Part shown: positions 1-64,000 of the stretch, piece after piece | How the letters are laid out: every line of letters begins with the position of its first letter | Position numbering within the stretch: the stretch's first letter is position 1 | NCBI GenBank assembly: GCA_017450215.1 | Contig: JAFSVH010000101.1 | Location: 1,534 to 65,533 of the forward strand | Reading direction: 5' to 3' | DNA: 64,000 bases | From: Bacilli bacterium | GTDB taxonomy: Bacteria; Bacillota_I; Bacilli_A; ML615J-28; CAG-698 | Position numbers and translations under genes: made by a program | The notes under the pieces: model-generated | Seen by the model: the letters and a program-made list of their open reading frames with translations, nothing else | Told to the model about the DNA's origin: nothing | The model's database searches: none

Positions 1-72
1 AGGACATCTACTTACAACAGAATTATAAATACGATTTAAATATTCGCTTTTATACATTTTTTCCCCTTTCAT
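1..72 (-). CDS. hypothetical protein, N-terminal fragment running off the window start (MKGEKMYKSEYLNRIYNSVVSRCP...)
   Basis: Hand translation of the minus strand from 72 is open to the window edge. A second ATG at 57 is preceded by AAAGGGGA. It lies downstream of the 195-239 terminator, so it is a separate transcription unit. Confidence 0.25.
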   Translation of the reverse strand, partial: MKGEKMYKSEYLNRIYNSVVSRCP

Positions 73-194
73 TTTTTTGATAATGCTATTAAATAGAATT
101 TGTAACACATTATCAGCATACTATTATAGTTTACTCTTTCTTTGTTATTAATTCAAGTTAATGTTACTTTTTTATCATTAAAAAGAAATTAATA

Positions 195-239
195 TGAAAA
201 AATCCTATATATTGCTTTTAGAAAGCGATATATAGGATT
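195..239 (-). terminator. Rho-independent terminator ending the 267-7387 operon
   Basis: Nested hairpin AATCCTATATAT-t-GCTTT-tag-AAAGC-g-ATATATAGGATT at 201-239. The A-run at 195-200 on plus gives a U-run after the stem on the minus strand. Confidence 0.6.
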
Positions 240-266
240 ACAAATACCATCAACAAGTATTATTCT

Positions 267-1784
267 TTATTTTACCTCATACATAGGTTTATTAATTATT
301 AAAGGTTTTTCAAAGTAAGTTTTTAATTGAGATGTTGCTTCTACTTTACCCCCATTTATTTTAAATATCATTATGTTAATACCTATGAAGTTATTCAAAT
401 CCAATTCATGAGGTAATTTATTTAATAAGACATTGATAATAAAATTGTTATTTCTATTAATTAAATGAACATAATTTTGTATTTCAATATTCAATAAACT
501 CTCATCATTCAAATCGTAATTACGCCTATAACTAACTGCTTTTCTACTAATAATAGTTTTACCACAATCATTTCTAATTGTAATAGGTATAAATGGATTT
601 ATATATTCTTTGTTTTTCCTATATCCATATAAATTAATAAAAATTGTAGTTCCATTCGCAAAAAAGTAATCATTCAAAAATCTTATTGATAATATTTCAT
701 TCGTAATATTTAATTTAAATTTAACAATTTCCTCGACATATTTTATTGCCAATGTTTCTTTTTTATATATATTTCTATTATTATCACTTAACCAAAAACT
801 TCCTAATGAAAATCTTTCAATATACTTAGTTATTTCTTCACAATGAAAAAACCTATCAACAATTGATATATTCCATTCTATACTACCAATATCTATAATA
901 TCATCATAAATGTATTTTATTTCATTTTTTGGAAAATATTTCAAAAATTGTAAAATGAAATCATCTATAAATAAATTATACAAATTAATCAAAACAGTTC
1001 TTACTTTATGAACAATTTTATATTTCACTGTATATTTATGTACTTCTTTAAAATTAATTTTAGTATAATTAAATTTCAAATAGTTATATAAATCTATAGC
1101 ATACTGCAATTTACATTTTTTTGGTTCTCTAATCATCGCAATATTTTCAGTAAATTCATAAAAATAAACAACCAATTGTATAAATGTAAAATCATAATTA
1201 AAAGTAAGAACATTGATATTGTTGTCTATATTTAAATACATATTTTTGTTAAAATCAAATTCTTTAAAAAAGTGATTTTCAGTTTTTATTTCAATTATAA
1301 AAGTTTCATTCATGAAAGAGACGTTCAATTTGTTTTCCCCTAAAAAATCTGTGAAGACTTCGTTTTGATCATAACAATCAAAATTACTCTTTACAATTTC
1401 CTTGAACTCTTCAATTTTAAAATCAGATCTTAAAATTATATCTATATCACCAAATTGTCTTTTCCAACCATTGTAAATAATTATCTCAAGTGGATATCCC
1501 TTATAAATCAAGAATTGCTGTCTATGTTCTTTTAAAGAAAATAAAAGCTTTTTAAAAAACATCAGGAAAATTAATCTATTTTCGGCAAATGAGTTTTTAA
1601 CTATTTCAATATTACTTAGATTAAATAAAGAACTTTCAACAAGCAAATCATAATAATGAATAAAAATTTTATGTTTAATTAGAAAATTAATAATATATTC
1701 AGTATTTATATCTACATTTTCATCAATATACAAAATATGGTTATTTCTAATCAATTCAAGAATAAACTTATCTTCCAATTTCAT
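267..1784 (-). CDS. nucleotidyltransferase-fold (pol-beta-type NTase) protein, 505 aa
   Basis: Six-frame ORF. Motif GWKRQFGDIDIILRSDF fits the hG[GS]...DxD NTase signature. It is the last gene of the tightly packed operon, 10 nt after the ABC gene. Confidence 0.55.
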   Translation of the reverse strand: MKLEDKFILELIRNNHILYIDENVDINTEYIINFLIKHKIFIHYYDLLVESSLFNLSNIEIVKNSFAENRLIFLMFFKKLLFSLKEHRQQFLIYKGYPLEIIIYNGWKRQFGDIDIILRSDFKIEEFKEIVKSNFDCYDQNEVFTDFLGENKLNVSFMNETFIIEIKTENHFFKEFDFNKNMYLNIDNNINVLTFNYDFTFIQLVVYFYEFTENIAMIREPKKCKLQYAIDLYNYLKFNYTKINFKEVHKYTVKYKIVHKVRTVLINLYNLFIDDFILQFLKYFPKNEIKYIYDDIIDIGSIEWNISIVDRFFHCEEITKYIERFSLGSFWLSDNNRNIYKKETLAIKYVEEIVKFKLNITNEILSIRFLNDYFFANGTTIFINLYGYRKNKEYINPFIPITIRNDCGKTIISRKAVSYRRNYDLNDESLLNIEIQNYVHLINRNNNFIINVLLNKLPHELDLNNFIGINIMIFKINGGKVEATSQLKTYFEKPLIINKPMYEVK

Positions 1785-1794
1785 TTATATTAAT

Positions 1795-3444
1795 CTATAA
1801 AAGAACTATATTATCAGCAAATGAATCAAATTGTGAGTCATGTGTGAAAACAATTATTGTTTTATCCTTTTTTAAAGTATGTATATATTCAATAATTTTT
1901 TTACTATTTTCATTATCAATTTCAGATGTTGGCTCATCTAAGATATAAACATTTGTTTCTTTAAGTAAAGTTCTTAATAAACAAATTCTTCTTTTTTCAC
2001 CTCCAGATAAATTAGAACTATTTAAATTAATAACAAAGTCCATTCCATTCTTCTCAATTAAACGAGTTAAATTTAATTCTCCTATAAGTATTTTCAATTT
2101 TTCTTCACTATAGTTATTATTCCCATATGTAACATTATCAATAAACGATCTATTAAACAATTGTATATCTTGAAATAAAACTCCTACAGAAGAAATATCA
2201 TATTCATAATTCTTTTCATCATTTATTAAAATTTCACCACTTTTTGGTGTTAATAATCCAAGCATTAATTTTATTAAGGTGCTTTTACCCTTACCACTCT
2301 CTGATTTAACAACAGTTATTTCATTACTATTGAATACTAAGTTTAAATTTTGATATATTTCTTTTTCACCATAATTGAATGATAAGTTTTTAATTTCAAT
2401 AATTGGAGATCTATCAATCTTTTTTATCCCATTCATTTTGACTTCATAATCACAAAGGTTTATCTCGAATAAACGGCTAAGTGCTTTATCCCCCTCAGCT
2501 AAAAGTTTAGCGTATCTACTAAAGCCTGATATAGGGGTATATAATTTTTGAACATATAAATAAGCAATAGTAAATGCACCAGCTGTTAAAATATTAATAT
2601 TTATCATATAAAATGTGACAAGTAAAACTAATACAATTCCAATCGTTTTAACAACACTAATTGTCGGAAAAAGTGCAGATAGGCTTTTATTAAGTTTAGT
2701 AGTTTGTTTGTACGAATCATTTAAATAGCTATTTGCCAAATACGATTCATTTTCTTCTTCTCTATTGATATGAACCATTTTTAAATTCTTTATTAATGAT
2801 AAAAAATAATTATTTGTATCGTCCGTAATTGATGAAATATAACCAGAGTATTTTTTAGTGGTATTTCCAATTTTAGTTGAAATGAAATAAACTGGAAACA
2901 CAAATATAATAGCTGTTAAAGCTACTTTCCAATTCCATACAAAGAAAATTATTATTATCCATATTACTTCTATAATATCTCTAATAAAACCATTAAATGG
3001 TGTTACAATAATTTGACTAGTGTATGTTATATCTTTAGTAATTCTAGTTATAAGATCGCCTTCTTTTAAAAATGAACTATCTGGATCATAATTATTAATT
3101 ATTTTTGCAAACATATCTTTTTGTACTGCTATTTTTATCAATAAACCAAATTGGGATACAAAATAACCAAAAGCTGTATTAAGGATTGAAACTATAATCA
3201 AAACTAAGCCAAAAATCAACAGTAGCAAAACTATTCTATTATCAAGTGCATTATATAATATTAAAGCCACTCCCGAAAGTTTATCAGGATTAGCAACCAT
3301 ATCTATAATATAACCTATCATTAAAGTTGGGATAGATGATAAAAAACCTGTTATTATCGATAACAAAATATACATTACAATTTTATATTTATTATTCTTA
3401 ATATATGGATATAAATTTTTAATACCTGTACAATTCAATTTCAT
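1795..3444 (-). CDS. ABC transporter permease/ATP-binding fusion (peptide-exporter type, no C39 peptidase domain)
   Basis: N-terminal 6-TM region. Walker A SGKGKST, signature LSGGEKRR, Walker B ILDEPTSEID. Overlaps the upstream gene by 4 nt (ATGA). Confidence 0.85.
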   Translation of the reverse strand: MKLNCTGIKNLYPYIKNNKYKIVMYILLSIITGFLSSIPTLMIGYIIDMVANPDKLSGVALILYNALDNRIVLLLLIFGLVLIIVSILNTAFGYFVSQFGLLIKIAVQKDMFAKIINNYDPDSSFLKEGDLITRITKDITYTSQIIVTPFNGFIRDIIEVIWIIIIFFVWNWKVALTAIIFVFPVYFISTKIGNTTKKYSGYISSITDDTNNYFLSLIKNLKMVHINREEENESYLANSYLNDSYKQTTKLNKSLSALFPTISVVKTIGIVLVLLVTFYMININILTAGAFTIAYLYVQKLYTPISGFSRYAKLLAEGDKALSRLFEINLCDYEVKMNGIKKIDRSPIIEIKNLSFNYGEKEIYQNLNLVFNSNEITVVKSESGKGKSTLIKLMLGLLTPKSGEILINDEKNYEYDISSVGVLFQDIQLFNRSFIDNVTYGNNNYSEEKLKILIGELNLTRLIEKNGMDFVINLNSSNLSGGEKRRICLLRTLLKETNVYILDEPTSEIDNENSKKIIEYIHTLKKDKTIIVFTHDSQFDSFADNIVLL

Positions 3445-4382
3445 TGATAATCACCTACCTCATTGATAAATTTAAATATCTTATCTAATTGGCTATAATC
3501 ATATTTATATGTTAATTTATAACCATTTATTTTATTTTTATCTATTAATTCCTTTATTTGTATAATTTCCTTATTGAGCTCACTTTTTGTTAATGTATCA
3601 TAATCATAAACATTTTTTAAAAAATAACAAAACAACTCTGATTTACTTATTTTTTCTATTATAGGAAAATCACTTAATTCATTATTTTCTAAAATAATAA
3701 AATTGTATTTAAAGCTTTTTTCTTTAACCCAATCACTATGATTGTAAATTTCTAAATTAATATATTTTTTATTCTCACCTAATAATGAACTATAGACACA
3801 ATTTGTATCTATACTATTAATAATATTTTTAAAACTATCCTCCCATAATCTTACAACTTTAGAACCTGCTAATATTTCAAAATTATTATTAAAAACTATT
3901 TTATCATCACTAATTAAACCATAATTATGATTTTTCACCAAATAAGATGCAATTGTTGACTTTCCCAATCCTGATTTTCCTATTAATGCAAAAACTTTAT
4001 TTTTATTATAAATAGCAGTACCATGTATAACAAAATTATTATTAAAACGTAAAAGACTTATCAGACCATTTCCCATAGAAATCCTATATAGCAACTCATT
4101 TCTTTCAGGAAAATCATTTTTCTTATCATAATATATTAATATATTATCTTTGTCTATTTTCATCTCAATTCCAGTCTTGTAAAAAAACACTTTTTCTTTT
4201 TTATTAGAAAATATTTTTGAAATTTTATTTTCTATTAATTCACTTTTTTCTTTATACTTAAATGCTCTTTTAGATAGCATTATTCTTATTGTTTTTGAAT
4301 ATGGGTGCTGAACAGTGTCGAAATTATTGATATTAAACTCTGTCAACACCATCATATCATATATATAGCATACATTGTCCAT
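3441..4382 (-). CDS. HPr kinase C-terminal-domain-like P-loop kinase (HprK-related)
   Basis: HGTAIYNKNKVFALIGKSGLGKSTIASYL resembles the HPrK/P P-loop. The ORF track starts at TTG 4403. I prefer ATG 4382, which is preceded by GAGGAGAAA. Confidence 0.6.
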   Translation of the reverse strand: MDNVCYIYDMMVLTEFNINNFDTVQHPYSKTIRIMLSKRAFKYKEKSELIENKISKIFSNKKEKVFFYKTGIEMKIDKDNILIYYDKKNDFPERNELLYRISMGNGLISLLRFNNNFVIHGTAIYNKNKVFALIGKSGLGKSTIASYLVKNHNYGLISDDKIVFNNNFEILAGSKVVRLWEDSFKNIINSIDTNCVYSSLLGENKKYINLEIYNHSDWVKEKSFKYNFIILENNELSDFPIIEKISKSELFCYFLKNVYDYDTLTKSELNKEIIQIKELIDKNKINGYKLTYKYDYSQLDKIFKFINEVGDYQ

Positions 4383-4555
4383 TTTCTCCTCTTCTCGAAT
4401 CAACTCTATATTTTACATTGTATTTAAAATATTCAATATCAAAGAATCACATAATAATTTTTTTAAACACAGTTATTTAAGAAATCCTACTCTAAAAAAC
4501 ATATAGCTTTATTTATATTTTACTTGAATAACCTAATTAAAAATATACATCACGA

Positions 4556-5905
4556 TTAATCTTGAGATTTAATAATATTTAGTATATTTGTCCCTTTTTG
4601 GCAATACTTTTTTCTCAATTTTAAAACGAAGTTTTTAAGTTCGGGCATTAAAATTTCATTGTGAACTTTATGAGAATTATTTACGAACAAATTTATTTCT
4701 ATAATATCAAGTAAATGTGAATAATTGTTTATAAATTCAAGAGTTTTGTTTCTATCCAAATTAGATTCACAAAAATAACCAAACAATAATGAAACATGTG
4801 TAATTATATTAAATCTTTTTAAGTTGGTTAATATTGGTACTATACTCTCAATTTTTATTTTTTTATTAAATAGCATCAACATTTTTTTTGAATATGATTC
4901 TATTCCTAAAAAAAGTTTTATACACCCTGCTTTTTTTATTATTTTTACGAATTCCTCACTTTGAAATTTAACTCCAAATCGTGTTGAAGCCATCCACGTT
5001 ATTTTTATATTTCTTTCCAATATTTCTTTAGAAAAAATTATTAAATAATTTTCATGAATAAAACTATCTACAAATTTAAATTTTTTTATTTTATATTTTT
5101 TATGAAGATATAATATTTCATCAATCAATATAGTGATTGTTTTTATATGTGAAGTCCAATTAAATTTAGATTCATAGCAAAATTCACACTTTCCATAATA
5201 GCATTTACTAGATGTCCTTATAGGAAAATAATAAAAACTATCTCTTTTATCAATATTAAAATTCAAGTCAAGCAAACTATTGTTTTGCACATCTTTTGTT
5301 GAGAAAATATGTTCTCTAAATAGATAACAGTTAGAAATATTGTCTAAAGAAAACAAGCCTTTGAATGTATATTTTTTCTCAATTACTATATTTTTAAAAA
5401 ATAAATATAAATTTTTCAAAAAAGATATATAGTTAACATATAAAAAGATGTTTTCGAACTCTATATTAGTAAATTTTGTTTTTAAGAATATTTCACCTAA
5501 AAGATAAATATTAATTCTTTCTTTATCAATTTGTTTTGCAATGACTAATGAAATAATTAAACTATCAAAATCATAAGCATATAGAAATACTATATGTTCA
5601 CTTAATGGTATTCTTTCAAAAAAATGTAATACTTGGAATACCTTATATGTTTCATCTACTAGTGTCTGAATATTTAATTCTTTGTTAAATATTATCCTAT
5701 TTTCATCGAATTTAAATAAATGTTTATACTTTGTTTTTATTATTGTAAAGGTATGTGGCGAATATAATTTAAACATATTTTCTATATTATTTATTTCCGT
5801 GATATTTATATTAAATAAATTACTTATTTTTATTAAAATCAAATAATCATAATAATATAGATTGCTCATACCATTATAAACATACAAAGAGTATTTATAA
5901 TTCAT
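4556..5905 (-). CDS. radical SAM protein with N-terminal ~230-aa domain (class-B/B12-binding-like architecture) and non-canonical CX4CX2C motif
   Basis: SSKCYYGKCEFCYES, read from the DNA as TGC TAT TAT GGA AAG TGT GAA TTT TGC. Downstream LFLGIESYSKKML resembles the GxES motif of B12-rSAM enzymes. Confidence 0.7.
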   Translation of the reverse strand: MNYKYSLYVYNGMSNLYYYDYLILIKISNLFNINITEINNIENMFKLYSPHTFTIIKTKYKHLFKFDENRIIFNKELNIQTLVDETYKVFQVLHFFERIPLSEHIVFLYAYDFDSLIISLVIAKQIDKERINIYLLGEIFLKTKFTNIEFENIFLYVNYISFLKNLYLFFKNIVIEKKYTFKGLFSLDNISNCYLFREHIFSTKDVQNNSLLDLNFNIDKRDSFYYFPIRTSSKCYYGKCEFCYESKFNWTSHIKTITILIDEILYLHKKYKIKKFKFVDSFIHENYLIIFSKEILERNIKITWMASTRFGVKFQSEEFVKIIKKAGCIKLFLGIESYSKKMLMLFNKKIKIESIVPILTNLKRFNIITHVSLLFGYFCESNLDRNKTLEFINNYSHLLDIIEINLFVNNSHKVHNEILMPELKNFVLKLRKKYCQKGTNILNIIKSQD

Positions 5906-6833
5906 ATTTATACACTATTCCCAAAACATTGTTATTATTGATTTCAGTCTTTTCATTAGAATTATCACCTTTAGTTATAATAGAATCTTTTCCTATTGAT
6001 ATTATTCTATGAACAACTAAAACTTTATTACTATTATAAAGTATTACATCTCCTTTCTTCAAATTTGTAATTTCTACTTTTTTAATCAAAATGTCATCAC
6101 CATCCTTTAAAAAAGGAGACATACTTGAGCCATAAATTTTTGTTATTATTTTCTTAGTCTTATACAATATCTTTTTAACTAATTCTACTGAGATATAAGG
6201 TAAAACATTAATATTATTAAAGACATATACCGCTTTTTTGTATGCTATATCACAGCAATTTAGTTTTTCATCTTCAGTTAAATAAAGTTTTTTTGTGAAA
6301 GCATAGATATACGCAGGACAAGCATCACATAAATTAACATAGTTGCAATTATGGCATTTTGAGTTAGGATTTTCAGTATATGCATCCAAAAAAACCCCAA
6401 TCTTTTCCCATGCTTCCGAAAATGATAATTCATTTAAATCAATTTTACAAAAATCTCCATAAAGACATGGTTTTAAGATTAAATTTGAATTAATATAAAA
6501 AGAATATCTTCCACCTCCACAATCAAAACATTTTTCACGTCTTTCATTCTTATAATCAATTTGCCAATTGTGTATTAAATTATCATCTTGTGACAACAGT
6601 ATATTTACAATTTTGCCTGAAGAACATTGAAAATCAACTATTGAATCATCTCCATTCAATGATGGCCACAAATTATAATCAAAACGAAATTCAATCTCCA
6701 TTTTTTTTGCCAATGAAGACACTTTTTCAAACATACTATAATTATAATTTGTTAAAACCATCTTTATACCAACATTAATTTCCTTTTCCTTCAACTTCTT
6801 TAAGTTATCCATAATAATATCGTATGGTTTCAA
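5895..6833 (-). CDS. SPASM-domain protein lacking a radical SAM CxxxCxxC triad, fused to a C-terminal SipW/ER-type (S26B) signal-peptidase-like domain
   Basis: Seven-Cys SPASM pattern CFDCGGG...PC...FC...C.NC....C..C. C-terminus has GSSMSPFL...GDVILYNSN...VHRIISIGKDSIITKGDNSN, matching the SM(E/S)P Ser box, the His box and the KGDNN box of SipW-type peptidases. No CxxxCxxC and no TM segment. Confidence 0.65.
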   Translation of the reverse strand: MKPYDIIMDNLKKLKEKEINVGIKMVLTNYNYSMFEKVSSLAKKMEIEFRFDYNLWPSLNGDDSIVDFQCSSGKIVNILLSQDDNLIHNWQIDYKNERREKCFDCGGGRYSFYINSNLILKPCLYGDFCKIDLNELSFSEAWEKIGVFLDAYTENPNSKCHNCNYVNLCDACPAYIYAFTKKLYLTEDEKLNCCDIAYKKAVYVFNNINVLPYISVELVKKILYKTKKIITKIYGSSMSPFLKDGDDILIKKVEITNLKKGDVILYNSNKVLVVHRIISIGKDSIITKGDNSNEKTEINNNNVLGIVYKYEL

Positions 6834-6907
6834 TAAAGGATTACATCCATAATAATCTTCATTTTTCTAAATGTATCATGTGTTTTTACCTCATTCCTTA
6901 TAACAAA

Positions 6908-7387
6908 TTACTTCTTAATTTCCAGTGTAATTGTTACTTTATCACTTGTTGAAAGTAATTCTTTTATTTTATTCTCACTTAAATTGATACGACCAAGTTT
7001 AGTAAATGACCAACTATTATTACCATAATACAAACATATTTGATTAGAATTATAAAGTACTATATCACCTGGACCTACATTCATTCTTTCATCATTACTA
7101 ACTAATGTAAATCCTAGTAAACCTGTTTGTTCAAAATTACCATATTCATGTAATTCAATAGTTAATTCATTATTAATATGATTCATTAGATCTTTTACTG
7201 ATGCATTATCATACCATATTACATCAATTACATCACTTCCAATTTTTAATATCATTTTAACCTCTTCTGCTTCTTCTTCATTATTTGTTATATCATTAGT
7301 TGGTTTCGTGTTTTCTGTATCTTCATTATTATAACTACATCCAACTAATAATAACAATAAAACAAATATTAATATTATTCTTTTCAT
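6908..7387 (-). CDS. lipoprotein, cyclophilin-like (PF04126-type) domain
   Basis: Signal peptide with lipobox LLVGC, then a D/E/N-rich linker. The domain pattern IGSDVIDVIWYDNASVKDL...GPGDIVLYNSNQICLYYG matches the cyclophilin-like family. An own promoter and RBS AGGAGA lie upstream. Confidence 0.55.
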   Translation of the reverse strand: MKRIILIFVLLLLLVGCSYNNEDTENTKPTNDITNNEEEAEEVKMILKIGSDVIDVIWYDNASVKDLMNHINNELTIELHEYGNFEQTGLLGFTLVSNDERMNVGPGDIVLYNSNQICLYYGNNSWSFTKLGRINLSENKIKELLSTSDKVTITLEIKK

Positions 7388-7443
7388 ATTGTATTTCTCC
7401 TATGTCTATTTTACCACAATATCTTTCTTTTTCCCATAGATAA

Positions 7444-7480
7444 CAAAAAAAGCCAGTCTTGTGGACTGACAGTTTTTATT
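7444..7480 (-). terminator. bidirectional hairpin terminator after the AKR operon
   Basis: CCAGTC-ttgtg-GACTG hairpin at 7453-7469, flanked by an A-run (7445-7451) and a T-run (7473-7480). Confidence 0.45.
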
Positions 7481-8321
7481 TTGCTTCATATGTAGGATGC
7501 CATTTAGCATATTCTTCAACACGATCATCATCTGCTTCATATCTACGCTTTCCTACATTTAATTTTGCCATTTTTTTCATATCATCATTATCTAACTTGA
7601 AATCAAATATATTAATATTATCTTTAATATGATCTACATTCTTAGAACCAGGAATTACAATAAATCCCATTTGATTATGCCATTTTAATACTACTTGAGC
7701 AGTTGATTTATTATGCTTTTTCGCTATACCCTTTACTATCTCACTATCAAGAAGTTCAGCAGTCATTCCTTTTCCACCTAGTGGATACCAGCTCATTATT
7801 CTAATGTTTTCTTTTTCTGTTATTTTTCTTAGATTATCTTGTGGGAAAAATGGATGACATTCAACTTGAATAACTTGAGGAATAATATCATATTCATCTA
7901 ATACTTCATTGATATGTTTTTCAAAATTAGAAATACCAATTGATTTAATTTTACCTTCTTTATAAGCTTTTACTAACTGATCATATCCATGACGCCAATT
8001 AGATGTTGCTTGATGAATAAATAATAAATCAATATAGTCTACTCCAAGTCTTTCTAGTGTTTCATCAACTGCGTTAGGATTTTCGTATTCAGAAGCCCAT
8101 AGTTTAGTAGACAAAAAGATATCTTCTCTTTTGATACCACTATCTTTCATAGCACGCCCAACTGCTCTTTCATTACAATATGCATTTGCAGTATCAATTA
8201 ACTTGTAACCTAATTTTAATGCATTTAATACACTATTATAAGCATCTTTTGGTTCAAGTAGGAATGTCCCAATTCCTACACTTGGCATTAATACATTGTT
8301 GTTTAATTTAAATTCTTTCAT
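7476..8321 (-). CDS. aldo/keto reductase (2,5-diketo-D-gluconate reductase-like)
   Basis: Motifs LMPSVGIGTF, IDTANAYCNE and IPGSKN typical of the AKR family. Confidence 0.9.
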   Translation of the reverse strand: MKEFKLNNNVLMPSVGIGTFLLEPKDAYNSVLNALKLGYKLIDTANAYCNERAVGRAMKDSGIKREDIFLSTKLWASEYENPNAVDETLERLGVDYIDLLFIHQATSNWRHGYDQLVKAYKEGKIKSIGISNFEKHINEVLDEYDIIPQVIQVECHPFFPQDNLRKITEKENIRIMSWYPLGGKGMTAELLDSEIVKGIAKKHNKSTAQVVLKWHNQMGFIVIPGSKNVDHIKDNINIFDFKLDNDDMKKMAKLNVGKRRYEADDDRVEEYAKWHPTYEAK

Positions 8322-8322
8322 C

Positions 8323-8835
8323 TTATAAATTCTCCTTTATCCATTTTTCTACTTTGTCTTTTGATTGATATACATTTGATCCAACAATGGCTAGTCCACT
8401 TTTAATTGTTGCATTTGGTGCATATTTTTTAATATCTCTTACAATACTAGCTAAGCCACTTCCTTCATGCGTTGAAAATGGCATAATTACTTTACCATCA
8501 AAATTTAATCTAGAAAGAAGAGTAAACATTGGTTGTGGTAATGTCCCCCAATATATTGGTCCACCAATAAAGATAACATCATAATTACTTATATCATCTA
8601 AATAATTCTTTAATTCTGGAAGTTCACCATTTCTTTGTTCTATCTTAGCTTCTTCAATACAAGTTCTATAATCTTTAGCATAATCGATCTTTCTTTCAAC
8701 TTTGAATAGATCAGCTCCCGTAATATCCCTAATCTCCTCCGCAACAACTTCTGTATTCCCTTTAGTGATGTACCGCATTGCACCACCAAAATAATTTTCA
8801 TCAATTCTTGAAAAATATATTACAAGTGATTTCAT
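8323..8835 (-). CDS. flavodoxin-family protein
   Basis: MKSLVIYFSRIDENYFGG N-terminus and ~170 aa flavodoxin-like fold. Stop/start adjacent to the AKR gene. Confidence 0.7.
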   Translation of the reverse strand: MKSLVIYFSRIDENYFGGAMRYITKGNTEVVAEEIRDITGADLFKVERKIDYAKDYRTCIEEAKIEQRNGELPELKNYLDDISNYDVIFIGGPIYWGTLPQPMFTLLSRLNFDGKVIMPFSTHEGSGLASIVRDIKKYAPNATIKSGLAIVGSNVYQSKDKVEKWIKENL

Positions 8836-8846
8836 TGTTTAACTCC

Positions 8847-9383
8847 TTATACATTTAATCCCATTTGGTATGCTTCAATAAATGAAGCTTTTTCTTTTAT
8901 TTCACCTTTTTGATAAACACCAATTCCATAAATAATGCCTTTTTCAACTGCACCTTCTACACAATCAGCATAACCTCTAAAACATTCAATAGTACGCTCT
9001 TGTGAAGTTTTATCGTCATCGGCACAAGTTACAATATAATAGAATTCTTTATTTTTAACTTCTTCCCAACGAGCAACAGTTCGATCAATTAATGCTTTTA
9101 ACTGTGCATCAATAGAATAAAAATAAACAGGACTTGCTAAAACTATTACATCGCTATCTATCATCTTTTGTAAAATAGGAGCCATATCATCTTTAATAGC
9201 ACAAATACCATTTGACTTTTGACAATAATAACAAGCAGTACAGTATCCAATTTTCTTTTCCGATACTCTTATCTTTTCAACATCATGCCCTGCATCCTTT
9301 GCTCCACGCATGAATTCATCACATAAAAGATCTGAATTTCCACCCTTTCTAGGGCTACCTGATAATATTAATACTTTCTTCAT
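8847..9383 (-). CDS. NADPH-dependent FMN reductase-like / iron-sulfur flavoprotein (Isf-like)
   Basis: MKKVLILSGSPRKGGNS flavodoxin-like N-terminus plus compact Cys motif CTACYYCQKSNGIC (CX2CX2CX6C), as in iron-sulfur flavoproteins. Confidence 0.7.
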   Translation of the reverse strand: MKKVLILSGSPRKGGNSDLLCDEFMRGAKDAGHDVEKIRVSEKKIGYCTACYYCQKSNGICAIKDDMAPILQKMIDSDVIVLASPVYFYSIDAQLKALIDRTVARWEEVKNKEFYYIVTCADDDKTSQERTIECFRGYADCVEGAVEKGIIYGIGVYQKGEIKEKASFIEAYQMGLNV

Positions 9384-9386
9384 TAT

Positions 9387-9914
9387 TTATTTCTCCTTAT
9401 ATTTATTTATATAATTTAATACTATTTCTTCTACTTCTATGGCTCCATCAGTAAAGCACCATAAATTAAGGGCACCATAATATATACTTACTATTTCTTT
9501 TGCGATTTCTTCATTATATAATTCTTTAACATATGCTAAATCATAAGCAAGTTTAGTCTTACCATGAAAGCCACCTAATACTCCATGACTAAACCATACT
9601 TGACACATCTTTAAGCCACTTTTCTTTATTCTTTTAATTGAAGTTATAAGAAAATATTCTAATTTCTCATATTTAGAATAATCACCTTCTAATTTAGAAT
9701 CATCAAAATACATGCTTATTTGTTTTTCAATTAAATCTTCTTTGGATTCAAAATGAATATAGAATGCTCCTTTCGACACTCCTGCTTCTTTTGTAATTTC
9801 TGATACTGAAACATTATCGAATCCTTTTTCATTAATAAGCTTTAATGCTACTTCAATTATTTTGTCTTTATTTTCATTAGATTTTGCTGTTCTTGATTCA
9901 TTATTGTATTTCAT
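9387..9914 (-). CDS. TetR/AcrR family transcriptional regulator
   Basis: N-terminal HTH FDNVSVSEITKEAGVSKGAFYIHF. First gene of the TetR-Isf-flavodoxin-AKR operon. Confidence 0.8.
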   Translation of the reverse strand: MKYNNESRTAKSNENKDKIIEVALKLINEKGFDNVSVSEITKEAGVSKGAFYIHFESKEDLIEKQISMYFDDSKLEGDYSKYEKLEYFLITSIKRIKKSGLKMCQVWFSHGVLGGFHGKTKLAYDLAYVKELYNEEIAKEIVSIYYGALNLWCFTDGAIEVEEIVLNYINKYKEK

Positions 9915-9980
9915 AACTACATTATATCATTTAATTGACCAGTAGTCAACTAATTTATTTTATTTTTTAAAAAAATGATT

Positions 9981-10081
9981 TTTTTTGATTTTTGATTTTG
10001 CGACTTTTTGTGCACGATTTTGGCGGTGATTATTTTTGATTTTTGATTTTACGACTTTTTGTGCACGGTTTTGGCGGTGAT
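9981..10081. repeat. two tandem copies of a ~51-bp direct repeat (~94% identical)
   Basis: ttttttgatttttgattttgcgactttttgtgcacgattttggcggtgat at 9981-10030, then tatttttgatttttgattttacgactttttgtgcacggttttggcggtgat at 10031-10081. Confidence 0.85.
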
Positions 10082-10117
10082 TTTTCATACAAGCGTTAAA
10101 CTTGATTTACTATTTAT

Positions 10118-10175
10118 TTGGTTCAATTCTCGTTGTCTTTACAGGTTCGATTCTCGTTTCACTCAAAAATTTTCA
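10118..10175 (+). repeat. two partial plus-strand copies of the tRNA-Gly T-arm/acceptor 3' segment
   Basis: GGTTCaATTCTCGTTgtc and GGTTCGATTCTCGTTtcac versus tRNA-Gly 3' sequence GAGTTCGATTCTCGTTACC. They are inverted relative to the intact tRNA at 10331-10405. Confidence 0.5.
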
Positions 10176-10238
10176 ATGCTTCGACTCCTTGGAGCGTTGT
10201 CCATAGTGCATTGGACAAAAAGTAGTTTTTTAGAGCAT

Positions 10239-10279
10239 AAAAAAAGAGCTGAAACTTAGTTTTTTGCTAAATTTCAGCT
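10239..10279 (-). terminator. hairpin terminator downstream of tRNA-Gly
   Basis: AGCTGAAA / TTTCAGCT stem with a 17-nt loop. Preceded on plus by AAAAAAA, which is a U-run after the stem on minus. Confidence 0.45.
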
Positions 10280-10330
10280 TATTTTCACTAAATATCGCTT
10301 ATTTATAAAGGACATTTAGACCAATGCACT

Positions 10331-10405
10331 TGGAGCAGGTAACGAGAATCGAACTCGCATCTTCGCCATGGCAAGGCGGTATATTAGCCGTTGTACTATA
10401 CCTGC
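10331..10405 (-). tRNA. tRNA-Gly (anticodon GCC)
   Basis: Hand fold of the 75-nt minus-strand sequence. Acceptor stem GCAGGTA/TACCTGC, T-arm GCGAG-TTCGATT-CTCGT, anticodon loop TTGCCAT, 3' TCCA. The D-stem is weak (3 bp). Confidence 0.75.
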
Positions 10406-10422
10406 ATTTCACTAACATAAGC

Positions 10423-10451
10423 ATTTTAACATATCTAAATCATAAATGCAA
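10423..10451 (-). promoter_or_regulatory. sigma-A-type promoter for tRNA-Gly (TTGCAT-17-TAAAAT)
   Basis: Minus-strand TTGCAT (10451-10446), 17-nt spacer, TAAAAT (10428-10423), then ~17 nt to the tRNA 5' end. Confidence 0.45.
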
Positions 10452-10551
10452 GAAAAAATAATTTTTTTTATTCATTATAAATCTTTAATATTATTGTTTT
10501 CATCATAAATAATAAAATATGTTATAATGGTTTCATATTATAGGTGAAAAC

Positions 10552-11133
10552 ATGCAATATTATAATGATTTACCAAATGGTTATGTCGTATATAAAATAA
10601 TCGATGCTGAAAAGAAAAAAACTGCTATATATTTTAGTATTGGTGGAATAATCATAACCATTATTTCTTTAATTTTACTAATCATAATTAAAAAAATAGA
10701 ATTTACTTTTGCTATCAATATAAAAAATGCTCTTGGCATTCTTCTTTTTGGCTTTATCTTGATAGCTAATATATTTGTACATGAATTAACCCATGGACTA
10801 TTCTACAAATTATTCACGAAACAAAAATTAAAATTTGGTTTCACTAAATTTAATGCTTATTGTGGTGCTCCTAATATCTACATGAAGAGAAATCCTATGA
10901 TCATTATATCTCTTGCACCTTTTATTATTTATTCAATAATAAGCATCTTATTAATAATTATACTTCCACCTAATCTTACTTGCTTCTTTGTAATTATTTA
11001 TTTTTCAAATCACATTGGTGGTTGTATTGGCGATATTTATGTTGCAATACAATTAATATTCAATGTGAATAAAAATGCACTAGTAAATGATACAGGACAG
11101 AAACAAACAATATATAAAAGAAACGCTTTATAA
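10552..11133 (+). CDS. polytopic membrane protein with HExxH motif (putative membrane zinc metalloprotease, DUF3267-like)
   Basis: Several hydrophobic segments and FVHELTHGLFYKLF. RBS AGGTGA and an extended -10 TGTTATAAT lie upstream. Confidence 0.5.
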   Translation: MQYYNDLPNGYVVYKIIDAEKKKTAIYFSIGGIIITIISLILLIIIKKIEFTFAINIKNALGILLFGFILIANIFVHELTHGLFYKLFTKQKLKFGFTKFNAYCGAPNIYMKRNPMIIISLAPFIIYSIISILLIIILPPNLTCFFVIIYFSNHIGGCIGDIYVAIQLIFNVNKNALVNDTGQKQTIYKRNAL

Positions 11134-11196
11134 TAAATTATTAATAATAAATTATTTATAATTAATTATTTATTTTTTATAAGATACTCATAAGAA

Positions 11197-11258
11197 ACGC
11201 TTTAATTAAAGATGCAAAATATCAATTATAATTTTGCACATTAATTAAAGCGCCTTTT
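11197..11258 (+). terminator. long inverted repeat / terminator after the 10552-11133 gene
   Basis: Arms ACGCTTTAATTAAAGATGCAAAAT and ATTTTGCACATTAATTAAAGCG with a 10-nt loop, followed by CCTTTT. Confidence 0.45.
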
Positions 11259-11398
11259 AAATTGTCAAAAAAGATATTAAATTATTATATTAATTGAATA
11301 ATATGATTATAGTGGGCTTAATCATAATATCAAGTAGTAAGAACTTAATTTCAATAATCAGTTTTTATATTAAACAAATGTATCTTTATTTGTTATTT

Positions 11399-11959
11399 TT
11401 AATTATTATTTTTCTTTTTCTTATTATTAGTTTCTTTAGTTTCTTTCTCAGTAGTTAAATCTACATCAATAAAATCTTCATCGCCATATTTGCCATCGTT
11501 GCCATCTGATTCTTCTTTTTCTTTTACACCATTTTTGCTATCATAAATAGCAATAATCTTTTTCATTTCTTCTAAAGTTGGTTCATCAAATTCTTCTGGC
11601 CCATCATCGCGAAGCTTCAAATCCTTAAATTTTTCATAGAATGATTTTAAATGAATGAAAATGATTCTTTCACCGACAACTTCATTTGTATAGATAGTCT
11701 TATCGCCAACTGTTTGTTGACGGCAAACTAATCTTCCTTTTACACCCACAATATCACCTTTAGCACAATACTCATAAATATTTTGAGCATAAACATTCCA
11801 AAATGTCACAGGAATAAAATCACTCTTATATTCATTAGTATCCATTTCTCTAAAATTCCTTTGAACCTTTAAAACAACATTAATAACATCAAATTGATTA
11901 ATATGTTTTAAATTCAAATCATTTGCGATAGCTCCTACTAAAATTATATTATTAATCAT
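11399..11959 (-). CDS. ssb: single-stranded DNA-binding protein (SSB-like, OB fold) with non-canonical K/N-rich C-terminus
   Basis: MINNIILVGAIANDLNLK...VTFWNVYAQNIYEYCAKGDIVGVKGRL resembles the SSB OB fold. Acidic linker, but the tail ends NNKKKKNNN rather than DDDIPF. ATG 11959 with AAAGGAGG is preferred over track start 11992. Confidence 0.55.
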   Translation of the reverse strand: MINNIILVGAIANDLNLKHINQFDVINVVLKVQRNFREMDTNEYKSDFIPVTFWNVYAQNIYEYCAKGDIVGVKGRLVCRQQTVGDKTIYTNEVVGERIIFIHLKSFYEKFKDLKLRDDGPEEFDEPTLEEMKKIIAIYDSKNGVKEKEESDGNDGKYGDEDFIDVDLTTEKETKETNNKKKKNNN

Positions 11960-12243
11960 GTTTTTTCCTCCTTTCACTTGAATTATAAACAACTAAAAAA
12001 TATAACTCAAACCAGAAATGGTACTCAAAAACAGTTTTATAAAATGAAAAATGGCGTTATTCTATAAAAAAAAGAGATAAGTTAACTTATCCCTTTTTTG
12101 ATAATAATCATTTTATAAAAAAGATTAATTTAAAAAGTATTTTTAAAAATACACTTTTTTATTTATTCTTTTTTTATCAAACTATTATAAACAATTATAA
12201 ATAATTAAAAACAATTAAAAACAATTATAAATAATTGTTATGA

Positions 12244-13575
12244 TTATTTTCCATCATTTTTCTTACTTTTACCAAACACATAATTAATATTATTAACATC
12301 AATATATTTAGTAATATCCCGAAGATCATTTAATGAAATATAATGATTATATTCATCAAATAGATTTATTCCATCAATTGAATATTCTAAGCAATCTGTG
12401 ATTGTAGTTGATAAATCATTAAAGTCTCGGATTGTTGAACCGATGGATGCTCTATTTAGTGCTTGTACATATTTATCATCAAGTTCTACTTCATCTAAAT
12501 TTAAGAATACATCATTTAAAAACTTCACAAGTTCTTCTGGTTTATGAGATAAACCATTAAACCTAATTGAAGGGATGCCTGCTTCATAAATAAATGAGCA
12601 GCCAAAACCTAATAAAGCTAAATCATTATCCATAATTGTTTGAAAATTAGCAGATGAATGTCCAAATAAAACTTCACATAATAAATCATATTTACAAATA
12701 TTGACTAATAAATTGTTATTATCATCTTCATTATTATAAAAGTTTGGTTTTACTCTTACAGCATAAGCAACAACAGTATCAACTATGTCAATCTTCATTT
12801 CATCATCTTTTTTAATTACTTCATTGCTAATTTCATCATTAATAACTTTTGCTTTAAAGCTAGGATAAATCGGCTTTTTCCTTTGATTTTCTTCAATCAT
12901 CATATAGATATCTTGATAATCAAAATTACCAATAATGGCAATAGTCATATTTGATGGAACATAGAAATGATTATAAACTTGATTTAAGACATCTTCATCA
13001 ATCTTATTCACATCTTCAACACTTCCAGTTACATCATGCGAATAGCTAACATCACCAAAATTATTTAATTTCAATCTACTTCTCACTTTTTGGAAAGGTG
13101 AATCTTGATACATCAAGATTTCTTGAATAATAATATCCCTTTCAATATCAATATTATCTTTCCTAAAATATGGAGTTTGTACAAAATCAAGAATGTAATT
13201 CAAAGCAATCTGAAAATTATCACTTCCATTAACTTGATATATCGTTTTATCATAAGAGGTAAAAGCATTACTTTCAATTCCAAACATCGCAAGATAATCA
13301 CTTGCATTAGTGATTTCTCCTTCCATCTCAAACATTTGATGTTCTAAGAAATGAGCAACACCATAAGGAATATTATAAATTTTACCATCTACTTCATATT
13401 TAGTAACAGCACCTCCAAAATTACAGCCAAAATTAATTGCATAATTTTGGAATCCTTCCTTTTTCACAAATATAACCTTAAGTCCATTAAATACTTCCCA
13501 ACTATATAGAGATGTATTGATATTTTCATATTTTTTTAAAGAAACATCTTTATTAAAAACTATATTCTTACTCAT
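12244..13575 (-). CDS. M16 family zinc peptidase (catalytic subunit, inverted HxxEH motif)
   Basis: VAHFLEHQMFEMEG. 8-nt overlap with the upstream partner gene. Confidence 0.8.
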   Translation of the reverse strand: MSKNIVFNKDVSLKKYENINTSLYSWEVFNGLKVIFVKKEGFQNYAINFGCNFGGAVTKYEVDGKIYNIPYGVAHFLEHQMFEMEGEITNASDYLAMFGIESNAFTSYDKTIYQVNGSDNFQIALNYILDFVQTPYFRKDNIDIERDIIIQEILMYQDSPFQKVRSRLKLNNFGDVSYSHDVTGSVEDVNKIDEDVLNQVYNHFYVPSNMTIAIIGNFDYQDIYMMIEENQRKKPIYPSFKAKVINDEISNEVIKKDDEMKIDIVDTVVAYAVRVKPNFYNNEDDNNNLLVNICKYDLLCEVLFGHSSANFQTIMDNDLALLGFGCSFIYEAGIPSIRFNGLSHKPEELVKFLNDVFLNLDEVELDDKYVQALNRASIGSTIRDFNDLSTTITDCLEYSIDGINLFDEYNHYISLNDLRDITKYIDVNNINYVFGKSKKNDGK

Positions 13576-14884
13576 TATTTTCGCCTAAACCCTTAAGAAC
13601 ATAAATAGTATCTAACCATAAATGATCTTTAATTTTAGAAATATCATCTAGTGTAACAAGCAATGAATCATTATATAATTCTTCTAATGTTCTTCTATCA
13701 GTTAAATAATATTTTAGATTATTACTTACAATATATTCTTGATTATCAATGGAATTAATGTATTCATTCTTAAATTCACTCTTTGCTTCATTAAGTAAAT
13801 TTTCAAAATATTCTCTATTCTTATTAATATTATGAATATTATAGCTATTCAAGCAATCTTTGATTGCCTTAATTGCTTTATTGATGTTATTAGAATCAAC
13901 TCCAGCATAAACAGTACAAAGATTTCTCACTGGGTTAGCTGATGCATAGATTGTATAAGCTAAGCCTAATTTTTCTCTCACTTTTCTAAACAAGCTTGAA
14001 AATGGACTTTCACCAAACATCAAGCAAAATAAGATATATGCAGCATATAATTCATGACGATAGAAAAGATCTGTCCTATATCCCATATATATATGAGATT
14101 GCTTAATTTCTAATTTTTCAACGTATCTCTTTGTTTTTATTATTCTATATAAATTTTTATCTTCATATTCAATATTGACATTATTAGTCCTTAAATTAAG
14201 TTTATTTAATAGTTTATTAACCTTATCAACACTAACATTACCAACAACAGAAACGATTATATGCGAATTATTAATAAAGTCTAAATAATAATCATAAAGC
14301 TCATAAGCTTTAATTTTCTTTATCTTATTAATATTCATCTTTTGAATTAATGGAAATTCATCTTTCTTTGTCATCTTAGACAAGAATCTCATTGCTCCAT
14401 ATCTTCTTTTATTATTGCTCTCATTGAGAATAAGATTAATTCTGTTTTCTATCACTTCATCAAAGTCTTTCTTGCAAAATTCAGTCCTACCTCGTGAATT
14501 CACTCTAACATGAGGGTTATAAATCATATTATTAAGTAAATCAAAGCATTCATCATATAAGTCATCACAATCAATAATATTTTCGCTAATGCATTCAACA
14601 CTACATTTTAAGATTTGAGTCTTGTAATTCATACTTTGAGCAGAATATACACCTGCAGAATATAAATCATACAATTTTCTTGTCTGTGCTTCGGTTGATG
14701 TATATTTACCATTACATTTAGTCAATAATTCTGAAACTAAAGATAAATAATTATTATCATCGTATTTATTAATATAATAAATATTAAAAACAGTAGTTGT
14801 AAATTTATTTGTCTTTTCAATACATACATCAATATCTTTATATTTATATTTATTTTTATTAGTATTCTTTTCTTGTTTTTCCAT
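13568..14884 (-). CDS. M16 family peptidase-like protein (non-catalytic partner, no HxxEH)
   Basis: Length and pairing with the adjacent M16 gene. Lacks the zinc motif. Confidence 0.6.
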   Translation of the reverse strand: MEKQEKNTNKNKYKYKDIDVCIEKTNKFTTTVFNIYYINKYDDNNYLSLVSELLTKCNGKYTSTEAQTRKLYDLYSAGVYSAQSMNYKTQILKCSVECISENIIDCDDLYDECFDLLNNMIYNPHVRVNSRGRTEFCKKDFDEVIENRINLILNESNNKRRYGAMRFLSKMTKKDEFPLIQKMNINKIKKIKAYELYDYYLDFINNSHIIVSVVGNVSVDKVNKLLNKLNLRTNNVNIEYEDKNLYRIIKTKRYVEKLEIKQSHIYMGYRTDLFYRHELYAAYILFCLMFGESPFSSLFRKVREKLGLAYTIYASANPVRNLCTVYAGVDSNNINKAIKAIKDCLNSYNIHNINKNREYFENLLNEAKSEFKNEYINSIDNQEYIVSNNLKYYLTDRRTLEELYNDSLLVTLDDISKIKDHLWLDTIYVLKGLGENNE

Positions 14885-14956
14885 AAAACATCCTATATTC
14901 TTTTAAAACAACAGCGTAAATGCGCTGTTGTTTCACAATAAATTATGTAAAGTAGA

Positions 14957-15676
14957 TTATGCAATTGCAGCTTCTAGTGCAATTTCCATCATCTTATTAA
15001 ATGAATTTTGTCTTTCTTCAGCTGTTGTAACATCACTTGAAACAAATGAATCAGAAACAGTTAATAAGCATGCTGCTTCTTTATTTAAATATTTTGCATT
15101 TGCAAATAAAGCAAAGCTTTCCATTTCTACTGCTACGCAATTATATTTATTTACAACATCATCAAAGATGTTACCTTGATGACGATAGAACACATCTGAC
15201 GAATGAATTCTACCTTCAATTAAATCATAGCCTAATTTCTTGCTAGCTTTTCTAATTATATTATTTAATTCTTCACTAGCCTTTAAGGCATTGTCTTTAT
15301 ATCCATAAGCAATGGATGCAAAATTTGATTCACTATAAGCATCAGTTGCAAGAATGCAATCATAAATTTTTGCATCTTTTACATATGATCCACAAGAACC
15401 AATTCTAATTATTCTCTTTACATCATAGAATGCAAATAATTCGTATGAATAAATACCAATACTAGGCATACCCATTCCACTACCCATAACTGAAACTTTC
15501 TTTCCTTTGTAATAACCAGTAAAACCTAACATATTACGAACTGAATTAATTTGCTTAACATCTGTTAAATATTTATTAGCAATAACCTTTGCTCTCAAAG
15601 GATCACCAGGCATCAATACAGTTTCACCTAAATCTTCTTTATTTAATATTTCAATATGAGGTGTAGGAATAGCCAT
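14957..15676 (-). CDS. deoD: purine nucleoside phosphorylase, DeoD-type
   Basis: VLMPGDPLRAKVIANKYL, GMGMPSIGIYSYEL and VAVEMES match DeoD. Confidence 0.9.
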   Translation of the reverse strand: MAIPTPHIEILNKEDLGETVLMPGDPLRAKVIANKYLTDVKQINSVRNMLGFTGYYKGKKVSVMGSGMGMPSIGIYSYELFAFYDVKRIIRIGSCGSYVKDAKIYDCILATDAYSESNFASIAYGYKDNALKASEELNNIIRKASKKLGYDLIEGRIHSSDVFYRHQGNIFDDVVNKYNCVAVEMESFALFANAKYLNKEAACLLTVSDSFVSSDVTTAEERQNSFNKMMEIALEAAIA

Positions 15677-16338
15677 TATTTATCTCCTCCAACAATACTA
15701 ACTCCATTAGAAGTACCAATTCTAGTTGCACCAGCAGCAACCATAACAGCAGCATCGTAATTAGTTCTTACACCACCACTAGCCTTAACTTCCATGTTTT
15801 CGTTTATTTTTGATACTGTCTCTTTCATTAATCTAACATCTTCTTCTGTTGCACCACCAGAACCAAATCCAGTCGATGTCTTAACAAAATTAGCACCAGC
15901 TTTAGTTGCAGCTTTACATACTTCTATTTTTTCTTCATCAGTCAAATAGCAAGTTTCAATAATAACTTTAACAGTTCTTCCACCACTACAGCCAACAACA
16001 CCAGCAATTTCATGTTCTATGTATTTATAATCATGTTCTTTTGCTTTACCAATATTGATAACCATATCAATTTCATCAGCACCTTCGTTGATAGCATCAA
16101 CAGTCTCAGCCCATTTCACATCCATAGTGTTAGCACCAAGAGGAAAACCAATAACAGTACAAACTAAAACATCACTGTCCTTTAATAATTCTTTGGCAAG
16201 TTTTACATTTGCAGGATTAACACAAACACTCTTAAATCCATATTCTTTTGCTTCTTCACACAACTTCTTAATATCATCTTTTGTAGCAAAAGCTTTAAGC
16301 AATGTATGATCAATATATTTTGGATTGATATTATTCAT
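15676..16338 (-). CDS. deoC: deoxyribose-phosphate aldolase
   Basis: [34 protein letters not shown] and VKTSTGF (Schiff-base Lys) match DeoC. Confidence 0.9.
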
Positions 16339-16352
16339 TCTTATTTCTCCTT

Positions 16353-17243
16353 TTATTCAGCTTCTAAGCAATCAATTAATTTAACTTGTCTAAATTCATA
16401 ATTTAGTTTAGCTTTAACTAATTTCTTTAAATACATCTTGCATGCTTTAGCTTGCTTAACTTTTAAAATATACATATCAGGTAAGAAATTCTTAATCTCA
16501 ATAAGTTTACGATTAATTATATTAAATAAATCCGCTCTTCTAATAATGAAGTTCATATCATCACACATAACATTGATAAAATCAACATAAGGTGGGAAGA
16601 TGATAGGAGATGTAAATCTCCAATCATAGCAAATACCTGAGAAAGGTTTATTTCCTTCACTTGCATCTGTTTGAATTAAACCATAGCAATAATTTACAAT
16701 AACATCATTATGATAATATTCAATTAAATTCTTAACTGAACGCTGGAATTTACAAATAACATTTAATTTTTCAGCATCGTAGCTAATCTTTCCATCTACT
16801 TCTTCATTAGCAAGATATGCTTTCTTAGCAGATTCATAGAAATCAATCATTTCAACAAGATTAAATAAACGAATATCACTAAATGAATCATGATAAATTC
16901 CAAGTTCAAATGTCTTACATAATTTTTGAATAATACCTAATATTTCACGAGCTAATGGTGAAGGAATTAATATTGGAAATTCAACAAGGAAATTCACATT
17001 TGAGAATTTAGGACTCAAACGATAAATTTGATTTACTCTTGATTTCTTAGTAATTAAATAACGATATTTAAAATCAAATTCAACATCTTTATATTCAATT
17101 TCTACTAAACCATCACTATAATAAATTTGGAAATTAGGTTGATTCTCAAAGAATTCTAAAACACTATTAAAATCTAATTTTGCTTCAATTGAGTTATCTC
17201 TAAAAAAATGAATTGTTAATAAATTTTCCATATTTTCCTCCAA
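16353..17243 (-). CDS. hypothetical protein
   Basis: Clean 296-aa ORF between ileS and deoC with no recognisable motif. Confidence 0.4.
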
Positions 17244-17254
17244 TTAGGTTTTTA

Positions 17255-20032
17255 TTATTTATCATTTACAATTTCATGACATCTTTGGCAAAGACCATCT
17301 TCACCAACACTAGGAACAATCTTCCAACATCTTTCGCAAGTTATACCATCACATAGATGAACACTAATCTTACCAATATTATAATCATTTGCGTCAATAT
17401 CATGATCAACAATTTCAAGTGAAGAAACGATGAAGACACGTTCTAAATCACATTTCATACTATCAAGCAATTCTTTTGCATCACTATTTGGATAAATAAT
17501 TAATTTACTAGCTAAAGATTTACCAATAATCTTGTTATTTCTTGCTTCTTCAATTGCTTTTAATACATCATCTCTCAAAACCATGAATTTAGCATATTTA
17601 TTTAATAAATATTCACTATCTTCATATTTTATAGTCTTAACCATTCTAAGTAGATATACACTTTCTTTATCCATATCACTACCCATATTCTTCATAAATG
17701 AATAGATTTCTTCACAAGTGAATGGAATAATAGGTGTTAATAATCTGACTAAAGCATTCAAATTATCGAATAATACAGTTTGAATTGATCTACGTTTGAT
17801 ATTATTATATTTTTCAATATAAAGAATATCTTTTGTGAAATCTAGATAGAAAGCACTTAAATCATTAGTCATATAATTTAGTACACTTCTATATACTTCA
17901 TCACAGCTAAGTGATTCATAAGCTTTATAGCATTTTTCTAATAATTGATTTAATTTACATTCAATATATTTACTTACTTCATCTAAATCTTTATATTCAA
18001 TTCTATCTTTATCATTATTATAATCACTTAAATTACCAAGTAAGAATCTGAAAGTATTTCTTATCTTACGATAAGCTTCAGTATTTTGTTTTAAGATGTC
18101 TTTACTTACTCTAATATCAGCAGTATATTCACTAGATGCAACCCATAATCTTAAGATGTCAGCACCATATTCTTTGCATACTTGATTTGGATCAATTGTA
18201 TTGCCAGCACTCTTACTCATCTTATTTCCTTGACCATCAAGAGTAAAGCCATGTGTAATTACACGTTTATAAGGTGCTTTTCCAGTCATAGCAACACCAG
18301 TTGATAAGCTAGAATTGAACCAACCACGATATTGATCACTACCTTCTAAATATACATCAGCTGGATATGGTAAATTACGTGCAACTAATACACCATGATG
18401 ACTTGTTCCACTATCAAACCATACATCCATAATGTCTGTTTCTTTTGTAAAGATTCCATTAGGGCTAGATGGATGAGTGTAACCTGCTGGAAGCAATTCT
18501 TTTGCATCTTTACTAAACCATGCATCAGTTCCTTCCTTCTCAACAATACTAGCAACATGTAAAATTACATCTTCATCTAAAATACAATCACCATTCTCAC
18601 AATAGAATACAGGAATTGGAACTCCCCATACTCTTTGACGTGAAATGCACCATTCTTTACGGTCCTTAACCATATTACCAATACGAGTATCACCCCAAGA
18701 AGGCTTCCATTCAACTTCACTAATAGCTTTCATCATATCATCTTTTAATGCATCAATTGAAGCAAACCATTGTGGAGTAGCTCTAAAGATAATAGGCTTC
18801 TTTGTTCTCCAGTCATGAGGATATGAGTGAACAATTGTCTTCTTAAGCAATAAGAAGCCTCTAGAATCAAGGTTTTCAATAATAACTTGATTAGCATTAT
18901 CATAGAATAAACCAGCGAATTCACCAGCTTCTTCAGTCAAAAAACCTTTAGAATCAACATTAACTAAAACATCAAGACCATAAGTACGGCCTACATTGAA
19001 GTCATCCTCACCAAAGCCAGGAGCAGTATGAACTAAACCTGTACCAGCATCAAGTGTTACATGGTTACCCAAAATAACTGGACAAACCTTACCTGCTGGG
19101 TTCTTATATTGTACATATTCTAATTCTCTACCTTTAATAGTCTTTACGACTTCATAGTCACCTTCTTCAAAGCCCATTTCTTTTAAAACTGAAGCTGCTA
19201 ATTCTTTTGCAAATACTAATTTTCTATTAGATAATTTATTATCTTCTTTTTCACCTAATTTTACTACTACATATTCATATAAAGGATTAACACTAACTGC
19301 AAGGTTTGCAGGAATTGTCCATGGAGTAGTTGTCCAAATTGTGATTTCTTCATCTAAATCAAGAACACCTTTGCCATCAATAACTGGGAATCCTAAAAAG
19401 ATACTTTCGCCTTTTACATCATAATATTCAATTTCAGCTTCTGCTAAAGCAGATTCACTTGATGGTGACCAATAAACTGGCTTTAAGCCTTTATAGATTA
19501 AACCACGTGAAGCCATTCTAGCAAATACACGAAGTTGTTCTGCTTCAAATTTAGGATCTAATGTTAGATATGGATCTTCCCAATCACCTAAAACACCCAA
19601 TCTCTTGAAGCCTTCTTTTTGAAGTGCAACTTGTTTAAGTGCATATTCCCTACACATTTTTCTAAATGCAACAGTTTCAACTTCTTTACGATTAACCTTT
19701 AATGCTTTTGTTAGAGCATTTTCAATTGGTAAACCATGAGTATCCCAACCAGGAATATAAGGTGAATAATAACCTTCCATTGTATAGAATCTAATTAAAA
19801 TATCTTTTAATATTTTATTTAATGCATGTCCAATATGAATATTACCATTAGCATATGGTGGACCATCATGTAAAATAAAACTTAAATTCTTCTTATTCAA
19901 TTCTAAATTCTTTTTATAGATATCTAATTCATCCCATTTTTTTACTAAATCAGGTTCCTTTGTAGGCAAATTAGCCTTCATTGAAAACTCTGTATTCATC
20001 ATAAGCAATGTATCTTTATAATCTCTTTCCAT
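17255..20032 (-). CDS. ileS: isoleucine--tRNA ligase
   Basis: HIGH motif PYANGNIHIGHALN, KMSKS motif, C-terminal Cys-rich zinc ribbon (CERCWK...CQRC). Confidence 0.95.
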   Translation of the reverse strand: MERDYKDTLLMMNTEFSMKANLPTKEPDLVKKWDELDIYKKNLELNKKNLSFILHDGPPYANGNIHIGHALNKILKDILIRFYTMEGYYSPYIPGWDTHGLPIENALTKALKVNRKEVETVAFRKMCREYALKQVALQKEGFKRLGVLGDWEDPYLTLDPKFEAEQLRVFARMASRGLIYKGLKPVYWSPSSESALAEAEIEYYDVKGESIFLGFPVIDGKGVLDLDEEITIWTTTPWTIPANLAVSVNPLYEYVVVKLGEKEDNKLSNRKLVFAKELAASVLKEMGFEEGDYEVVKTIKGRELEYVQYKNPAGKVCPVILGNHVTLDAGTGLVHTAPGFGEDDFNVGRTYGLDVLVNVDSKGFLTEEAGEFAGLFYDNANQVIIENLDSRGFLLLKKTIVHSYPHDWRTKKPIIFRATPQWFASIDALKDDMMKAISEVEWKPSWGDTRIGNMVKDRKEWCISRQRVWGVPIPVFYCENGDCILDEDVILHVASIVEKEGTDAWFSKDAKELLPAGYTHPSSPNGIFTKETDIMDVWFDSGTSHHGVLVARNLPYPADVYLEGSDQYRGWFNSSLSTGVAMTGKAPYKRVITHGFTLDGQGNKMSKSAGNTIDPNQVCKEYGADILRLWVASSEYTADIRVSKDILKQNTEAYRKIRNTFRFLLGNLSDYNNDKDRIEYKDLDEVSKYIECKLNQLLEKCYKAYESLSCDEVYRSVLNYMTNDLSAFYLDFTKDILYIEKYNNIKRRSIQTVLFDNLNALVRLLTPIIPFTCEEIYSFMKNMGSDMDKESVYLLRMVKTIKYEDSEYLLNKYAKFMVLRDDVLKAIEEARNNKIIGKSLASKLIIYPNSDAKELLDSMKCDLERVFIVSSLEIVDHDIDANDYNIGKISVHLCDGITCERCWKIVPSVGEDGLCQRCHEIVNDK

Positions 20033-20075
20033 GTTCTTCCCCTTACTATTAACACATCATTCTTTTATACAATTC

Positions 20076-20117
20076 TTATTATTTTATAATTATTATTTTA
20101 TAATTATTATTTTATAA
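20076..20117. repeat. three perfect tandem copies of 14-bp TTATTATTTTATAA
   Basis: Read directly from the sequence at 20076-20089, 20090-20103 and 20104-20117. Lies in the ileS upstream region. Confidence 0.9.
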
Positions 20118-20381
20118 CTACGCAAAAATACTATTTATTAAAAATGTATATAAATACATTATTCCTTCATAAAGTATAATACCAACTACAGGAGTAAAAT
20201 CTAAAAATCCTATTGTTAGATAACCCCTAAAAACACCAATATATGCATCACTTATTCTTCTTAAAAATCTAAAGAAACCAACGTTATAAACAAATGGAAT
20301 CCAAGATAGAATAATATTTAAAACAATCAAACCAAAATAAGCTTGCATCAAATAATAAAAAGCAGTAAAGACAAATTCCAT
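20118..20381 (-). CDS. YggT-family membrane protein
   Basis: 87-aa two-TM protein in the conserved ylmE-sepF-yggT-ileS arrangement. Confidence 0.75.
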   Translation of the reverse strand: MEFVFTAFYYLMQAYFGLIVLNIILSWIPFVYNVGFFRFLRRISDAYIGVFRGYLTIGFLDFTPVVGIILYEGIMYLYTFLINSIFA

Positions 20382-20384
20382 AAT

Positions 20385-20720
20385 TTAATCCTTGTTTTCA
20401 TTAACCCACTTTTCAACAGATCCATCTTCTAATGCTTTACCACTAGCAAACAAGAATAGACGTTCATTCATTGTGAAAAGATTGCCTGAAAGGGCATAAA
20501 CACAACCACTAATAAAAGATAACATGTGATTGCAATCTTGAGCAACTAAGCTATCAAAATTAGCAAGAACTGGTTTATCTTTTAAAAGATAATCACAAAT
20601 AGTGAAGATCTCATCATCACTATTTGTATTAACACGATAAAATACTATTTCATCTTTTGATTGTAATATTGGACCTTGTCCTTTTATTTCTTCTTTATTC
20701 TTTTTACTAAAAAGTCCCAT
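20385..20720 (-). CDS. sepF: cell division protein SepF
   Basis: C-terminal SFISGCVYALSGNL resembles the SepF core motif. Position between yggS and yggT. Confidence 0.7.
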   Translation of the reverse strand: MGLFSKKNKEEIKGQGPILQSKDEIVFYRVNTNSDDEIFTICDYLLKDKPVLANFDSLVAQDCNHMLSFISGCVYALSGNLFTMNERLFLFASGKALEDGSVEKWVNENKD

Positions 20721-20733
20721 ATAAACTCCTAAT

Positions 20734-21414
20734 TTATTCCATGAAAATATGGCCTAATCTAACACATGTTGAACCATATTTAACAGCTATTAAATAATCA
20801 TTACTCATTCCCATTGATAATTCATGACATGGAGCATAATCTAATTGCAAATCTTCAATTTCTTTTTGCAATTTTTGCATTCTAGAAAATTCACTAATTA
20901 ATACTTCATCATCAAATGTCATTTTCGCAATGCACATAAGACCAATAACTCTAATATTCTTACACATTGATAATTGCTTAATAAAAGCTTTTACCTTTGC
21001 TGGAGCAACTCCACTCTTATTAGGTTCTTCAGAAATATTAACTTGAACATAGCAATCTAATGTTTTATCTAATCTACTATCTAATTCCATTGCAGTTGGA
21101 AGCTTGCATAAGGAATGAAGACAGTCAATCTTATTTACAACATCTTTAATCTTCCGAGATTGAACAGTACCGAAGAAATGCCATTTTACATTTAAATCCT
21201 TCATTGCTTCATATTTTTCTAAGAACATATCTGTTCTATTTTCACCAATCTCATCTATTCCAGCAAGTACTAGCTCTCTTGTTTCTTCAACAGTCATATA
21301 TTTGCTTGCAGCAACAATTTTAATGTTTGGATAATCTTTTAAACTATCTTTAACTGCTTGGACTTTTTTCACATATTTATTTCCATTATTTTCCATTTTT
21401 TCCACCGTTATCAC
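20734..21414 (-). CDS. YggS/YlmE family pyridoxal-phosphate homeostasis protein
   Basis: IKIVAASKYMTVEETRELVLAGIDEIGENR and HFFGTVQSRK match the YggS family. Confidence 0.85.
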   Translation of the reverse strand: MITVEKMENNGNKYVKKVQAVKDSLKDYPNIKIVAASKYMTVEETRELVLAGIDEIGENRTDMFLEKYEAMKDLNVKWHFFGTVQSRKIKDVVNKIDCLHSLCKLPTAMELDSRLDKTLDCYVQVNISEEPNKSGVAPAKVKAFIKQLSMCKNIRVIGLMCIAKMTFDDEVLISEFSRMQKLQKEIEDLQLDYAPCHELSMGMSNDYLIAVKYGSTCVRLGHIFME

Positions 21415-21590
21415 TAATAATACAAAATCACAAAATTTAATAGATAAAACCTCTTTTAAAGCCTATTCTACCTATTAATGTTGTTATATATAACATTATA
21501 CCCTAAGTTGCCTGATAAATCAATAAAAAAGATTGATAGTAACTATCAATCATTTTTTGTATTTAAAACATTATAAAAAATAATCCATTT

Positions 21591-23240
21591 TTACATTCTT
21601 TCTTTAGTATTAACACCAATTAATCCTAAAGCATCTTTTAAGATTATTTGAACACTTCTTAAAACTGTTAGTTTTTCATTTGTAAGCAATGCATCATCAC
21701 TTATAATCTTTTCATTATTATAATAGCTATGTAAAGCTTTTGCTAAATCGCTAATATATTGACATAATCTATGAGGTATTCTCTTTAATGCTACCTCTTC
21801 AACAACGTTTCTATAAGCAATTAAGCAATCAATTAAATCTTTAATTGATGAAATATCTAACTTTTTAAATTCATTAACTTGCTTAAATTCTGGATAAGTT
21901 CTAAACAAACTTGCAATACGAGCATAAGCATATTGAGCATAATATACAGGATTCTCGCTTCCCTCTTTAAGTGCTAAATCAAGATCTAAGTCCATTTGAG
22001 ATGATAATGCTTTTTCAATGAATAAATATCTCAAAACATCACTGCCAACTTCATCAATCAAGTCACGCATTGTGATTGCTCTACCACTTCTTTTGCTCAT
22101 CTTGATTTCCACGTTATTTTGCATTACTCTAACCATTTGTAGTATTTCAACATCAAGCTTATCAGGATTACCACCAACAAAAGCAATAGCAGCTTTCAAT
22201 CTTGGAATATAACCATGATGGTCAGCACCTAATACATCAATTAATTGATCATAACCACGACTCAATTTATCAGCATGATAAGCAATATCTGGAGTTAGAT
22301 ATGTTAAAGAGCCATCGCTCTTTTTAATTACTCTATCCTTTTCATCACCATAAAGAGTAGTCTTAAGCCATAAAGCACCATCTTTTTCGTATGTATAATC
22401 ATGACTAATTAAATAATCAATTGTCTTTTCTACACTACCATTAGCATATAAGCTTCTTTCAGAACTCCACACATCAAATTCCACATTAAAATCTTTCAAA
22501 TCTTTTTTAAGTGTATTTAATAATTTTTCTGTTCCTATATTCCTAAAATCATCAAACCATTCTTCTTTAAGATATTTATCTTGATATTTTTCTTCAATTT
22601 CCTTAGCAATAACAATAATTTCAGGTCCTTTATAGCAATCATCATCAAGATCAAAATCTAAATTGTATAATTCACGATATCTAGCATAGATAGATTTTGC
22701 AAGATTATTAATTTGATTACCTGCATCATTAACATAATATTCTCTTGTTACATCATAACCAGTCTTTTTAAGAATTCTAGCAAGACTATCACCATAGGCA
22801 GCTCCTCTACAATGTCCAATATGTAAAAAGCCAGTAGGATTAGCACTAACATATTCAATGTTTACTTTTTCTTTATTTCCAATATTGCTCTTACTATAAT
22901 TTTCTCCTTCTTTATTAATCAAGAAAACAACATTAGCAAGATAATTATTATCAATAAAGAAATTAATAAATCCACCAACTACTTCTACTTTCTTCACATG
23001 AGCTTTATCAGTATCAATTTGACTAACAATATCAGTTGCAATCAAATTAGGTGCTTTTCTTGCAATTCTTGCAAGCTTAAAAGCAACATTAGTACTATAA
23101 TCACCATGATCCTTACTAGCAGGCACTTCAAAGAATACATCTTCTTCTGTAAAGTTAGAAGCATTCAAATTTGATGAATAAATATTTTGTACAATATTAA
23201 AAATTTGATTTTTCAATTCCTTAATAATAGTCTCAATCAT
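21591..23240 (-). CDS. argS: arginine--tRNA ligase
   Basis: HIGHCRGAAYGDSLARIL and DALR-type C-terminal domain. Confidence 0.95.
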   Translation of the reverse strand: MIETIIKELKNQIFNIVQNIYSSNLNASNFTEEDVFFEVPASKDHGDYSTNVAFKLARIARKAPNLIATDIVSQIDTDKAHVKKVEVVGGFINFFIDNNYLANVVFLINKEGENYSKSNIGNKEKVNIEYVSANPTGFLHIGHCRGAAYGDSLARILKKTGYDVTREYYVNDAGNQINNLAKSIYARYRELYNLDFDLDDDCYKGPEIIVIAKEIEEKYQDKYLKEEWFDDFRNIGTEKLLNTLKKDLKDFNVEFDVWSSERSLYANGSVEKTIDYLISHDYTYEKDGALWLKTTLYGDEKDRVIKKSDGSLTYLTPDIAYHADKLSRGYDQLIDVLGADHHGYIPRLKAAIAFVGGNPDKLDVEILQMVRVMQNNVEIKMSKRSGRAITMRDLIDEVGSDVLRYLFIEKALSSQMDLDLDLALKEGSENPVYYAQYAYARIASLFRTYPEFKQVNEFKKLDISSIKDLIDCLIAYRNVVEEVALKRIPHRLCQYISDLAKALHSYYNNEKIISDDALLTNEKLTVLRSVQIILKDALGLIGVNTKERM

Positions 23241-23268
23241 ATTAATAATATCCTTTCATATTAAACCA

Positions 23269-23296
23269 TTATACCATGTTTTCAAAAAATATGCAA
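23269..23296 (-). promoter_or_regulatory. argS-proximal promoter (TTGCAT-17-TGgTATAAT)
   Basis: Minus-strand TTGCATattttttgaaaacatggTATAAT with extended -10, about 30 nt upstream of the argS ATG. Confidence 0.45.
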
Positions 23297-23304
23297 TTTC
23301 TAAA

Positions 23305-23348
23305 ACAAAAAAACCTTTTAGACAAACCTAAGTTTAATTCTAAAAGGA
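23305..23348 (-). terminator. Rho-independent terminator upstream of argS
   Basis: Minus strand CCTTTTAG-(18 nt)-CTAAAAGG followed by TTTTTTT. Confidence 0.6.
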
Positions 23349-23546
23349 TTTAAAGAATTTATTATAATAGTATCCAGAAGACCGATAATACTGATGTGAA
23401 CCACAGTTCACCACGGTGGGTCTCTCTCTTGGTATAATTAAAGGATTCTTATCTAAAATAAGCTTTCAACAGCATTATACCCTCAACACCCTAAATATCT
23501 ATTGTTCGGTTCGCATATTAAGTACAAACTCGAGAATTCCAGATAC
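23349..23546 (-). ncRNA. candidate ~240-nt structured small RNA or attenuator-type leader (class undetermined)
   Basis: Delimited by the consensus-like promoter at 23553-23581 and the terminator at 23305-23348. Contains hairpin GTGAAC-TGTG-GTTCAC. No ORF and no canonical T-box sequence found. Confidence 0.3.
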
Positions 23547-23552
23547 AATTAG

Positions 23553-23581
23553 ATTTTACAAACTTCTTTTTGATTAGTCAA
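23553..23581 (-). promoter_or_regulatory. sigma-A-type promoter TTGACT-17-TAAAAT driving the candidate sRNA/leader
   Basis: Minus-strand TTGACT (23581-23576), 17-nt spacer, TAAAAT (23558-23553). Confidence 0.45.
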
Positions 23582-23600
23582 GAGCAAATTATAAAGCTTT

Positions 23601-24881
23601 TTATTTATAATATCTATAACAATTTAGTGCATCTAAATATTTTTGTTCAACATTACTTCCATTAAAAGCAGCTTCATAAGCAATTCGCTCAAGTTCTGCT
23701 TGGAGTTCAGCACTAATTTCACTTCTTGTATCATCACCATGCCATGTAATATTAGGATTCTTAATATAATCATTATATGTATAATTAATACCAACAGGGC
23801 TTCTACCATAAATAGTAGCATAATGTACTAATGCAACTAAATAAGTGCCAATTGAATTAGGATGACTACCATCACTTGCTTTATTTAAGTCAATTGATTT
23901 ATGGTCTCTATACATATAATAAAATGCAGTTCCAGCTCTTGATACTTGAATGCCTAAGTCTGTTGCAATCCACTCATAGCTAGCACTTAATTTTTGATGC
24001 ATTTCATAATAATTCATATTTTGATAACCATTACGATAACTCCAAGTTTCATACATTATTACTGTACTACCTAAATCCTTAAAATAATTATATAAAATAT
24101 TTGTAGTATAAAAGAAATCCGCTGTATCAGTAATAGGATTGTTGCTTTGTTCTTGCAAGAACACAATATCATATTTTGCATCTTTCATTGCTTTTTTGAA
24201 TGTTTCATAATATGTTCCATTATTACCTTCAATATAATTATGGAAATATTGTCCACCATAAGCAAACTTACTGATTTTGGCGTTTATTCCTTCACCTTCA
24301 AGAATGCAAGAAAGCAAATCAATTAAGCAATTATAATTTGTGAAAGAATTACCAATTAACAATATCTTTAAATCTTGCATTTTTTCTTCTTTCTTATTTA
24401 GTGCATTACCATATTCAGTATATTCAGTATTGCAATAATCACATAAGCAAATTCTTTGTTCACATGCTTCTTTTGTTCTTTCAATCACACGTAAAACACT
24501 ACCACTATGTAGATGATCTAATTTTTCTATCACTTCTTTACCTTCTATATAACCACATCTTTTACATTCATAATAATCAGTATAACCATCTTCTTCAAGA
24601 GTTGGATCTTTTCCTTTTACTAAATGTAAATAGTGATCTAATTTTTCTATTTCTTTATAATCTTCTTTATATCCACATATCTCACAAACATAATAGCCAT
24701 TATAACCATTTTCTGTACATGTTGCAGCTTTTCCTTTTACTTTTTCGAAAACATGGTCGCACTCTTCTACAGGCTCAGGTCCATCATCTGGTTTATTCTC
24801 ATTCTTTTCTTCACAGCAAGATAAAGTAAAAAGAAAAACAACTGAAAGAATTAAAAATAAAATATATTTTGCTTTTTTCAT
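23601..24881 (-). CDS. lipoprotein with duplicated Cys-rich (CxxC...CGY) zinc-ribbon-like modules and a C-terminal SGNH/GDSL-like hydrolase domain
   Basis: Signal peptide with lipobox LSCC. Two repeats H..E.GY..YY.C..CGY..E...IEKLDH. ILLIGNSFT resembles SGNH block I. Confidence 0.5.
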   Translation of the reverse strand: MKKAKYILFLILSVVFLFTLSCCEEKNENKPDDGPEPVEECDHVFEKVKGKAATCTENGYNGYYVCEICGYKEDYKEIEKLDHYLHLVKGKDPTLEEDGYTDYYECKRCGYIEGKEVIEKLDHLHSGSVLRVIERTKEACEQRICLCDYCNTEYTEYGNALNKKEEKMQDLKILLIGNSFTNYNCLIDLLSCILEGEGINAKISKFAYGGQYFHNYIEGNNGTYYETFKKAMKDAKYDIVFLQEQSNNPITDTADFFYTTNILYNYFKDLGSTVIMYETWSYRNGYQNMNYYEMHQKLSASYEWIATDLGIQVSRAGTAFYYMYRDHKSIDLNKASDGSHPNSIGTYLVALVHYATIYGRSPVGINYTYNDYIKNPNITWHGDDTRSEISAELQAELERIAYEAAFNGSNVEQKYLDALNCYRYYK

Positions 24882-25140
24882 CTCATCACATCCTTATAAT
24901 TTCATATTTTTTATCAATATTATTTTATCTTTTTATTTAGTTTTATGCAATAATAACATCACTTTATACATAATAAAAATAGGTAAAAAATATGGTAAAA
25001 AATATACAACAAATTACTAGCAATAAAAAATCAGTTATGTTATAATCGTTATACTACCCTTTAGAAAAGCTTATAAAAAAAAAGTATAAATTTATAAATG
25101 CCAAAATAATCAGATTTAAAAAAGGGTATTAAATATCAAT

Positions 25141-26100
25141 ATGAATGATAGACTAAGAACAAACGAAACTTTACCCGATTTTGTTTCTACTCAGCATAAT
25201 TATCATACATTAGATTATTATTTTAAAAAGAAATACAATTCTAAAGTATTTAAAGTTGCCTTGAATGGTGACTTTTCTTGTCCGAACAGAGATGGCACTA
25301 TCTCTAAAGATGGTTGCATCTTTTGTAGTGACAAGGGAAGCGGAGAATTTGCTGGAGATAAACAAGATCCATTAAAAATTCAATTTAATAAAATTAAGGA
25401 CATAATTCATCTTAAATGGAAGGATGCTTTATACATTGCCTATTTCCAAGCAAATACTAACACTTATGCACCTTTATCAAAATTAAAGCGATTATTTGAA
25501 GAAGCAATTAATCTTGATAAAAACATTGTGGCAATTGACATTGCAACTAGACCAGATTGCTTATCAAGTGAATGCTTAGATTTTTTAGCTGAATTAAACA
25601 CTAGATGTAAAGTAATAGTCGAACTAGGACTACAAACCATCCACGAAGAAACAGCAATATTAATAAATCGTGGTTATAATTTAAATTGCTTTACTGAAGC
25701 AGTAAAGAAATTAAGGGAAAGAAAAATTGAAGTAATTGTCCATATTATTAATGGATTACCTCATGAAAGCTATGAAATGATGCTAGAGACTGCCTCATTC
25801 TTAGCTCATCAAGATATCCAAGGAATTAAGATTCATTCTTTATATATATTAGAAGGAACAAAAATTGCTTCAATGTATAAAAGCAATGAATTTAAGGTGC
25901 AAACTTTAGATGAATATGTGAAAACTGTGGCAAATCAACTTACTCTTTTAAGAGAAGATATTGTAATCCACAGAATAAATGGAGACCCACCAAAAGAGGC
26001 TCACATAGCCCCTGATTGGTGCTTAAAAAAGTTCGTTATTATGAACGAAATTGATAAATATATGAAGAAAAACGGACTCGTTCAGGGAGCACGTTTTTAG
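25141..26100 (+). CDS. radical SAM protein, TIGR01212 (YhcC-like) family
   Basis: FSCPNRDGTISKDGCIFC cysteine motif characteristic of this family. Confidence 0.8.
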   Translation: MNDRLRTNETLPDFVSTQHNYHTLDYYFKKKYNSKVFKVALNGDFSCPNRDGTISKDGCIFCSDKGSGEFAGDKQDPLKIQFNKIKDIIHLKWKDALYIAYFQANTNTYAPLSKLKRLFEEAINLDKNIVAIDIATRPDCLSSECLDFLAELNTRCKVIVELGLQTIHEETAILINRGYNLNCFTEAVKKLRERKIEVIVHIINGLPHESYEMMLETASFLAHQDIQGIKIHSLYILEGTKIASMYKSNEFKVQTLDEYVKTVANQLTLLREDIVIHRINGDPPKEAHIAPDWCLKKFVIMNEIDKYMKKNGLVQGARF

Positions 26101-26179
26101 TATTTGTCAACAAAAAAATGAGAAAAAATCAATGTAAATTCAATGAAAATTTTTCACATTTTTTCTTGTTTTCTTTTGC

Positions 26180-26208
26180 TTGACTATACTTTTTTTGTTT
26201 GTTATACT
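26180..26208 (+). promoter_or_regulatory. nrdD promoter TTGACT-17-TATACT
   Basis: TTGACT at 26180-26185, 17-nt spacer, TATACT at 26203-26208. Confidence 0.5.
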
Positions 26209-26253
26209 GACTATACATTGTGAATATAATAGAAAATGGAGGGGTATGTTATA

Positions 26254-28626
26254 ATGTTAAACGTGAAAAAAAGAAACGGTGAAATCGTTGCTTTTGACAT
26301 TACAAAAATTGAAAAAGCAATTGAACAAGCCTTTAAATCCGTAAAGCGTGAATACTCAAAAGACATGTTAGAATTACTTGCTTTAAGAGTAACCGCTAAC
26401 TTTACAGAAAAAATACAAAATGGTGTTATATCTGTAGAAGACATCCAAGATAGTGTTGAAATTGTGTTGATTCAATCACAATTTGTGGATGTTGCAAAAT
26501 CTTATATTATTTATAGAAAACAACACGAAAAAATTAGAAATACTAGAAAGACTATTCTAGATTATAAAGATACAATTAATAATTACCTAAAAATAAATGA
26601 CTGGAGAGTAAAAGAAAATTCTACAGTTACTTATTCAGTTGGTGGTTTAATCCTATCAAATTCAGGTGCATTAACTGCTAATTATTGGTTAAGTGAAATC
26701 TATGATTCTGAAATTGAAGAAGCACATAGAAATGCTGATATTCATATTCATGACTTATCAATGTTAACAGGTTATTGTGCAGGTTGGTCATTAAAGCAAT
26801 TAATCAAAGAAGGTTTAGGCGGTGTTCCAGGAAAGATTACTTCTGCTCCTGCTGCTCACCTTTCTACTTTATGTAATCAAATGACTAACTTCTTAGGTAT
26901 TATGCAAAATGAATGGGCTGGAGCTCAAGCTTTCTCATCATTTGATACATACCTTGCACCATTTGTAAAAGCTGACAACTTAACATACAAAGAAACAAAG
27001 CAATGCATCCAATCTTTCATTTATGGTGTTAACACTCCTTCTCGTTGGGGTACACAAGCACCATTCACTAACATCACACTTGACTGGGTTGTGCCAAATG
27101 ATATGGCTGAGTTAAATGCAATCGTTGGTGGAAAAGAAATGGATTTCAAATATAAAGATTGCGTTAAAGAAATGGCAATGGTAAACAAAGCTTTCATCGA
27201 AATCATGATTGAAGGTGATGCTAATGGCCGTGGCTTCCAATATCCAATCCCTACATATTCTATCACTAGAGATTTTGATTGGAGTGATACTGAAAACAAT
27301 CGTTTATTATTTGAAATGACTGCTAAATATGGAACTCCATACTTCTCTAATTATATAAATTCAGATATGGAACCAAGTGATGTAAGAAGCATGTGCTGTA
27401 GATTACGTCTTGACTTACGTGAATTACGTAAAAAATCAGGTGGTTTCTTTGGTAGTGGTGAATCAACTGGTTCAGTTGGTGTAGTTACACTTAATATGCC
27501 TCGTCTAGCATATTTATCAAGTGATATAGATGACTTCTATAAGAGATTAGATCACTTACTAGACATTTCAGCAAGATCATTAAAGATTAAACGTGATGTC
27601 ATCACTAAATTCTTAGATGCTGGTCTTTATCCTTATACTAAACGTTATTTAGGCACATTCAATAACCACTTCTCTACAATTGGACTAGTTGGTATGAATG
27701 AATGCTGCTTAAATGCAAAATGGTTAAAGAAAGACTTAACTCATAAAGATAGTCAAGAATTTACAAAAGATGTTCTAAACCACATGAGAGAACGCCTAAA
27801 AGATTACCAAGAAAAATATGGCGACCTTTATAACTTAGAAGCAACTCCAGCAGAATCAACAGCTTATAGACTTGCTAAACACGATAAGAAGAGATTCCCT
27901 GACATCATTACTGCTTCTGATGGTGATGCTACTCCATATTATACTAATAGTTCTCATTTACCTGTTGGTTATACAGATGACATCTTCAAAGCTTTAGATG
28001 TTCAAGATGAATTACAAACACTTTATACATCAGGAACTGTTTTCCATACATTCTTAGGTCAAAAGCTTCCTGATTGGAAGTCTTGTGCTAAATTAGTTAG
28101 AAAGATCGCTGAAAACTACAAGCTTCCTTATTATACAATGTCTCCAACATATTCAGTATGTTCTAAACATGGTTACATTGAAGGCGAAGTTTATATTTGC
28201 CCTGAATGCGGAAGAAAGACTGAAGTATATAGTAGAATAACTGGTTACTATCGTCCTGTTCAAAACTGGAATGATGGAAAGACTGAAGAATTCAAGAGTA
28301 GACGCACATATATAATTGAAACTTCAAAGATGAAGAGAAAAACACATGAAGATGAAGCTTTAGAATGTGCACAACCAGAAGCAAAGGAAATGTCAGATAA
28401 GTTGTTATTATTTACTACTCCTACATGTCCTAATTGCAAAATGGCTAAAGCAATGTTAAAGAATGCAAATATTGATTATGTATCAATAGATGCAGAAGAA
28501 AACAAAGATACAACTTTAAAATTCGGTATTAAAAAAGCACCAACATTATTAGTTCCAACTGAAAATGGTTATGAATATTTTGATAATGCTAGTGAAATTA
28601 AGAGATATATCGAAAGTAGAAAATAA
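26254..28626 (+). CDS. nrdD: anaerobic ribonucleoside-triphosphate reductase (class III) with C-terminal glutaredoxin/NrdH-like domain
   Basis: N-terminal ATP-cone, glycyl-radical motif SRITGYYRP, zinc ribbon CPECG. Extra ~75-aa C-terminal domain LLLFTTPTCPNCKMAK...APTLLV at about 28402-28623. Start at ATG 26254 (GGAGG upstream) rather than track start 26236. Confidence 0.9.
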   Translation: MLNVKKRNGEIVAFDITKIEKAIEQAFKSVKREYSKDMLELLALRVTANFTEKIQNGVISVEDIQDSVEIVLIQSQFVDVAKSYIIYRKQHEKIRNTRKTILDYKDTINNYLKINDWRVKENSTVTYSVGGLILSNSGALTANYWLSEIYDSEIEEAHRNADIHIHDLSMLTGYCAGWSLKQLIKEGLGGVPGKITSAPAAHLSTLCNQMTNFLGIMQNEWAGAQAFSSFDTYLAPFVKADNLTYKETKQCIQSFIYGVNTPSRWGTQAPFTNITLDWVVPNDMAELNAIVGGKEMDFKYKDCVKEMAMVNKAFIEIMIEGDANGRGFQYPIPTYSITRDFDWSDTENNRLLFEMTAKYGTPYFSNYINSDMEPSDVRSMCCRLRLDLRELRKKSGGFFGSGESTGSVGVVTLNMPRLAYLSSDIDDFYKRLDHLLDISARSLKIKRDVITKFLDAGLYPYTKRYLGTFNNHFSTIGLVGMNECCLNAKWLKKDLTHKDSQEFTKDVLNHMRERLKDYQEKYGDLYNLEATPAESTAYRLAKHDKKRFPDIITASDGDATPYYTNSSHLPVGYTDDIFKALDVQDELQTLYTSGTVFHTFLGQKLPDWKSCAKLVRKIAENYKLPYYTMSPTYSVCSKHGYIEGEVYICPECGRKTEVYSRITGYYRPVQNWNDGKTEEFKSRRTYIIETSKMKRKTHEDEALECAQPEAKEMSDKLLLFTTPTCPNCKMAKAMLKNANIDYVSIDAEENKDTTLKFGIKKAPTLLVPTENGYEYFDNASEIKRYIESRK

Positions 28627-28641
28627 AAAAGAGATTAAATT

Positions 28642-29556
28642 ATGTATGATATCCTAATTATAGGTGCAGGAGCAGCAGGTATGACTGCTGCTCTTAATGC
28701 ACTAAGAAACAATAAAACTGTATTAGTAATAGAAAAAGAAACAATCGGTGGACAAATTGCCTCTTCACCAAAAGTAGAAAACCTTCCATCAATCAAAGAA
28801 ATCTCTGGTGTAGATTTTTCAAGTCAACTATATGATCAAATAGAAGCATTAGGATGTGAATTTGATTTTGATGAAGTTAAATCAATTGAAAAAATCGATG
28901 AAGGCCACTTCAAAATAATATCTGAATACAATGAATATGAAGCTAAATCAGTTATCATTGCAAGTGGAGTTAAACATCGTCATCTAAATGCTATCAATCA
29001 TGATTTATTAGATGGTAGAGGCATATCTTATTGTGCAGTATGTGATGGTGCCTTTTACAAAGATGAAATCGTCAGCGTAATCGGAGATGCTAATACTGCT
29101 TTACAATATGCACTTCTTCTCGCTAACACATCTCTTAAGGTATATTTATGTTGTCTTTTCGATAAATTATTTGCTGATAAAATCTTAATTAATCGTGTAA
29201 TAAAAAATCCAAGAATTGAAATAACTTATAATATTTCTCTTCTTGAATATTTAAAAGATGACAATAATAAACTTAAAGGTTTAAGGTTTGAAGATACTAA
29301 AACTAAAAAAGAAATAATCTTTGATTGCAAAGGCTGTTTTGTTGCAATAGGACAAATCCCTGACAATGAAAAATTCTCTAATTTAGTAGACTTAGAAAAA
29401 GGTTTTATCAAAACTAATGAATTGTGTGAGACAAAAACAAAAGGCTTATATGCTATTGGTGATTGTAGAGTTAAAACGCTTAGACAGGTTTCTACTGCTG
29501 TAGCTGATGGCGCTATTGCTGCCTTTTATGCAATTAATTATGTTGATTCTTTATAA
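28642..29556 (+). CDS. thioredoxin-reductase-like flavoprotein (CAVCDG redox centre), NADPH-binding motifs degenerate
   Basis: FAD motif IIGAGAAG and redox-active CAVCDG. VIGGGDSA is replaced by VIGDANTA and the HRRD Arg pair by CCLFD. Confidence 0.8.
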   Translation: MYDILIIGAGAAGMTAALNALRNNKTVLVIEKETIGGQIASSPKVENLPSIKEISGVDFSSQLYDQIEALGCEFDFDEVKSIEKIDEGHFKIISEYNEYEAKSVIIASGVKHRHLNAINHDLLDGRGISYCAVCDGAFYKDEIVSVIGDANTALQYALLLANTSLKVYLCCLFDKLFADKILINRVIKNPRIEITYNISLLEYLKDDNNKLKGLRFEDTKTKKEIIFDCKGCFVAIGQIPDNEKFSNLVDLEKGFIKTNELCETKTKGLYAIGDCRVKTLRQVSTAVADGAIAAFYAINYVDSL

Positions 29557-29565
29557 AAAAGAATG

Positions 29566-29604
29566 TGACTTGTATCAAAAATAGATACAAGCCACTTTTT
29601 TTAT
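29566..29604 (+). terminator. bidirectional terminator between the converging nrdD-trxB-like and nrdG operons
   Basis: CTTGTATC-aaaaata-GATACAAG stem, flanked by a T-run on plus and an A-run upstream. Confidence 0.55.
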
Positions 29605-30623
29605 TTAAATAAATGTCCTTCTATAACTTTCACAATTTTTTCTAAATTAACTTTATCATTATCAGAGAATCTATAAAAAGATGGACTATCAATATCCAAA
29701 ACACCATAAATATCATTACCATTATAAATTGGAATAACAATTTCAGATTTAGATCTTGCATCACAAGCAATATGACCATCAAACATCAAGACATTACCAA
29801 CAACTAATGTCTTACCTAGTTCTACACTTCTAAAGCAAACACCACGACCACGTTTTAAAACTGTACATGCAGGTTCACCCATAAATGGTCCTAACAATAA
29901 TTCATCATTTTTATATAAATAAAAACCTAACCAATTAATATTATCTATATTATGATAAAGCAAACTTGCTGTGTTTGCTAAAACGGAAATATCAAAATTA
30001 ACATCATTATTCAAACTATCAACATTAGTTATTAATTCTTTATATTTATCTACTTTATAACCAAATACTTTTGCTAAATTAGAATTCTTATAATCACTAT
30101 CTAAGCTTACATCGCTATAGATATAAATATCATAATATTTAGTAAATACTTTTTCTATTTTCTCTTTAATAGCATCATTTACTTCATCTACTTCAATCTC
30201 ACATGTAAAGAATTCAGTTTTTAAATTTAAATATTCATCAAATTCAAATTTTAATACTTTATTTTCATTCTTCTTATCAATTTGAACTTCATCAATAAAT
30301 CTATTCTTTAAAACGAAACTTTCAATATTATCTTCTTTAATTAAATCATTAAAAACTAATTCACTTATCTCTTTTTCGTATTCTTTTCTAGAATAGAGAA
30401 CAGATTTAGTCTTTAATGTTGCAACGTATTTCACATTATTACTAATTATCTTTCTAACTCTAATTGTATGAATAGATTGGAAATTTAAATCATCAAATAT
30501 ATTGCTTAAAATAAAAACAACTTCTTTATTACGTTTCAAATAATATTGACTAATATTAATTGGATTATTTAATTTATCAGGTAATATATTAATTCTATAT
30601 TTTAATTCAGTTTCAACAGCCAT
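29601..30623 (-). CDS. CYTH-domain / free methionine-(R)-sulfoxide reductase (GAF, fRMsr) fusion protein
   Basis: N-terminal ETELKYR (CYTH ExExK) and FTCEIEVDE. C-terminal WLGFYL...GEPACTVLKRGRGVCFRS...FDGHIACDARSKSEIVIP...GVLDIDS matches fRMsr including its three Cys. RBS AAGAGGT. Starts 1 nt after the nrdG stop. Confidence 0.75.
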   Translation of the reverse strand: MAVETELKYRINILPDKLNNPINISQYYLKRNKEVVFILSNIFDDLNFQSIHTIRVRKIISNNVKYVATLKTKSVLYSRKEYEKEISELVFNDLIKEDNIESFVLKNRFIDEVQIDKKNENKVLKFEFDEYLNLKTEFFTCEIEVDEVNDAIKEKIEKVFTKYYDIYIYSDVSLDSDYKNSNLAKVFGYKVDKYKELITNVDSLNNDVNFDISVLANTASLLYHNIDNINWLGFYLYKNDELLLGPFMGEPACTVLKRGRGVCFRSVELGKTLVVGNVLMFDGHIACDARSKSEIVIPIYNGNDIYGVLDIDSPSFYRFSDNDKVNLEKIVKVIEGHLFK

Positions 30624-30624
30624 T

Positions 30625-31323
30625 TTAATAACCTCTTAAATATACATTATCTACATATTCACTTAATATGTCTTTATATTTATTAGCTTCTTCTAAACTA
30701 ATTTCATGAAACCCACCTTTTATGCAGGTACCATGATCAACAAATTTTTGTAAATAAAGTTTCTTTGCTCCTTTTACAAGCTTTCCCATTTTTTTGATAT
30801 TTTCTTCATCATGAAATTCTTTAATTAAAGTAGTTCTAAATTCATAATCAATCACATCGCTCTTTAAATAATCGATAGTTTCTTGAATCTTGTTAAAATC
30901 AAAAGATTCAACACCTATTGTCTCATTATATCTTTCTTTTGAATTCTTAATATCCATAGCAACATAATCAATTAATTTTTCTTCAACTAATTCTCTTAAC
31001 AATTTTAAATTAGAACCATTAGTATCAAATTTAATAAAATATCCGATTTCCTTTATCTGTTTTAATTTTTCCTTTAATCCTTCCATTAATGTTGGTTCAC
31101 CACCACTAATGACAACAGCATCTAGCATCTTCTTTCTTAATTTAAGATAATCTAAGATTTCGTCAAAATCAAAATAAGGATATCTTTTATAATCAATAAC
31201 TAAAGCAGAATTATGACAATATGGACATCGAAAATTACATCCTCCAGTAAATAAGGATGCGCATAAAAAATCATTTAAATCAACTAAAGATAATTTTTCA
31301 AATCCATAAAATTCTTTACTCAT
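30625..31323 (-). CDS. nrdG: anaerobic ribonucleotide reductase activating protein (radical SAM)
   Basis: TGGCNFRCPYCHNS cluster motif typical of NrdG/PflA-type activases. Confidence 0.85.
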   Translation of the reverse strand: MSKEFYGFEKLSLVDLNDFLCASLFTGGCNFRCPYCHNSALVIDYKRYPYFDFDEILDYLKLRKKMLDAVVISGGEPTLMEGLKEKLKQIKEIGYFIKFDTNGSNLKLLRELVEEKLIDYVAMDIKNSKERYNETIGVESFDFNKIQETIDYLKSDVIDYEFRTTLIKEFHDEENIKKMGKLVKGAKKLYLQKFVDHGTCIKGGFHEISLEEANKYKDILSEYVDNVYLRGY

Positions 31324-31382
31324 AAAAGCCTCTTTATTATTTTTATAAAACTGGCAATAATAACATTGCCAGTTTCATATTA

Positions 31383-32579
31383 TTATTTATTGATAAAATA
31401 ATTCTTAATTTCTTCTACTTTATCTACTTTTTCCCAACTAAATTCATCTTCACCGAAGTGACCATAATTTGTTGTTCTAGCATAGATTGGAGTTCTTAAT
31501 TTCAAATGCTTAATTAATCCACCTGGAGTAAGTGGGAAGATAGCTCTAACCATTTTAATTAATTCATTATCACTATATTTACTTGTACCAAATGAATCTA
31601 CTCTAACTGAAGTAGGTTCAGCAACGCCAATAGCATAACTAACTTGTACTTCAACACGTGAAGCAATGCCACTTGCAACTATATTTTTTGCAATATATCT
31701 CATCATATAACAAGCACTACGGTCAACCTTTGAAGGATCCTTTCCAGAGAAAGCACCACCACCATGATGAGCAATTCCACCATATGTATCAACAATAATC
31801 TTTCTTCCAGTCAAACCGCTATCACCTACTGGTCCACCAATACAAAATCTACCAGTAGGATTGATAAGATATGTAGTCTTTTCATCTATCAATTCTTTAG
31901 GAATTACATATTCAATTACATTTTTAATAATGTAATCTTTTAAAAATTCCATATCTACATCTTCTGTGTGTTGAGTTGATAATACAACATTATCTACTCT
32001 TTCCATTTTTCCATTTTTATATTCAATTGTAACTTGTGCTTTTCCATCAGGACGTAAGAATTTAGCACCATTCTTTCTAAGTTGAGCAAGTCTATGTGTT
32101 AAATCATGAGCAAATCTAATAGTTGCAGGCATTAATTCCTTTGTTTCTGTACATGCATAACCAAACATCATACCTTGGTCGCCTGCACCTTTATCATCCC
32201 CAACACCTAAATTAATATCTGGAGATTGACCAATCAATCTAACTTGAATAGGAATAGTATTACCATTAAATCCTAATTCATCATTATCATAGCCAACATC
32301 GCATATTACTTTTCTAGCTATTTTTTCTGGATCAACTTTTTCAAAATTATTACAAGTTATTTCACCAAAAATAACAACAGCATCAGCACAAGCTATTACT
32401 TCACAAGCAACATGAGCTTTTTCATCAACAGATAAATAAGCATCCAAAATTGAATCAGCTATTTTATCACATAATTTATCTGGATGTCCTTCAGTTACTG
32501 ACTCAGATGTAAATAATATTGAGTCATCTTTAATTAAATTTTTTAATTCTTTTGATTTTTCAAGTTTTTGTTCTTTCAT
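31383..32579 (-). CDS. metK: S-adenosylmethionine synthetase
   Basis: GHPDKLCDKIADSILD and GGGAFSGKDPSKVDRSA. Confidence 0.95.
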   Translation of the reverse strand: MKEQKLEKSKELKNLIKDDSILFTSESVTEGHPDKLCDKIADSILDAYLSVDEKAHVACEVIACADAVVIFGEITCNNFEKVDPEKIARKVICDVGYDNDELGFNGNTIPIQVRLIGQSPDINLGVGDDKGAGDQGMMFGYACTETKELMPATIRFAHDLTHRLAQLRKNGAKFLRPDGKAQVTIEYKNGKMERVDNVVLSTQHTEDVDMEFLKDYIIKNVIEYVIPKELIDEKTTYLINPTGRFCIGGPVGDSGLTGRKIIVDTYGGIAHHGGGAFSGKDPSKVDRSACYMMRYIAKNIVASGIASRVEVQVSYAIGVAEPTSVRVDSFGTSKYSDNELIKMVRAIFPLTPGGLIKHLKLRTPIYARTTNYGHFGEDEFSWEKVDKVEEIKNYFINK

Positions 32580-32712
32580 TTTTTATTCCTTCTACAAATG
32601 CTTTTTCTTATTATAAAAAATTATATTTTATAATTATTATTTATAATTATTATTATTTATAATTTTTTTATAAGAATATATTTAGTTTTTTTAAGTTAAA
32701 CTATAAAACTTT

Positions 32713-34428
32713 TTATCTAGATTTCTTTCTAGATTTATTAGCTTTTGAATCTTTGCTTCTTTTGTCGCTACTATTTTTAGATGTTTTTCTACTTCCACCT
32801 ATATTTCCACTCTTCATCTTAGCTTCTTCTAACACAATACGTTTAGTACCTAATTTAACTTTGTTGAAGGAATATAAGACAACATCAATTTTCTTCTTTG
32901 ATACTTCAAAGAAAGAAAAATCATCATGCATCTCAGTATTATTAATATCATCTCTTCTTATTCCACTTTTACTACTAACAAGATTTAATAAATCTTTAAT
33001 AGTAAAGCCATCTCTTTTACCAATATTAATAAATACTCTAATGTCACCACTCTTTGTCTTTGCTTTTCCTTCATCAACTTTCACATTCTCAATTTCTTTA
33101 AGTTCATTAAGTTGCATTAGAATTAGACCATTAATAACTTCATAAGGATTAAGTGATTTAGATACAATACTATTATATATTTCATCATTCACAATCTTAT
33201 AATTCTTTGCTAAAGTGTTTGTTTGCATGCTTGTTTGTTTGTCACTTAAATTATTTAAACTAAGTTCACATGCTTTATTAATGATACGATCAATTCTAAT
33301 TTTTAAAACTCTATTTAAATTTGGAACATCTAATTTAGTAATTGTTGCTTTAGAATAAGCCATTATGCTACGTAAACGATATCTTTCATCAGGTGTAACT
33401 AAAGTAATAGACATACCATCTTTTTTAGCTCTACCAGTTCTACCAACACGATGTACATAATATTCTTCATCTTCAGGAACATCATAATTAATGACAACAT
33501 CAACATCGTTAATATCAAGACCACGAGCAGCAACATCACTAGCAACTAAGATGTTAACAAGGCCATCTTTAAATCTAGCCATTGTTCTATCTCTTTGCAT
33601 TTGCTTCATGTCACCATGCAACCCTTCAACAACGTATCCTCTTTGCATTAAGCCAGATGTAACTTCATCAACTGCTTTTTTAGTATTACAAAAGACCATC
33701 ACAATTTGAAAATTATTAACATCAATTAGTCGAGACATTAATTCAATTTTATCTTGTTCTTTAATTAAACAATAATATTGTTTAACTGTATCAACTGTAA
33801 TTGTGTCAAGAGTTGTCTTGATATTAATTGGATTATTTAAATATTCTTCACAAATTCTCTTAATTTCATCAGAGAAAGTCGCTGAAAAGAGCATTGTATT
33901 ATGTGGTGAAGAAATTCTATCCAAGATATTATCAATATCTTCTCTAAATCCCATATTAAGCATTTCATCAGCTTCATCTAATACAACCCATTTAACACAA
34001 TCTATTTTAATAGTCTTTCTATCTAAATGATCAATCAATCTTCCTGGAGTAGAAACAATAATTTGAGGTTTTTTCTTCAATTCACGAATTTGCTTTTCAA
34101 TATCTTCGCCACCATAAATACTAACAACTTTTATTCCTTCCATGTATTTAGCATAATTCTTAAAATCATTAGTAATTTGGTTAGCTAATTCTCTTGTTGG
34201 AGCAACAATTAAAGCTTGAACGTGATTATCACTTTCTTTAATATTATTTAAAATAGGAAGTCCAAAAGCACAAGTCTTTCCTGTTCCTGTTGGTGCTTGT
34301 GCAATTAAATCACAAGACCTAAGAGCAACTGGAATAACTCTTTCTTGAATATCTGTTGGGCTAGTAAAACCCAAAGCTTCTACTGCTTTAATTAGACGCT
34401 CATTAATAGCAAATTCATTAAATTTCAT
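32713..34428 (-). CDS. DEAD-box ATP-dependent RNA helicase with basic C-terminal tail
   Basis: AQAPTGTGKT, DEAD, SAT, HRVGRTGRAKK. C-terminal K/R/S-rich tail. Confidence 0.9.
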   Translation of the reverse strand: MKFNEFAINERLIKAVEALGFTSPTDIQERVIPVALRSCDLIAQAPTGTGKTCAFGLPILNNIKESDNHVQALIVAPTRELANQITNDFKNYAKYMEGIKVVSIYGGEDIEKQIRELKKKPQIIVSTPGRLIDHLDRKTIKIDCVKWVVLDEADEMLNMGFREDIDNILDRISSPHNTMLFSATFSDEIKRICEEYLNNPINIKTTLDTITVDTVKQYYCLIKEQDKIELMSRLIDVNNFQIVMVFCNTKKAVDEVTSGLMQRGYVVEGLHGDMKQMQRDRTMARFKDGLVNILVASDVAARGLDINDVDVVINYDVPEDEEYYVHRVGRTGRAKKDGMSITLVTPDERYRLRSIMAYSKATITKLDVPNLNRVLKIRIDRIINKACELSLNNLSDKQTSMQTNTLAKNYKIVNDEIYNSIVSKSLNPYEVINGLILMQLNELKEIENVKVDEGKAKTKSGDIRVFINIGKRDGFTIKDLLNLVSSKSGIRRDDINNTEMHDDFSFFEVSKKKIDVVLYSFNKVKLGTKRIVLEEAKMKSGNIGGSRKTSKNSSDKRSKDSKANKSRKKSR

Positions 34429-34443
34429 AATACCTCACATAAA

Positions 34444-35916
34444 TTATAACCAACTATATGCTTGATTCAAACGCTTAATAGATTCTTCTTTTCCAAGAAT
34501 ATCCATTAATTCAACACTTCCACCAGGAGTAACCATAACTCCACTTAAAGCAATTCTCATAACAGTGTAAACTGCACCACTCTTAATTTCTAATTTATTA
34601 GCAAGTTCTACAGTTAATTCATGTAAATGATCCATACTCCAATCGCTACTTGCACTAAATGTATCAATACATTCTTTTAATATCGGTTTTGCAATTTCAC
34701 TATTAAGCTTAAATTTCTTATTATTATATAATTCTTTATCAATTTCTTTGAATTCAGTAATAAAAGCTACTTTTTCACTTATTTCACTAAATATTTCAAT
34801 TCTTGATTGAAGTAAACGACCAAATTTTTCATAATCATATAAGCCCTTAATTGGTGATGCATCAAAGAATGGTGTAGCATATTTCATGAATGTATCAAAA
34901 TCTAATTCTTTAATATATTCACCATTTAACCACTTCATTTTTGCTTGATCAAAAATAGAACTAGATTTACTTAAACCAGAAATACTAAAATTCTCAATCA
35001 ATTCTTCCATAGAGAATTTCTCTTGTTCACCCTTTGGACTCCATCCAAGTAAAGCAATATAATTAATTATAGCCTCTGGAAGATAACCTTTCTTCACAAA
35101 ATCATCAAAATTAGCATCTCCATATCTCTTAGATAATTTTCTTGTTTCATCCTTCATGATAGGAGTTAGATGAATATATACAGGATGTTCCCAACCAAAT
35201 GCATCATAAAGCAAATTATATTTAGGTGTACTACTTAAATATTCATTGCCCCTCATAACATAAGTAATATTCATTAAATGATCATCAACAACATTAGCAA
35301 AATTATAAGTTGGAAGTCCATCAGACTTAATTAGAATTTGATCTTCTAATTCATTATTAGGTATAGTTACATGACCAAATACTAAATCATCAAAAGAACT
35401 AAAACCTTCAGTTGGCATATTTTGTCTAATGACAAATTTATCGCCTCTTTCAAGTCTCATTTTCACTTCTTCTTTAGGTAAATATAAGCAATGCTTATCA
35501 TATCTTGCAATACCATTTTCATTTTTCAATGATTCAAGTCTTTCTTTATCACAGAAACAATAATAAGCAGCACCTTTTTCAATAAGTTTCAAAGCCCAAT
35601 ACATATATATTTCTTTTCTTTGGGTTTGAACATATGGTCCATAAGGTCCACCTTCATTAGGACCTTCATCAACCTTAATTCCAGATTCCTTTAAAGTACT
35701 ATATATAATTTCAACTGCACCTTCCACATAACGCTCTAAATCAGTGTCTTCAATTCTCAAAATAAAATCACCTTTATTTTGTTTTGCATATAGATATGCA
35801 TATAAAGCAGAACGTAAATTTCCAACATGTAAAAAACCAGTTGGAGATGGAGCAAATCTTGTTCTAACTACATTTTTATTAAATTTTATATCATTCATAA
35901 TGAAACTCCTATTCAT
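34444..35916 (-). CDS. gltX: glutamate--tRNA ligase
   Basis: RFAPSPTGFLHVGNLRSALY (HIGH region) and KLSKR. Confidence 0.9.
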   Translation of the reverse strand: MNRSFIMNDIKFNKNVVRTRFAPSPTGFLHVGNLRSALYAYLYAKQNKGDFILRIEDTDLERYVEGAVEIIYSTLKESGIKVDEGPNEGGPYGPYVQTQRKEIYMYWALKLIEKGAAYYCFCDKERLESLKNENGIARYDKHCLYLPKEEVKMRLERGDKFVIRQNMPTEGFSSFDDLVFGHVTIPNNELEDQILIKSDGLPTYNFANVVDDHLMNITYVMRGNEYLSSTPKYNLLYDAFGWEHPVYIHLTPIMKDETRKLSKRYGDANFDDFVKKGYLPEAIINYIALLGWSPKGEQEKFSMEELIENFSISGLSKSSSIFDQAKMKWLNGEYIKELDFDTFMKYATPFFDASPIKGLYDYEKFGRLLQSRIEIFSEISEKVAFITEFKEIDKELYNNKKFKLNSEIAKPILKECIDTFSASSDWSMDHLHELTVELANKLEIKSGAVYTVMRIALSGVMVTPGGSVELMDILGKEESIKRLNQAYSWL

Positions 35917-35997
35917 TTAATTTTACATATTTAATTATAAAACGCCAACAAAGTGGCGTTTATATATTTTAAAAAACAATAATAAATATTTATATTT

Positions 35998-37776
35998 CTA
36001 TTTATTAACAACGTTCTTTGTCATCTTATAATATACAGAACGTTTGTTTTCTAATAATTCATCAGTCTTTCCATATTCTAATACTTTACCATTACTCAAT
36101 AATAAAATCTTGTCACATTTATTAGCGATAGCAATTTTTGATGTTGCAACAATCAAGATCTTATTCTTTAATTTCAAGAATTCATCAATAATCTTATTTT
36201 CACTTTGATTATCAAGTTTAGATGTAGCATCATCTAAAATGATGATTGGTGAATCTTTATAAATTGCATTAGCAAGGACAATCTTTTGATGATCTGCTTC
36301 AGTCAAATTTGGATGATTGATATTTTCTTGATCACGATCAGGTAAGCTCAATAACAATTCTTTTAAATAGCATTTATTTAAAGCTTCATTATATTTATAT
36401 TCATCCAACTTAAATGGATAAATAATATTATTTTCGATTGTACCATCTAAAGGATTAATATCTTGAGGAACATAAGTAACAATATCTCTTAAATAATAAG
36501 TATTAACCTTCATCAAATCACAATTATTAATTGTGATTGAGCCTGATGTAGGACGATTAATCTTAATACAGAGGTCAGCAATTGTCGTTTTCCCACAATT
36601 ACCTAAACCTAAAATTGCTAATCTTTCACCTTTTTTGACTTCAAAATCAACATTAAATACATCTTGAACATTTTTTTTCTTAGATTCATAACTAACATTA
36701 GAAAATTTAAGTCCATATATTTCTTCAAACGAATTAATTGATTCACTTCTATTTTCTAATTTCATACTTAATAAATTATCAAGTTTTTCATAAGTTTGTT
36801 CAATATGTTGTTTATCTAAAAATGGTGGGATACAATTTCTTAAGCTATAATAAAATAATGAAACAGTAGCAACAGAACCAACGATAATGCCATAAGACAT
36901 TGCATCATTATAAAAATATGTATAAGCTGCAATTGATAAAATAATAATTATTGCAATTGCATAACTGGCAATATAAGGCATTGAAATTGCTTGATTAGTG
37001 AATGTATCAACCTTACGTAAATTCTTCTCAACATTTTGAGAAATATTACGATAATTATTCTCTTCACTTGCTATTCCATTTCTAATCTTAATACTTTTTA
37101 CATTCTCTAATGTATAATCTAAGCATTCATTCTCTTTATTTTGTAATTCATCATAACTTGCAATTACTTTATTCTTATGCTTTTCAATTGCACTACTAAC
37201 GAAATAAAGTACAGGAATACTAACAATACAAACCGAACCAACTTTAGGATCAAAAGCAAAAGCAGCAATTAAAGAAATAAATGATAATAAAGTATAATAT
37301 AATAATTTAAATAAATGACTACCAAAATATTGATGACCTATTCTTCTACAATCTTCATCAATAATACTCTTTAATTCTTTATTATCATGACTTAATACTT
37401 CATTTAAATCACTTTTTAAAATTGTACCATAAATTGTTTCTTTCAATTCATTAGTTAATTTATCACCAAAAGAATCACATGCATGAACCCTTAAATATTT
37501 AAAGACAACAGCACCAACAACACTAACACTTAATATTACTACTGTTAAAATCATGTAGAAATTTTGTTGATCTAAGGCTGCACGTGTTGTTTGATTAGCA
37601 AGTGTAGTAAAATTATCCATAGATGAATCTAGAATTTTAAATCTAGAAAATAATAATCCAACACAAATTGGGATTGCAATCGAGAAAACTATGTTAAAAA
37701 AGAAAGTAATAATCACTGAAAAAACTAATTTAATATTATTAGTCGCAAATTGTTTAACAATGCTTTTAACCTTCAT
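35998..37776 (-). CDS. ABC transporter permease/ATPase fusion with degenerate signature motif
   Basis: TM domain plus Walker A GLGNCGKTT and Walker B IIILDDATSKLD. LSGGQ is replaced by LTEADHQ. Confidence 0.65.
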   Translation of the reverse strand: MKVKSIVKQFATNNIKLVFSVIITFFFNIVFSIAIPICVGLLFSRFKILDSSMDNFTTLANQTTRAALDQQNFYMILTVVILSVSVVGAVVFKYLRVHACDSFGDKLTNELKETIYGTILKSDLNEVLSHDNKELKSIIDEDCRRIGHQYFGSHLFKLLYYTLLSFISLIAAFAFDPKVGSVCIVSIPVLYFVSSAIEKHKNKVIASYDELQNKENECLDYTLENVKSIKIRNGIASEENNYRNISQNVEKNLRKVDTFTNQAISMPYIASYAIAIIIILSIAAYTYFYNDAMSYGIIVGSVATVSLFYYSLRNCIPPFLDKQHIEQTYEKLDNLLSMKLENRSESINSFEEIYGLKFSNVSYESKKKNVQDVFNVDFEVKKGERLAILGLGNCGKTTIADLCIKINRPTSGSITINNCDLMKVNTYYLRDIVTYVPQDINPLDGTIENNIIYPFKLDEYKYNEALNKCYLKELLLSLPDRDQENINHPNLTEADHQKIVLANAIYKDSPIIILDDATSKLDNQSENKIIDEFLKLKNKILIVATSKIAIANKCDKILLLSNGKVLEYGKTDELLENKRSVYYKMTKNVVNK

Positions 37777-38008
37777 TTTAATCCACCTTTATATCATCCA
37801 TTTTACCACAAATCGCATTATAATTCAATCAATAATTTAATTAAAGTGATGCCATTTCAAACGTTTACTTTATCTTCTCTTTCTCTATTTTTGACAATTC
37901 AATCAAGCTATGATAAAATCTTAATATAATAATAATTATTATAATTATTATTAATGTAATTAATTATTAATGTAATTACTTAATAAGTTTTTTGATAAGG
38001 AAAAGAAT

Positions 38009-38494
38009 ATGAAAATAGCAGTATATCCTGGTTCATTTGATCCAGTATCAAATGGACATTTAGACATAATTCAAAGAGCAGCAAAGATATTTGATAAAGT
38101 ATATGTTGTTGTATCTGTAAATACCAAGAAAAAATCCACTTTCACAATTGAAGAAAAAGTAGGAATGTTAAAGAAAGTAACAAAAGACATTGATAATGTC
38201 GTCGTTGAAGCGAGTCAAGACTTATTATTAAATTATGCAAAAAGCAAAGATGCATGTGTAATTATAAGAGGCTTACGTAATTTTAATGATTATCAAGATG
38301 AAATCACTTTATTCCAATTCAATCGTTCAATTGCTCCTACAATTGATACAATGTTACTTTTCCCTTCTCAAGATAATCTATTCTTATCTTCATCTTCAAT
38401 TAAAGAATTAGTTACATTTAATGCTGATATTAGTTCATATGTTCCAAAAGAATTATGCGAATATATCACTAAAGTATTAAAAGAAAGACTATAA
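38009..38494 (+). CDS. coaD: phosphopantetheine adenylyltransferase
   Basis: MKIAVYPGSFDPVSNGHLDII. Confidence 0.9.
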   Translation: MKIAVYPGSFDPVSNGHLDIIQRAAKIFDKVYVVVSVNTKKKSTFTIEEKVGMLKKVTKDIDNVVVEASQDLLLNYAKSKDACVIIRGLRNFNDYQDEITLFQFNRSIAPTIDTMLLFPSQDNLFLSSSSIKELVTFNADISSYVPKELCEYITKVLKERL

Positions 38495-38557
38495 TAATTA
38501 AAAAGTATATAATAATTCAAAAAGTAGCCAAACTATCACATTTGGCTACTTTTAATT

Positions 38558-39256
38558 TTATCGAATCAAAGCATAGACAGTTATGTCTTCTTTCAAATCT
38601 TTTAATTCTTTTACTTCTTTTTGATATTCTTCATCTAAATACCAACCAACAAATCCTTTTACATCGATAGTTGGAAGTACATAATCTTTATCTACTTCTA
38701 CTTCTTTAATTAATTTATTATCAACAGAAGGAATATTATCTAATGCAAATTTAACTCTTAATGATTTAAACCAAGGATATTTAGATTGTAACGTTGTTGA
38801 AGTGAAATAGAAAAACTTTAATGTATCTACTAATGAATCCCATGCACGATAATAGAAATCATAAGTATCAACTGGACCAAAGCAATCACATCCTTCATCC
38901 TTTCTCCAAAATCTAAAGAATTCAGGTAAGAATTCCACGAATTCTTTATATTTTCCTTGTTTATAAACGTAACCAATGAAGGTAGTAGATGGTTGATCTA
39001 ATACACCTCTACCTGCATTTGGAGTTAAATAATAAGGATTTAATGTATCTCCAGGACCATATAAATCAGATTTTCCTAGTGCAGTCCAATCACCACAAAA
39101 TGAAATAAAATCATTTTTATCTTTTACTCCAACTGAATTAAAATCAAAATCAGTATTGTTCTTTATAAAATCATAATAATCACCAAAGAATTTAATTCTT
39201 AAATCATCTTTGGATGAAAACAAATTATAACCATAATCAAATTTAACTTTTGCCAT
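38558..39256 (-). CDS. hypothetical protein (last gene of the MarR-ABC operon)
   Basis: ORF. ATG 39256 with AAGGAGGAAAAT is preferred over the track start 39292, which overlaps the ABC gene. Confidence 0.4.
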   Translation of the reverse strand: MAKVKFDYGYNLFSSKDDLRIKFFGDYYDFIKNNTDFDFNSVGVKDKNDFISFCGDWTALGKSDLYGPGDTLNPYYLTPNAGRGVLDQPSTTFIGYVYKQGKYKEFVEFLPEFFRFWRKDEGCDCFGPVDTYDFYYRAWDSLVDTLKFFYFTSTTLQSKYPWFKSLRVKFALDNIPSVDNKLIKEVEVDKDYVLPTIDVKGFVGWYLDEEYQKEVKELKDLKEDITVYALIR

Positions 39257-39272
39257 ATTTTCCTCCTTATTA

Positions 39273-41159
39273 CTATATTTGTTTACCAGCAAATTGAGTC
39301 ATATATAAATCATAATAACGACCCTTTTGCTCTAATAATTCATAATGATTTCCTTTTTCAACGATCTTTCCTTTATCAATTACAACAATGACATCAGCAT
39401 CTTGGATTGTTGAAAGACGATGAGCAATAATAAGACTAGTTCTATTCTTCATCAAATTAGACATAGCATCTTGAATATTCTTTTCAGTTCTTGTGTCAAC
39501 TGATGAGGTAGCTTCATCAAGAATCAAGATTTTAGGATCTGCTAGAATTGCCCGAGCAATTGATAATAATTGTCTTTGACCTTGACTCAAATTACTACCA
39601 CCTTCACTCAATACAGTATCGTATCTATTTGGTAATTTCTTTACAAAGAAATTAGCATTACTCAAGATACTTGCTTGTTTGATTTCATCAAATGTAGCAT
39701 CTTGTTTACCATATTTTACATTATTACCGATAGTATCTTTAAATAAAACAGTATCTTGTAAAACTATCGCAATTGTATCTCTTAATTCCTTCTTTTCAAT
39801 ATCATTAATATTAACTCCGTCAATTAAGATTTCACCACTATTAACATCATAGAATCTCATAAGTAGATTAACAACAGTTGTTTTACCACTACCAGTAGCA
39901 CCAACAAGAGCAATCTTTTGTCCTTTTTTAACATCCAAAGTAAAATCAGTTAATACTTGATGACCTTCAACATAGCTGAAATTAACATGATTAAAGCTAA
40001 TATTTCCTTCAAAACTATCTTCATCAATTATCATCTTACCTTCATCTACTTCATTATCAGCATCCATGATTTCAAATACTCTTTCAACTCCAGCCATAGC
40101 ATTAAAGATTTGACCTAACAATTGAGCAATTTCATTGATTGGTCTTGTGAATTGTTTACTAGAGTTTAGGAATAAAGCAATAGTACCAATTCCAATTGTA
40201 AGATTAAATGGATGAGCTAAAGCAATATAAGCACCAACAAATGCAATCAATACATAGCATGTATTGCTAATAAAATTCATAATAGGTCCCATAGAACCAG
40301 CCCAAACATCAGCAACAATGCTGACCTTTGTTAACTTATGACTAATATCAGCAAATTCTTCTTCAACATCTTCTTCTTTATTATAAGCAACAACAGTCTT
40401 ATATCCTGTAATCATCTCTTCAACATGGCCATTTAAATTACCAAGTAAAGAAGCTTTATTCTTATAATATCTTCTCATTTTACCAGTTAATATCTTACTA
40501 GCAAAAATAGTTAAACCAATTGTAAGTAAACATACTAATGTTAGTAACCAACTATAATAGAACATTATAGTAAGGAAACCAACCATAGTAAGAATACCTG
40601 AAATTAATGATGCAATTGATTGAGAAATTGTATTACTTACATTTTCAACATCATTTGTCATTCTACTCATTAAATCACCATGTGAATGAGTATCTAAGAA
40701 TTTGATTGGTAATTTTACAAATTTACCAAACAAATCAGTTCTTAACTTATAAACAGTCTTTTGTGATAACTTAGCACTAAATCTTGATTGGAAATAAGTA
40801 AGAAGTGATGATAAAAGATAAACAGCACCAAGTACAATAATTAGTTTAAGCACACTATCATAAACTAAACTCAAATCAATCTTAAATCCATTTTCATCAA
40901 AGAATGGACTAGTTTGAATATTTGTTAGATTATTAATAATTTCACTTTGAATAACTGGTGCAAATAAATGACAAAGGGTTGTTAAAACGGAAACAATAAT
41001 TAAAGCAATAAACAAACCTTTATTATAACCAATATATTTAACTAATCTTTTGAATGAACCTTTAATGTCTTTAGGTTTTTCAATAGGCATAGCACCTCTC
41101 GGTCCTCTAGGACCAGGTCCTACTCTTCTTGGTTCGGATGATCTATTATTTTCTGCCAT
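39273..41159 (-). CDS. ABC transporter permease/ATP-binding protein (heterodimeric multidrug-exporter type, subunit 2)
   Basis: 6-TM domain. GATGSGKTT, LSQGQRQ, ILILDEATSSVD. Confidence 0.85.
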   Translation of the reverse strand: MAENNRSSEPRRVGPGPRGPRGAMPIEKPKDIKGSFKRLVKYIGYNKGLFIALIIVSVLTTLCHLFAPVIQSEIINNLTNIQTSPFFDENGFKIDLSLVYDSVLKLIIVLGAVYLLSSLLTYFQSRFSAKLSQKTVYKLRTDLFGKFVKLPIKFLDTHSHGDLMSRMTNDVENVSNTISQSIASLISGILTMVGFLTIMFYYSWLLTLVCLLTIGLTIFASKILTGKMRRYYKNKASLLGNLNGHVEEMITGYKTVVAYNKEEDVEEEFADISHKLTKVSIVADVWAGSMGPIMNFISNTCYVLIAFVGAYIALAHPFNLTIGIGTIALFLNSSKQFTRPINEIAQLLGQIFNAMAGVERVFEIMDADNEVDEGKMIIDEDSFEGNISFNHVNFSYVEGHQVLTDFTLDVKKGQKIALVGATGSGKTTVVNLLMRFYDVNSGEILIDGVNINDIEKKELRDTIAIVLQDTVLFKDTIGNNVKYGKQDATFDEIKQASILSNANFFVKKLPNRYDTVLSEGGSNLSQGQRQLLSIARAILADPKILILDEATSSVDTRTEKNIQDAMSNLMKNRTSLIIAHRLSTIQDADVIVVIDKGKIVEKGNHYELLEQKGRYYDLYMTQFAGKQI

Positions 41160-41161
41160 AA

Positions 41162-42985
41162 TTATTCACCATCCTTTTTAAGTTGAGAATTATAAATATC
41201 AATATATGTATTACAATTCTTCATCAAGTTTTCATGAGAATCCATTGCTTCAATTGTTCCTTCATTTAGAACAATAATCTTATCAGCATTCTTAACACTA
41301 GCAATACGTTGTGCAACAATAATTATTGTTGTATCTTTCATTTTATCATTTAATTCCTTATAAAGTTCTGCTTCAGTTGATAAATCTAGAGCTGAAGTAG
41401 CATCATCAAAGATTAATATTTCTGGTTTTTTCACAATTGCTCTAGCAATAGAAATTCTTTGCTTTTGACCACCAGACAAGCTTGCACCTTTTTCAGCAAC
41501 AACACCATCATAACCATCAGGAAGTGACAAAATAAAATCATTAGCTTGTGCTATCTTACTAGCATAAACAACATCATCATGAGTTGCCTTACTATCTCCC
41601 CATTTAATATTTTCTTCAATAGAATAAGAATATAATTCACTCTTTTGAAGTGCAACACTAATTCTATTTCTTAGTGCATTTAAATCCCATTCTTTTACAT
41701 CTACACCATCAACTAAAACACTACCTTCAGTAACATCATAAAATCTAGTTATTAAGTTAATCAAGGTTGTCTTTCCACAGCCAGTTGAACCTAAAATACC
41801 AATACGTTCACCTTTATTAATGGCAAAATTAATATTTGAAAGTACATTTTCAGCATCATTATTATATTTAAATCCAACATTTTTAAATTCAACAAGTCCA
41901 TTATTTTCATCATCACCTGTATATGAACCACTATTAACAACTGGATTTGAATCAAGTACTGCATTTAATCTCTTAATTGATGCAATACCTCTTACAACAG
42001 TTAAGAACATAATTGCTAGCATCATAAATCCCATTAAAATAGTAGTAATGAAAGTAATAGCAGACATAACAGAACCAACTGTTAATCCATCAGCAATACC
42101 ACCAACAAAATTATTGTTAATCTCTACTCCACCAATATAAATAACAGCAACTAAAGCACTAGATAAGAATATACTCATGATAGGATTAACAAAAGAAATA
42201 GTCTTAAATACCTTCCAGTTAATATCATATAAATTTTGATTAGCTTTTCTAAATCTTTCAGCTTCAAAATCTTCTTTTACATAAGCTTTTACCACTCTAG
42301 CACCAGTAACATTCTCTTGAACAACTGCATTAACATCATCAATTCTTTCTTGAATAATTGAGAAATTAGGACTTAATTTCTTCAAGAATAAAATAATAAC
42401 AACAATTTCAATTGGTAAAGCAATTAATAAAATAATACCAAATTCAATCTTTATACCAAGTAACATAAATATACCAATAGCGAATTGCATTAAACTTCTA
42501 ACAACAATTCTCATTGACATAGCAGCCATATTTTGTACTTGTGTAATATCATTAGTCATTCTTGTAACTAAAGATCCAGTTGTAAATTCATCTGTTTGTT
42601 CAAAAGATAAATTCATTGTATGCTTAAATACATCTTTTCTTAAATCATTGCCATAATTATAAGCAGCAATATTAGTGAATACTCCAGATAGGATTCCACA
42701 AATACCACCAAAAAGTACAAGCAATATCATCATGATTCCACAGTTTAATATAATATTTAATTGAACTGATTCTAAATTAAAAATACCATGATTAAGATAA
42801 TTAAGTAAAAAATTACTATATGTAGGTTCTAATGCTTCTCTATTAAATTCATAATTGATTCCATAGTCAACAATTATAGCCATTAATTTTGGTTGAACCA
42901 AATCCATCAATACTTCAAACACCATCATAATTGGTGCAAGAACAGCACATAACCAATATTTCTTTAAATATTTAAATATTCTCAT
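41162..42985 (-). CDS. ABC transporter permease/ATP-binding protein (heterodimeric multidrug-exporter type, subunit 1)
   Basis: GSTGCGKTT, LSGGQKQR, ILIFDDATSALD. Confidence 0.85.
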   Translation of the reverse strand: MRIFKYLKKYWLCAVLAPIMMVFEVLMDLVQPKLMAIIVDYGINYEFNREALEPTYSNFLLNYLNHGIFNLESVQLNIILNCGIMMILLVLFGGICGILSGVFTNIAAYNYGNDLRKDVFKHTMNLSFEQTDEFTTGSLVTRMTNDITQVQNMAAMSMRIVVRSLMQFAIGIFMLLGIKIEFGIILLIALPIEIVVIILFLKKLSPNFSIIQERIDDVNAVVQENVTGARVVKAYVKEDFEAERFRKANQNLYDINWKVFKTISFVNPIMSIFLSSALVAVIYIGGVEINNNFVGGIADGLTVGSVMSAITFITTILMGFMMLAIMFLTVVRGIASIKRLNAVLDSNPVVNSGSYTGDDENNGLVEFKNVGFKYNNDAENVLSNINFAINKGERIGILGSTGCGKTTLINLITRFYDVTEGSVLVDGVDVKEWDLNALRNRISVALQKSELYSYSIEENIKWGDSKATHDDVVYASKIAQANDFILSLPDGYDGVVAEKGASLSGGQKQRISIARAIVKKPEILIFDDATSALDLSTEAELYKELNDKMKDTTIIIVAQRIASVKNADKIIVLNEGTIEAMDSHENLMKNCNTYIDIYNSQLKKDGE

Positions 42986-43449
42986 ATCTTTTCAAACTTT
43001 TTTCTTATTTCTTCTTGCAACTTCTGTAAAGCTAAAGAAACAACTTTCCTTTCTTCTTCCGTTAAAACACTCTCGATTTCAATTTCATTCTTTCTCACAA
43101 ATTCAATATTTTTTCGACAAGTCTCTTCACCTAATTTTGTGAATTTAATATTAACATTTCTTGCATCATTTTCATCAATTTCACGAACAATCAACCCACT
43201 ATTTTCCATATTTTTAAGCATAGAAGAAATAGTTGGTGGTTTTAGATTAGTTATTTTAACTAAATCAACAGCTGTCACTTGACCAAATAATGAAATAGCA
43301 AACATAATACGATGATAAGTGGAATTAATACCATTAACATCTCCACTTCTCTTCAAATAATCTTTGAATAATTTTGCTGTATCATGAACTTCACCAAGCA
43401 AATTTTTCTTATCTTTAATTAATCGATCATTTAATGGTTCTTTTTCCAT
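42982..43449 (-). CDS. MarR family transcriptional regulator
   Basis: Winged-helix region ITNLKPPTISSMLKNMENSGLI. ATG 43449 with GGGAGGT is preferred over TTG 43464. Confidence 0.8.
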   Translation of the reverse strand: MEKEPLNDRLIKDKKNLLGEVHDTAKLFKDYLKRSGDVNGINSTYHRIMFAISLFGQVTAVDLVKITNLKPPTISSMLKNMENSGLIVREIDENDARNVNIKFTKLGEETCRKNIEFVRKNEIEIESVLTEEERKVVSLALQKLQEEIRKKFEKI

Positions 43450-43468
43450 TAATGTACCTCCCAATCAG

Positions 43469-43484
43469 TTAGTTTTAAAACTAA
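43469..43484. promoter_or_regulatory. perfect 16-bp palindrome TTAGTTTTAAAACTAA, candidate MarR operator
   Basis: Read from the sequence. Lies 20 nt upstream of the marR start, in the divergent promoter region. Confidence 0.5.
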
Positions 43485-43681
43485 TTAGATTATACTCTAA
43501 TTTCTTCTCCTTTTCAATAATAATCGGCATAAAGCATTTTCAAAAATAATACTGTTTTAATGTGACAAAAAAGGATAGTAGAGAAAATATTTAAATTAAA
43601 TCTTGAAAAAAAATATATGTCGTGGTAAAATCCTATATGTTAGTTTATCAAAATCATTTATCAAGAGATAGGGGATAAAAA

Positions 43682-44347
43682 ATGAACGAAAAAATCATTG
43701 GAGTTACACCAAGATTCTACGTTGAAGGAACTACCTTAAAACAAGCTTGCAATGATAATTATTTAAGAGCAATGCAAAATTTAGGTTTTACTCCTTTAAT
43801 TCTTCCAATGGGCATTAAGCGTGATGATATATTATTAGAATTATGCGATGGCTTCCTAATCACAGGTGGAACTGATATTTTACCAAAGTTCTTTGGTCAA
43901 GAAAATAATGGTTCAGATGATGACGGAAATGAAGAAATGGACTTAACAGATCAAGTTGTTGTAGATTATGCTGTAAAAAGCGAAAAACCACTTCTTGGTA
44001 TTTGTAGAGGCCATCAATCAGTAAATGTCTTTATGGGTGGAACACTAATACAAGATATTGGTAATAGTCATCGTAATACAAGGCATGATGTAAAAATCGT
44101 GAAAAACAGACTTCTAGATTTTCCAGAAGTAATAAACGTTAATAGTTATCATCATCAAGTTGTTGATAAAATTCCTAAGGAATTAATACCAATTGCTTGG
44201 AGTGAAGAAGGCTATTGTGAAGCTTTAATTCACACTTCTTTACCAATCATGTCTTTCCAATGGCATCCAGAAAGAATGCTAGATGAAGATACTGGAAAAC
44301 TAATATTTGCTACATTTAAGAAGTTAGTAGAAGAAAATAGCATATAA
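43682..44347 (+). CDS. class I glutamine amidotransferase-like / gamma-glutamyl hydrolase (PuuD, peptidase C26 family)
   Basis: GICRGHQ catalytic Cys box and HH.. later. Confidence 0.8.
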   Translation: MNEKIIGVTPRFYVEGTTLKQACNDNYLRAMQNLGFTPLILPMGIKRDDILLELCDGFLITGGTDILPKFFGQENNGSDDDGNEEMDLTDQVVVDYAVKSEKPLLGICRGHQSVNVFMGGTLIQDIGNSHRNTRHDVKIVKNRLLDFPEVINVNSYHHQVVDKIPKELIPIAWSEEGYCEALIHTSLPIMSFQWHPERMLDEDTGKLIFATFKKLVEENSI

Positions 44348-44582
44348 TTAATTTCAAAATTAATTTGAGGTTGATTATATGCTTTTTTAATAAAGCAAAA
44401 ATAAGAATTCTTTATTATTATTGAAAAACATTATTAATTTAATTAAAACTAGAAAACAAAAACAGTAAGAGATAATCTAATAACATCTTAAAACTATTTA
44501 AAGTATTAATCACAAATAATAAGAATATATATTGACTATTTCAAAATAATGTATTACAATGTATTACGTAGAGGTGAATAAA

Positions 44583-44801
44583 ATGGTTATATCAATAAGA
44601 ATGACAGACGAAGAAAGAAAATTAGCTGAATCATATGCAAAATTAAAAGGTACCACATTAAGTGATTCTATTAAAAAAGCATATTTCGAAAAAATCGAAG
44701 ATGAATATGATATTGCTTTAGCAAAAGAAGCATTAAAAGAATATGAGAAAGATCCTAAAACATATTCACTTGATGAAATGAAAGAATTATTAGAATTATG
44801 A
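44583..44801 (+). CDS. type II antitoxin, RelB/DinJ (ribbon-helix-helix) family
   Basis: MVISIRMTDEERKLAESYAKLKG RHH motif. RBS AGAGGTG. 4-nt overlap with the toxin gene. Confidence 0.8.
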   Translation: MVISIRMTDEERKLAESYAKLKGTTLSDSIKKAYFEKIEDEYDIALAKEALKEYEKDPKTYSLDEMKELLEL

Positions 44802-45067
44802 AATATCATGTTAAATTTACAGATTCAGTTTACAAAGCATTATCAAAATTAGATAAATATACTGCAAAGATGTTAATTAACTGGATATCTGATAAACTAG
44901 ATGGGACAGAAAACCCTAGAACTTATGGAAAGGCCCTATCAGCAAACCTAGTAGGTTTATGGCAATATCGGGTTGGTGATTATCGGATTATAACAAAAAT
45001 CGAAGATGATAAATTAATAATATTGATTATTGCTATAGGACATAGAAAAGAAAAATATAATAAATGA
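44798..45067 (+). CDS. type II toxin, RelE/ParE family mRNA interferase
   Basis: 89 aa with the LWQYRVGDYRIITKIEDDKLIILIIAIGHRKEKY C-terminal pattern of RelE/StbE. Confidence 0.8.
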   Translation: MKYHVKFTDSVYKALSKLDKYTAKMLINWISDKLDGTENPRTYGKALSANLVGLWQYRVGDYRIITKIEDDKLIILIIAIGHRKEKYNK

Positions 45068-45207
45068 TTGATGTTTTATGTAAAAATCTCTTTAGATATA
45101 ATAACAAGTTTATAAAAATGGATATTCCTTTTATATCTTTAAGAATGATAAAGTAATATTTAAAATGAAAATACTTCTAGGTTTTAAATCTAGAAGTATT
45201 TTTTTTA

Positions 45208-46842
45208 TTAATCATAGAAACAGCTTCCACCAATAAATTCTCTTAATAAAGAATTACATGGAACATATTTATCATCAATACTACCAATAAATGATAACAT
45301 TGTGATTAAATTCTTAACTCCAGTATAATAAGGACTAGACTTTTTAACTGTAGCAAGTGCAGGTAAAGCATATTTCTTCATTACCATTATTTCATAAGTT
45401 AATTCAGTATTGAATGTATAATCAGTTTCATCTTGATAAGGATAAATCCATTTGAATTCACCTCTTCTTACATTACTCCACAATGCAAGAGTATTTTCAG
45501 GTGAAGACCCACGATATAACTTATCTCTAACAATACGACGTAATAATCTAATATCAGTTGCTGAAATAGGACTATGATTATCAAAATTCAATACAGCCAA
45601 AGGACTAATGAATATTTTAAATTTATTTTCTCTTGGGATTGAGCTAGTTAATGCTTCGTTTAACCCATGAATACCTTCAATTAAAATAGGTTGTCCTTTT
45701 TCTAATTTTACTGGTTCTTTAAAGCTATAAGTACCTGTATTAAAATCAAATTGAGATAAACGTACTTCTTCACCATCAATTAATCTCTTAATATGATCCT
45801 TAAACATTTCTACATTAAGTGCATCTAAATGTTCAAAATCAGGGTCACCATATTCATCTAATGGATAATCACCTCTATTTTTATAATAATCATCAATAGA
45901 AATCATAAAAGGATTAATACCCTTAGTCATTAATTCTATTCTCAATCTATTACAGAATGTGGTTTTACCACTACTTGAAGGCCCAGCAATTGCGATTAAC
46001 TTGATTGTGTCTTTCTTACTTGCAATAAGTTCTCCAATTTCAGCAAGGCAATTATTATGCTTAGTTTCAGCCATATTAACAAAATTAATAACACCTTCCT
46101 TAGTTTCAATAAGCTCATTCATATCTACTAAGTTTCTAATACCAAGCATTCTTGTCCATCTATTTTGATTTATAATCATATTACGAAAAGCTTCACAATC
46201 TTCAAATTCAGGAATCAATCCTTTTTCCTCAAATCTAGGATATTGAACATAGAAACCAGGATTATAATTTCTAATTTCATAATTCTTAATGTAACCAGTA
46301 CTTGGTAACATCATAGAAAACATATAATTATAATATCCATCACATTCATATGCTTTAACTGTCTCATTACCAAATTTTTGAAGAAAAGCAACCTTTTCAA
46401 AATAATTTTGATTACGATAATGCTCGATTAATTCTTCTTTCATTATTCTCTTCTTTATAATAGGTAAATCAAGACTAATGATTTCTTTAACACGATTATT
46501 AATTTTAACTAAATCTTCTTCTGTTACTGTATAATGACGAACATGAAATTTAACTGTTCTTGAAACAAAATTAGAAACAATTATTTTCTTATTAGGGAAT
46601 AATTCATATAAAGCTTTTAATATAATATATCTCAATGTAGATTCATAAATCTTAACAGCTTCAATATTAGTTTCGTCAACAAATTCTATAATAGAATCAC
46701 TATATACATAAAAATCTAATTCTCTTATTTTACCATTAACTTTACAGGCTAAAGCTTTAAAGCCATTTTTTATAGCTAAATCTTTAACTCTAATAGGATA
46801 TTCATATTCATATTTTTGACCATTTATAGTTACTGTATACAT
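45208..46842 (-). CDS. uridine-kinase-family P-loop kinase with N-terminal ThrRS/TGS-like domain
   Basis: N-terminal TGS-like MYTVTINGQKYEYEYPIRVKDLA. C-terminal IAIAGPSSSGKTTF...ISIDDYYK udk/PRK family. Confidence 0.65.
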   Translation of the reverse strand: MYTVTINGQKYEYEYPIRVKDLAIKNGFKALACKVNGKIRELDFYVYSDSIIEFVDETNIEAVKIYESTLRYIILKALYELFPNKKIIVSNFVSRTVKFHVRHYTVTEEDLVKINNRVKEIISLDLPIIKKRIMKEELIEHYRNQNYFEKVAFLQKFGNETVKAYECDGYYNYMFSMMLPSTGYIKNYEIRNYNPGFYVQYPRFEEKGLIPEFEDCEAFRNMIINQNRWTRMLGIRNLVDMNELIETKEGVINFVNMAETKHNNCLAEIGELIASKKDTIKLIAIAGPSSSGKTTFCNRLRIELMTKGINPFMISIDDYYKNRGDYPLDEYGDPDFEHLDALNVEMFKDHIKRLIDGEEVRLSQFDFNTGTYSFKEPVKLEKGQPILIEGIHGLNEALTSSIPRENKFKIFISPLAVLNFDNHSPISATDIRLLRRIVRDKLYRGSSPENTLALWSNVRRGEFKWIYPYQDETDYTFNTELTYEIMVMKKYALPALATVKKSSPYYTGVKNLITMLSFIGSIDDKYVPCNSLLREFIGGSCFYD

Positions 46843-47068
46843 AACAAGCCTCCTTTATGTAAATAATTAATATTATAAATAATTAATACTATTAATAATT
46901 AATATTGTATTATGATTATATCTAAAAATTCAAAATATTAAAAGTATAAAAAACTTCTTTTAATTGAAATTTTAATATTCATTTAATATATCTATCAAAA
47001 ATAGGTAAAGAAAAAAGATTTAGTATAGTCACCAAATCTTTATCTTCTATTATTTATAAAGTTTATAT

Positions 47069-47425
47069 TTATGCTAAAGCCTTTTTAGCTACATCACAAA
47101 GACCTTTGAATGCAGCAGGATCGTTGATTGCAACTTCTGATAACATCTTTCTATTGATGTCAACATTAGCAAGTTTTAAACCATGCATTAATCTGCTGTA
47201 TGATAAATCATTAAGTCTTGCACCAGCATTGATTCTAGCAATCCATAATCTACGGAATACTCTCTTTTTATTTCTACGATCTCTATAAGCATAAGATAAT
47301 GATTTCATTACTTGTGCTTTTGCAGTTCTAAACAATGTATGTTTTGAGCCAAAATAACCTTTTGCTAATTTTAATACTCTCTTGTGTCTTCTTCTAGTAA
47401 CGACACCACCCTTTGTACGTGGCAT
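47069..47425 (-). CDS. rplT: 50S ribosomal protein L20
   Basis: [26 protein letters not shown]. Confidence 0.95.
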
Positions 47426-47504
47426 TTTTAATTCCTCCTTATTTTTTAAAATTTACTGTTTTTAAATTACTATTATTATTTTTTATAATTTATAATCTGA
47501 ATAA

Positions 47505-47705
47505 TTATCTAATTTGATCTAATTGTTGACTGATTCTCTTTAAATCAGGTGTCTTAACAATTTGAGCCTTTCTTAAATGACGAATTCTCTTTTGAGTCTT
47601 ACCAGGTGCTAAATGACTACTACCTGGGCGCCATCTTTTGATCTTACCAGATCCAGTAACTTTAAAACGTTTCTTTGTACCACTATGTGTTCTCATTTTA
47701 GGCAT
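47505..47705 (-). CDS. rpmI: 50S ribosomal protein L35
   Basis: MPKMRTHSGTKKRFKVTGSGKIKR. Confidence 0.95.
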   Translation of the reverse strand: MPKMRTHSGTKKRFKVTGSGKIKRWRPGSSHLAPGKTQKRIRHLRKAQIVKTPDLKRISQQLDQIR

Positions 47706-47744
47706 AATAATCCACTCTCCTATCTTTTTAATTTTTATTATGTT

Positions 47745-48290
47745 TTATTTAGCTTTTTTCTTTGCTAACATTGCAGTTACATTCTTACCTTCTAAAACTG
47801 GTTTGCTTTCAACAACAGCAATATCTTGAAGTCTTTCAATGTAACGATTCATAACTTCAATGTTAGGATCTCCATAGTTAAGCATTCTTTCTCTTCTTAC
47901 AAACTTCAAAGTAACTTTTAATTTATTACCTTGCTCTAAAAACTTAACACCAGCTTTTAATTTAGTTTCAAAATCATTATCACTAATAACTGGAGTTAAT
48001 CTAACTTCCTTAACCAAAATAACTGTTTGGTTCTTCTTTGCAACTCTAGCTCTCTTTTGTTGTTCATAACGGAATTTTCTATAATCCATGAACTTACAAA
48101 CTGGAACTTTGGCATTAGGAGCAACGCACACTAAATCATATCCAGCTTCTTCAGCAAGATCTAATGCTTCATCAAGGCTTTTTTCTCCTAATTGTTGACC
48201 ATTTTCATCGATTACTAATACTACCTCAGCAGTAATGTTCTCATTAACTAAATTTTCGAATTTTGAATCTTGATTCTTATTTATATAAAT
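47745..48290 (-). CDS. infC: translation initiation factor IF-3, non-AUG (AUU/AUA) start
   Basis: Hand translation extends the track ORF upstream: I-Y-INKNQDSKFENLVNENITAEVVLVIDENGQQLGEKSLDEALDLAEEAGYDLVCVAPNAK... It is closed by an in-frame TGA at 48291-48293, with AGGTAGGTGA just before. Confidence 0.8.
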   Translation of the reverse strand: MYINKNQDSKFENLVNENITAEVVLVIDENGQQLGEKSLDEALDLAEEAGYDLVCVAPNAKVPVCKFMDYRKFRYEQQKRARVAKKNQTVILVKEVRLTPVISDNDFETKLKAGVKFLEQGNKLKVTLKFVRRERMLNYGDPNIEVMNRYIERLQDIAVVESKPVLEGKNVTAMLAKKKAK

Positions 48291-48299
48291 TCACCTACC

Positions 48300-48535
48300 T
48301 TTATAAGTTATGAAGCAAAATAAAAATGTGAGCATAATACACCCACATATTTCAATTCATATTTCTTTACCTCATAACAAGGTATTAAATCCATATTTAA
48401 TAGTCATTAAATAATTAGAATATGACATTTACCTACCGCCATTTTATTAAGCAATCAGGTGAGAAACGGGTGCTTCTTCTTTCCACTTCATAAATTACAT
48501 AACGATTATACACTATTATACTAATCTTGTCAAGC
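48300..48535 (-). promoter_or_regulatory. consensus promoter (TTGACA-17-TATAAT at 48505-48533) plus ~200-nt leader, candidate L20 autoregulatory leader
   Basis: Minus strand TTGACAagattagtataatagtgTATAAT, then a long untranslated leader before infC. By analogy with the Bacillus infC-rpmI-rplT L20 leader. Confidence 0.4.
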
Positions 48536-48549
48536 AATAATTTTTTTAT

Positions 48550-49242
48550 TTAATTAATATCCTTATTATAATAAATAAAAACCAAAATAAAGAAATATAA
48601 ACATAATAAAAACAAATAATGAATATAGCCATAAAAAGGAAGTCCATATTCATTTACACTAGGAAAAGCAAAAAATAATATTTTTTCAATTTCACTACTA
48701 CCTTCTAATTCACCAATAAATATACTTAATATAATAGTAGATAGAACAGTAAACATATTATTAACAACAACAATCAAGATTGAAGCAATCAATCCAAATA
48801 TAATAGCCACAATGACAAGTGAAATATAGCCATTTATGTATTGAGCATCTAAAAAGAAACCATCACAAAATAATCCAATACCTGTAAAAGAAACAAAGGA
48901 AAAACAGGAGATAGCAAAGATTATAATAATGCAAGAAATAATTTTTGATGCAACTATTTTTAAACGGCTATATTTTAACATAATTAAAATATAAGATGCT
49001 TCTTCACATCTTTTAGAAAAACAATGAGAAAATAAATATATAGAAATAAAATTAATGATAATTCTAAAATAAATACTAGAATTATAAAAATATAAATATC
49101 GATTATAATAATCAGGATCACTTCCATCTAGACTCAAGATAACACTAATATAGATTAACGTAAGCAAAATTGAAGCAATTAAAAAAATAATTATTGTCAA
49201 TTTACTCGCAATCAATCGAAGCTGAAATTTTATAAGCTGCAT
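48550..49242 (-). CDS. polytopic membrane protein (ABC-2-type permease candidate)
   Basis: About 6 hydrophobic segments. Overlaps the upstream ABC ATPase gene by 13 nt. Confidence 0.45.
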   Translation of the reverse strand: MQLIKFQLRLIASKLTIIIFLIASILLTLIYISVILSLDGSDPDYYNRYLYFYNSSIYFRIIINFISIYLFSHCFSKRCEEASYILIMLKYSRLKIVASKIISCIIIIFAISCFSFVSFTGIGLFCDGFFLDAQYINGYISLVIVAIIFGLIASILIVVVNNMFTVLSTIILSIFIGELEGSSEIEKILFFAFPSVNEYGLPFYGYIHYLFLLCLYFFILVFIYYNKDIN

Positions 49243-49877
49243 AAGCTACCTTCTTCAATTTTCACTAGCTTATAATATCTAAAATCACTAAAATCATTAT
49301 AATGACTAATGATGATAATTGATTTTCCTCTTTTATTTTCATTATTAATCAATTCAAAAAAATCTTTTTTAGTATTATTATCTAATCCATTGATTGGTTC
49401 ATCTAAAAGAATTAAATCCTTATCCAAGAGGAATGTTACAATTATATTTACCTTTTGTAACATTCCTTTTGATAATTCACTTAATTTTTTATTTTTATCT
49501 AGATTATATTTATCTAATAATAATTGTATAAAACAATTATCTATTCTTTTTTTATCAAGGCTTAAAATCATCTTTATATAATCAATAACTTTAATATTAT
49601 ATAATTTCATCAACCTTTCTGGCATATATGCTATTTTCTTTGTATTAATAGTAATTATTCCTTCATATTTCACTAAGCCTAATATTGATTTAATTAAGGT
49701 TGATTTTCCACAGCCATTATGGCCAACAACTAAATAGATTTTACCTCTTTCAAAATCAAATGAAGGAATATTTAGTACAAAGCCTTGATATTTCTTTTTA
49801 TAATTTTTAATCGATATTATATTTATTTTATTATTTTGTTCATCAATTTGCTTTTTATTATTTATTTTCATATTCAT
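49230..49877 (-). CDS. ABC transporter ATP-binding protein
   Basis: GHNGCGKSTL, LSKGMLQKV, LILLDEPINGLD. Confidence 0.85.
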   Translation of the reverse strand: MNMKINNKKQIDEQNNKINIISIKNYKKKYQGFVLNIPSFDFERGKIYLVVGHNGCGKSTLIKSILGLVKYEGIITINTKKIAYMPERLMKLYNIKVIDYIKMILSLDKKRIDNCFIQLLLDKYNLDKNKKLSELSKGMLQKVNIIVTFLLDKDLILLDEPINGLDNNTKKDFFELINNENKRGKSIIIISHYNDFSDFRYYKLVKIEEGSLCSL

Positions 49878-50859
49878 AAAATATTAATTCATCTTCATTT
49901 ACATTAAATATATAATCGAATAATAGCATCTTAGGAATATAATAATCTATTTCTTCACCATCAATTATAAAATGAACTTTAAAGCCAAAAGAACCAGGCA
50001 AAATATCTAATTCATTATCTTCATAAATAATAGGAATAACGAGATATTTAATATCATTTTTGAAAATTGTAATATTTGTATTATTATCAATAACATTAGG
50101 ATAAGTATTATAATACATCTTTATGTCATCTTCTTTTAAATTTGCATCACTTTCTACTTCCATAACGGCATTTAATTTTTTGATATTTGCATCCAAGCAA
50201 TCCACTTTATTAATTACAATATCTTTGTTACTAAAATTTCTTATTCCTAGCATTAATCCAGTAATTTTATCATCATGTATTATTTTGATGGATGCTAAAG
50301 ATAAACTATCTAAAGATAGTTTATCTTCAGACAAATAATCTTTTGATAAACTATCTAAAGATAAATTATCTTTATATTTATAAAAAGAAAATGATCCAAT
50401 TGAAAGAGTTGATATTATTCCATTAGAGAAAGTCATTTTAAGCTTAGCATCTTTTATTTCATCAATATAATTATCATCAAATTTAAAATCAAAAGTGAAA
50501 TAATAATTATATTGATAATATTTATCATTAAATAAAATATATGAATATTCAGTTTCAATTATATCTTCTATTTTTAAATGATATATTGAATTATCTCCTT
50601 CAATTTCGCTATACACTATTTTATCTATATTTGTATAATAAGTCCTTTCTTGATTAACATAAAGCTTAATACAAAAGCTATCATTGTTTTTTTCACTCAA
50701 ATAATCTTCATTAATTTCACTCATAATGTTATATGGTGTTTTTAATGTAGTTACTACAATGTTTTTAGGTTTATCTAAAGCAAGTATTACTATCATCATG
50801 GAAATAATGATGACGAAGGCAAAAGGTATCCCTACTTTCACAATAATTTTTTTATTCAT
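49858..50859 (-). CDS. membrane-anchored protein with internal LSLDSLS repeats
   Basis: N-terminal TM. DNA tandem repeat aaactatctaaagata at 50280-50370. First gene of a three-gene ABC operon. Confidence 0.4.
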   Translation of the reverse strand: MNKKIIVKVGIPFAFVIIISMMIVILALDKPKNIVVTTLKTPYNIMSEINEDYLSEKNNDSFCIKLYVNQERTYYTNIDKIVYSEIEGDNSIYHLKIEDIIETEYSYILFNDKYYQYNYYFTFDFKFDDNYIDEIKDAKLKMTFSNGIISTLSIGSFSFYKYKDNLSLDSLSKDYLSEDKLSLDSLSLASIKIIHDDKITGLMLGIRNFSNKDIVINKVDCLDANIKKLNAVMEVESDANLKEDDIKMYYNTYPNVIDNNTNITIFKNDIKYLVIPIIYEDNELDILPGSFGFKVHFIIDGEEIDYYIPKMLLFDYIFNVNEDELIFYEYENK

Positions 50860-50902
50860 TTACATTATCTCTTTTCTAAATAACAATATTTATAATATAT
50901 TT

Positions 50903-51562
50903 TTACGCATCTTCTTCAATTAATTCACAGCATGCTGAAATGACATCTATCACTTCCCATGCTCCTTGTGAAGTTCTAATACCAAAGAAATAATTCTTCT
51001 TTATCCCATTTGAAATCTTACATTCCCCAACAATTCTCAAAGTCACTCTTTTTCCTGGATAGACAACAACTTTAAAATTAGTACTTTCACTGTTTTTAAG
51101 TGAAATCTCTTCACTGAAGGTTCCTGTAATTTCACCATTGATTGTCCTTTCTTTGTTTTTGCCTTTATAAGTGCCTTTAGCACTTATTGTACCTTTAACA
51201 CTTATGCTAATTTCATTATAAGTTATAGTGCTATAATCATAGCTAAAAACAAAAGCATCTCTTGTTAAATTGGAACGAGAAAATAAAGTATTACTTACAT
51301 ATTTACCATCTTTATATAAATTAAGTGTAACTTCACTTTCACCAAAAAACTTTCTTTTAAGTCCATCAAGTAAACCATCTAAATATTCATCACTCATATT
51401 TATTAATAATTTAACACTACTATCAATTGGAGTGATTGACTTAAATTGATCATGACCAGTTTCTGTATAAGCATCAATCCCCTTATCATAAATCCTAGAT
51501 TCCTTATTAACCCTTAAGAAAGGCGAAAGCATTGCAATAAAAAAAACTATTAAATATTTCAT
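50903..51562 (-). CDS. secreted hypothetical protein
   Basis: N-terminal signal-like MKYLIVFFIAMLSPFL. Confidence 0.4.
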   Translation of the reverse strand: MKYLIVFFIAMLSPFLRVNKESRIYDKGIDAYTETGHDQFKSITPIDSSVKLLINMSDEYLDGLLDGLKRKFFGESEVTLNLYKDGKYVSNTLFSRSNLTRDAFVFSYDYSTITYNEISISVKGTISAKGTYKGKNKERTINGEITGTFSEEISLKNSESTNFKVVVYPGKRVTLRIVGECKISNGIKKNYFFGIRTSQGAWEVIDVISACCELIEEDA

Positions 51563-51628
51563 ATATAATTACCTCCTATATATAAATATTTAACAGTTTA
51601 TATTCATTATTTATTTTTTTATTTTTAA

Positions 51629-52912
51629 TTATTTTTTTAAATAAATATTATTCTCTTTCATATAAGCTTCAATCTCATCAACTTCCTTAATGATATCTTT
51701 ACTTAAATTAATGCAGCCATCTTTTGTAATTAAAACATCATCTTCTATTCTAACACCAATACCTTCTTCCTCAATATATATACCAGGTTCAACTGATGTT
51801 AGCATTCCTTCTTCAAATTTACGGTTATAAATTGAAGGATCATGAGTATCTAAACCAATAGAATGACCAATTGAATGCCAATAATATTTTCTAAAATCTT
51901 TATCTTTCTTGATTAATCCTAATTTCTTCATACTAGCAATAAGCAAGCTATTAGCAAAATCATTATATTCTTTCCAAGTAACACCTGGCTTTAAGAATTC
52001 TATACATTTCTTATTGCAATTTAGTACTTCATTATATACTTCCCTCTGTCTTGCGTTGAATTTACCATTAGCTGGATATACTCTAGTAATATCAGAGATA
52101 TAGCAATTAGTATGACAACCTAAATCAAATAAAACTAAATCTCCATCTTTAATTAAAGAATTATTATCACGATAATGAAGAATAGTAGCATTAACACCAC
52201 TTGCACAAATAGTCTTGAATGAATGAGGTTTATTACCATCCCATTTAATATAACTATCAAAATATGTTTCAGCTTGATATTCATAAATACCAGGCTTAAT
52301 GTTTTCCATTACTTTTTCAAGACCTACTTTTGTAGTTTTAACTGATTTTTTTATCTCTTCTACTTCATCGCTAGTTTTAGTTTGACGAAGTGAAACAATC
52401 TTTGAATAAATATTATCAATTTTAATTTCAGGATAATCTTTCAAAAAACGATCCTTAAATTGAAATACCCAATTTCTATATTCTAAATCAGTTCTTCTTT
52501 CTAAATCTAAATATAAAGTATCAATCTCATTAAAGTTTTTTCTACTAGGATTCAAAATAAAATGTAAAAGCTGTTTAAATTCTTCAGTGAAATAAATATC
52601 ATCCTCATTAAATCCACCAATTTTACTCGCTTCTTCAGGATATAATTTTGCACCATTCCATTTTACATATACTTCATCATTTTCATCTAAGAATAAATAT
52701 TCTAAAACATTGTTATTTCCTTTTACTAGCATTAAAATAACATCTTCTTGATTTATTCCAGTTAAATATAGAAAATTACGATTAACTTCAAAATCATAAT
52801 TTTCATCTGCTGAAGAAGCAAAAAGAATACCAGAATGAATTATAGCAATTGAATTATCCTTCATCATCTTGCCAAGAGCTTTTCTATTATTAATATAAAA
52901 CTTTTTATTCAT
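51629..52912 (-). CDS. Xaa-Pro aminopeptidase (M24B family)
   Basis: HSIGHSIGLDTHD, GMLTSVEPGIY and VRIEDDVLIT metal-ligand blocks. Confidence 0.85.
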   Translation of the reverse strand: MNKKFYINNRKALGKMMKDNSIAIIHSGILFASSADENYDFEVNRNFLYLTGINQEDVILMLVKGNNNVLEYLFLDENDEVYVKWNGAKLYPEEASKIGGFNEDDIYFTEEFKQLLHFILNPSRKNFNEIDTLYLDLERRTDLEYRNWVFQFKDRFLKDYPEIKIDNIYSKIVSLRQTKTSDEVEEIKKSVKTTKVGLEKVMENIKPGIYEYQAETYFDSYIKWDGNKPHSFKTICASGVNATILHYRDNNSLIKDGDLVLFDLGCHTNCYISDITRVYPANGKFNARQREVYNEVLNCNKKCIEFLKPGVTWKEYNDFANSLLIASMKKLGLIKKDKDFRKYYWHSIGHSIGLDTHDPSIYNRKFEEGMLTSVEPGIYIEEEGIGVRIEDDVLITKDGCINLSKDIIKEVDEIEAYMKENNIYLKK

Positions 52913-53008
52913 ATTACTCCTCTTTCCAAATAATAACTATTATTTATAATTATTTAATCACCATTTAGATTTTATCATATTTATAATTAAATGTCTTATT
53001 ATAACTAT

Positions 53009-54247
53009 TTAACTTTTATCAACATTAATAACAAATATTACTTCTTCATTATTAATCTTATTATCCTTATATTTATTTTCAATCATTTCAATTAAATCAT
53101 CATCTTTAATTTTAGATTCAAACGGATTAATACAATCAAATTCTAAAATAATATTATCTATATTTTTTATTAATCTAAAATCATGGAATGTAATCTTATT
53201 ATCATATTCAATATTAATATTTTCAATAATATCATTGATTCTAGATTTAAATTTCAAAGTTAGCTCATCCTTTGTATCAACTGGATCAATATGAATAGTA
53301 AGATTAAAACCAAAATCACGCCTAAAATCTCTTTCAATTTCATCAGCTAATTCATGAGCATCTACTAGATTCATATCTTGCTCCACTTCAACATGACAAG
53401 TAATGAATCTTTTCTTAGGGCCATAAGAATGAATAAGCAAATCATGGATGTTAATAACACCTTTATAAGATAGAATCTTATTATAAATTAAGGCAATCTC
53501 ATCTTCTTTTGCTGCTTCCCCTAATAATGGACTCATTGCTTCTTTTACTAACTTAATTCCATTAAAGACAATAAAAATACTTAATCCAATACCTAAAATA
53601 CCATCAATAGGGAGTTTAGTAATATCAAATGTTTTTGTAATAATTAAAGCAATTAAAATTGAAGCAGTAATTAAGCAATCATTAAAAGCATCAAATGAAG
53701 TTGCTTTTAATGAGATAGATTCAATTCTTAAACCTACTTTTTTATAAAAATAACCCATCCATAATTTAATTAAAATAGATAAAGATAATACAATTATCAT
53801 TATATAGAATCTAGAAAAATCAATTCCTTCATCATTTATAATATCAATTATACTTTCCTTAGCTAATATTAAACCAGTGACTAAAGCAAGTAAGGCAACT
53901 AATATTCCTGAAATATATTCAAATCTTTGATGACCGAATGGATGGTCTTTGTCAGCAGGTTCTAATGACAATTTAAAGCCAATCAAACTGACAATAGCAG
54001 TTGCACTATCAGTCAAATTGTTAATTCCATCAGCTACTATAGAAATAGTTCCAGTAAATAAACCCAAAATAATCTTAGCAAGAGATAATATTATATTTAG
54101 TACCATTCCAAGAGTACTTGTAAACTTACCAAGTATGGCTCTTTTTTTTGCTTGGTCAGTTTCCTTATTCATTTTTCTTTTGATGAATATTGCTTCTAAT
54201 ATTTTAAACATACTATAAAATAAACCCTTGATGATAGCTTTAAGCAT
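53009..54247 (-). CDS. cation diffusion facilitator (CDF) family transporter
   Basis: IVADGINNLTDSATAIVSLIGFKLSLEPADKDHPFGHQRFE. The start is uncertain; a second ATG is at MNKETDQ. Confidence 0.85.
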   Translation of the reverse strand: MLKAIIKGLFYSMFKILEAIFIKRKMNKETDQAKKRAILGKFTSTLGMVLNIILSLAKIILGLFTGTISIVADGINNLTDSATAIVSLIGFKLSLEPADKDHPFGHQRFEYISGILVALLALVTGLILAKESIIDIINDEGIDFSRFYIMIIVLSLSILIKLWMGYFYKKVGLRIESISLKATSFDAFNDCLITASILIALIITKTFDITKLPIDGILGIGLSIFIVFNGIKLVKEAMSPLLGEAAKEDEIALIYNKILSYKGVINIHDLLIHSYGPKKRFITCHVEVEQDMNLVDAHELADEIERDFRRDFGFNLTIHIDPVDTKDELTLKFKSRINDIIENINIEYDNKITFHDFRLIKNIDNIILEFDCINPFESKIKDDDLIEMIENKYKDNKINNEEVIFVINVDKS

Positions 54248-54269
54248 TAAATCAAGGGTTAGTTTTTAA

Positions 54270-54497
54270 TTATTTTGTTAATTCTTCGATACATCTAACA
54301 ATATCGCCTACTGTTTTGATGTCTTGGAAATTGCTATCATCAATTTCCTTACCGATTTTTTCTTCTAAAGCCATAATAATTTCTACAGCATCTAAAGAAT
54401 CAGCACCTAGATCTTCAGTTAAACGAGATTCTAAAGTAATACTATCTTTATCTAAACCTAATTCTTTTGCTATAATGTCTCTTACTGTTTCAAACAT
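54270..54497 (-). CDS. acpP: acyl carrier protein
   Basis: LGADSLDAVEIIMALEE phosphopantetheine-attachment motif. Confidence 0.9.
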   Translation of the reverse strand: MFETVRDIIAKELGLDKDSITLESRLTEDLGADSLDAVEIIMALEEKIGKEIDDSNFQDIKTVGDIVRCIEELTK

Positions 54498-54594
54498 AAT
54501 ATTCCTCCCATAAGATATAACGATTATAAATTATTAATTCCTAAATGTCAAGATTTATAACTAGTTAAGCCTTCTTTAAACCTAAAATTAACAA

Positions 54595-55557
54595 CTACTT
54601 AACACAAGGCTTAATAAAATTAATACATTCTTTAGCTAATTCAATATTAATTTCTTTTTCTTTATATGTTTCACCATCTAAACCATATTTAATATCTTTT
54701 TTAAGTGATATAATTTTCATATTTTGTGGTTTATAAACATTAATATATTGCATTATCTTTTCATCTTCTAAATATGTACCATTTTGATATTTCTTAACCA
54801 TCTTTAAAAATTTAAAAACCGACATGTGTTTAACAACAAGACAATCCATAATGCCATCATCTACTTTTCCATAAGGATTACAATAATAAGATCCACCACA
54901 GCAAATACCATTACAAGCACAGCCTAATAAGAACCCTTTTTCATCTATTTTATTTCCATCAATATAGATATCTGCATAATGTTTCATTTCACTGAATAAG
55001 CTCTTTATTAATCCTAAGGTATAAGCACTCTTTCCAGTTACAAGTGGCCAATTTTTAAATTTAGTCATGTTATAAGCAACTGCTGCATCAAAACCAACAT
55101 TAGTGATATTAACACAATACTTACCATTAACTCTAATTAAATCTATTTTTTGTTTTTCGCCATCAATTAAAGCCTTCAAATCAGTAAAATCTGAATCTTT
55201 AAAAACTTTCACGAAATCATTCCCGCTTCCACAAGGATAACATGAAAATGAAGCATTAGAATAACCATAAATACCATTTACTACTTCATTGATAGTACCA
55301 TCACCACCACAAGCATAAAATCTTAATTCTTCATCTTTTTCTCTTTCACAATATTCCCTTGCAAAATTAGTAGCATCATTTTTGCCTTTAGTTTCGTATA
55401 TTTCATATTTAATATCTTTATATTTTTCTTCTTGTAATAATATATTTAATTTCTCTTTTATTACTTCACAACTATTTTTCTTTCCAGCAGTAGGATTAAT
55501 AATAAAAATATGTTTCATATTTTCCCTCTTTCTATATACTATAGTATATAAATTCAT
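54595..55557 (-). CDS. diacylglycerol-kinase-family lipid kinase (DgkB/YegS type)
   Basis: MKHIFIINPTAGKKNS and ACGGDGTINEVVNGI. Confidence 0.85.
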   Translation of the reverse strand: MNLYTIVYRKRENMKHIFIINPTAGKKNSCEVIKEKLNILLQEEKYKDIKYEIYETKGKNDATNFAREYCEREKDEELRFYACGGDGTINEVVNGIYGYSNASFSCYPCGSGNDFVKVFKDSDFTDLKALIDGEKQKIDLIRVNGKYCVNITNVGFDAAVAYNMTKFKNWPLVTGKSAYTLGLIKSLFSEMKHYADIYIDGNKIDEKGFLLGCACNGICCGGSYYCNPYGKVDDGIMDCLVVKHMSVFKFLKMVKKYQNGTYLEDEKIMQYINVYKPQNMKIISLKKDIKYGLDGETYKEKEINIELAKECINFIKPCVK

Positions 55558-55581
55558 TTTAATAATTATAAATAATAATTA

Positions 55582-56370
55582 TTATTTATAATAAGAATTA
55601 AAAATATTTAAAACGAATTTAAAATAATCATAATTAAAATATTTAGCAACCACAATAGGTTGAGTTTCTAAGGATTTATCCATATTTTTTAAAATCAAAG
55701 TAACAAAATTTCTTAATTTATTAAAAGAATAATTCCTAATTAAATCAATATATTTACTTCTTTCCTCTATTTCTAAATCCTTCATGATTCCATTTTCACC
55801 AAGTCTAGCCTTAGTTATATTGTTATTAGCCCTTAAATAAATAGAATAATTTTTATAAATAGTACTACATAATGAAATCATAACAGGATAATTATTTTTA
55901 TTATATTCATGGCTAAATAATAAAGCGTCACTTGCTATTTTATTTACTAGATCACCAAGCTCTTTATTAGATATTTCATAATCACTTTTTTCTTTTTGAA
56001 TTATAACATTATAAGGATCATAAATAATAATATTATTTCTATCAACATAAATGTGACCATCTTTTTCTAGATATACATGATGCAATCTCAAAGTGATTTC
56101 ATCATCAAATACAACATAATCGATGTTTTTTTGATTCATCACATCTATTTGTTTATCATAAAATATGACATTTTTGATATTTTCAAAAATCTTATATTTG
56201 ATATTGTCAAAGTCCTCTTCATATTGTGTGATAAAACAACAATATAAATCAATTATTGAATATTCATCTTCTATCTTTAAGCCAAATTCACCACCAAGAT
56301 AACAAGCATTTATATATTCTAAATCTATTAATTCTTTAACAATCTTATTTATAATTATATTCTGTCTCAT
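55582..56370 (-). CDS. hypothetical protein, possible minimal nucleotidyltransferase fold
   Basis: YLGGEFGLKIEDEYSIIDL weakly resembles the G[GS]...D.D motif. Confidence 0.3.
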   Translation of the reverse strand: MRQNIIINKIVKELIDLEYINACYLGGEFGLKIEDEYSIIDLYCCFITQYEEDFDNIKYKIFENIKNVIFYDKQIDVMNQKNIDYVVFDDEITLRLHHVYLEKDGHIYVDRNNIIIYDPYNVIIQKEKSDYEISNKELGDLVNKIASDALLFSHEYNKNNYPVMISLCSTIYKNYSIYLRANNNITKARLGENGIMKDLEIEERSKYIDLIRNYSFNKLRNFVTLILKNMDKSLETQPIVVAKYFNYDYFKFVLNIFNSYYK

Positions 56371-56527
56371 ATTCTTTTATATTTTTATTTATTTATATTT
56401 ATTTATATTTATCTATTTATATCATTTTAACATATTTTTGTTTAAAACTAAATTAAATATAAAACTATTAAATAAAAACTCTATATTCATGGTTCAAAAA
56501 GAACCATCAATAAAGAGTTAATATTAA

Positions 56528-58843
56528 TTATTTTTCATTAGGATTAATCATAGTAAGTTCTAATCTATTCTTAGCTCTATTAACACTTACTACCCATACT
56601 TTTACTATTTGGCCAACACTTACAACATCTAATGGATGTCTAATGTAACCTTTTTTAATCTTAGAAATATGAACTAAACCATCTTCATGAACACCACAAT
56701 CAACGAATACACCAAAGTCAACTACATTTCTTACTGTTCCTTGAAGTTCCATTCCAGGAAGTAAGTCAGCTAAACTGATAGCATCACTCTTTAAAATTGG
56801 TTTATCAAATTCATCACGTGGGTCTCTTAATGGTGCAACAAAAGCATCTAAGATATCATTGAATGTATATTCACCAACATCTAAGCCTTTAATCAATTCT
56901 TTTCTATTTACAGAACCAATTACTTCTTTAATCTTATCACTACCAATATCATCCTTAGTTAAGCCTAATTTTGCAAGAATTTCTTCAGCAATCTTATAGC
57001 TTTCTGGGTGAATTGCAGTCATATCTAATTTTTCATCACCTTCTGGTATTCTTAAAAAACCAATTGCTTGTTCTAATACCTTATCACTGATTCCTTTAAT
57101 TTCTAAATCTTTTCTTGTCTTATATTCACCATGTTCATCACGATAAGCAACAATCTTCTTAGCATGAGCTGTTGATAAACCAGCAACTCTTTGAAGTAAA
57201 TAAACAGATGCACTATTTACATTTACACCAACACTGTTAACTGCTTCTTCAACAACGTTATCTAATGATTTAGATAATTCCTTTTGATTTACATCATATT
57301 GATATTGTCCAACACCAATTGATTTTGGATCTATCTTTACAAGTTCAGATAGTGGGTCTTGTAAACGCCTTGCGATAGAAACAGCACTACGTTCTTCAAT
57401 TGAGAAATCAGGGAATTCTTCTCTTGCAATATCACTACCACTGTAAACTGAAGCACCAGCTTCATTTACAATAATATATTCAACTTTCTTCTTTAAAGCA
57501 TTAAGAGTAGGAGCTAATTTCTTTAATGTATTAGCAACAAAGCTTTCAGTTTCACGGCTTGCTGTACCATTACCCATAGCAACAATACTACAATCATATT
57601 TTAGTAACATCTCAGTAAATACATGTTCAGCTTCTGCATAACGCTCAGGTGGAACAACTTCACTAGGATTCTTTTGATGAGGATACATAACACCCTTAGC
57701 TAAGAATTTACCAGTTTCATCAACAACTGCAAGCTTACATCCAGTTCTAAATGCTGGGTCAACACCTAATACTACTTTACCTTTCATTGGAGGAGTAAGT
57801 AAATATTTCTTCAAGTTTTCACTGAATACATGAATAGCTTGATTTTCACCTTTTTCCTTAAGTTCAGCTCTAACTTCACGTTCAATTGAAGGCTTAATCA
57901 ATCTTCTATAAGCATCAACTAAAGCTTCATTAACATATTTAGCAGTAGCACTATCTTTATTAGCACCAATTACTCTCTTACCTAAAAAATCAAAAACAGT
58001 GATTTCATCTTCTTTAATATAAACTTTTAAAATCTTTTCAGCTTCTCCTCTATCAAGAGCTAAAATTCTATGTTCTTTAATGTCCTTGATAGGTTCTTCA
58101 TAATTATAATACATTTCATAAGTATGAAGTGTATCAGAATCAATATCTTTAACACTTGATGCAATATTTGCTGTTCTAACATAGAAGCTTCTTAACCATT
58201 TTCTATATCTAGGCTCATCACTAATTCCTTCAGCAATAATATCTTCAGCACCTTGTAAAGCATCCTTAACGTTCTTTACATAAGTACCTTCTTTTTCCAT
58301 ATTAGCAATGATTTCTTTCTTCTTTTCTTCATCTGCTTCTTCAACATTAGTAACATATTTACTTGCTTCATTGATAACATCATCATCAGTAATACCTTTA
58401 GGGAAAGAAAGTAAATATTCAGCAAGAGGTTCTAATCCTTTCTTCTTAGCATCAGTTGCTCTTGTTTTCTTCTTTTCCTTGAATGGACGATAGATGTCTT
58501 CAAGTTCGCTTAACTTATTTGAAGCGATAATACTGTTTCTTAATTCATCAGTTAATTTACCCTTTTCTTCAATAAGTCTCATTATATCTTCTTTTCGAGT
58601 TGCTAATTTTTGGCCATATTCCCATTCATCATAAACAGCTCTAATTTGTTCTTCATTTAATCCACCAGTAACTTCTTTACGATAACGTGCAATAAAAGGT
58701 ACTGTAGCACCATTCTCAATCAAATCAAGAGTGGCTTTAATTTGATAGATTTTAATATTTTGAGATACTTCAATTTGCTTTAATAATTGATCATTAATAT
58801 AATTGTTCTCTGCCATATTTCCTCCTAAATAATCATAACGCAT
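56528..58843 (-). CDS. tex: Tex-like transcription accessory protein (YqgF/HhH/S1 domains)
   Basis: ~770 aa. C-terminal S1 domain GMELQGTVRNVVDFGVFVDCGVHEDGLVHISKI. Confidence 0.9.
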   Translation of the reverse strand: MRYDYLGGNMAENNYINDQLLKQIEVSQNIKIYQIKATLDLIENGATVPFIARYRKEVTGGLNEEQIRAVYDEWEYGQKLATRKEDIMRLIEEKGKLTDELRNSIIASNKLSELEDIYRPFKEKKKTRATDAKKKGLEPLAEYLLSFPKGITDDDVINEASKYVTNVEEADEEKKKEIIANMEKEGTYVKNVKDALQGAEDIIAEGISDEPRYRKWLRSFYVRTANIASSVKDIDSDTLHTYEMYYNYEEPIKDIKEHRILALDRGEAEKILKVYIKEDEITVFDFLGKRVIGANKDSATAKYVNEALVDAYRRLIKPSIEREVRAELKEKGENQAIHVFSENLKKYLLTPPMKGKVVLGVDPAFRTGCKLAVVDETGKFLAKGVMYPHQKNPSEVVPPERYAEAEHVFTEMLLKYDCSIVAMGNGTASRETESFVANTLKKLAPTLNALKKKVEYIIVNEAGASVYSGSDIAREEFPDFSIEERSAVSIARRLQDPLSELVKIDPKSIGVGQYQYDVNQKELSKSLDNVVEEAVNSVGVNVNSASVYLLQRVAGLSTAHAKKIVAYRDEHGEYKTRKDLEIKGISDKVLEQAIGFLRIPEGDEKLDMTAIHPESYKIAEEILAKLGLTKDDIGSDKIKEVIGSVNRKELIKGLDVGEYTFNDILDAFVAPLRDPRDEFDKPILKSDAISLADLLPGMELQGTVRNVVDFGVFVDCGVHEDGLVHISKIKKGYIRHPLDVVSVGQIVKVWVVSVNRAKNRLELTMINPNEK

Positions 58844-58952
58844 ACTTTAACGATTATAACATATACACCCCTTTATTTCAACAAGAAAAATAATGAAAAC
58901 GACAAAACATAAACCACATTTTTTATTCAAAAATTTCACTATTTTCTATAAT

Positions 58953-59003
58953 AAAAAAAGCTAGTTTGACTTCTTTTCGAGTTTAAAAACACTAGCTTTT
59001 TTT
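58953..59003. terminator. bidirectional hairpin with flanking A and T runs
   Basis: AAAGCTAGT...ACTAGCTTT arms (25-nt loop), flanked by AAAAAAA and TTTTTTT. Confidence 0.4.
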
Positions 59004-59020
59004 ATATCATTTTTAAAATT

Positions 59021-61084
59021 TTATACTTCTAAATCGCCTTTTCTTATCCATTTTAATTTTCTAAATAATAAATCTAATAAGAATACTAAAACAGCAGGAG
59101 CTATTATTTCTAAGCCTACAATAGATAAGATCATATTCAAATTATTTCCTTCCATTGCATTAATTGTACCAATTATTCCAACTATACCACTAGTTCCCAT
59201 TCCTGCAGCAACACCAACACATTGTGTCTTTAATACACAAGTTGCAATTGGTCCAAGGATAGCACTAGCAATAATTGTAGGTAGCCAGATAACTGGACGC
59301 TTTAAAATATTTTTAAATTGTAGCATACTAGTTCCAATACCAATAGAAATAACAGTTCCAACCTTATTATCTCTAGCAGATTGAACAGCAAAGCCAATCA
59401 TTTGAACACAGCAACCAACAACTGCAGCACCACCAGCAAGTGGAGCTTCCAAAAGAACTGTTGCTGCAATAGCAGCAGATGAAATTGGAGCAGTTAATGC
59501 CATACCCATAATTACTGCTATGATTATACCCATGATAAATGGATGTAAGTTCGTAGCTTGTTCAATTACTTTTCCAATACCTGTTGTAACATAAATTATT
59601 AATGGACTTGTAAGTAGAGCAAATGCACCAGCAATTAAAGATGCAAATAATGGAACGATAATAATATCAATTGGTGTCTTTTTCTTAAGAACTAATTTCA
59701 TTAATAAAGCAGCAACAATAACAGTTAAATAAATTGTTAATGGATCACCAATTTTAACTCCAAAGCTTGCAAAATTAAAGAACTCTAAAGCATTACCACA
59801 CATAAAGCTTGCAATAAAACCAGCAAGGCCTAATGAAATAAGCTTCAAATCTCTAAATCCCATACTATAAGCAATACCAATACCAATTCCTGCACCAGTT
59901 GCAAGTTTTAATGCACTTGCAAGAGTAGTAAAGAAAGATGTGAAGCCTTCACCAAGTGGTATTTTTGCAATAGTATCTAAAATTGTACCAATGATTAAAG
60001 TAGCAAACAAACCAAATGCCATTCCATTCATTGTTTTGATGAAGAAGTTCAAAACTGTTTTTGATTTTTTAGTTTCTTCAGTATTTGTATTAGCAATATT
60101 ATTTTCTACTAAAACTTCCTTGATAACTTCAACAGGTACTTCCTTTATAACCTCAACAGGTACTTCTTTTTCTACAATCTTTTCAACTGGAACTTCCACT
60201 TTCTTTTCAACAACAATCTCTTTGATTATTTCAACTGGAACTTCTACTTTCTTTTCAACAACAACTTCCTTTGTAAATTCAACCGGAACTTCTTTAACAA
60301 CCTCTTTGATTACTTCAACAGGTATTTCTACCTTTTTCTCAATTATCTTTTCAACCGGAACTTCCTTGACTATCTCTTTGATAACTTCAACTGGAACTTC
60401 TTTTATAACCTCAACAGGCACCTCTTTTTCAACAATCTTTTCTACAGGTACTTCTACCTTTTTCTCAATTATCTTTTCAACTGGAACTTCCTTAACTACC
60501 TCTTTGATAACTTCAACTGGAACTTCCTTGACTATCTCTTTGATAACTTCAACTGGAACTTCTTTTATAACCTCAACAGGTACCTCTTTGATAATTTCTT
60601 TAACTTCAGTTTTAGTAGTTTTTGGTTTAGAAGTCTTAGTAGTTGTCTTTGTTTTAGACTTCTTAATACTATCTAAAGCTTTCTTTTCAGTAGTACCTTT
60701 CTTTGTTTTACTTGTTTTAGTAGTCTTCGATGCTTTTGCTTCTGAATTATCATTAGCTTCTAGTGCATCTAATTTAGCTTGAGCAGCTTTTCTTCTTTCT
60801 TCAATTTCTTTTTGTCTAGCTGCTCTTTCATCAGTTCCTGAATCTTTTTCATATTCATCTAAAAATTGAGCTTCTGCTTTCTTGCTTTCTTCCATTGCTT
60901 TTGCAAGTTTAAGCTTTAATTGTTCATTCTTGTCTAATTTATCTTCCTCTTCGTCCTCAGATAATCTCTTAGATGCATTAACAACATTCTGCATCCTAGT
61001 CTTCATATCGACTTCTTTACTTGCTTCCTCTTTATTTTTATCTTTAAGGGTCTTTTTCTTCAATAAATCATCAAAATTAGCCAT
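59021..61084 (-). CDS. membrane protein: charged N-terminal region, (EVPVEVIK)n repeat tract, C-terminal ~330-aa polytopic (permease/PTS-EIIC-like?) domain
   Basis: ORF. Repeat tract residues ~160-330. C-terminal hydrophobic domain with G-rich segments GAGIGIGIAYSMGF and AAGMGTSGIVG. Family not assignable by eye. Confidence 0.5.
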   Translation of the reverse strand: MANFDDLLKKKTLKDKNKEEASKEVDMKTRMQNVVNASKRLSEDEEEDKLDKNEQLKLKLAKAMEESKKAEAQFLDEYEKDSGTDERAARQKEIEERRKAAQAKLDALEANDNSEAKASKTTKTSKTKKGTTEKKALDSIKKSKTKTTTKTSKPKTTKTEVKEIIKEVPVEVIKEVPVEVIKEIVKEVPVEVIKEVVKEVPVEKIIEKKVEVPVEKIVEKEVPVEVIKEVPVEVIKEIVKEVPVEKIIEKKVEIPVEVIKEVVKEVPVEFTKEVVVEKKVEVPVEIIKEIVVEKKVEVPVEKIVEKEVPVEVIKEVPVEVIKEVLVENNIANTNTEETKKSKTVLNFFIKTMNGMAFGLFATLIIGTILDTIAKIPLGEGFTSFFTTLASALKLATGAGIGIGIAYSMGFRDLKLISLGLAGFIASFMCGNALEFFNFASFGVKIGDPLTIYLTVIVAALLMKLVLKKKTPIDIIIVPLFASLIAGAFALLTSPLIIYVTTGIGKVIEQATNLHPFIMGIIIAVIMGMALTAPISSAAIAATVLLEAPLAGGAAVVGCCVQMIGFAVQSARDNKVGTVISIGIGTSMLQFKNILKRPVIWLPTIIASAILGPIATCVLKTQCVGVAAGMGTSGIVGIIGTINAMEGNNLNMILSIVGLEIIAPAVLVFLLDLLFRKLKWIRKGDLEV
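60090..60610. repeat. in-gene near-perfect DNA tandem repeats (24-bp periodicity nested in ~120-bp units)
   Basis: For example 60325-60395 is nearly identical to 60445-60515. Units cttcaactggaacttc... recur throughout. Confidence 0.8.
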
Positions 61085-61085
61085 T

Positions 61086-61553
61086 TTACACCTCTAAATT
61101 ATCTAAGATACAATTTAAAATTTCTTCAGTTATCATCTTTCTAACTTGATTCCTCTTTCCATCAACACTTGAATATTTAGTGATTATTTTACCATTAATC
61201 ATAATAGCATACCAAGCACAGCCACCATCTCTATCATCTAACTCTGCCCATCCACTAACACAAGCACAAACATTGGCTTTAGTGATTTTAAAAAGTCCCT
61301 CAACCATTTCAATAACAACTTCTTTACTCACAACACCATATTTATCAATTGTATCTTTATTAACATTTAATATTTTATTTTTTGCTTCATTACTATAAGT
61401 AACATAGCTTTCCTTCAATACATTACTAGATCCACTTACATTAACAATAGTGCTAGCAAGCATACCACCAGTGATACTCTCACCAAAGCTAATAGTTAAT
61501 CCTAAGTCTCTTAATTTATTTACTACTTTCTCTTCAATATTCATCATTCTCAC
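61086..61553 (-). CDS. CinA C-terminal domain protein (nicotinamide-nucleotide amidohydrolase PncC-like)
   Basis: LTISFGESITGGMLASTIVNVSGSS. Confidence 0.85.
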   Translation of the reverse strand: MRMMNIEEKVVNKLRDLGLTISFGESITGGMLASTIVNVSGSSNVLKESYVTYSNEAKNKILNVNKDTIDKYGVVSKEVVIEMVEGLFKITKANVCACVSGWAELDDRDGGCAWYAIMINGKIITKYSSVDGKRNQVRKMITEEILNCILDNLEV

Positions 61554-61554
61554 A

Positions 61555-62664
61555 CTATTTAGTTACATTAAATCTAAATACAGTAATATCACCATCTTGG
61601 AATACATAATCTTTTCCAACTAAATCAAGTTTTCCAGCTTCTCTAGCTTTTGCAAATGATTTATATGTTAAAAAGTCATCGTATTTCACAACTTCTGCTT
61701 TGATAAATCCTTTTTCAAAGTCAGTGTGAATCACACCAGCACATTGAGGAGCAGTCATACCTTTCTTAAAAGTCCAAGCACGACATTCTTTTTCTCCCTC
61801 AGTAAAGAATGTTTGAAGTCCTAAAATTGAATATGCTTTTTTAATTAAATCATCTAAACCAGATTCACTAAGACCATATTCTTCAAGCATCATTTCTTTT
61901 TCATCTTCTTCTAAGCCAGATAAATCTTCTTCCATTTTAGCACTTATTACAACATATAAAGAATTATGATCATTTGCATATTTTATAGCATCATTAACAT
62001 ATTTATTATAATTCTTGCTTACAATATCATCTTCACCAACATTTAAAACATAAATCATCGGTTTTAGAGTAAGAAGGGAAAAACCTTTAACCATTTCTGC
62101 TTCTTTCTTCGTAAGTTCAACATCTCTAGCCATCTTACCATTAAGTAAAGCTTCTTTTAGTTTAATTAATGCACCATATTCTAAAACACTATCTTCATCA
62201 GTTTTAAATTGTGCTTTCTTTTCTACTCTTGGAATTCTCTTTTCAATTACATCTAAATCAGCAAAAGCAAGCTCCATATTGATTGTTTCCATGTCATCAA
62301 CAGGATCAATAGTTCCATTAACATGAATAATGTTTTTATTCTCAAAACATCTAACAACATGACAAATTGCATCTACTTCTCTAATATGAGATAAGAATTG
62401 ATTACCCAAGCCTTCACCCTTACTTGCACCCTTTACAAGTCCTGCAATATCAGTAAAAGAAAATGTAGTATAAACAACATTTCTAGGATTTACAATCTTC
62501 ACAATCTCATCAAGTCTTTTATCCTTCACTTCAACAACACCAACATTAGGTTCGATTGTGGCAAAAGGATAATTAGCACTCAAAACATTAGATTTAGTAA
62601 TTGCATTAAATAAAGTACTCTTACCTACATTTGGTAAACCTACTATTCCAGCTGTTAATCCCAT
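61555..62664 (-). CDS. ychF: redox-regulated ribosome-binding ATPase YchF
   Basis: GIVGLPNVGKSTLFNAIT, plus TGS-like C-terminus. ATG 62664 with AAAGGAGA is preferred over the track start. Confidence 0.9.
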   Translation of the reverse strand: MGLTAGIVGLPNVGKSTLFNAITKSNVLSANYPFATIEPNVGVVEVKDKRLDEIVKIVNPRNVVYTTFSFTDIAGLVKGASKGEGLGNQFLSHIREVDAICHVVRCFENKNIIHVNGTIDPVDDMETINMELAFADLDVIEKRIPRVEKKAQFKTDEDSVLEYGALIKLKEALLNGKMARDVELTKKEAEMVKGFSLLTLKPMIYVLNVGEDDIVSKNYNKYVNDAIKYANDHNSLYVVISAKMEEDLSGLEEDEKEMMLEEYGLSESGLDDLIKKAYSILGLQTFFTEGEKECRAWTFKKGMTAPQCAGVIHTDFEKGFIKAEVVKYDDFLTYKSFAKAREAGKLDLVGKDYVFQDGDITVFRFNVTK

Positions 62665-62842
62665 AATCTTATCTCCTTTTATATTATCAATATTAGATTT
62701 TATCACAATATCTCTTAAAACACAAATTAAAAAAGTAATGTGTAGTTATAAGTATAATTAAATACAATATAATAAAAAAACAATCTCCAAATATATTATT
62801 TGGAGATATAACAAAACTACTTAATCTTTTATTTAGTTCTTT

Positions 62843-63055
62843 TTAGAATATTTTTTTTGAATCATATCCAAAATCATTAAGTTTTATTTCTATATTAAGT
62901 TCTTTTTCATCTAGCATTAGCCCACTACTCATTTTATTAGCTAGATTAATATACTTATCATCAAACAATCTACTTCTGCTACCATTGTATGTATTAAAAA
63001 TTATTAATTCATTACCATTTTTTAAAATCTTTGTAAACTTTGACAATTTCAGCAT
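62843..63055 (-). CDS. small hypothetical protein (70 aa), weak PqqD/RRE-like pattern
   Basis: ORF immediately downstream of the ABC exporter gene. LIIFNTYNGSRSRLFDDKYINLANKM loosely resembles the PqqD pattern L.n..tg....LN..a..iW. Confidence 0.3.
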   Translation of the reverse strand: MLKLSKFTKILKNGNELIIFNTYNGSRSRLFDDKYINLANKMSSGLMLDEKELNIEIKLNDFGYDSKKIF

Positions 63056-63064
63056 TTAATTCAC

Positions 63065-64000
63065 CTATAAATATAAATTCTTTTGTGTTTCGAACATTTC
63101 ATAATAAATAGATTTATTACTCATTAAATCTTTATGATTACCAGTTTCATGAATAATACCATTATCAAGCACTATAATTAAATCTGAATTTTGAGTTGTC
63201 GCTAATCTATGTGAAACAGAAACTAAAATCTTTCCTTCTGCTTTCTTCATCAATAATTCATATATTAATGCTTCCGATTTAGCATCAACATAACTAAATG
63301 CTTCATCAACAATGAGCATACTTTTAATTCTATTTAATGCCCTAACAATAGCTATTTTTTGCATTTCACCACCAGAAAGGAGAGTGCCATCTTTATCAAA
63401 TTCTTTAGACACAACTGTATCAGCTTTATAATCTAAACTCTCAATTTTGTCATATAAATTTACTTCTTTTAATCTTTTTATTACTTCTTCTTCATCATAA
63501 TCATTATTAAAAACTATATTCTCAAGTACTGTTATAGGATAAATATTAAAATCTTGGAAAACAACACCTAATAAGTGCCTATATTCTTTTAAGTTTAGTT
63601 CTTTTATATTAATTCCATTAATATAAATGTCCCCCTCGTAATCTTGATATAAACCTGATAGAAGCTTAATGATTGTTGTTTTACCTGCACCATTCTCACC
63701 AACAATTGATACTCTCATTCCTTTTTTTATCTTAAAATTGATATTTTGAATCGCATAAACATTAGACTTTGGATATTTAAACCTAACATCCTTAAATTCT
63801 ATTGAATTGATCGCATTAATACTAAGCTTATCATCAATATTATCATTTTCATAAGAAAGGAAAGTATTCGTATCTTTTATATACATCCTTATTTCTTTAG
63901 TTTTTGGTAATATGCTTATCAACGAAAGTAATGCCGCACTTAATTGCTGTGAAGCATTAATTAAGGATGCAATATCACCAACTCCGACTTTATCATAAAA
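63065..64000 (-). CDS. ABC transporter permease/ATPase fusion, C-terminal ABC domain (gene continues beyond window end)
   Basis: GENGAGKTT, LSGGEMQKIAIVRAL, LIVDEAFSYVD. The frame is open upstream to position 64000. Confidence 0.8.
   Translation of the reverse strand, partial: FYDKVGVGDIASLINASQQLSAALLSLISILPKTKEIRMYIKDTNTFLSYENDNIDDKLSINAINSIEFKDVRFKYPKSNVYAIQNINFKIKKGMRVSIVGENGAGKTTIIKLLSGLYQDYEGDIYINGINIKELNLKEYRHLLGVVFQDFNIYPITVLENIVFNNDYDEEEVIKRLKEVNLYDKIESLDYKADTVVSKEFDKDGTLLSGGEMQKIAIVRALNRIKSMLIVDEAFSYVDAKSEALIYELLMKKAEGKILVSVSHRLATTQNSDLIIVLDNGIIHETGNHKDLMSNKSIYYEMFETQKNLYL

Follow-up and report, generated by a model that had tools for sequence, protein, structure and literature searches.

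A probable 5'-truncated relic of a rare RiPP gene cluster with two radical SAM enzymes in a Bacilli bacterium

Closest described systems

The LPP (linear polyphosphorylated peptide) family is defined by a SipW-like peptidase, an RRE, an HprK kinase, an NTP transferase and MsbA (Popov et al., Nat Commun 2026, PMC13381572). In LPP systems the kinase polyphosphorylates Ser, the peptidase requires the RRE and the leader follows the consensus YxxPxVLxHQxIxFETxxS (PMC13381572). Signal-peptidase-type leader peptidases in RiPP pathways were first reported in 2026. Inside one genome, LPP clusters and lasso clusters frequently have tailoring logic in common (PMC13381572). Ser is also the phosphorylated residue in paeninodin/pseudomycoidin-type lasso peptides (PMC13381572 and its references), and the radical SAM (rSAM) maturase PapB makes Cys-Xn-Asp cross-links (PMC9413430).

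We compared these systems with a locus on the minus strand of a 64-kb stretch of DNA from a Bacilli bacterium (the window), which a preliminary description had presented as a complete six-gene RiPP-like operon. Our analysis strongly favours a different reading, in which positions 260 to 6863 are the relic of a rare RiPP cluster that has lost its 5' part, with the break at 6863/6864, and that most likely no longer works (Table 1). Intact relatives (L005, L006, L007, L009 and L093) encode a 37-40-aa precursor, a PqqD RRE, a 445-aa fusion of an rSAM-SPASM enzyme to a SipW-type peptidase, an OxsB-like rSAM enzyme (CX4CX2C; hereafter rSAM2), an HprK-like kinase, an MsbA-like exporter and an NTP_transf_5 protein (NTase). 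The intact cluster spans approximately 7.5 kb (e.g., L005 2650-10172, or L006). The preliminary description was right to recognise RiPP biosynthetic machinery: homologues of these genes co-localise elsewhere, and the order precursor, PqqD, fusion enzyme, rSAM2, kinase, ABC exporter, NTase is identical in L005, L006 and L007.

The claim that the locus belongs to no described class holds in part. The peptidase, RRE, kinase, NTP transferase and exporter of the intact relatives match the LPP set (PMC13381572), but no counterpart of the two-rSAM core module with these precursors was found in the literature searched. The relatives' leader also carries a Tyr-type YxxPx[VIL] RRE-binding motif, and the F-x-[small]|x-x-S junction of some relatives (FHA|CKS) resembles the FET|xxS of LPPs. 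However, the LPP leader consensus and their precursors have no more in common than YxxPx[VIL] and a loose version of F-x-[AG]|C-x-S, and the remainder (VLxHQxIxFET) is unmatched. Their core is 13 residues long with two invariant Cys, whereas the LPP core is long, variable and linear, and their RRE has no match to LppB (9X8Z) at E<=1 and is nearer to the lasso protein TbiB1. LPP products are linear and made without a cross-linking enzyme, whereas the relatives add two rSAM enzymes, an rSAM-SPASM maturase fused to the peptidase and a second rSAM. The window itself retains the HprK-like kinase, NTP transferase and MsbA-like exporter, and a SipW-like leader peptidase domain, although the latter is in a truncated gene without a ribosome-binding site; it has neither a discrete RRE nor a precursor.

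The rSAM-SPASM enzyme shares seven conserved auxiliary-cluster Cys with those of sacti-/ranthipeptide systems (SkfB, AlbA, PapB, CteB). SkfB is the best structural match of the fusion enzyme (Foldseek E 3e-13) and its best RiPP HMM matches are SkfB, AlbA and PapB, with scores that are far under the family cut-offs (e.g., SkfB 60 vs 300, PapB 31-48 vs 340). The relatives' precursor is short, contains Cys and has invariant Asp residues, which is compatible with PapB-type Cys-Xn-Asp cross-links. Unlike in sacti-/ranthipeptide systems, the relatives' RRE stands alone as a protein and is not an N-terminal domain, and a C-terminal signal-peptidase fusion is absent from the literature searched. The window copy differs further, as its radical-SAM half is deleted and the Cys-containing precursor that accompanies the maturase in the relatives is missing.

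The relatives have several components in common with paeninodin/pseudomycoidin-type lasso clusters of Bacillota, namely an ABC exporter, an HprK-like kinase, a nucleotidyltransferase of the NTP_transf_5 type and a discrete PqqD B1-like RRE, for which the best NCBIfam match in the relatives is lasso_PqqD_Bac (38 bits). The relatives' precursor also has a Ser at its end. However, the relatives' leader motif has Tyr in place of Trp, and neither a lasso cyclase (Asn-synthetase-like C protein) nor a B2 transglutaminase-like protease was found in the window or in L005-L007.

The breakpoint and the truncated fusion gene

The whole homologous stretch corresponds to the 3' 6.6 kb of the ~7.5-kb ancestral cluster. 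Using blastn, 6630 nt of the window aligned to L005 (3549-10172) at 83.8% identity and 1006 nt aligned to L009 (714-1719) at 98.3% identity. Homology sets in abruptly at 6863 in both of these independent comparisons. In a three-way alignment, identity begins at AATGAAGATTATTA, which corresponds to codon 124 of the fusion enzyme, and an in-frame TAG is found a short way upstream. The GC content of the homologous stretch is 22.2%, and no 6.6-kb stretch of the window is lower.

Table 1. Features of the locus, in window positions.
Feature	Position	Strand	Basis
Whole homologous stretch	260..6863	-	blastn to L005, L009
Intrinsic terminator after NTase gene: hairpin 201-239, U-tract 195-200	195..239	-	RNA fold
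NTP_transf_5-type nucleotidyltransferase-fold protein, 505 aa, GDIDII motif	267..1784	-	PF14907
MsbA-like ABC exporter, 549 aa, without C39 peptidase domain	1795..3444	-	ABC_membrane + ABC_tran
HprK-like peptide kinase, 313 aa from ATG 4382, Walker A GKSGLGKST	3441..4382	-	TIGR04352, Hpr_kinase_C
23-nt frameshifting deletion site in kinase gene (variant L096)	3751..3773	-	Contig comparison
Gap between core module and kinase-exporter-NTase module	4383..4555	-	Proximal part conserved with L005
Second radical SAM (rSAM2), 449 aa, class-B/OxsB-like core	4556..5905	-	Pfam Radical_SAM 38 bits, CX4CX2C
rSAM-SPASM-peptidase pseudogene, 5'-truncated; codons 124-445 of 445-aa ancestor	5895..6863	-	445-aa homologues
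Mechanical ORF of remnant, 312 aa	5895-6833	-	ORF call
SipW-type peptidase domain of remnant	~5898-6188	-	Predicted catalytic dyad Ser237 + His275 (ORF numbering)
SPASM domain of remnant	~6213-6530	-	Profile match
Junction sequence without homology to intact clusters	6864..6907	-	Three-way alignment
Cyclophilin-like (PF18050) lipoprotein, flanking gene outside cluster	6908..7387	-	Cyclophil_like2 + lipobox

A SPASM domain lacking the Cys triad and fused to a peptidase had been put forward as a new architecture. We found instead that this ORF is the 5'-truncated remnant of a 445-aa gene. Its closest homologues, P0001 (96% identity), P0002 and P0003, are all 445 aa long and have a full Radical_SAM N-terminus with CX3CX2C at residues 26-33. 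The remnant lacks residues 1-123, including C26/C30/C33 and the GGE motif, both of which are kept in the intact relatives, so that no rSAM-SPASM maturase with the full catalytic equipment of CX3CX2C and auxiliary clusters is present in the window. In an AlphaFold2 model of P0002 (pLDDT 90.9), whose closest folds are SkfB, SuiB and anSME, the truncation takes out β1-β4, the cluster loop and GGE. No Shine-Dalgarno sequence precedes TTG 6833 or ATG 6812, and the TTG "start" of the remnant is an internal Leu codon of the ancestral gene. The remaining part contains SPASM and matches the archaeal-type signal peptidase I model TIGR02228 (55.6 bits, cut-off 51.85). The Ser of its GSSMSP motif aligns with the catalytic Ser of SpsB, with the general-base Lys replaced by His. 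The ancestral architecture, in which rSAM-SPASM and a SipW-type peptidase are fused, is itself unusual.

A single deletion or rearrangement would have taken away the genes for the precursor and the RRE, as well as codons 1-123 of the rSAM-SPASM gene. These codons include those for the Cys triad of the radical-SAM [4Fe-4S] cluster, for the GGE motif that binds SAM and for strands β1-β4 of the barrel. One such event would account for the absent precursor as well as for a SPASM-peptidase that has no Cys triad. Searches of the whole 64-kb window (tblastn, and a motif regex for the precursor) detected no precursor, PqqD or rSAM N-terminus, which extends the preliminary finding of no precursor-like ORF in the gaps at 4383-4555 and 6834-6907. 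The substrate had been sought outside the window or in the lipoprotein itself; in the relatives, the precursor and PqqD RRE genes lie directly upstream of the rSAM-SPASM gene, in the part that appears to have been deleted here. For the window this amounts to a correction, in that one deletion would have produced what looked like a novel fusion of SPASM to a peptidase and like an operon without a precursor, and the locus is therefore not worth pursuing as a working pathway.

All six minus-strand ORFs of the preliminary description were recovered at the coordinates given there, as was their packing (a 4-nt overlap between the ABC and kinase genes, an 11-nt overlap between rSAM2 and the remnant, a 10-nt gap between the NTase and ABC genes, and the two longer gaps). 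However, homology to the cluster covers only five of them. The sixth, the lipoprotein gene (Cyclophil_like2 with a lipobox, 68 bits), lies upstream of the breakpoint beside TetR, two flavodoxins and an AKR gene and is missing from every intact or related locus. It merely abuts the breakpoint and is unrelated to the cluster. Tight packing, RiPP-type domains and the fact that no terminator separates the lipoprotein gene from the remnant would fit the earlier reading, namely an entire operon with six genes that belongs to a new class and whose SPASM-peptidase works by itself, either on the cyclophilin-like lipoprotein or on a substrate that lies outside the window. We consider this very improbable. 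The lipoprotein gene is absent from all related loci; the 312-aa ORF is only part of a gene of 445 aa, its homology is lost abruptly and a stop codon is in frame upstream; and the relatives have a conserved precursor and RRE at exactly the place of the deletion. The promoter proposed after the AKR terminator is unsupported; in DNA as AT-rich as this, sigma-70-like matches are no more frequent than chance predicts (82 observed, 83 expected). Both predicted terminators were borne out, the one at 7452-7470 after the AKR gene and the strong one after the NTase gene, whose hairpin has a dG of -20 kcal/mol (z = -4.3; none of 200 shuffles was equally stable).

The truncated allele is clonal in at least eight metagenome samples, and the junction in their contigs is 100% identical. 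Different assemblers (MEGAHIT k141, metaSPAdes-type scaffolds and Logan) recovered it in the contigs that span it (L001-L004, L095-L097; at least five samples), which argues that it is not an assembly artefact. A chimeric junction, with an intact cluster in the real genome, is accordingly hard to credit; the sequences are metagenomic and contigs break inside the locus in some samples, but these breaks map to an indel in the kinase gene and not to the junction. L096 is otherwise identical to the window over 11.8 kb and has a 23-nt deletion that splits the kinase into ORFs of 207 and 104 aa, and the L002 and L098 contigs, from another sample, break at the same indel site.

Genes downstream of the breakpoint

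The four genes downstream of the remnant are still intact ORFs in the window. The domain calls of the preliminary description held up in profile searches, with weak matches for the HprK-related and NTP_transf_5 domains. The rSAM2 motif CYYGKCEFC (CX4CX2C) is invariant in four homologues. A profile search of the PDB retrieved OxsB (E 2.7e-6), a class B rSAM enzyme with the same unusual CX4CX2C and a similar core, in an alignment limited to the rSAM core. The top NCBIfam matches are B12-rSAM families (PhpK, ApyD, BchE), the best of which, ApyD and PhpK, are far under cut-off. The N-terminal domain of rSAM2 (~225 aa) matched no B12-binding model in Pfam.

The kinase gene is syntenic in L005-L007. 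Its product matches TIGR04352 HprK_rel_A (35 bits) and Hpr_kinase_C (24 bits), and the NTase matches PF14907 with 19.5 bits in the window and 30.2 bits in the L005 orthologue (unmarked at E<=1e-5 in L006); these matches are significant yet under the curated cut-offs. The NTase has 137 columns that are invariant among four orthologues. The exporter is strongly supported as MsbA-like (TIGR02203 199 bits, ABC_tran 85 bits, ABC_membrane 70 bits). The gap upstream of the kinase gene, which is missing in L006 and L007, contains a promoter-like sequence (TTGAAT-17-TAAAAT) and, ahead of the start codon of the kinase gene, the ribosome-binding site GAGGAG. That the ancestral cluster was functional is indicated by its long-term dN/dS (0.14-0.28). 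The recent dN/dS of ~1.1 settles relaxed selection neither way, as it comes from only 17 substitutions, several of which are derived in the intact L009 copy.

The conserved promoter-like sequence and strong ribosome-binding site allow for partial expression or function of the kinase-ABC-NTase block. Under this alternative, the kinase, exporter and NTase (perhaps with rSAM2) would be transcribed from their own promoter and would tailor and export a peptide encoded elsewhere in the genome, with an RRE perhaps also supplied in trans, or the ABC pump would provide immunity to the relatives' peptide. The four intact ORFs, the wide occurrence of the clonal allele and the tailoring logic often common to LPP and lasso clusters in one genome (PMC13381572) are in keeping with it. 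We nevertheless regard partial function as unlikely. There is no precursor or RRE in the 64 kb, searches of 5.8 billion proteins returned no precursor or PqqD family member in any truncated-allele sample, and the LPP peptidase depends on an RRE. The kinase-frameshift variant on the same background suggests that the kinase, at least, is dispensable. A most likely non-functional relic remains our preferred reading.

The family represented by the intact relatives

The 37-40-aa precursors of the intact relatives end in C-x2-Ar-x2-D-[SA]-D-S-C-[YC]-S, which is the 13-residue core with its two invariant Cys. From homology alone, we infer the following pathway for the intact relatives. The RRE would bind the leader motif Y-x-K-P-x-[VIL], and the rSAM-SPASM enzyme would cross-link the core, probably through Cys thioethers of the sacti- or ranthi- type. 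The second rSAM would add a further radical modification, possibly methylation, the kinase would phosphorylate a Ser whose phosphate the NTase may then elaborate, as happens in LPP/paeninodin-type systems. The fused peptidase would cut off the leader after F-[HS]-[AG], and the ABC pump would export the product.

We lean, with modest confidence, towards a broader interpretation in which the relic derives from an undescribed RiPP family. Its hallmarks would be a discrete RRE and a precursor of 37-40 aa, with a Y-x-K-P leader and a core of 13 residues, together with two rSAM enzymes. One of these would be an rSAM-SPASM enzyme that is either fused to a SipW-type leader peptidase or encoded beside it, and the other an OxsB-like rSAM with CX4CX2C. 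One clade of the family would have captured an LPP/lasso kinase-NTase-exporter cassette. For the copy in the window, the boldest reading would be that it has been kept as an export/immunity or trans-acting tailoring module, the alternative that we regard as unlikely above. If so, the peptide made by the clade with the cassette would carry cross-links and phosphate, and possibly nucleotidyl or glycosyl groups as well, and would represent a new hybrid RiPP class. It would also be a second, independent case of signal-peptidase-type leader cleavage, here with the peptidase fused directly to the predicted cross-linking enzyme.

The relic leads to a two-rSAM RiPP family that is apparently undescribed and whose core is unusually conserved; one clade of this family seems to have recruited a phosphorylation and NTase cassette known from LPPs and paeninodin-type lasso peptides. 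It illustrates how, in nature, modules are exchanged among RiPP classes and how such clusters decay, and the intact cluster is compact enough to be a concrete target for heterologous expression. The two-rSAM core module is very rare in public data, and it was also found without the kinase, ABC and NTase genes (L102-L104).

Genes of the cluster and the junction at 6863/6864

All six minus-strand ORFs that the preliminary description had read as a RiPP operon are present where it placed them, and profile searches upheld most of its domain calls, with weak matches for the HprK-like kinase and the NTP_transf_5-type protein (NTase). The signal peptidase match (TIGR02228) of the ORF described as a SPASM-peptidase scored 55.6 bits against a cut-off of 51.85. 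PDB sequence searches with the kinase and the NTase returned nothing significant. The strong terminator is real (dG -20 kcal/mol, z = -4.3), and we likewise found no precursor-like ORF in either intergenic gap of the cluster. The proposed promoter is not supported, as matches of this kind are no more frequent than chance would give in DNA of 27% GC. A hidden precursor in the gap at 4383-4555 was also considered and rejected: the gap is not conserved in two related loci (L006 and L007), and only a promoter-like sequence and a ribosome-binding site lie inside it.

Features of the window and of related contigs, with their coordinates
Feature	Position	Strand	Remarks
Terminator	195-239
NTase-fold protein	267-1784	minus	Weak NTP_transf_5 match
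ABC exporter	1795-3444	minus	MsbA-like, without C39 domain
HprK-like kinase	3441-4403 as called	minus	Weak HprK-related matches; real start ATG 4382 with GAGGAG ribosome-binding site
Second rSAM (rSAM2)	4556-5905	minus	Radical_SAM, CX4CX2C
"SPASM-peptidase"	5895-6833	minus	SPASM + archaeal/SipW-type signal peptidase I (TIGR02228)
Lipoprotein	6908-7387	minus	Cyclophil_like2 + lipobox
Tandem repeat	9976-10082		51-nt unit, 2.1 copies, 94% match
tRNA-Gly(GCC)	10331-10405	minus	~3.4 kb upstream of the breakpoint
6S RNA	23367-23548	minus	48.5 bits, barely over gathering threshold
rSAM protein	25141-26100		Radical_SAM_C domain
NrdD	26236-28626	plus	C-terminal glutaredoxin domain, residues 724-758
Flavoprotein	28642-29556		Thioredoxin-reductase-like
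rSAM protein and partner	29601-31323	minus	232 aa (Radical_SAM + Fer4_12) and 340 aa, translationally coupled
Core module	L102 2940-6058; L103 7543-10760; L104 1520-4737		Directly downstream of UvrD/PcrA-like helicase gene, two lineages
Transposase gene	L098 5307-6677		ISL3 family

When the 312-aa SPASM-peptidase was used as a query against 5.8 billion proteins, only four relatives were recovered; the closest three have 96%, 77% and 48% identity, and each is 445 aa long, with a full Radical_SAM N-terminus and a CX3CX2C motif at residues 26-33. At the DNA level, window positions 6864-260 align to L005 (6630 nt, 83.8% identity) and positions 6863-5858 align to L009 (1006 nt, 98.3% identity), both loci with an intact-type cluster. 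In either case the homology sets in sharply at 6863, codon 124 of the 445-aa enzyme. Upstream of 6863 lies unrelated sequence with an in-frame TAG, and the TTG at 6833, where the ORF seems to begin, encodes a Leu inside the gene and lacks a Shine-Dalgarno sequence. Using tblastn and motif scans, no precursor, PqqD or rSAM N-terminus was found anywhere in the 64-kb window. This absence, together with the onset of homology at codon 124, indicates that the locus represents the 3' 6.6 kb of a ~7.5-kb cluster, which lost its precursor, its PqqD-type protein (RRE) and the main enzyme's catalytic head by deletion or rearrangement. In an AlphaFold2 model of a full-length relative (pLDDT 90.9), the truncation takes away β1-β4 together with the GGE SAM motif and the loop that binds the cluster; the remnant still has β5-β6 along with the SPASM and peptidase domains. 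The SPASM-peptidase without a Cys triad is thus correct as an ORF and in its domains but not as a standalone architecture, being a fragment of an rSAM-SPASM-peptidase gene; similarly, the broader claim stands for RiPP machinery and not for a complete operon, since the locus is a truncated relic.

The junction is 100% identical in contigs from at least eight metagenome samples, produced by different assemblers, and it is not an assembly artefact; this contradicts an assembly chimera, which we consider highly improbable. The cyclophilin-like lipoprotein gene is situated past the breakpoint and missing from every related locus, so it is a flank gene, neither a member of the cluster nor its substrate, a possibility raised earlier. 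The lipoprotein was accordingly rejected as a RiPP substrate. A complete six-gene operon with the lipoprotein as its substrate is contradicted both by this absence and by the truncation of the 312-aa ORF, and has very little probability.

Gene order, precursors and enzymes of the intact relatives

Five related loci (L005, L006, L007, L009 and L093) have one common gene order: a 37-40-aa ORF, PqqD (93-98 aa), the 445-aa rSAM-SPASM-peptidase, a second rSAM (~450 aa), an HprK-like kinase (~312 aa), an ABC exporter (~549 aa) and an NTP_transf_5 protein (~500 aa). As first read, the genes are RiPP machinery, and their homologues do co-localise elsewhere. The peptidase domain retains the catalytic Ser and has His where the bacterial type has Lys, as in the SipW/SEC11 type. 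The closest solved folds to the rSAM-SPASM part are SkfB, SuiB and anSME, and its best RiPP HMM matches are SkfB, AlbA and PapB, all far under cut-off. A single-sequence AlphaFold2 model of rSAM2 had a pLDDT of 34.

In the linear polyphosphorylated peptide (LPP) family (Popov et al. 2026; PMC13381572), a kinase polyphosphorylates a core Ser, and a SipW-like peptidase takes off the leader with the aid of an RRE, whose binding motif in the leader is YxxP. The intact relatives resemble this system in their SipW-like peptidase, RRE, HprK-like kinase, NTP transferase and MsbA-like exporter, which make up the conserved LPP core, and in their precursors, which contain Y-x-K-P-x-[VIL] and an F-[HS]-[AG]/C junction. 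They differ in having an additional rSAM-SPASM enzyme, an OxsB-like second rSAM whose CX4CX2C is invariant, and a 13-residue core peptide in which two Cys and two Asp are invariant. Their RRE is also nearer to the lasso B1 proteins TbiB1 (E 0.0016) and PbaB1 (E 0.099) than to LppB, to which there was no match at E<=1. On these grounds, the relatives' clusters are not LPPs. Within the core, the C-terminal Ser is invariant and Ser3 is not, and the C1-x5-D7 spacing falls within the range of the Cys-Xn-Asp links (n = 0-6) formed by PapB-type enzymes (PMC9413430).

We propose that in the intact relatives the RRE would bind the YxKP leader, after which the rSAM-SPASM enzyme would cross-link the core, most plausibly via Cys thioethers, and rSAM2 would add a further radical modification. 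The kinase would then phosphorylate a Ser, the NTase may elaborate the phosphate, the fused peptidase would cut after F-[HS]-[AG], and the ABC pump would export the product. In the window copy, RRE binding, cross-linking and leader cleavage are impossible or unsupported, because there is no substrate, RRE, radical-SAM cluster or translation signals for the remnant.

Rarity and spread of the core module

A scan of 185,579 GTDB species representatives found no relative of the fusion enzyme. Among 5.8 billion proteins, a search with the PqqD of L009 recovered only two sequence clusters (on contigs of <=1.7 kb), and a precursor-profile search only four, the precursors already in hand. Searched exhaustively with HMMER, 1.84 billion representatives yielded 219 relatives at E<1e-30. 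Almost all are stand-alone rSAM-SPASM proteins of ~350 aa, and only three (P0002, P0013 and P0033) reach through the peptidase domain. P0033 (436 aa, 29% identity) is more distant and aligns over both the rSAM-SPASM and peptidase regions.

Around P0013 (L102) and P0010 (L103 and L104) we found a core module of a 37-aa precursor, PqqD, rSAM-SPASM, an S24 peptidase, fused or adjacent, and rSAM2, without kinase, ABC or NTase genes. In these lineages the helicase gene and the precursor ORF overlap, at the 3' end of the former, and the enzymes are only ~33-35% identical to those of the window's clade. L102 carries two unknown proteins (217 and 421 aa) in place of the kinase, ABC and NTase genes, and two more distant loci (L010 and L011) follow the same logic with other Cys-rich precursors. 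The occurrence of the core module without these genes makes the window's clade look like a two-rSAM core module that captured an LPP/lasso-type cassette for tailoring and export. The modules join at a 150-200-nt gap upstream of the kinase, in which there are a ribosome-binding site and a promoter-like sequence that is conserved.

The literature searched and the supplements of the LPP paper (PMC13381572) do not describe the two-rSAM core module, and the literature searched holds no description of rSAM with HPr kinase and NTase, of a SPASM-signal peptidase fusion, or of S24 with a ranthipeptide. The relic itself is of modest interest; it exposes a variant of rSAM-RiPP clusters that is rare and apparently undescribed, in which a signal-peptidase-type leader peptidase is fused to the maturase, combined in one clade with LPP-type phosphorylation and NTase tailoring.

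Probable decay of the truncated allele, and its surroundings

The truncated locus is probably decaying. One contig carrying it (L096) has an additional 23-nt deletion at L096 8035 (window 3751-3773) that frameshifts the kinase gene, and is otherwise identical to the window allele over 11.8 kb. Two contigs from one other sample end (L002) and start (L098) exactly at this site, which suggests that both kinase alleles co-occur in that sample. It is unlikely that the remnant still works in part, either by tailoring in trans or in export/immunity: four ORFs are intact, but the kinase-frameshift variant exists. In L007/L008, a frameshift that hits the peptidase domain at its catalytic Ser (L007 3720-3958) splits the fusion gene: P0004 stops at 369 aa, and the remainder of the domain is encoded by a 73-aa ORF that begins with the GSSM Met. 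The split reflects either real decay or an error in the assembly.

All five genes give a long-term dN/dS of 0.14-0.28 when the window is compared with L005, which shows that the ancestral cluster evolved under purifying selection. For the recent comparison, of the window with L009, the value is ~1.1, calculated from only 17 substitutions; their polarity is mixed, and several arose on the L009 side. Composition was not diagnostic of horizontal transfer: the relic has the window's lowest total GC, but its GC3 is like that of housekeeping genes. No close relative was found in viral contigs or PLSDB plasmids, and there was no sign of mobile-element carriage. The glutamate dehydrogenase gene flanking the relic has ~61-63% identity to the best among the matches listed (uncultured Bacilli, Acholeplasmataceae and Oscillospiraceae MAGs), which places the host no more closely than as Bacillota-like with low GC (27%). 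Just past it, outside the window's left end, is the transposase gene of L098, a possible driver of local rearrangements.

On the other side of the relic, the lipoprotein, AKR, two flavodoxin and TetR genes lie between the breakpoint and the tRNA-Gly gene. The tandem repeat, between the TetR and tRNA-Gly genes, gives a spurious 42-aa ORF with an internal repeat. A 6S RNA was also annotated. The rSAM/340-aa pair lies immediately downstream of metK; its rSAM protein is unrelated to the relic, with only a weak tblastn match to the rSAM N-terminus, and the 340-aa partner had no Pfam match. The anaerobic ribonucleotide reductase gene nrdD is preceded by another rSAM gene and followed by that of the flavoprotein.

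Follow-up and report, generated by a model that had tools for sequence, protein, structure and literature searches.

A probable remnant of a rare radical-SAM peptide cluster with a lasso-like tailoring module in a Bacilli bacterium

The kinase, ABC exporter and nucleotidyltransferase (NTase) encoded within the window (the whole stretch of Bacilli bacterium DNA analysed here, 64 kb) make up the downstream end of a radical-SAM (rSAM) cluster for a peptide natural product, one that is rare and has not been described before and whose tailoring module appears to be taken from lasso-peptide clusters. We consider it probable (roughly 0.6) that bases 267–6864 correspond to the last (3′) three-quarters of a RiPP cassette of seven genes for a phosphorylated, NTase-tailored rSAM peptide, the front of which has been lost at this locus. 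All three genes of the original prediction are found where it placed them, on the minus strand (Table 1). They lie 3′ of the rSAM genes, and their reading frames, together with that of the second rSAM enzyme, are full length. The exporter gene overlaps the kinase stop codon by 4 nt, and its product combines PF00664 and PF00005 domains with no C39 peptidase domain. The operon ends at a hairpin 29 nt past the NTase stop codon, which was missed by a consensus scan because its stem has fewer than three G-C pairs.

Table 1. Features of the cassette remnant and its borders in the window
Feature	Coordinates	Strand	Basis
Terminator-like AT-rich hairpin, stem AATCCTATATAT / ATATATAGGATT, 15-nt loop, then T-run	195..238	-	Sequence reading
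PF14907-type NTase, 505 aa, predicted	267..1784	-	PF14907 match, invariant residues, AF2, Foldseek
ABC exporter, 549 aa, fused permease/ATPase	1795..3444	-	PF00664 + PF00005, synteny
HprK-like (PEPCK/HprK-fold) P-loop peptide kinase, 313 aa, putative	3441..4382	-	TIGR04352, PF07475, AF2, Foldseek, BsfK comparison
Spacer, 173 nt, second rSAM gene to kinase	4383..4555	-	Alignment with L007 spacer
Second radical-SAM enzyme, 449 aa	4556..5905	-	PF04055, NF050148, TIGR04479, synteny
rSAM/SPASM-peptidase fusion gene, remnant	5895..6833	-	Mycofactocin rSAM model, TIGR02228, intact orthologues
Deletion/rearrangement junction	6864..6907	-	DNA alignments, tblastn
Cyclophilin-like lipoprotein gene, unrelated	6908..7387		Stop codon 6908-6910 directly upstream of junction

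The full cassette is present in five diverged metagenomic relatives, whose NTases are 36–80% identical to that of the window. Its order is precursor (37–40 aa), PqqD, rSAM/SPASM–signal-peptidase-like fusion, second rSAM, kinase, ABC exporter and ~500-aa NTase, with the precursor directly upstream of PqqD. PqqD is found in all relatives, the second rSAM is syntenic in all of them, and the exporter is syntenic in all intact ones. The proposal of a non-lasso rSAM context holds, as the kinase-ABC-NTase trio stands beside PqqD and rSAM/SPASM genes, and not beside lasso B2/C genes, in all five. The precursors are nearly identical (…KPIIVKVNLNEDVKVFHACKSYQNDSDSCYS), with a lasso-type YxxPx(L/I/V) motif in the leader and two Cys in the core, C(K/N)(S/A)(Y/F)Q(N/S)DSDSCYS. 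They end in Ser in all five cassette relatives and in six of seven related precursors, the exception being the second-tier L021, which ends in Cys. Among protein families, the relatives' PqqD proteins come closest to lasso PqqD (NF033536). Related kinases (profile E ~1e-25 to 1e-27), a homologous precursor (...ACGSFENDSNSCYS) and the same association of kinase with PqqD and rSAM/SPASM recur in a second type of cassette that is more distant. These gene identities and their synteny are direct observations.

The window copy is a 5′-truncated remnant of this cassette. The original prediction placed the trio with rSAM/SPASM machinery, and two rSAM genes do lie upstream, but one of them encodes only the C-terminal 70% of the fusion enzyme: its 312 codons correspond to residues ~134–445 of the intact 445-aa protein. 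It retains the SPASM cysteines and the SipW/ER-type signal-peptidase domain (GSSMSP...VVHRI...KGDN; ~5910–6227), matches the mycofactocin rSAM model at positions 134–320 only, and scores 55.6 bits against TIGR02228, above the cut-off of 51.85. The N-terminal CxxxCxxC half and a ribosome-binding site are missing; the RCNFNCPHC of intact orthologues (residues 25–33) is deleted. In DNA alignments, homology to the intact cassette clearly begins at 6864, which is residue 123 of the enzyme in the relative L007. An in-frame TAG (6868–6870) falls within the junction, which is identical in four independent assemblies (L001–L004).

Searches by tblastn of the 64-kb window with four family precursors gave chance-level matches only (E≥0.03), as did PqqD and rSAM N-terminal queries, except for NrdG at 30625–31323. 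Beyond the window that these searches covered lie ~1.5 kb at the far contig end and the rest of the genome. With no precursor, PqqD or rSAM catalytic motif in the 64 kb, the locus as written would therefore not tailor a locally encoded peptide. The second rSAM enzyme matches PF04055 (E 2.4e-9), NF050148 ApyD (E 5e-18) and TIGR04479 (E 2.5e-16), and is related to class-B (ApyD/PhpK/BchE-like) enzymes, with the cluster motif CYYGKCEFC (Cx4Cx2C); no B12-binding domain is recognisable in it.

The kinase begins at the ATG at 4382, preceded by a strong ribosome-binding site (AGAGGAG), while the mechanical ORF begins at a TTG at 4403. Its P-loop region reads IHGTAIYNKNKVFALIGKSGLGKST, with LISDDK later in the protein. 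Candidate catalytic residues are His120 (4023–4025), the P-loop G135–T143 (3954–3980) and Asp159-Asp160 (3903–3908). H120, K141, D159 and D160 are invariant or nearly so across 74 relatives. H120, G140, K141 and T143 are invariant in the kinase family and at least 90% conserved in the 74, His-Gly precedes the P-loop, and the family-invariant S158-D159-D160-K161 supplies the Asp-Asp pair that completes a His-Lys-Asp-Asp set. This motif is required in lasso kinases (PMC9266682); mutants have been described that show it to be essential in ThcoK and PsmK (PMC9266682, PMC6993621), and the PsmK pair D158/D159 (PMC6993621) is equivalent to D159/D160 here.

The kinase is homologous to lasso kinases, a relation that had been suggested beforehand and that comparison with the characterised kinase BsfK bears out (BLASTP E 5e-11, 36% identity over 75 aa; hhalign probability 96.9%, E 1.7e-10, 122 columns). 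Overall identity to lasso-cluster kinases is 16–22%. Four distant kinase relatives have informative neighbourhoods, two in lasso clusters and two in the second rSAM cassette. The lasso clusters of P0013 and P0014 hold PF14907 NTases, in keeping with the expected co-occurrence of NTase genes. Lasso kinases usually target the C-terminal Ser (PMC9266682, PMC6993621); BsfK targets Ser3, not the C-terminus, and its reaction is accelerated by the lasso B1 RRE (PMC10368454).

The predicted resemblance to HPr kinase C-domains was recovered by HMM assignment, with both matches under their curated cut-offs. Among NCBIfam models, TIGR04352 (HprK-related kinase A) is best (E 5.6e-9, model positions 92–279 of 280), and with 35.5 bits, where the cut-off is 200, this is the closest family but not one of which the kinase is an equivalog member; PF07475 (Hpr_kinase_C) gives E 2.9e-5. 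The AF2 model (pLDDT 82.5, pTM 0.84) retrieves ATP-dependent PEPCK first in Foldseek (E~2e-9) and HprK/P next (E~1e-4), and the kinase family profile matches L. casei HprK/P at E 1.2e-8. From these structural matches and the weak similarity to PF07475 and TIGR00679 one might suppose that the protein is a genuine HPr kinase/phosphorylase of carbon catabolite control, or a small PEPCK-like metabolic enzyme, next to rSAM genes by coincidence. Such a reading is already contradicted by the data, and we regard it as hardly credible.

A genuine HprK/P in an HPr context had been named at the outset as the case that would overturn the prediction. That candidate is rejected: the match to TIGR00679 reaches 22.8 bits where the cut-off is 240, in an alignment covering only ~43 residues around the P-loop, and translating the 64-kb window in all six frames yields no HPr His15-type motif (G[ILVM]H[AT]R[PA]). 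The kinase shares with HprK/P (TIGR00679, PF07475) the P-loop fold and the core pattern HG..(x)..GxSGxGKS..(x)..L(I/A)DD, but differs in its N-terminal domain, with no match to PF02603 (the HprK N-terminal domain), and in its RiPP-cluster location, synteny with the cassette being strict in seven loci. PEPCK enzymes are ~520–540 aa long, against 313 aa here. TIGR04352 is matched by 72 of the 74 relatives, the most of any family, against 47 for TIGR00679 and 8 for TIGR04249, and the likeness to BsfK is not confined to the P-loop, reaching past it into the RLW segment.

Lasso clusters of the paeninodin, pseudomycoidin and bsf types (kinases PadeK, ThcoK, SyanK, PsmK and BsfK; NTase PsmN/BsfN) have in common with the cassette an HprK-like kinase with the His-Lys-Asp-Asp set, a PqqD-type RRE, an NTase, an ABC exporter, a YxxPxL-type leader motif and the conserved C-terminal Ser of the precursors. 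Unlike them, it lacks the Asn-synthase-like C cyclase and the B2 transglutaminase protease, in place of which stand the rSAM/SPASM–SipW-like peptidase fusion and the second rSAM; in the window copy the precursor and RRE are missing too.

SynChlorMet (ScmC, ScmD, ScmE and ScmF; TIGR04248–04251; PF27840 for ScmC), a curated, functionally untested system, is a bioinformatic precedent for an HprK-like protein in a PqqD and rSAM/SPASM cassette, uniting the HprK-related ScmC with a PqqD homologue and rSAM/SPASM enzymes. The relatives' kinases match PF27840 weakly, and ScmD and ScmE appear among the matches of their PqqD and rSAM proteins, but all Scm matches fall far below cut-off and the precursors belong to another family. 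For the window kinase, ScmC (TIGR04249 / PF27840) gives no match at E<0.1. Compared by name, the retrieved Scm families include no NTase, ABC exporter, peptidase fusion or class-B-like rSAM. Neither this precedent nor the truncation of the window copy figured in the original prediction.

Sactipeptide and ranthipeptide systems (AlbA, SkfB, PapB, StsB) likewise use a PqqD-type RRE and an rSAM/SPASM maturase, and their cores are short and contain Cys. The maturase of the relatives gives weak matches to the SkfB (E 2e-16), AlbA and PapB models and reaches no curated family. It differs in being fused to a signal-peptidase-like domain and in being accompanied by a kinase and an NTase, a pairing we did not find beside the maturase in the literature on these classes.

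The NTase carries RQFGDIDIILRSDF and has the core IYKGY...RQFGDIDII (G112–F122, 1419–1451; Asp113/Asp115 as the DxD of the hG[GS]...DxD carboxylate motif on an NTase alpha/beta core), in which R109, Q110, D113 and D115 are invariant in the family. The core is followed by a helical region to ~residue 335 and a C-terminal beta-rich domain at ~340–505 (~270–767). The protein had been noted as oversized, and the search for a partner domain (AF2, Foldseek) traces this to the beta-rich domain of ~165 aa, which makes it ~200 aa longer than lasso-cluster NTases; its pairwise similarity to these is marginal. Against PF14907 (NTP_transf_5) the window protein reaches E 8e-4 and 19.5 bits (cut-off 31.2), all six members of the ~500-aa family match at E<0.01 (best E 5.7e-13), and precomputed PF14907 matches of the relatives' NTases are mostly flagged 'weak'. 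In the lasso cluster psm, adding a hexose to phospho-Ser requires PsmN, an NTP-transferase of an uncharacterised family (PMC6993621).

In Foldseek, the N-terminal part of the NTase model (pLDDT 76.6) finds JHP933 (4o8s, E 1.9e-4), MenT3/TglT, MenT1 and LnuA as its best structural matches (probability 1.0, E 2e-4 to 1e-2), and the C-terminal part finds CBM9 (7nwo, E 1.6e-3; 1i82) and Ig-like domains. It could be argued from the former that the protein is a MenT-like NTase toxin or an antibiotic NTase of the LnuA/ANT type, hitch-hiking with the exporter and playing no part in peptide tailoring. However, these matches have TM-scores of only 0.4–0.58 on the target at 10–13% identity, and therefore establish a shared NTase fold and nothing more. 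No antitoxin partner accompanies the gene, which is always last in the RiPP cassette, and PF14907, the family of all six NTases, also adjoins kinases in the lasso clusters L014 and L015. We therefore think a toxin or resistance enzyme very unlikely.

As the kinase, ABC and NTase genes are intact, either the loss is recent or the genes keep a residual role. Continued function, or a precursor outside the window, would be compatible with purifying selection, the intact frames and the kinase gene's strong ribosome-binding site. The trio, with or without the second rSAM, might still be working, either on a precursor whose gene lies at another place in the genome or as a 'cheater' or self-protection module by which the peptide of neighbouring strains is exported or inactivated. 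All four downstream ORFs are full length, and dN/dS against L007 is 0.14–0.28 (0.14 for the exporter, at 86% amino-acid identity), with no rate acceleration in the window lineage (18 lineage-specific changes vs 26). The spacer ahead of the kinase is partly conserved with L007, alignment showing this for the last ~60 nt, which end in the ribosome-binding site, and a terminator-like hairpin follows the NTase. The spacer may hold an internal promoter; the promoter scan (75 sites vs 77.7 expected) is uninformative in such AT-rich DNA. Against a working trio, precursor and PqqD are in cis in every intact relative, and nothing precursor-like occurs in the 64 kb. In addition, the kinase gene is frameshifted by an internal 23-bp deletion in L002, an assembly from a different sample that is identical in all other respects, and neither HprK-like kinases nor PF14907 proteins are known to act in immunity. 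On balance we find a still-functional trio doubtful and favor the remnant of a peptide-tailoring cassette.

In the intact form of that cassette, the PqqD-type chaperone would bind the YxxPx(L/I/V) leader, the rSAM/SPASM enzyme would cross-link the two-Cys core, and the second rSAM would add a further modification. The kinase would then phosphorylate a precursor Ser, most likely the conserved C-terminal one, and the NTase may elaborate the phosphate by analogy with PsmN, which acts in adding a hexose to phospho-Ser. The fused peptidase domain would remove the leader and the ABC pump would export the product. At the window locus, a deletion or rearrangement has taken away the precursor gene together with PqqD and the first ~122 rSAM/SPASM codons, including the SAM-cluster motif, so that no peptide could be made from local genes. 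We infer the phosphorylation site, the NTase chemistry and this loss of function. At the level of the family, phosphorylation and NTase-dependent decoration of a non-lasso rSAM peptide is well supported by inference from sequence, and the RRE-kinase-NTase-ABC part resembles a module of lasso clusters that has been joined to rSAM enzymes by recombination.

Five co-directional open reading frames occupy the minus strand at the left end of the window, whose GC content is low (21-33%). The original prediction placed an HprK-like kinase and a large nucleotidyltransferase (NTase) either side of an exporter, and both of the motifs on which it drew were recovered: the 313-aa protein contains HGTAI...GKSGLGKST, and the 505-aa protein GDIDIILRSDF. 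An AT-rich hairpin followed by a T-run lies 3' of the NTase gene. Scanning for sigma-70 promoters was uninformative in DNA of 21-26% GC, with 75 sites found and 77.7 expected.

Features of the locus, its surroundings and related contigs (L005, same strain as the window; L007, L008, L010 and L012, metagenomic relatives)
Feature	Position	Strand	Assignment
NTase, 505 aa	window 267-1784	minus	weak PF14907 NTP_transf_5 match
NTase C-terminal domain	window 267-767	minus	no Pfam family
ABC exporter, 549 aa	window 1795-3444	minus	standard type (Pfam/NCBIfam)
HprK-like kinase, 313 aa from ATG behind AGAGGAG	window 3441-4382	minus	TIGR04352 best family
Second radical-SAM enzyme, 449 aa	window 4556-5905	minus	nearest class-B enzymes ApyD, PhpK, BchE (Pfam/NCBIfam)
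Second radical-SAM enzyme, relatives	L007 4508-5854; L008 3951-5261
SPASM region then signal-peptidase domain, 312 aa	window 5895-6833	minus	TIGR02228 55.6 bits, above cut-off
rSAM/SPASM maturase-peptidase fusion, peptidase domain	window 5910-6227	minus
rSAM/SPASM maturase-peptidase fusion, relatives	L007 3181-4518; L010 4650-5987; L012 1042-2379
Intact cassette, relatives	L007 2707-10160; L012 541-7836
Cyclophilin-like lipoprotein	window 6908-7387		PF18050
Genes 5' of junction	window 6908-10405
tRNA-Gly(GCC)	window 10331-10405
SSB-like gene, after tRNA-Gly(GCC)	window 11399-11992
ileS, argS, nrdD, nrdG, metK	window 17255-32579		housekeeping
NrdG	window 30625-31323		radical-SAM N-terminus
Transposase	L005 5307-6677		ISL3 family
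Lasso cluster with kinase and NTase	L014 5580-11866
Precursor; gene after kinase	L021 146-250; 6476-7972

When the kinase alone was the query, a word-indexed search for homologues returned one fragment and one 68% relative; the useful relatives came via the NTase, which gave five full-length homologues (36-80% identity, all ~500 aa). Five relatives carry a syntenic cassette in the order 37-40-aa ORF, PqqD (~98 aa), rSAM/SPASM-peptidase, second radical-SAM enzyme (~449 aa), HprK/ScmC-like kinase (~310 aa), ABC exporter (~548 aa) and NTase (~500 aa). Despite the relatives' divergence, the small ORFs are near-identical, following M(K)KKEY[VIM]KPI[LIV][VI]K[VI]N[FL]NED[VI]K[VI]FHAC[KN][SA][YF]Q[NS]DSDSCYS, with a YxxPx(L/I/V) motif, two Cys residues and a C-terminal Ser. 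This motif resembles the YxxPxL carried by lasso leaders (PMC10368454), and the PqqD protein best matches the Bacillota lasso PqqD model NF033536 (E 1e-9), with ScmD next. Its neighbours change from locus to locus, and the cassette therefore behaves like a mobile island. The intact cassette is also rare: NTase peptide patterns and a degenerate precursor DNA pattern had zero matches in 185,579 species genomes, a metagenome scan yielded a single further short contig (L016), and kinase representatives at E<=1e-30 number only five among 1.84 billion.

The maturase of the relatives is a 445-aa fusion of rSAM/SPASM and S24/S26-like peptidase parts, split into two ORFs in L008; the peptidase is likewise a separate small ORF in L020 and L021, two contigs with a second type of cassette. 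The fused domain is of the ER/archaeal (SipW-type) signal peptidase kind (motifs GSSMSP, VVHRI and KGDN), with His at the position of the Lys of bacterial type-I peptidases, and probably acts as leader peptidase. In the second radical-SAM enzyme the cluster motif, at around residue 235, is Cx4Cx2C rather than the canonical CxxxCxxC, reading SSKCYYGKCEFCYES in the window and SSSCYYRKCIFCYES in L008. No B12-binding domain was detected in this enzyme, despite its nearness to the class-B enzymes ApyD and PhpK.

Our boldest reading, to which we give a probability of roughly one in three (0.35), is that the intact relatives encode an undescribed RiPP class: a ~13-residue, two-Cys peptide would be cross-linked by the rSAM/SPASM enzyme with its built-in SipW-like leader peptidase, and a lasso-derived kinase and NTase would add a Ser phosphate and then a glycosyl or nucleotidyl group. 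The window would hold a recently decapitated copy in which the kinase, ABC and NTase genes may still be under selection.

HMM comparison supports the proposed assignment of the kinase to HprK-related families. Its best family is TIGR04352 "HprK-related kinase A" (E 5.6e-9, covering nearly all of the model's C-terminal two-thirds), with PF07475, TIGR00679 and TIGR04355 ranked lower; all four matches lie below curated cut-offs. Across 74 kinase relatives, TIGR04352 is matched by 72, genuine HprK by 47 and ScmC by 8. The AlphaFold2 model (pLDDT 82.5, pTM 0.84) matches ATP-dependent PEPCK (E~2e-9) and HprK/P (E~1e-4), similarities that we presume to reflect the common P-loop fold. Searches of the PDB with single protein sequences were uninformative, and the first match of a superfamily profile was L. 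casei HprK/P (E 1.2e-8). The competing explanation, a genuine HprK/P of carbon catabolite control, can be excluded, given a TIGR00679 score of 22.8 against a cut-off of 240, a different N-terminal domain and a window free of any HPr His15-type motif. Alignment with the characterised lasso-peptide kinase BsfK, using the translation of bsfK from PMC10368454, gave E 5e-11 and 36% identity across HG...GKST...DD...RLW (hhalign 96.9%). Six family members share invariant H120, G140, K141, T143 and S158-D159-D160-K161, and H120, K141, D159 and D160 are at least 90% conserved across the 74 relatives. The His-Lys-Asp-Asp set is required in lasso kinases, as judged by mutagenesis (PMC9266682), and D158A/D159A PsmK is inactive (PMC6993621). 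One relative, P0010 (297 aa, 7.2-kb contig), was left out of the alignments as a chimera: its C-terminal ~150 aa are identical to the L012 kinase and its N-terminal half is unrelated and lacks a P-loop. Recombination or mis-assembly may explain it.

The original prediction noted that the NTase is much larger than minimal NTases and suggested a search for a partner domain. Its AlphaFold2 model (pLDDT 76.6) has an N-terminal NTase/helical part to around residue 335 and a separate beta-rich domain at ~340-505. The N-terminal part matches JHP933, MenT3/TglT, MenT1 and LnuA. PF14907 is matched by all six family members, weakly in the window, and R109, Q110, D113, D115 and an upstream YKG are invariant. 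The conserved C-terminal domain finds its best structural matches, all weak, in CBM9 carbohydrate-binding modules (E 1.6e-3 and 4e-3) and Ig-like domains. As NTases of lasso clusters and second-type cassettes are 285-396 aa long and lack this domain, it is an add-on peculiar to this subfamily. In pseudomycoidin biosynthesis, PsmN is required for the addition of one or two hexoses onto phospho-Ser (PMC6993621), a role that a domain weakly resembling a sugar module would fit, though not as evidence for it. By sequence, the family profile had no match in the PDB, and pairwise and profile comparison of the 505-aa protein with the lasso-cluster and second-type NTases gave marginal matches only, around the KG...DIDI motif. 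Its kinship to PsmN-type enzymes is thus one of common Pfam family and context, not direct alignment.

More distant kinase relatives occur in two settings. Two of them (P0013 and P0014) lie in lasso clusters with an Asn-synthase-like cyclase, PqqD, a transglutaminase-core protease and a PF14907 NTase, to which the L015 contig adds an ABC exporter; the precursors end ...GYDS and ...GQRT. The L014 cluster, with its HprK/ScmC-like kinase and a precursor ending in Thr (...FGQRT), lies amid several glycosyltransferase genes and one for a Wzy-like polymerase. Closer to the window kinase are P0021 (E~1e-27) and P0024 (~1e-25), both in a second rSAM cassette ordered precursor, PqqD, rSAM/SPASM, separate S24 peptidase, rSAM, B12-rSAM (ApyD-like, E 2e-68) and kinase. 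The L020 cassette additionally has a 303-aa PF14907 NTase. The homology of second-cassette precursors to those of the first family is clear: MYIKPIVVVINLAEETPVFVACGSFENDSNSCYS. The L021 precursor ends ...SCYC rather than ...SCYS, making this contig a natural test case for the kinase's target residue; the gene after its kinase encodes a helicase-like P-loop protein (GPAGSGKT), not an NTase. The neighbourhood of a further relative, P0020, was uninformative because transposases surround it. Together with the first-family PqqD match, these contexts support the operation of a lasso-type RRE, kinase and NTase (plus ABC) module in rSAM RiPP clusters.

The window copy is incomplete. DNA homology to the closest intact relative (L007) begins at base 6864, corresponding to residue 123 of the 445-aa enzyme, with an in-frame TAG just upstream and then the stop codon of the unrelated lipoprotein gene. 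The 312-aa protein matches the rSAM/SPASM model at positions 134-320 only, so the catalytic N-terminal half is missing. Searching the 64 kb by tblastn with family queries for the precursor, PqqD and rSAM N-terminus found nothing but NrdG, the only other radical-SAM N-terminus in the window and not the missing half. Mis-assembly is ruled out as the cause of the junction, since four assemblies of one study share it identically. An old pseudogene cluster would be expected to show relaxed constraint, and we reject this explanation: the retained genes are full length, with dN/dS of 0.14-0.28 against L007, and a relative-rate test at outgroup-conserved sites found no excess of changes in the window lineage (18 vs 26). 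Either the loss is recent or the remainder is still useful. Peptide production or tailoring cannot start from local genes, and the locus should be treated as a truncated remnant and not scored as a producing cluster. In L002, a contig of the same strain from another sample, an otherwise identical 7.5-kb stretch has a 23-bp frameshifting deletion in the kinase gene (equivalent to window 3751-3773). The deletion leaves two ORFs, of 207 and 104 aa, and reflects either an assembly error or the onset of pseudogenisation in the population.

Beyond the lipoprotein gene lie genes for an aldo-keto reductase, two flavodoxin-like proteins and a TetR regulator. The tRNA and SSB-like genes could mark the border of an island, or a hotspot of integration, near the truncated cluster. 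Housekeeping genes mark the window as chromosomal DNA of a low-GC anaerobe. The L005 transposase, ~1.8 kb past the glutamate dehydrogenase gene that comes after the cluster, indicates that mobile elements are active near the locus.

In the mechanism that we propose for intact cassettes, PqqD would present the leader to the rSAM enzyme and the kinase; BsfK, for its part, is accelerated by lasso B1 (PMC10368454). The two-Cys core would be cross-linked by the rSAM/SPASM enzyme, and the kinase would phosphorylate a Ser. The C-terminal Ser is the favoured target, with the DS(D/N)S serines as alternatives because the last residue of the L021 precursor is Cys and the target of BsfK is Ser3. The NTase might then decorate the phosphate, the SipW-like domain (Ser...His type: GSSMSP / VVHRI) cut off the leader and the ABC transporter export the product. 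This idea follows from known lasso biology. Phosphorylated lasso peptides share the tailoring logic of the cassette, rSAM/SPASM RiPPs share its scaffold enzymes, and the curated, uncharacterised SynChlorMet families are a precedent for HprK-like, PqqD and rSAM/SPASM proteins together. To our knowledge, HprK-like peptide phosphorylation and PsmN-type decoration have so far been documented for lasso peptides only. Our search of a literature collection with few subscription journals found no publication describing the cassette or a phosphorylated rSAM RiPP.

Our results suggest that the kinase/NTase pair is a portable module that travels with a lasso-type PqqD and ABC exporter and also serves radical-SAM-made peptides. 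For the RiPP specialist, module transfer and a conserved precursor are worth testing, and the compact, highly conserved precursor and seven-gene cassettes offer an expressible system for doing so. Such work could help to settle what PF14907 enzymes transfer, and it bears on genome mining, as lasso-centred rules miss these kinases. If our boldest reading is true, the product would be the first radical-SAM RiPP to carry a phosphate, and the cassette a clear case of a tailoring, RRE and exporter module moving between RiPP classes.

Follow-up and report, generated by a model that had tools for sequence, protein, structure and literature searches.

We find that a 312-codon ORF annotated as a signal peptidase is very probably the 3' remnant (codons 124-445) of a three-part RiPP maturase gene that was truncated by a deletion or rearrangement. 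This removes an apparent anomaly from the window (the whole 64-kb stretch of DNA that was analysed), which would hold no "SPASM-only" enzyme, but instead a decayed biosynthetic cluster. The intact maturase would combine a radical-SAM (rSAM) core, a SPASM region and a soluble S26B-like Ser/His/Asp peptidase domain. Judged from the sequences, the fusion of peptidase to maturase is real and conserved in intact relatives, and it is apparently new to the literature. The features of the remnant and of the genes around it are collected in Table 1.

Table 1. Positions of the remnant, its domains and breakpoint, and the remaining cluster genes in the window
Feature	Position	Strand	Description
NTP_transf_5-like nucleotidyltransferase homologue	267..1784	minus	505 aa; last cluster gene
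ABC exporter	1795..3444	minus	549 aa; transmembrane and ATPase domains, no C39
HprK-related kinase homologue	3441..4403	minus	P-loop; weak TIGR04352 and Hpr_kinase_C matches
Second radical-SAM gene	4556..5905	minus	449 aa; related to class-B enzymes
Remnant ORF	5895..6833	minus	312 aa, TTG start; very probable remnant of a 445-aa rSAM-SPASM-S26B fusion gene
Homology to intact gene	5895..6864	minus	Codon 124 to stop, by DNA comparison
S26B-like peptidase domain, anchor-less	5898..6197	minus	Residues ~213-312
Catalytic-box residues, predicted	Ser237 6125-6123; His275 6011-6009; Asp290 5966-5964	minus	Peptidase domain motifs
SPASM region	6252..6530	minus	Residues 102-194, seven conserved Cys
Deletion junction	6865..6907	minus	43 nt unrelated to the intact locus

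A maturase that begins in mid-barrel

The ORF is identical to GenBank entry MBQ7277115.1, 'signal peptidase I [Bacilli bacterium]'. The sequence features described for it in the initial annotation are confirmed; all are present, far beyond chance. Its cysteines lie at residues 70, 102, 105, 123, 129, 160, 163, 169, 172, 193 and 194, and, as had been stated, the radical-SAM cluster motif (CxxxCxxC / CX3CX2C or a variant) occurs nowhere in the 312 residues. Residues 4-180 align with positions 134-320 of the 339-position mycofactocin maturase model (NCBIfam), and since this alignment begins at position 134 the ORF begins in mid-barrel, in keeping with the earlier view that only the last strands of the rSAM barrel are retained. 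The spacing to the stop of the upstream gene, given before as 74 nt, was measured at the same value.

Seven of these cysteines (C105, C123, C160, C163, C169, C172 and C194) form the complete SPASM pattern claimed earlier, with the spacing C-x(9-17)-C ... C-x2-C-x5-C-x2/3-C ... C that serves two auxiliary clusters. All seven fall in columns at least 90% conserved among 87 rSAM/SPASM relatives, their counterparts in the full-length homologue P0001 being C238, C256, C293, C296, C302, C305 and C327, and residues 105-187 match the C-termini of AhbD and NirJ2 (NCBIfam). Of the curated SPASM models (TIGR04085 / PF13186), TIGR04085 gave a weak match that stays below its cutoff (18.4 bits versus 27), although the fold of the full-length model does match SPASM enzymes.

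Downstream, the second rSAM gene overlaps the remnant by 11 nt and carries a conserved non-canonical Cx4Cx2C motif (CYYGKCEFC). The exporter possesses transmembrane and ATPase domains alone, and the earlier description of it as free of a C39 domain is accurate. Neither a precursor, nor PqqD, nor the N-terminus of the maturase was detected by tblastn and blastn anywhere in the 64-kb window, which lacks the combination of precursor and RRE/PqqD that marks a functional RiPP cluster.

An anchor-less peptidase domain of the ER/archaeal type

By its sequence the C-terminal domain is an anchor-less, ER/archaeal-type (S26B-like) Ser/His/Asp peptidase domain with predicted activity, much as the initial annotation had it (S26B, SipW-like, Ser/His). 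It carries the motifs GSSMSP (Ser237), VHRI (His275) and KGDN (Asp290), and scores above the TIGR02228 (sigpep_I_arch) cutoff of 51.85 bits both within the whole ORF (55.6 bits) and as the domain alone (58.9 bits). An assignment to the S26/S24 families had been proposed as a check, and here the outcome was divided: the TIGR02228 score supports it, whereas the Pfam models fell just short of their gathering scores (Peptidase_S24 23.0 versus 23.3; Peptidase_S26 22.4 versus 22.9). Distant fused and stand-alone relatives reach 32-42 bits with TIGR02228, under its cutoff. Conservation of the catalytic residues, the other test suggested at the time, gave a clear result, as Ser, His (not Lys) and Asp never vary among the fused and stand-alone forms, across 8-10 aligned fused, stand-alone and SipW-like sequences.

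A profile of the domain matches SEC11C (E 2e-11) and SEC11A (E 6e-11) with the SM-P, HR and GDN boxes aligned. The model of the domain (pLDDT 84.9) has the beta-barrel fold of clan SF, and a Foldseek search with it returned SpsB, the LexA C-domain, SEC11A/C, SipA and UmuD', each with a probability of 1.00 and E ~1e-3. The absence of a membrane anchor, also claimed before, is borne out by hydropathy: no segment of the window ORF is hydrophobic enough, the maximum 19-residue Kyte-Doolittle mean being 1.22 (1.0-1.6 among the fusions), versus 2.65-2.94 in the free-standing SipW-like proteins P0005-P0007. The window protein is accordingly without the trans-side membrane anchor of S26B signal peptidases.

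The fusion in intact relatives

Homologues 96%, 77% and 48% identical to the window ORF are each 445 aa long and contain PF04055, with CNFNCPHC and TGGE lying in the N-terminal 123 residues, the very part that is missing from the window ORF. These proteins contradict the initial proposal of SPASM without radical-SAM as an architecture of its own. CNFNCPHC is found in the full-length homologues P0001-P0004, P0010 and P0073. In the AlphaFold2 model of full-length P0001 (pLDDT 94.1, low confidence solely at the linker 342-345) TGGE occupies residues 66-69, and residues 1-123, deleted in the window, contain four barrel strands (E17-21, E62-66, E89-94 and E114-118); the window ORF has neither GGE nor these first four strands. 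The top PDB folds for this model were CteB, SuiB, SkfB and anSME, and by sequence no solved structure is closer than SkfB (E 1e-15).

The same continuous SPASM-peptidase fusion recurs in P0001, P0002, P0003, P0010 and P0073 at identities of 27-96%. Ser, His and Asp are kept in all of them, and this count of at least five divergent proteins is a lower bound. Recurrence had been named as a check on the fusion, and a frameshift merging two genes had been raised as a possibility; the continuous ORF, kept in five proteins down to 27% identity, speaks against the latter. In the more distant relatives L018-L024 the peptidase is a stand-alone gene (112-121 aa) between the rSAM/SPASM and second rSAM genes. 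In L004 and L005 an A-run frameshift splits the fusion gene. Proteins of ~580 aa with rSAM/SPASM domains, present among the best cluster representatives, were considered as further fusions and set aside when the peptidase HMM gave no match.

A scan of 185,579 GTDB species-representative genomes with the family alignment gave 40 pattern matches and no relative, so the family is unseen in the reference genomes searched. That the fusion is undescribed, as first suggested, agrees with the part of the literature open to searching, in which we came upon no description of a radical SAM fusion to signal peptidase, S24 or S26; matches to 'S26' were judged unrelated by title and abstract.

The deletion breakpoint

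Homology of the remnant to L002, L029 and L001 reaches 31 nt past the TTG start on its upstream side, where it stops sharply at window position 6864 (codon 124), beyond which the sequence is unrelated. Over the remnant the DNA is 98.3% identical to the sister contigs L002 and L029, and 83.8% identical to L001. The junction directly follows the stop of a cyclophilin-like lipoprotein gene and contains an in-frame TAG (6869-6867). No Shine-Dalgarno-like sequence precedes TTG6833 or ATG6812. The marks of a truncated gene are found together: 312 versus 445 aa, the breakpoint at 6864, the upstream in-frame stop and the lack of an evident ribosome-binding site.

In our reconstruction, an uncultured Bacilli lineage would have lost 1.47 kb or more through a deletion or rearrangement that took away the promoter-proximal precursor gene, the gene for a PqqD-family leader-binding protein and the first 123 maturase codons, with them the CX3CX2C site for the cluster and the SAM-binding GGE motif, and that joined the remaining codons to the 3' flank of the lipoprotein gene. 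The upstream 630 nt of L029 have no match in the window, so that only a minimum size, 1,471 nt, can be given. The closest relatives of the aldo-keto reductase nearby reach 71-74% identity and come from MAGs of uncultured Bacilli and Acholeplasmatales and from Clostridium sp. CAG:288. They too have the TetR-flavodoxin-AKR block, but the junction is missing from them, and they are therefore uninformative on the state before the deletion.

Since it has lost the Fe-S/SAM site, the substrate and the chaperone, the window copy would be incapable of radical chemistry, and it is most likely a recent, non-functional pseudogene in an otherwise still-intact operon tail. Its 312 codons and the four downstream genes are free of stop codons and frameshifts, meaning that either the loss is very recent or the tail is still useful. 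With L002 as sister and L001 as outgroup, polarised substitutions (nonsynonymous/synonymous) number 4/0 for the window branch and 8/2 for that of L002, too few to speak for relaxed selection. A promoter scan found no more sites than in shuffled sequence, and no terminator-like site was found between the remnant and the upstream gene, so read-through transcription is possible.

A tail that is still useful would imply that the truncated protein is translated from TTG6833 or ATG6812 and that its peptidase, together with the downstream enzymes, acts on a peptide encoded elsewhere. We hold this to be unlikely. Undamaged reading frames and possible read-through suit it, as do the natural stand-alone peptidases and the models, in which a flexible linker appears to set the peptidase domain apart and the domain is predicted with confidence to fold alone; yet there is no evident site for ribosomes to bind and neither precursor nor PqqD gene within 64 kb, half a TIM barrel with its core exposed would likely misfold, and a very recent deletion, as the identity to the sister alleles suggests, explains the intactness equally well.

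It is more improbable still that the protein was purpose-built, a SPASM-only binding module joined to a leader peptidase that never had an rSAM core. One could point to an intact ORF, devoid of CxxxCxxC, annotated in GenBank and present in at least nine contigs, but all nine contigs read represent one clone, 100% identical across the region, and sister alleles at 96-98% identity encode 445 aa with a complete core. Moreover, the homology that runs on past the TTG ends at codon 124 beside an in-frame stop, and no other SPASM-plus-peptidase protein without an rSAM core occurs in the best 150 matches from 1.84 billion cluster representatives. An artefact, be it a chimeric assembly join upstream or a frameshift merging SPASM and peptidase genes, is the least credible explanation: metagenome-assembled genomes are prone to misjoins, and the separate peptidase genes and the split ORFs of L004 and L005 would fit a merger, but the junction with its surrounding 7.4 kb is 100% identical in four independent assemblies (L025-L028) from different samples and hence no assembly error, and the fusion ORF runs uninterrupted in the five proteins listed above.

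Intact clusters and a proposed pathway

If the window gene was truncated by a recent deletion, as is very probable, its relatives display what was lost. A precursor and PqqD are found in every intact relative, and in L001, L003, L004, L006, L007 and L029 a small ORF is followed by PqqD and then by the maturase. The order of the intact clusters is precursor, PqqD, rSAM/SPASM with mini-S26B peptidase, and second rSAM, after which an HprK-like kinase, a nucleotidyltransferase and an ABC exporter often follow. Peptide binding by the SPASM module, as the initial annotation envisaged, becomes needless when a separate PqqD-family protein precedes the maturase, the homologues carry the core and the window copy is deleted at codon 124.

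The precursor is ~37 aa long, with a KK-x-Y-x-KP... leader and a 13-residue core of the form C-x2-[YFW]-x2-D-[SA]-[DN]-S-C-[YC]-S that holds two Cys; the precursors of L001, L003 and L004 end in Ser. In lasso peptides, the C-terminal Ser is the residue that homologues of the kinase and nucleotidyltransferase modify (PMC8498205). The intact clusters have the look of a RiPP family new to the literature: in what is searchable there, nothing relevant came up on sactipeptides paired with signal peptidase I, on PqqD paired with HPr kinase or on the core-peptide strings.

We propose that in the intact relatives PqqD would bind the precursor, which the SkfB/CteB-like rSAM/SPASM domain would cross-link at its two conserved Cys and the second rSAM would modify further. 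The mini-S26B peptidase, fused or adjacent, would then remove the leader in the cytoplasm, probably after a conserved F-x-[A/G]; the C-terminal Ser may be tailored where kinase and nucleotidyltransferase are present, and the C39-less ABC transporter would export the product. This reading of the peptidase covers both of its forms, the C-terminal part of the maturase and the 112-121-aa neighbour protein. That these elements (an anchor-less S26B Ser-His-Asp leader peptidase, a second rSAM with Cx4Cx2C and, in some members, phospho- or glyco-tailoring of the C-terminal Ser) define a new RiPP family is a proposal to which we give even chances.

Were the domain to act as a leader peptidase, RiPP maturation would gain a new class of protease, and leader removal a compact candidate tool; an ER-type signal-peptidase fold would then have been recruited to a task in the cytoplasm. 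The lead for the field is that a few gut-metagenome clusters couple an SkfB/CteB-like maturase with a soluble S26B-type peptidase, and their conserved two-Cys core and Cx4Cx2C second rSAM are tractable targets for heterologous expression.

Comparison with known systems

The intact family shares with SkfB, CteB, SuiB and AlbA the CX3CX2C and GGE motifs, the partial TIM barrel and the seven-Cys SPASM, and in both cases the maturase acts beside a short precursor that contains Cys and an RRE of the PqqD type. It differs in having its RRE as a protein of its own, not as an N-terminal domain, and in the added ~100-residue C-terminal S26B-like peptidase domain, while the window copy lacks the whole third that binds SAM and the cluster.

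With the S26B enzymes (SipW, SEC11 and archaeal SPase I) the domain has in common the boxes G-x-S-M-x-P, [VI]-H-R-I and K-G-D-N, spaced by 38-40 residues from Ser to His and 15-17 from His to Asp; the catalytic triad of B. subtilis SipW is Ser47/His87/Asp106 (PMC8767453). Unlike them it has no N- or C-terminal membrane anchor, continues for only ~22 residues after the Asp (80-120 in free-standing forms), and either forms part of a cytoplasmic Fe-S enzyme or has its gene next to that of one, its presumed substrate being a RiPP leader and not a Sec signal peptide. The NiSOD maturation protease SodX (TIGR02754) is likewise a minimal, small and soluble S26-type domain. SodX cleaves the N-terminal pro-peptide off a cytoplasmic protein, and so provides a precedent for an S26 enzyme without an anchor. 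Its genomic context and substrate are different, however, and the window domain, which covers model positions 2-79 of 90, scores 29.5-32 bits, well below the family cutoff of 63.25.

Finally, the Firmicutes lasso peptides paeninodin and pseudomycoidin resemble the intact clusters in their pair of HprK-like kinase and NTP_transf_5 nucleotidyltransferase, their PqqD-family RRE, the Y-x-x-P leader motif, the C-terminal Ser of the precursor and the ABC exporter. In place of the lasso cyclase and B2 cysteine protease of those systems, both absent here, the clusters described above encode two radical-SAM enzymes and an S26-type peptidase.

A 5'-truncated maturase gene

The sole ORF at the head of a minus-strand run of five tightly packed or overlapping genes has a TTG start, and GenBank lists its protein under MBQ7277115.1 with the title 'MAG: signal peptidase I [Bacilli bacterium]'. 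The initial annotation had described a SPASM part lacking CxxxCxxC, and this observation is confirmed: the motif is absent from the ORF, and residues 105-187 are similar to the C-terminal portion of AhbD and NirJ2, which bears the SPASM domain. Its interpretation is partly supported. Against the mycofactocin maturase model, residues 4-180 align with positions 134-320, which puts the start of the ORF midway through a radical-SAM (rSAM) barrel.

Only four close relatives were found among 5.8 billion proteins (P0001, P0002, P0003 and P0004, with 96%, 77%, 48% and 52% identity), all of which start about 133 residues before the remnant and carry PF04055, CNFNCPHC and TGGE. DNA homology begins sharply at window 6864, corresponding to codon 124, with 98.3% identity to two sister contigs with the intact gene (L002 and L029) and 83.8% to the related locus L001. 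Translation 5' of the TTG start reads '*KNEDYYGCNPLL' and still matches residues 124-134 of P0001, the 445-aa full-length relative; beyond this residual homology lie an in-frame TAG at 6869-6867 (-) and then unrelated sequence. The 43 nt between the breakpoint and the stop codon of the upstream cyclophilin-like lipoprotein gene have no match in the intact loci. In every intact locus an ORF of 33-40 codons and a PqqD-family gene lie directly upstream of the maturase gene, and tblastn and blastn found neither these two genes nor the maturase N-terminus in the 64-kb window. The breakpoint and these absences together mark the window gene as 5'-truncated. The loss is at least 1,471 nt and takes in the genes for the precursor and PqqD together with 369 nt from the maturase gene. 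An assembly artefact was ruled out, since the four assemblies L025-L028, which are independent of one another, agree at 100% identity over the junction and the 7.4 kb around it.

AlphaFold2 modelling of full-length P0001 with an 87-sequence alignment gave a mean pLDDT of 94.1 and a pTM of 0.81. The best PDB folds for the model are CteB, SuiB, SkfB, anSME and PqqE, and the closest solved structure by sequence is SkfB (E 1e-15). The part deleted, residues 1-123, comprises the loop for the cluster, the GGE motif and four strands of the barrel; the remnant cannot bind SAM or the radical-SAM cluster. The proposal of a SPASM domain working without a radical-SAM core is not supported, as the relatives carry the core and the window gene is truncated at codon 124.

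Features of the window and of related loci (L001, L003, L004, L006)
Feature	Source	Position	Strand	Remarks
NTP_transf_5-like protein	window	267..1784	-	
ABC exporter	window	1795..3444	-	549 aa, without C39 domain
HprK-like P-loop protein	window	3441..4403	-	
Second radical-SAM protein	window	4556..5905	-	449 aa
Second radical-SAM homologue	L001	4508-5854		
Second radical-SAM homologue	L003	2366-3727		
Second radical-SAM homologue	L004	3951-5261		
Second radical-SAM homologue	L006	4700-6058		
Remnant ORF	window	6833 to 5895	-	TTG start, 312 aa
Terminator-like hairpin and T-run	window	7452..7470		between aldo-keto reductase and cyclophilin-like lipoprotein genes
Tandem direct repeat	window	9976..10082		51 nt, 2.1 copies, 94% match; between TetR-family gene and tRNA-Gly; generates a spurious 42-aa ORF
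tRNA-Gly(GCC)	window	10331..10405	-	single gene
6S RNA	window	23367..23548	-	Rfam RF00013, 48.5 bits, narrowly over the gathering score of 46.4
Weak similarity to N-terminal radical-SAM core of maturase family	window	~31018..31323	-	27% identity, E 0.001; presumably part of an unrelated housekeeping radical-SAM gene

The peptidase domain

Low confidence in the P0001 model is limited to the linker (residues 342-345), so the peptidase forms a C-terminal domain that folds independently. Its assignment as S26B/SipW-like holds: over the last ~100 residues TIGR02228, the model for archaeal/ER-type signal peptidase I, gives 55.6 bits against a cutoff of 51.85. The Pfam S24 and S26 thresholds are narrowly missed. 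The best profile matches are human SEC11C (E 2e-11) and SEC11A (E 6e-11), catalytic subunits of the signal-peptidase complex, with all three catalytic boxes aligned, and the domain model (pLDDT 84.9) retrieves SpsB, the LexA C-domain, SEC11A/C, SipA and UmuD', all of clan SF. The remnant retains GSSMSP (Ser237), VHRI (His275) and KGDN (Asp290), counterparts of the Ser47/His87/Asp106 triad required for SipW activity (PMC8767453). Conservation of the catalytic Ser and His was borne out, both being invariant together with the Asp in fused, stand-alone and SipW-like outgroup forms, with spacings of 38-40 residues (Ser to His) and 15-17 (His to Asp). The predicted lack of a membrane anchor also stands, as the maximum 19-residue hydropathy is 1.22, too low for an anchor, versus 2.65-2.94 in free-standing SipW-like proteins.

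The fusion in relatives

As an explanation of the fusion, a frameshift that merged two genes can be dismissed, since a continuous rSAM-SPASM-peptidase ORF of 436-445 aa recurs in P0001, P0290, P0002, P0003, P0010 (33% identity) and P0073 (27%, from a GC-rich organism). In L004 and L005, two samples with the same protein, a frameshift in an A/T homopolymer run (L004 3660-3800) interrupts the fusion, with the peptidase sequence 'TNIYGDSMIPVFHNGDKITIKK...' going on in another frame; the mutation may be genuine and inactivating, or the homopolymer may have been misread in sequencing. The 73-aa ORF called there begins at a Met directly after the catalytic Ser.

In the distant relatives L018-L024 the peptidase is a separate gene of 112-121 aa that overlaps the 3' end of a 347-351-aa rSAM/SPASM gene and is followed by the second radical-SAM gene. 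These stand-alone peptidases match the peptidase-domain HMM built here (E 2e-19 and 4e-16). L018 and L021-L024 represent a larger cluster variant. Upstream it has a pair of ABC ATPase genes; it also encodes a 120/121-aa peptidase that stands alone, two additional radical-SAM proteins, of which one has a B12-binding domain, a UvrD-like helicase, an HprK/ScmC-like protein and NTP_transf_5.

The second radical-SAM protein has a conserved, non-canonical Cx4Cx2C motif (CY[YF][GR]KCxFC) instead of CX3CX2C in 5/5 homologues. Its core resembles class-B enzymes such as ApyD, PhpK and BchE; the first ~200 residues show little conservation and gave no B12-binding Pfam match.

Precursors and a proposed pathway

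The precursors show striking conservation even between clusters that are very divergent (L001, MKKEEYVKPILVKVNFNEDVKVFHACKSYQNDSDSCYS; L003, MKKEYMKPIVIKINLNEDVKIFHACNAFQSDSDSCYS; L006, MKKSYIKPVVTVVNLCENLSVFSGCLMWADDADSCCS; L019, MKKVYVKPEVKIIDLRKDFSLFSGCNTYNSDADSCYS; L021, MYVKPTLVVIDLTEEIPVFTACNSYENDSNSCY; L007, partial, ...VKKTYEKPAVIVIDLTKDMAIFTACNNFVNDANSCYADVN), with two invariant Cys and an equally invariant F-x-[A/G] just before the first. Leader recognition would be mediated by an RRE (RiPP leader-recognition element), given the Y-x-K-P leader motif and the PqqD protein, and the two Cys together with a SkfB/CteB-like enzyme suggest that thioether or related cross-links may be installed. 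S26 enzymes favour a small residue at position -1, hence our guess that the leader may be cleaved after F-x-[A/G]. The absence of C39 from the exporter would fit with a dedicated peptidase in the cytoplasm, a point already made in the initial annotation.

In lasso precursors the C-terminal Ser is phosphorylated by HprK-like kinases, and NTP_transf_5-type enzymes glycosylate the phosphate (PMC8498205). Most precursors of clusters with kinase and nucleotidyltransferase genes end in Ser; those of L018/L021, from clusters that have both genes as well, end in Tyr. The L029 precursor (631-747), from the intact sister strain, ends in ...SCYN and not ...SCYS in a cluster that is 98% identical in other respects; should the kinase act on the C-terminal Ser, this allele would escape modification.

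Status and mobility of the window cluster

We consider the ORF very probably a 5'-truncated remnant of an rSAM-SPASM-S26B fusion gene, within a RiPP cluster that is decaying. The deletion appears recent, as the allele differs from its intact sisters by only 1.7%, and the tail of the operon shows no damage: the remnant (over the shared part) and four downstream genes are equal in length to their L001 counterparts. We think it unlikely that the peptidase domain is still produced and put to use. No recognisable ribosome-binding site precedes TTG6833 or ATG6812; nothing comparable to the terminator-like hairpin separates the truncated gene from the lipoprotein gene, whose promoter may therefore drive read-through into the remnant operon.

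The GC content of the cluster (267..6864) is 22.2% versus 27.9% in the adjacent chromosome (6865..20000), consistent with horizontal acquisition. Integrases adjoin related clusters, and the phage-type integrase genes directly beside L021-L023 suggest a mobile island. AT-richness and integrase neighbours both fit a mobile accessory island undergoing loss.

Relation to known systems

The window feature is most probably a pseudogene, yet it leads to a RiPP family that is uncharacterised and has an unusual candidate for its leader peptidase. The rSAM-SPASM-peptidase fusion is covered by no NCBIfam model and encoded in no GTDB representative genome, and full-text literature searches gave no description of it, an absence that is no proof of novelty. 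The rSAM/SPASM maturase, PqqD RRE, clan-SF peptidases, kinase/nucleotidyltransferase tailoring pair and ABC exporter are of known kinds; what appears to be new is an anchor-less S26B-type domain within a RiPP cluster, fused to the maturase or encoded beside it.

Follow-up and report, generated by a model that had tools for sequence, protein, structure and literature searches.

The window analysed here, a stretch of 64,000 nucleotides of Bacilli DNA, carries between a putative lipoprotein gene and argS an intergenic region that has the signals of a transcription unit of its own. An earlier note on this DNA had left two readings of that unit, either a divergent attenuator acting on argS or a separate small RNA about as long as 6S RNA. 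The question is which of the two this locus encodes. The comparisons described below uphold the small RNA, as a 6S RNA, and not the attenuator.

The promoter-terminator unit upstream of argS

The features of the region are compiled in Table 1. Each of the signals described in the earlier note was located on the minus strand: the near-consensus promoter TTGACT-17-TAAAAT (23581-23553; 10 of the 12 consensus positions match in our promoter scan), a strong terminator with U7 just before argS (23347-23307), the separate argS promoter TTGCAT-17-TGgTATAAT (23296-23268), the hairpin GTGAAC-TGTG-GTTCAC (23411-23396) and the AGAGAGAGA tract (23429-23421). As RNA, the terminator hairpin reads CCUUUUAG...CUAAAAGG; it encloses an AAAC/GUUU helix and is formed in the minimum free energy (MFE) fold of 23548-23300; it is absent from the output of the scan tool because its loop is longer than 8 nt. 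The terminator ends about 65-66 nt before the start of argS. The ~240 nt given for the unit correspond to the primary transcript, from promoter to terminator, while the conserved 6S body is only 182 nt long. According to the ORF list, no minus-strand ORF of at least 30 aa lies within the unit.

Table 1. Positions in the window of the 6S RNA unit, its structural parts and the flanking genes
Feature	Positions	Strand	Evidence or remark
6S promoter, -35 TTGACT	23581-23576	(-)	Sequence and promoter scan; TTGAC[A/T] equally spaced in nearly all homologues
6S promoter, -10 TAAAAT	23558-23553	(-)	17-nt spacer to -35; sequence, scan, homologues
Predicted transcription start	~23550-23546	(-)	RF00013 match begins at 23548, 5 nt past -10
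6S/SsrS RNA body, 182 nt	23548-23367	(-)	RF00013, model R1, covariation
Closing stem, 5' strand, RNA 3-28	23546-23521	(-)	Rfam-derived structure plus helix 24-28/157-161
Helix P2, 5' strand, RNA 33-41, AUGCGAACC	23516-23508	(-)	Rfam alignment; borders central bubble on closing-stem side
Central bubble, 5' strand, RNA 42-57, 16 nt	23507-23492	(-)	Unpaired in Rfam consensus
Apical (terminal) stem-loop, RNA 58-131	23491-23418	(-)	Helices 4-8 of the pair count; RNAalifold
AGAGAGAGA tract	23429-23421	(-)	In apical stem-loop, 3' strand
Central bubble, 3' strand, RNA 132-146, 15 nt	23417-23403	(-)	Unpaired in Rfam consensus
Alternative hairpin GUGAAC-UGUG-GUUCAC, RNA 138-153	23411-23396	(-)	Sequence; equivalents in homologues
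Helix P2, 3' strand, RNA 147-155, GGUUCACAU	23402-23394	(-)	Rfam alignment, pair counts
Closing stem, 3' strand, RNA 157-180	23392-23369	(-)	Rfam-derived structure, pair counts
Intrinsic terminator hairpin, CCTTTTAG (23347-23340)/CTAAAAGG (23321-23314)	23347-23314	(-)	Sequence and MFE fold
Terminator T7/U7	23313-23307	(-)	Sequence
argS promoter, TTGCAT (23296-23291), 17 nt, TGg-TATAAT (23276-23268)	23296-23268	(-)	Sequence; outside the 6S unit
argS CDS	23240-21591	(-)	ATG at 23240; ORF list; ArgS Pfam domains
Upstream 426-aa "lipoprotein" gene	24881-23601	(-)	Stop codon 20 nt before the 6S promoter

The promoter alone is not beyond chance, because such hexamer pairs are common in DNA of 22-33% GC: the scan of this region returned 8 promoter-like hexamer pairs, against 6.3 +/- 2.5 in shuffled sequences. 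The product of the upstream gene (23601-24881, minus strand) has a signal peptide with the lipobox LTLSCC and four CxxC...CxxC repeats, and it contains a DUF4886 domain (PF16227, 36 bits).

Match to the 6S RNA family

The whole window was scanned with Rfam at gathering thresholds, which yielded two matches, a 6S RNA and one tRNA. The 6S match (RF00013) covers 23548-23367 on the minus strand and the entire model, positions 1-187 of 187. Its score of 48.5 bits (E = 1.2e-6 for the 64-kb window) is above the gathering score of 46.4, albeit by only 2 bits, which agrees with the idea of a distinct, 6S-like small RNA. Motifs typical of the family are correctly placed: CCGAAC lies in the 5' bubble strand, AGAG..CCACC precedes the 3' bubble strand, and the apical stem contains GAAUCC. 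The tRNA gene, at 10334-10405 (minus strand), is the sole other match above threshold in the window. A hit to the Legionella LPR10 RNA, which overlaps the apical part of the 6S RNA, was discarded as noise (22.7 bits against a gathering score of 69).

The Rfam comparison proposed in the earlier note thus returned 6S (RF00013) and not the T-box (RF00230). With permissive filters, neither the T-box nor any other cis-regulatory family in Rfam gave a match at E <= 1 within 23150-23700, and the absence of a T-box consensus noticed before is borne out. The T-box model itself is shown to work by the 106 bits that it assigns to a T-box leader in one of the fetched loci (L024:1708-1919, minus strand). 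In its match to the model and its covarying stems the window RNA conforms to RF00013. It departs from a T-box leader both in the missing match to that model and in its position, since argS has a promoter of its own downstream of the terminator.

6S RNA homologues in related metagenome contigs

Relatives were sought through ArgS, and the contigs encoding them were collected by exact-protein look-up. Homologues with 60-84% identity to ArgS came from metagenome contigs, together with a few MAGs labelled Acholeplasmataceae or Bacilli bacterium, and a scan of GTDB species representatives with ArgS found only relatives of at most 41% identity, with no 6S RNA nearby. In four relatives a 6S RNA lies directly upstream of argS (62-84% ArgS identity; Rfam scores of 37.5-58 bits): L006/L007 (84% identity, 58 bits), L010 (75%, 44.3 bits), L020 (62%, 57.8 bits) and L017-19 (64%, 37.5 bits). 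In L016 the 6S RNA (41.5 bits) is located one gene farther upstream of argS.

A scan of metagenomes for the invariant core motifs TGCGAACCGNACA...GAATCC...CCACC detected 25 loci. We also built a covariance model, R1, from the window RNA and L006 with the Rfam-derived structure. R1 matched 23 places, being 22 related metagenome loci and the window, which represent 19 distinct sequences. These matches include 17 of the 25 pattern loci, and in addition L011, in which the Rfam scan had found nothing; the 8 pattern loci lacking an R1 match were dropped as chance matches. When 10 of the pattern loci were scanned with Rfam, all except L038 (40.8 bits) scored above threshold, at 51.7-67.9 bits. Overall, 11 of the 15 distinct homologues scanned exceed the Rfam threshold (range 37.5-67.9 bits), and L010, L016, L017 and L038 are below the gathering score (37.5-44.3 bits). 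Routine annotation would miss these, as several 6S RNAs of the clade lie under the Rfam threshold; the alignment and model R1 would recover them.

The RNAs at L017:2218-2421 (also L018 and L019) and L038:4334-4536 carry an extra hairpin of ~22 nt in the 3' strand of the closing stem, which in L017 is GGUGCCAAAAGCACC; their 6S scores, 37.5 (L017) and 40.8 (L038), are both below threshold.

In nearly all homologues the motif TTGAC[A/T]-17-TA[T/A]AAT ends 5-8 nt before the 5' end of the RNA, and a hairpin followed by a U-tract is present 15-70 nt past its 3' end. It is the RF00013 match, the promoter and terminator conserved in the homologues, and the structural covariation that go beyond chance.

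Secondary structure and covariation

Mapped onto the window RNA, the Rfam consensus gives a rod made up of a closing stem, helix P2, a central bubble of 16 + 15 nt and an apical stem-loop. The alignment that had been suggested as a check for covariation provided it: among the 19 distinct sequences, 26 of 47 pairs show compensatory changes on both sides. Standard pairs occupy 94.3% of the cells, as opposed to 36.7-47.0% when the partners are slid by 1-3 columns, in an alignment that was fitted to model R1 and so favours the structure in these pair counts. The covariation score is 0.403, controls do not exceed 0.11, and none of 500 shuffles reached any of the observed measures. In helices 1 and 2, which form the closing stem, 12 of 19 pairs have both-side changes and 91-96% of the cells are paired; in the apical helix 6, compensatory changes affect 7 of 8 pairs. 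Helix 3 (P2) is paired in 94% of the cells and mostly invariant, with one covarying pair (AU/UA), so that covariation neither supports nor refutes P2. Between the window and its nearest relative, L006, three double compensatory changes fall within one 8-bp helix of the apical stem-loop. The 5' bubble strand GCGAACCGAACA is nearly invariant across the clade, and CCACC, directly before the 3' bubble strand, is invariant.

RNAalifold, applied to this alignment, independently arrives at the closing and apical stems and keeps the centre unpaired. Alignments made with MAFFT and folded with RNAalifold did not align the apical stem correctly and yielded only part of the structure, and they were replaced by the covariance model. 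Single-sequence folding is not diagnostic, with MFE z-scores of -1.7 for the RNA strand and -2.5 for the opposite strand. The MFE of the window RNA is -45.2 kcal/mol, compared with -34.8 for the canonical fold, and the two differ in the centre: single-sequence MFE folds fill the central bubble with local hairpins, whereas the consensus fold leaves it open.

In both alignments, RNAalifold also draws a short local hairpin, UCG(N)/(N)CGA (23533-23511, minus strand; RNA 16-19 with 35-38), in competition with the inner closing stem and with P2. Its sequence hardly varies, the changes being one-sided (C-G to U-G) and uncompensated, and this hairpin may represent a third alternative state or be an artefact.

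The lack of an open central bubble in thermodynamic predictions, and the score of the window RNA near the Rfam threshold, could be taken to mean that this is a structured small RNA of another function, acting by base-pairing or binding polymerase in some other way, which resembles 6S RNA in length and rod shape only and does not sequester the holoenzyme. However, the match spans the whole 6S model with the family motifs in their proper places, most homologues score well over the threshold (up to 67.9 bits), and the region of the predicted product-RNA start equals the template in Bacillus subtilis 6S-1 over 7 nt. We consider an RNA of another function highly unlikely.

The comparison with homologues also bears on the coding capacity of the locus. 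A reading frame of 53 aa does exist in the ORF list on the plus strand (23416-23577), but it has a GTG start, runs antisense to the conserved promoter-RNA-terminator unit and crosses the 6S promoter. In the closest homologue, L006, two indels inside the span of this ORF, one of 1 nt and one of 2 nt and separated by 68 nt, shift the frame between them, for which reason we reject this ORF, and the substitutions track base-pairing, not codon positions. The probability that the locus is a small protein gene is negligible.

From these data we conclude with high confidence that the promoter-terminator unit is the ssrS (6S RNA) gene of an uncultured, low-GC, Acholeplasmataceae-like member of the Bacilli from ruminant gut metagenomes. 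The family match, the covarying structure, the conservation of promoter and terminator, a competing hairpin that is likewise conserved and the independence from argS, the last two of which are presented below, support this directly.

Genomic context and independence from argS

In some Firmicutes argS is controlled by a T-box. The element immediately precedes argS on the same strand, a terminator forms its end, and its linkage to argS recurs in several relatives, all of which could fit a cis-acting leader, either a divergent T-box or another riboregulator, whose terminator controls read-through into argS. Against this, besides the empty T-box and cis-regulatory search (E <= 1, 23150-23700), the unit ends in a full terminator, the argS promoter sits between that terminator and the ATG, and an antiterminator competing with the terminator hairpin was not observed. 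Moreover, the downstream gene is argS only in a subset of the homologues. In seven loci (L030, L044, L021, L035, L039, L024 and L025) an unrelated or convergent gene follows the 6S RNA, and in L011 and L016 another gene intervenes between 6S RNA and argS; the other downstream genes include an ABC transporter gene, a transposase-like gene, a B12-binding-domain-like gene and a convergent gene. As the downstream gene varies, the element is not an argS attenuator, and a leader of this kind is extremely improbable. Being ssrS, the intergenic unit does not call for a new argS regulator.

The most constant neighbour of the 6S RNA, more so than argS, is a divergent radical SAM gene (PF04055 and PF16199, Radical_SAM_C; 25141-26100, plus strand, in the window). 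It lies 0.1-1.7 kb upstream of the 6S RNA, and equivalents are present in L010, L011, L017, L020, L021, L025, L030, L039, L044 and others.

Other RNA elements were seen in the fetched loci besides the T-box leader of L024, namely a purine riboswitch (L001:6355-6452, minus strand, 50.9 bits) and a SAM riboswitch preceding a SAM synthetase gene (L017:6387-6489, plus strand, 53.8 bits). A 58-nt palindrome just past argS in L008 (3709-3766) and L009 (2464-2521) is weakly matched by a microRNA model in either orientation (33 and 29 bits, gathering score 97); most probably the palindrome is a terminator hairpin acting in both directions and not a real match to the microRNA family.

Predicted product RNA and a hairpin that competes with P2

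By resembling an open promoter, 6S RNA, a widespread small RNA, sequesters the housekeeping holoenzyme; it serves as template for product RNAs (pRNAs), whose extension refolds the RNA and frees the enzyme (PMC8876501, PMC8414754). The pRNA of B. subtilis 6S-1, 5'-GUUCGGUCAAAACUA, begins with GUUCGGU (PMC12005410) and starts at C40 (PMC8876501). Hallmarks of Firmicutes 6S RNAs are a GG at positions 5/6 of the pRNA and an A adjoining the start site (PMC8414754).

The 5' bubble strand of the window RNA contains the heptamer ACCGAAC, invariant in the clade, from which in B. subtilis 6S-1 the opening 7 nt of the pRNA are copied (PMC12005410). By analogy, pRNA synthesis probably starts at C45, corresponding to 23504. 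The pRNA predicted from 23504 on the plus strand is 5'-GUUCGGUUCGCAUAU, opening with GUUCGGUUCG; with GG at positions 5/6 and an A adjoining the start site it carries both hallmarks, and AA is absent from 9/10.

The hairpin GUGAAC-UGUG-GUUCAC uses the 3' strand of P2 as its 3' arm, and hairpin and P2 are consequently mutually exclusive. An equivalent hairpin was found in all 19 distinct homologues, and it covaries, GUGAAC/GUUCAC being replaced by GUGAAA/UUUCAC and variants. When RNA positions 32-45 were blocked, mimicking a bound pRNA, the MFE structure consisted of the rod plus the competing hairpin for 17 of the 19 sequences. In unconstrained MFE folds the competing hairpin is already formed in 13 of 19, which implies that the two states are close in energy. 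GUGAAC-UGUG-GUUCAC is probably a release hairpin that forms upon synthesis of the product RNA.

Discussion

The window 6S RNA is an unannotated member of a well-known family, and its kind and mechanism are textbook. A literature search combining 6S RNA with Mollicutes or Acholeplasma retrieved nothing relevant.

The closest known counterpart is B. subtilis 6S-1 (BsrA), of the Firmicutes type. Both are rods of ~180-190 nt with a closing stem, an apical stem and a central bubble, the last of these being present in the window RNA in the mapping of the Rfam consensus; both have their own sigma-A-type promoter and intrinsic terminator as well as a full-length match to the model, and ACCGAAC is identical to the product-RNA start, giving a pRNA of the form 5'-GUUCGGU.... 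The GG at pRNA positions 5/6 and the adjacent A are likewise found in lactic acid bacteria and in B. subtilis (PMC8414754, PMC12005410). Beyond the first 7 nt the pRNAs differ (UCGCAUAU in the window, CAAAACUA in B. subtilis 6S-1), the window pRNA having no AA at 9/10. The two RNAs also differ around the bubble. In the window RNA the hairpin of the 3' bubble strand shares 6 nt with the 3' strand of P2 and so competes with P2. Free B. subtilis 6S-1, by contrast, has a small hairpin inside its bubble, and its release is helped by a 'central bubble collapse helix' (PMC8876501). As to neighbouring genes, the window 6S RNA is accompanied by a radical SAM gene and argS, and that of lactic acid bacteria by rarA/uspA.

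[quoted passage not shown] The GUGAAC/GUUCAC hairpin has this same topology, unlike B. subtilis 6S-1 (PMC8876501), with 6 bp in the window RNA (5-8 in relatives) compared with 9 bp in E. coli; its function here is a prediction. The window RNA differs from E. coli 6S RNA in the Bacillus type of its predicted pRNA start and in its host, a relative of low-GC Bacilli. Like a T-box leader, it is positioned ahead of a gene for an aminoacyl-tRNA synthetase, with a terminator hairpin preceding that gene; it differs in lacking a model match, a T-box sequence and an antiterminator, in the separate promoter of argS, and in that the 6S element also occurs with no synthetase gene downstream.

We infer from family membership and from these features that the window RNA is expressed, binds polymerase and is released as follows. 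The sigma-A-type promoter (23581-23553, minus strand) would start a transcript of ~240 nt that the terminator (23347-23307) would end. Both 6S RNAs of B. subtilis are trimmed by 3' exonucleases (PMC10578484), and by analogy the 3' tail of ~60 nt, which includes the terminator, would probably be removed in the same way. As known for the family, the rod would mimic an open promoter and sit in the active site of the housekeeping holoenzyme of RNA polymerase, damping sigma-A-dependent transcription under nutrient scarcity. During outgrowth, the polymerase would use the 5' bubble strand as template, probably from C45 (23504), and make the product RNA. Extension of the pRNA from C45 toward the 5' end of the RNA would melt P2, the freed GGUUCAC could then pair with GUGAAC to form the hairpin, and the refolded RNA would leave the polymerase.

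We tentatively suggest, at a little less than even confidence, that 6S RNAs of this clade unite a Bacillus 6S-1-type pRNA start (GUUCGGU...) with a covarying release hairpin of the E. coli type that competes with P2. If this is true, the two release strategies are not bound to lineage, and these short, AT-rich 6S RNAs would be a compact system, provided by nature, in which to study the ejection of RNA polymerase by refolding.

The significance of the finding is mostly the annotation of the intergenic unit upstream of argS. Synteny with the divergent radical SAM gene, and often with argS too, can guide the search for 6S RNA in related genomes. The conserved, covarying hairpin in competition with P2 leads to a prediction, open to testing, of how release works in a Bacilli lineage with reduced genomes.
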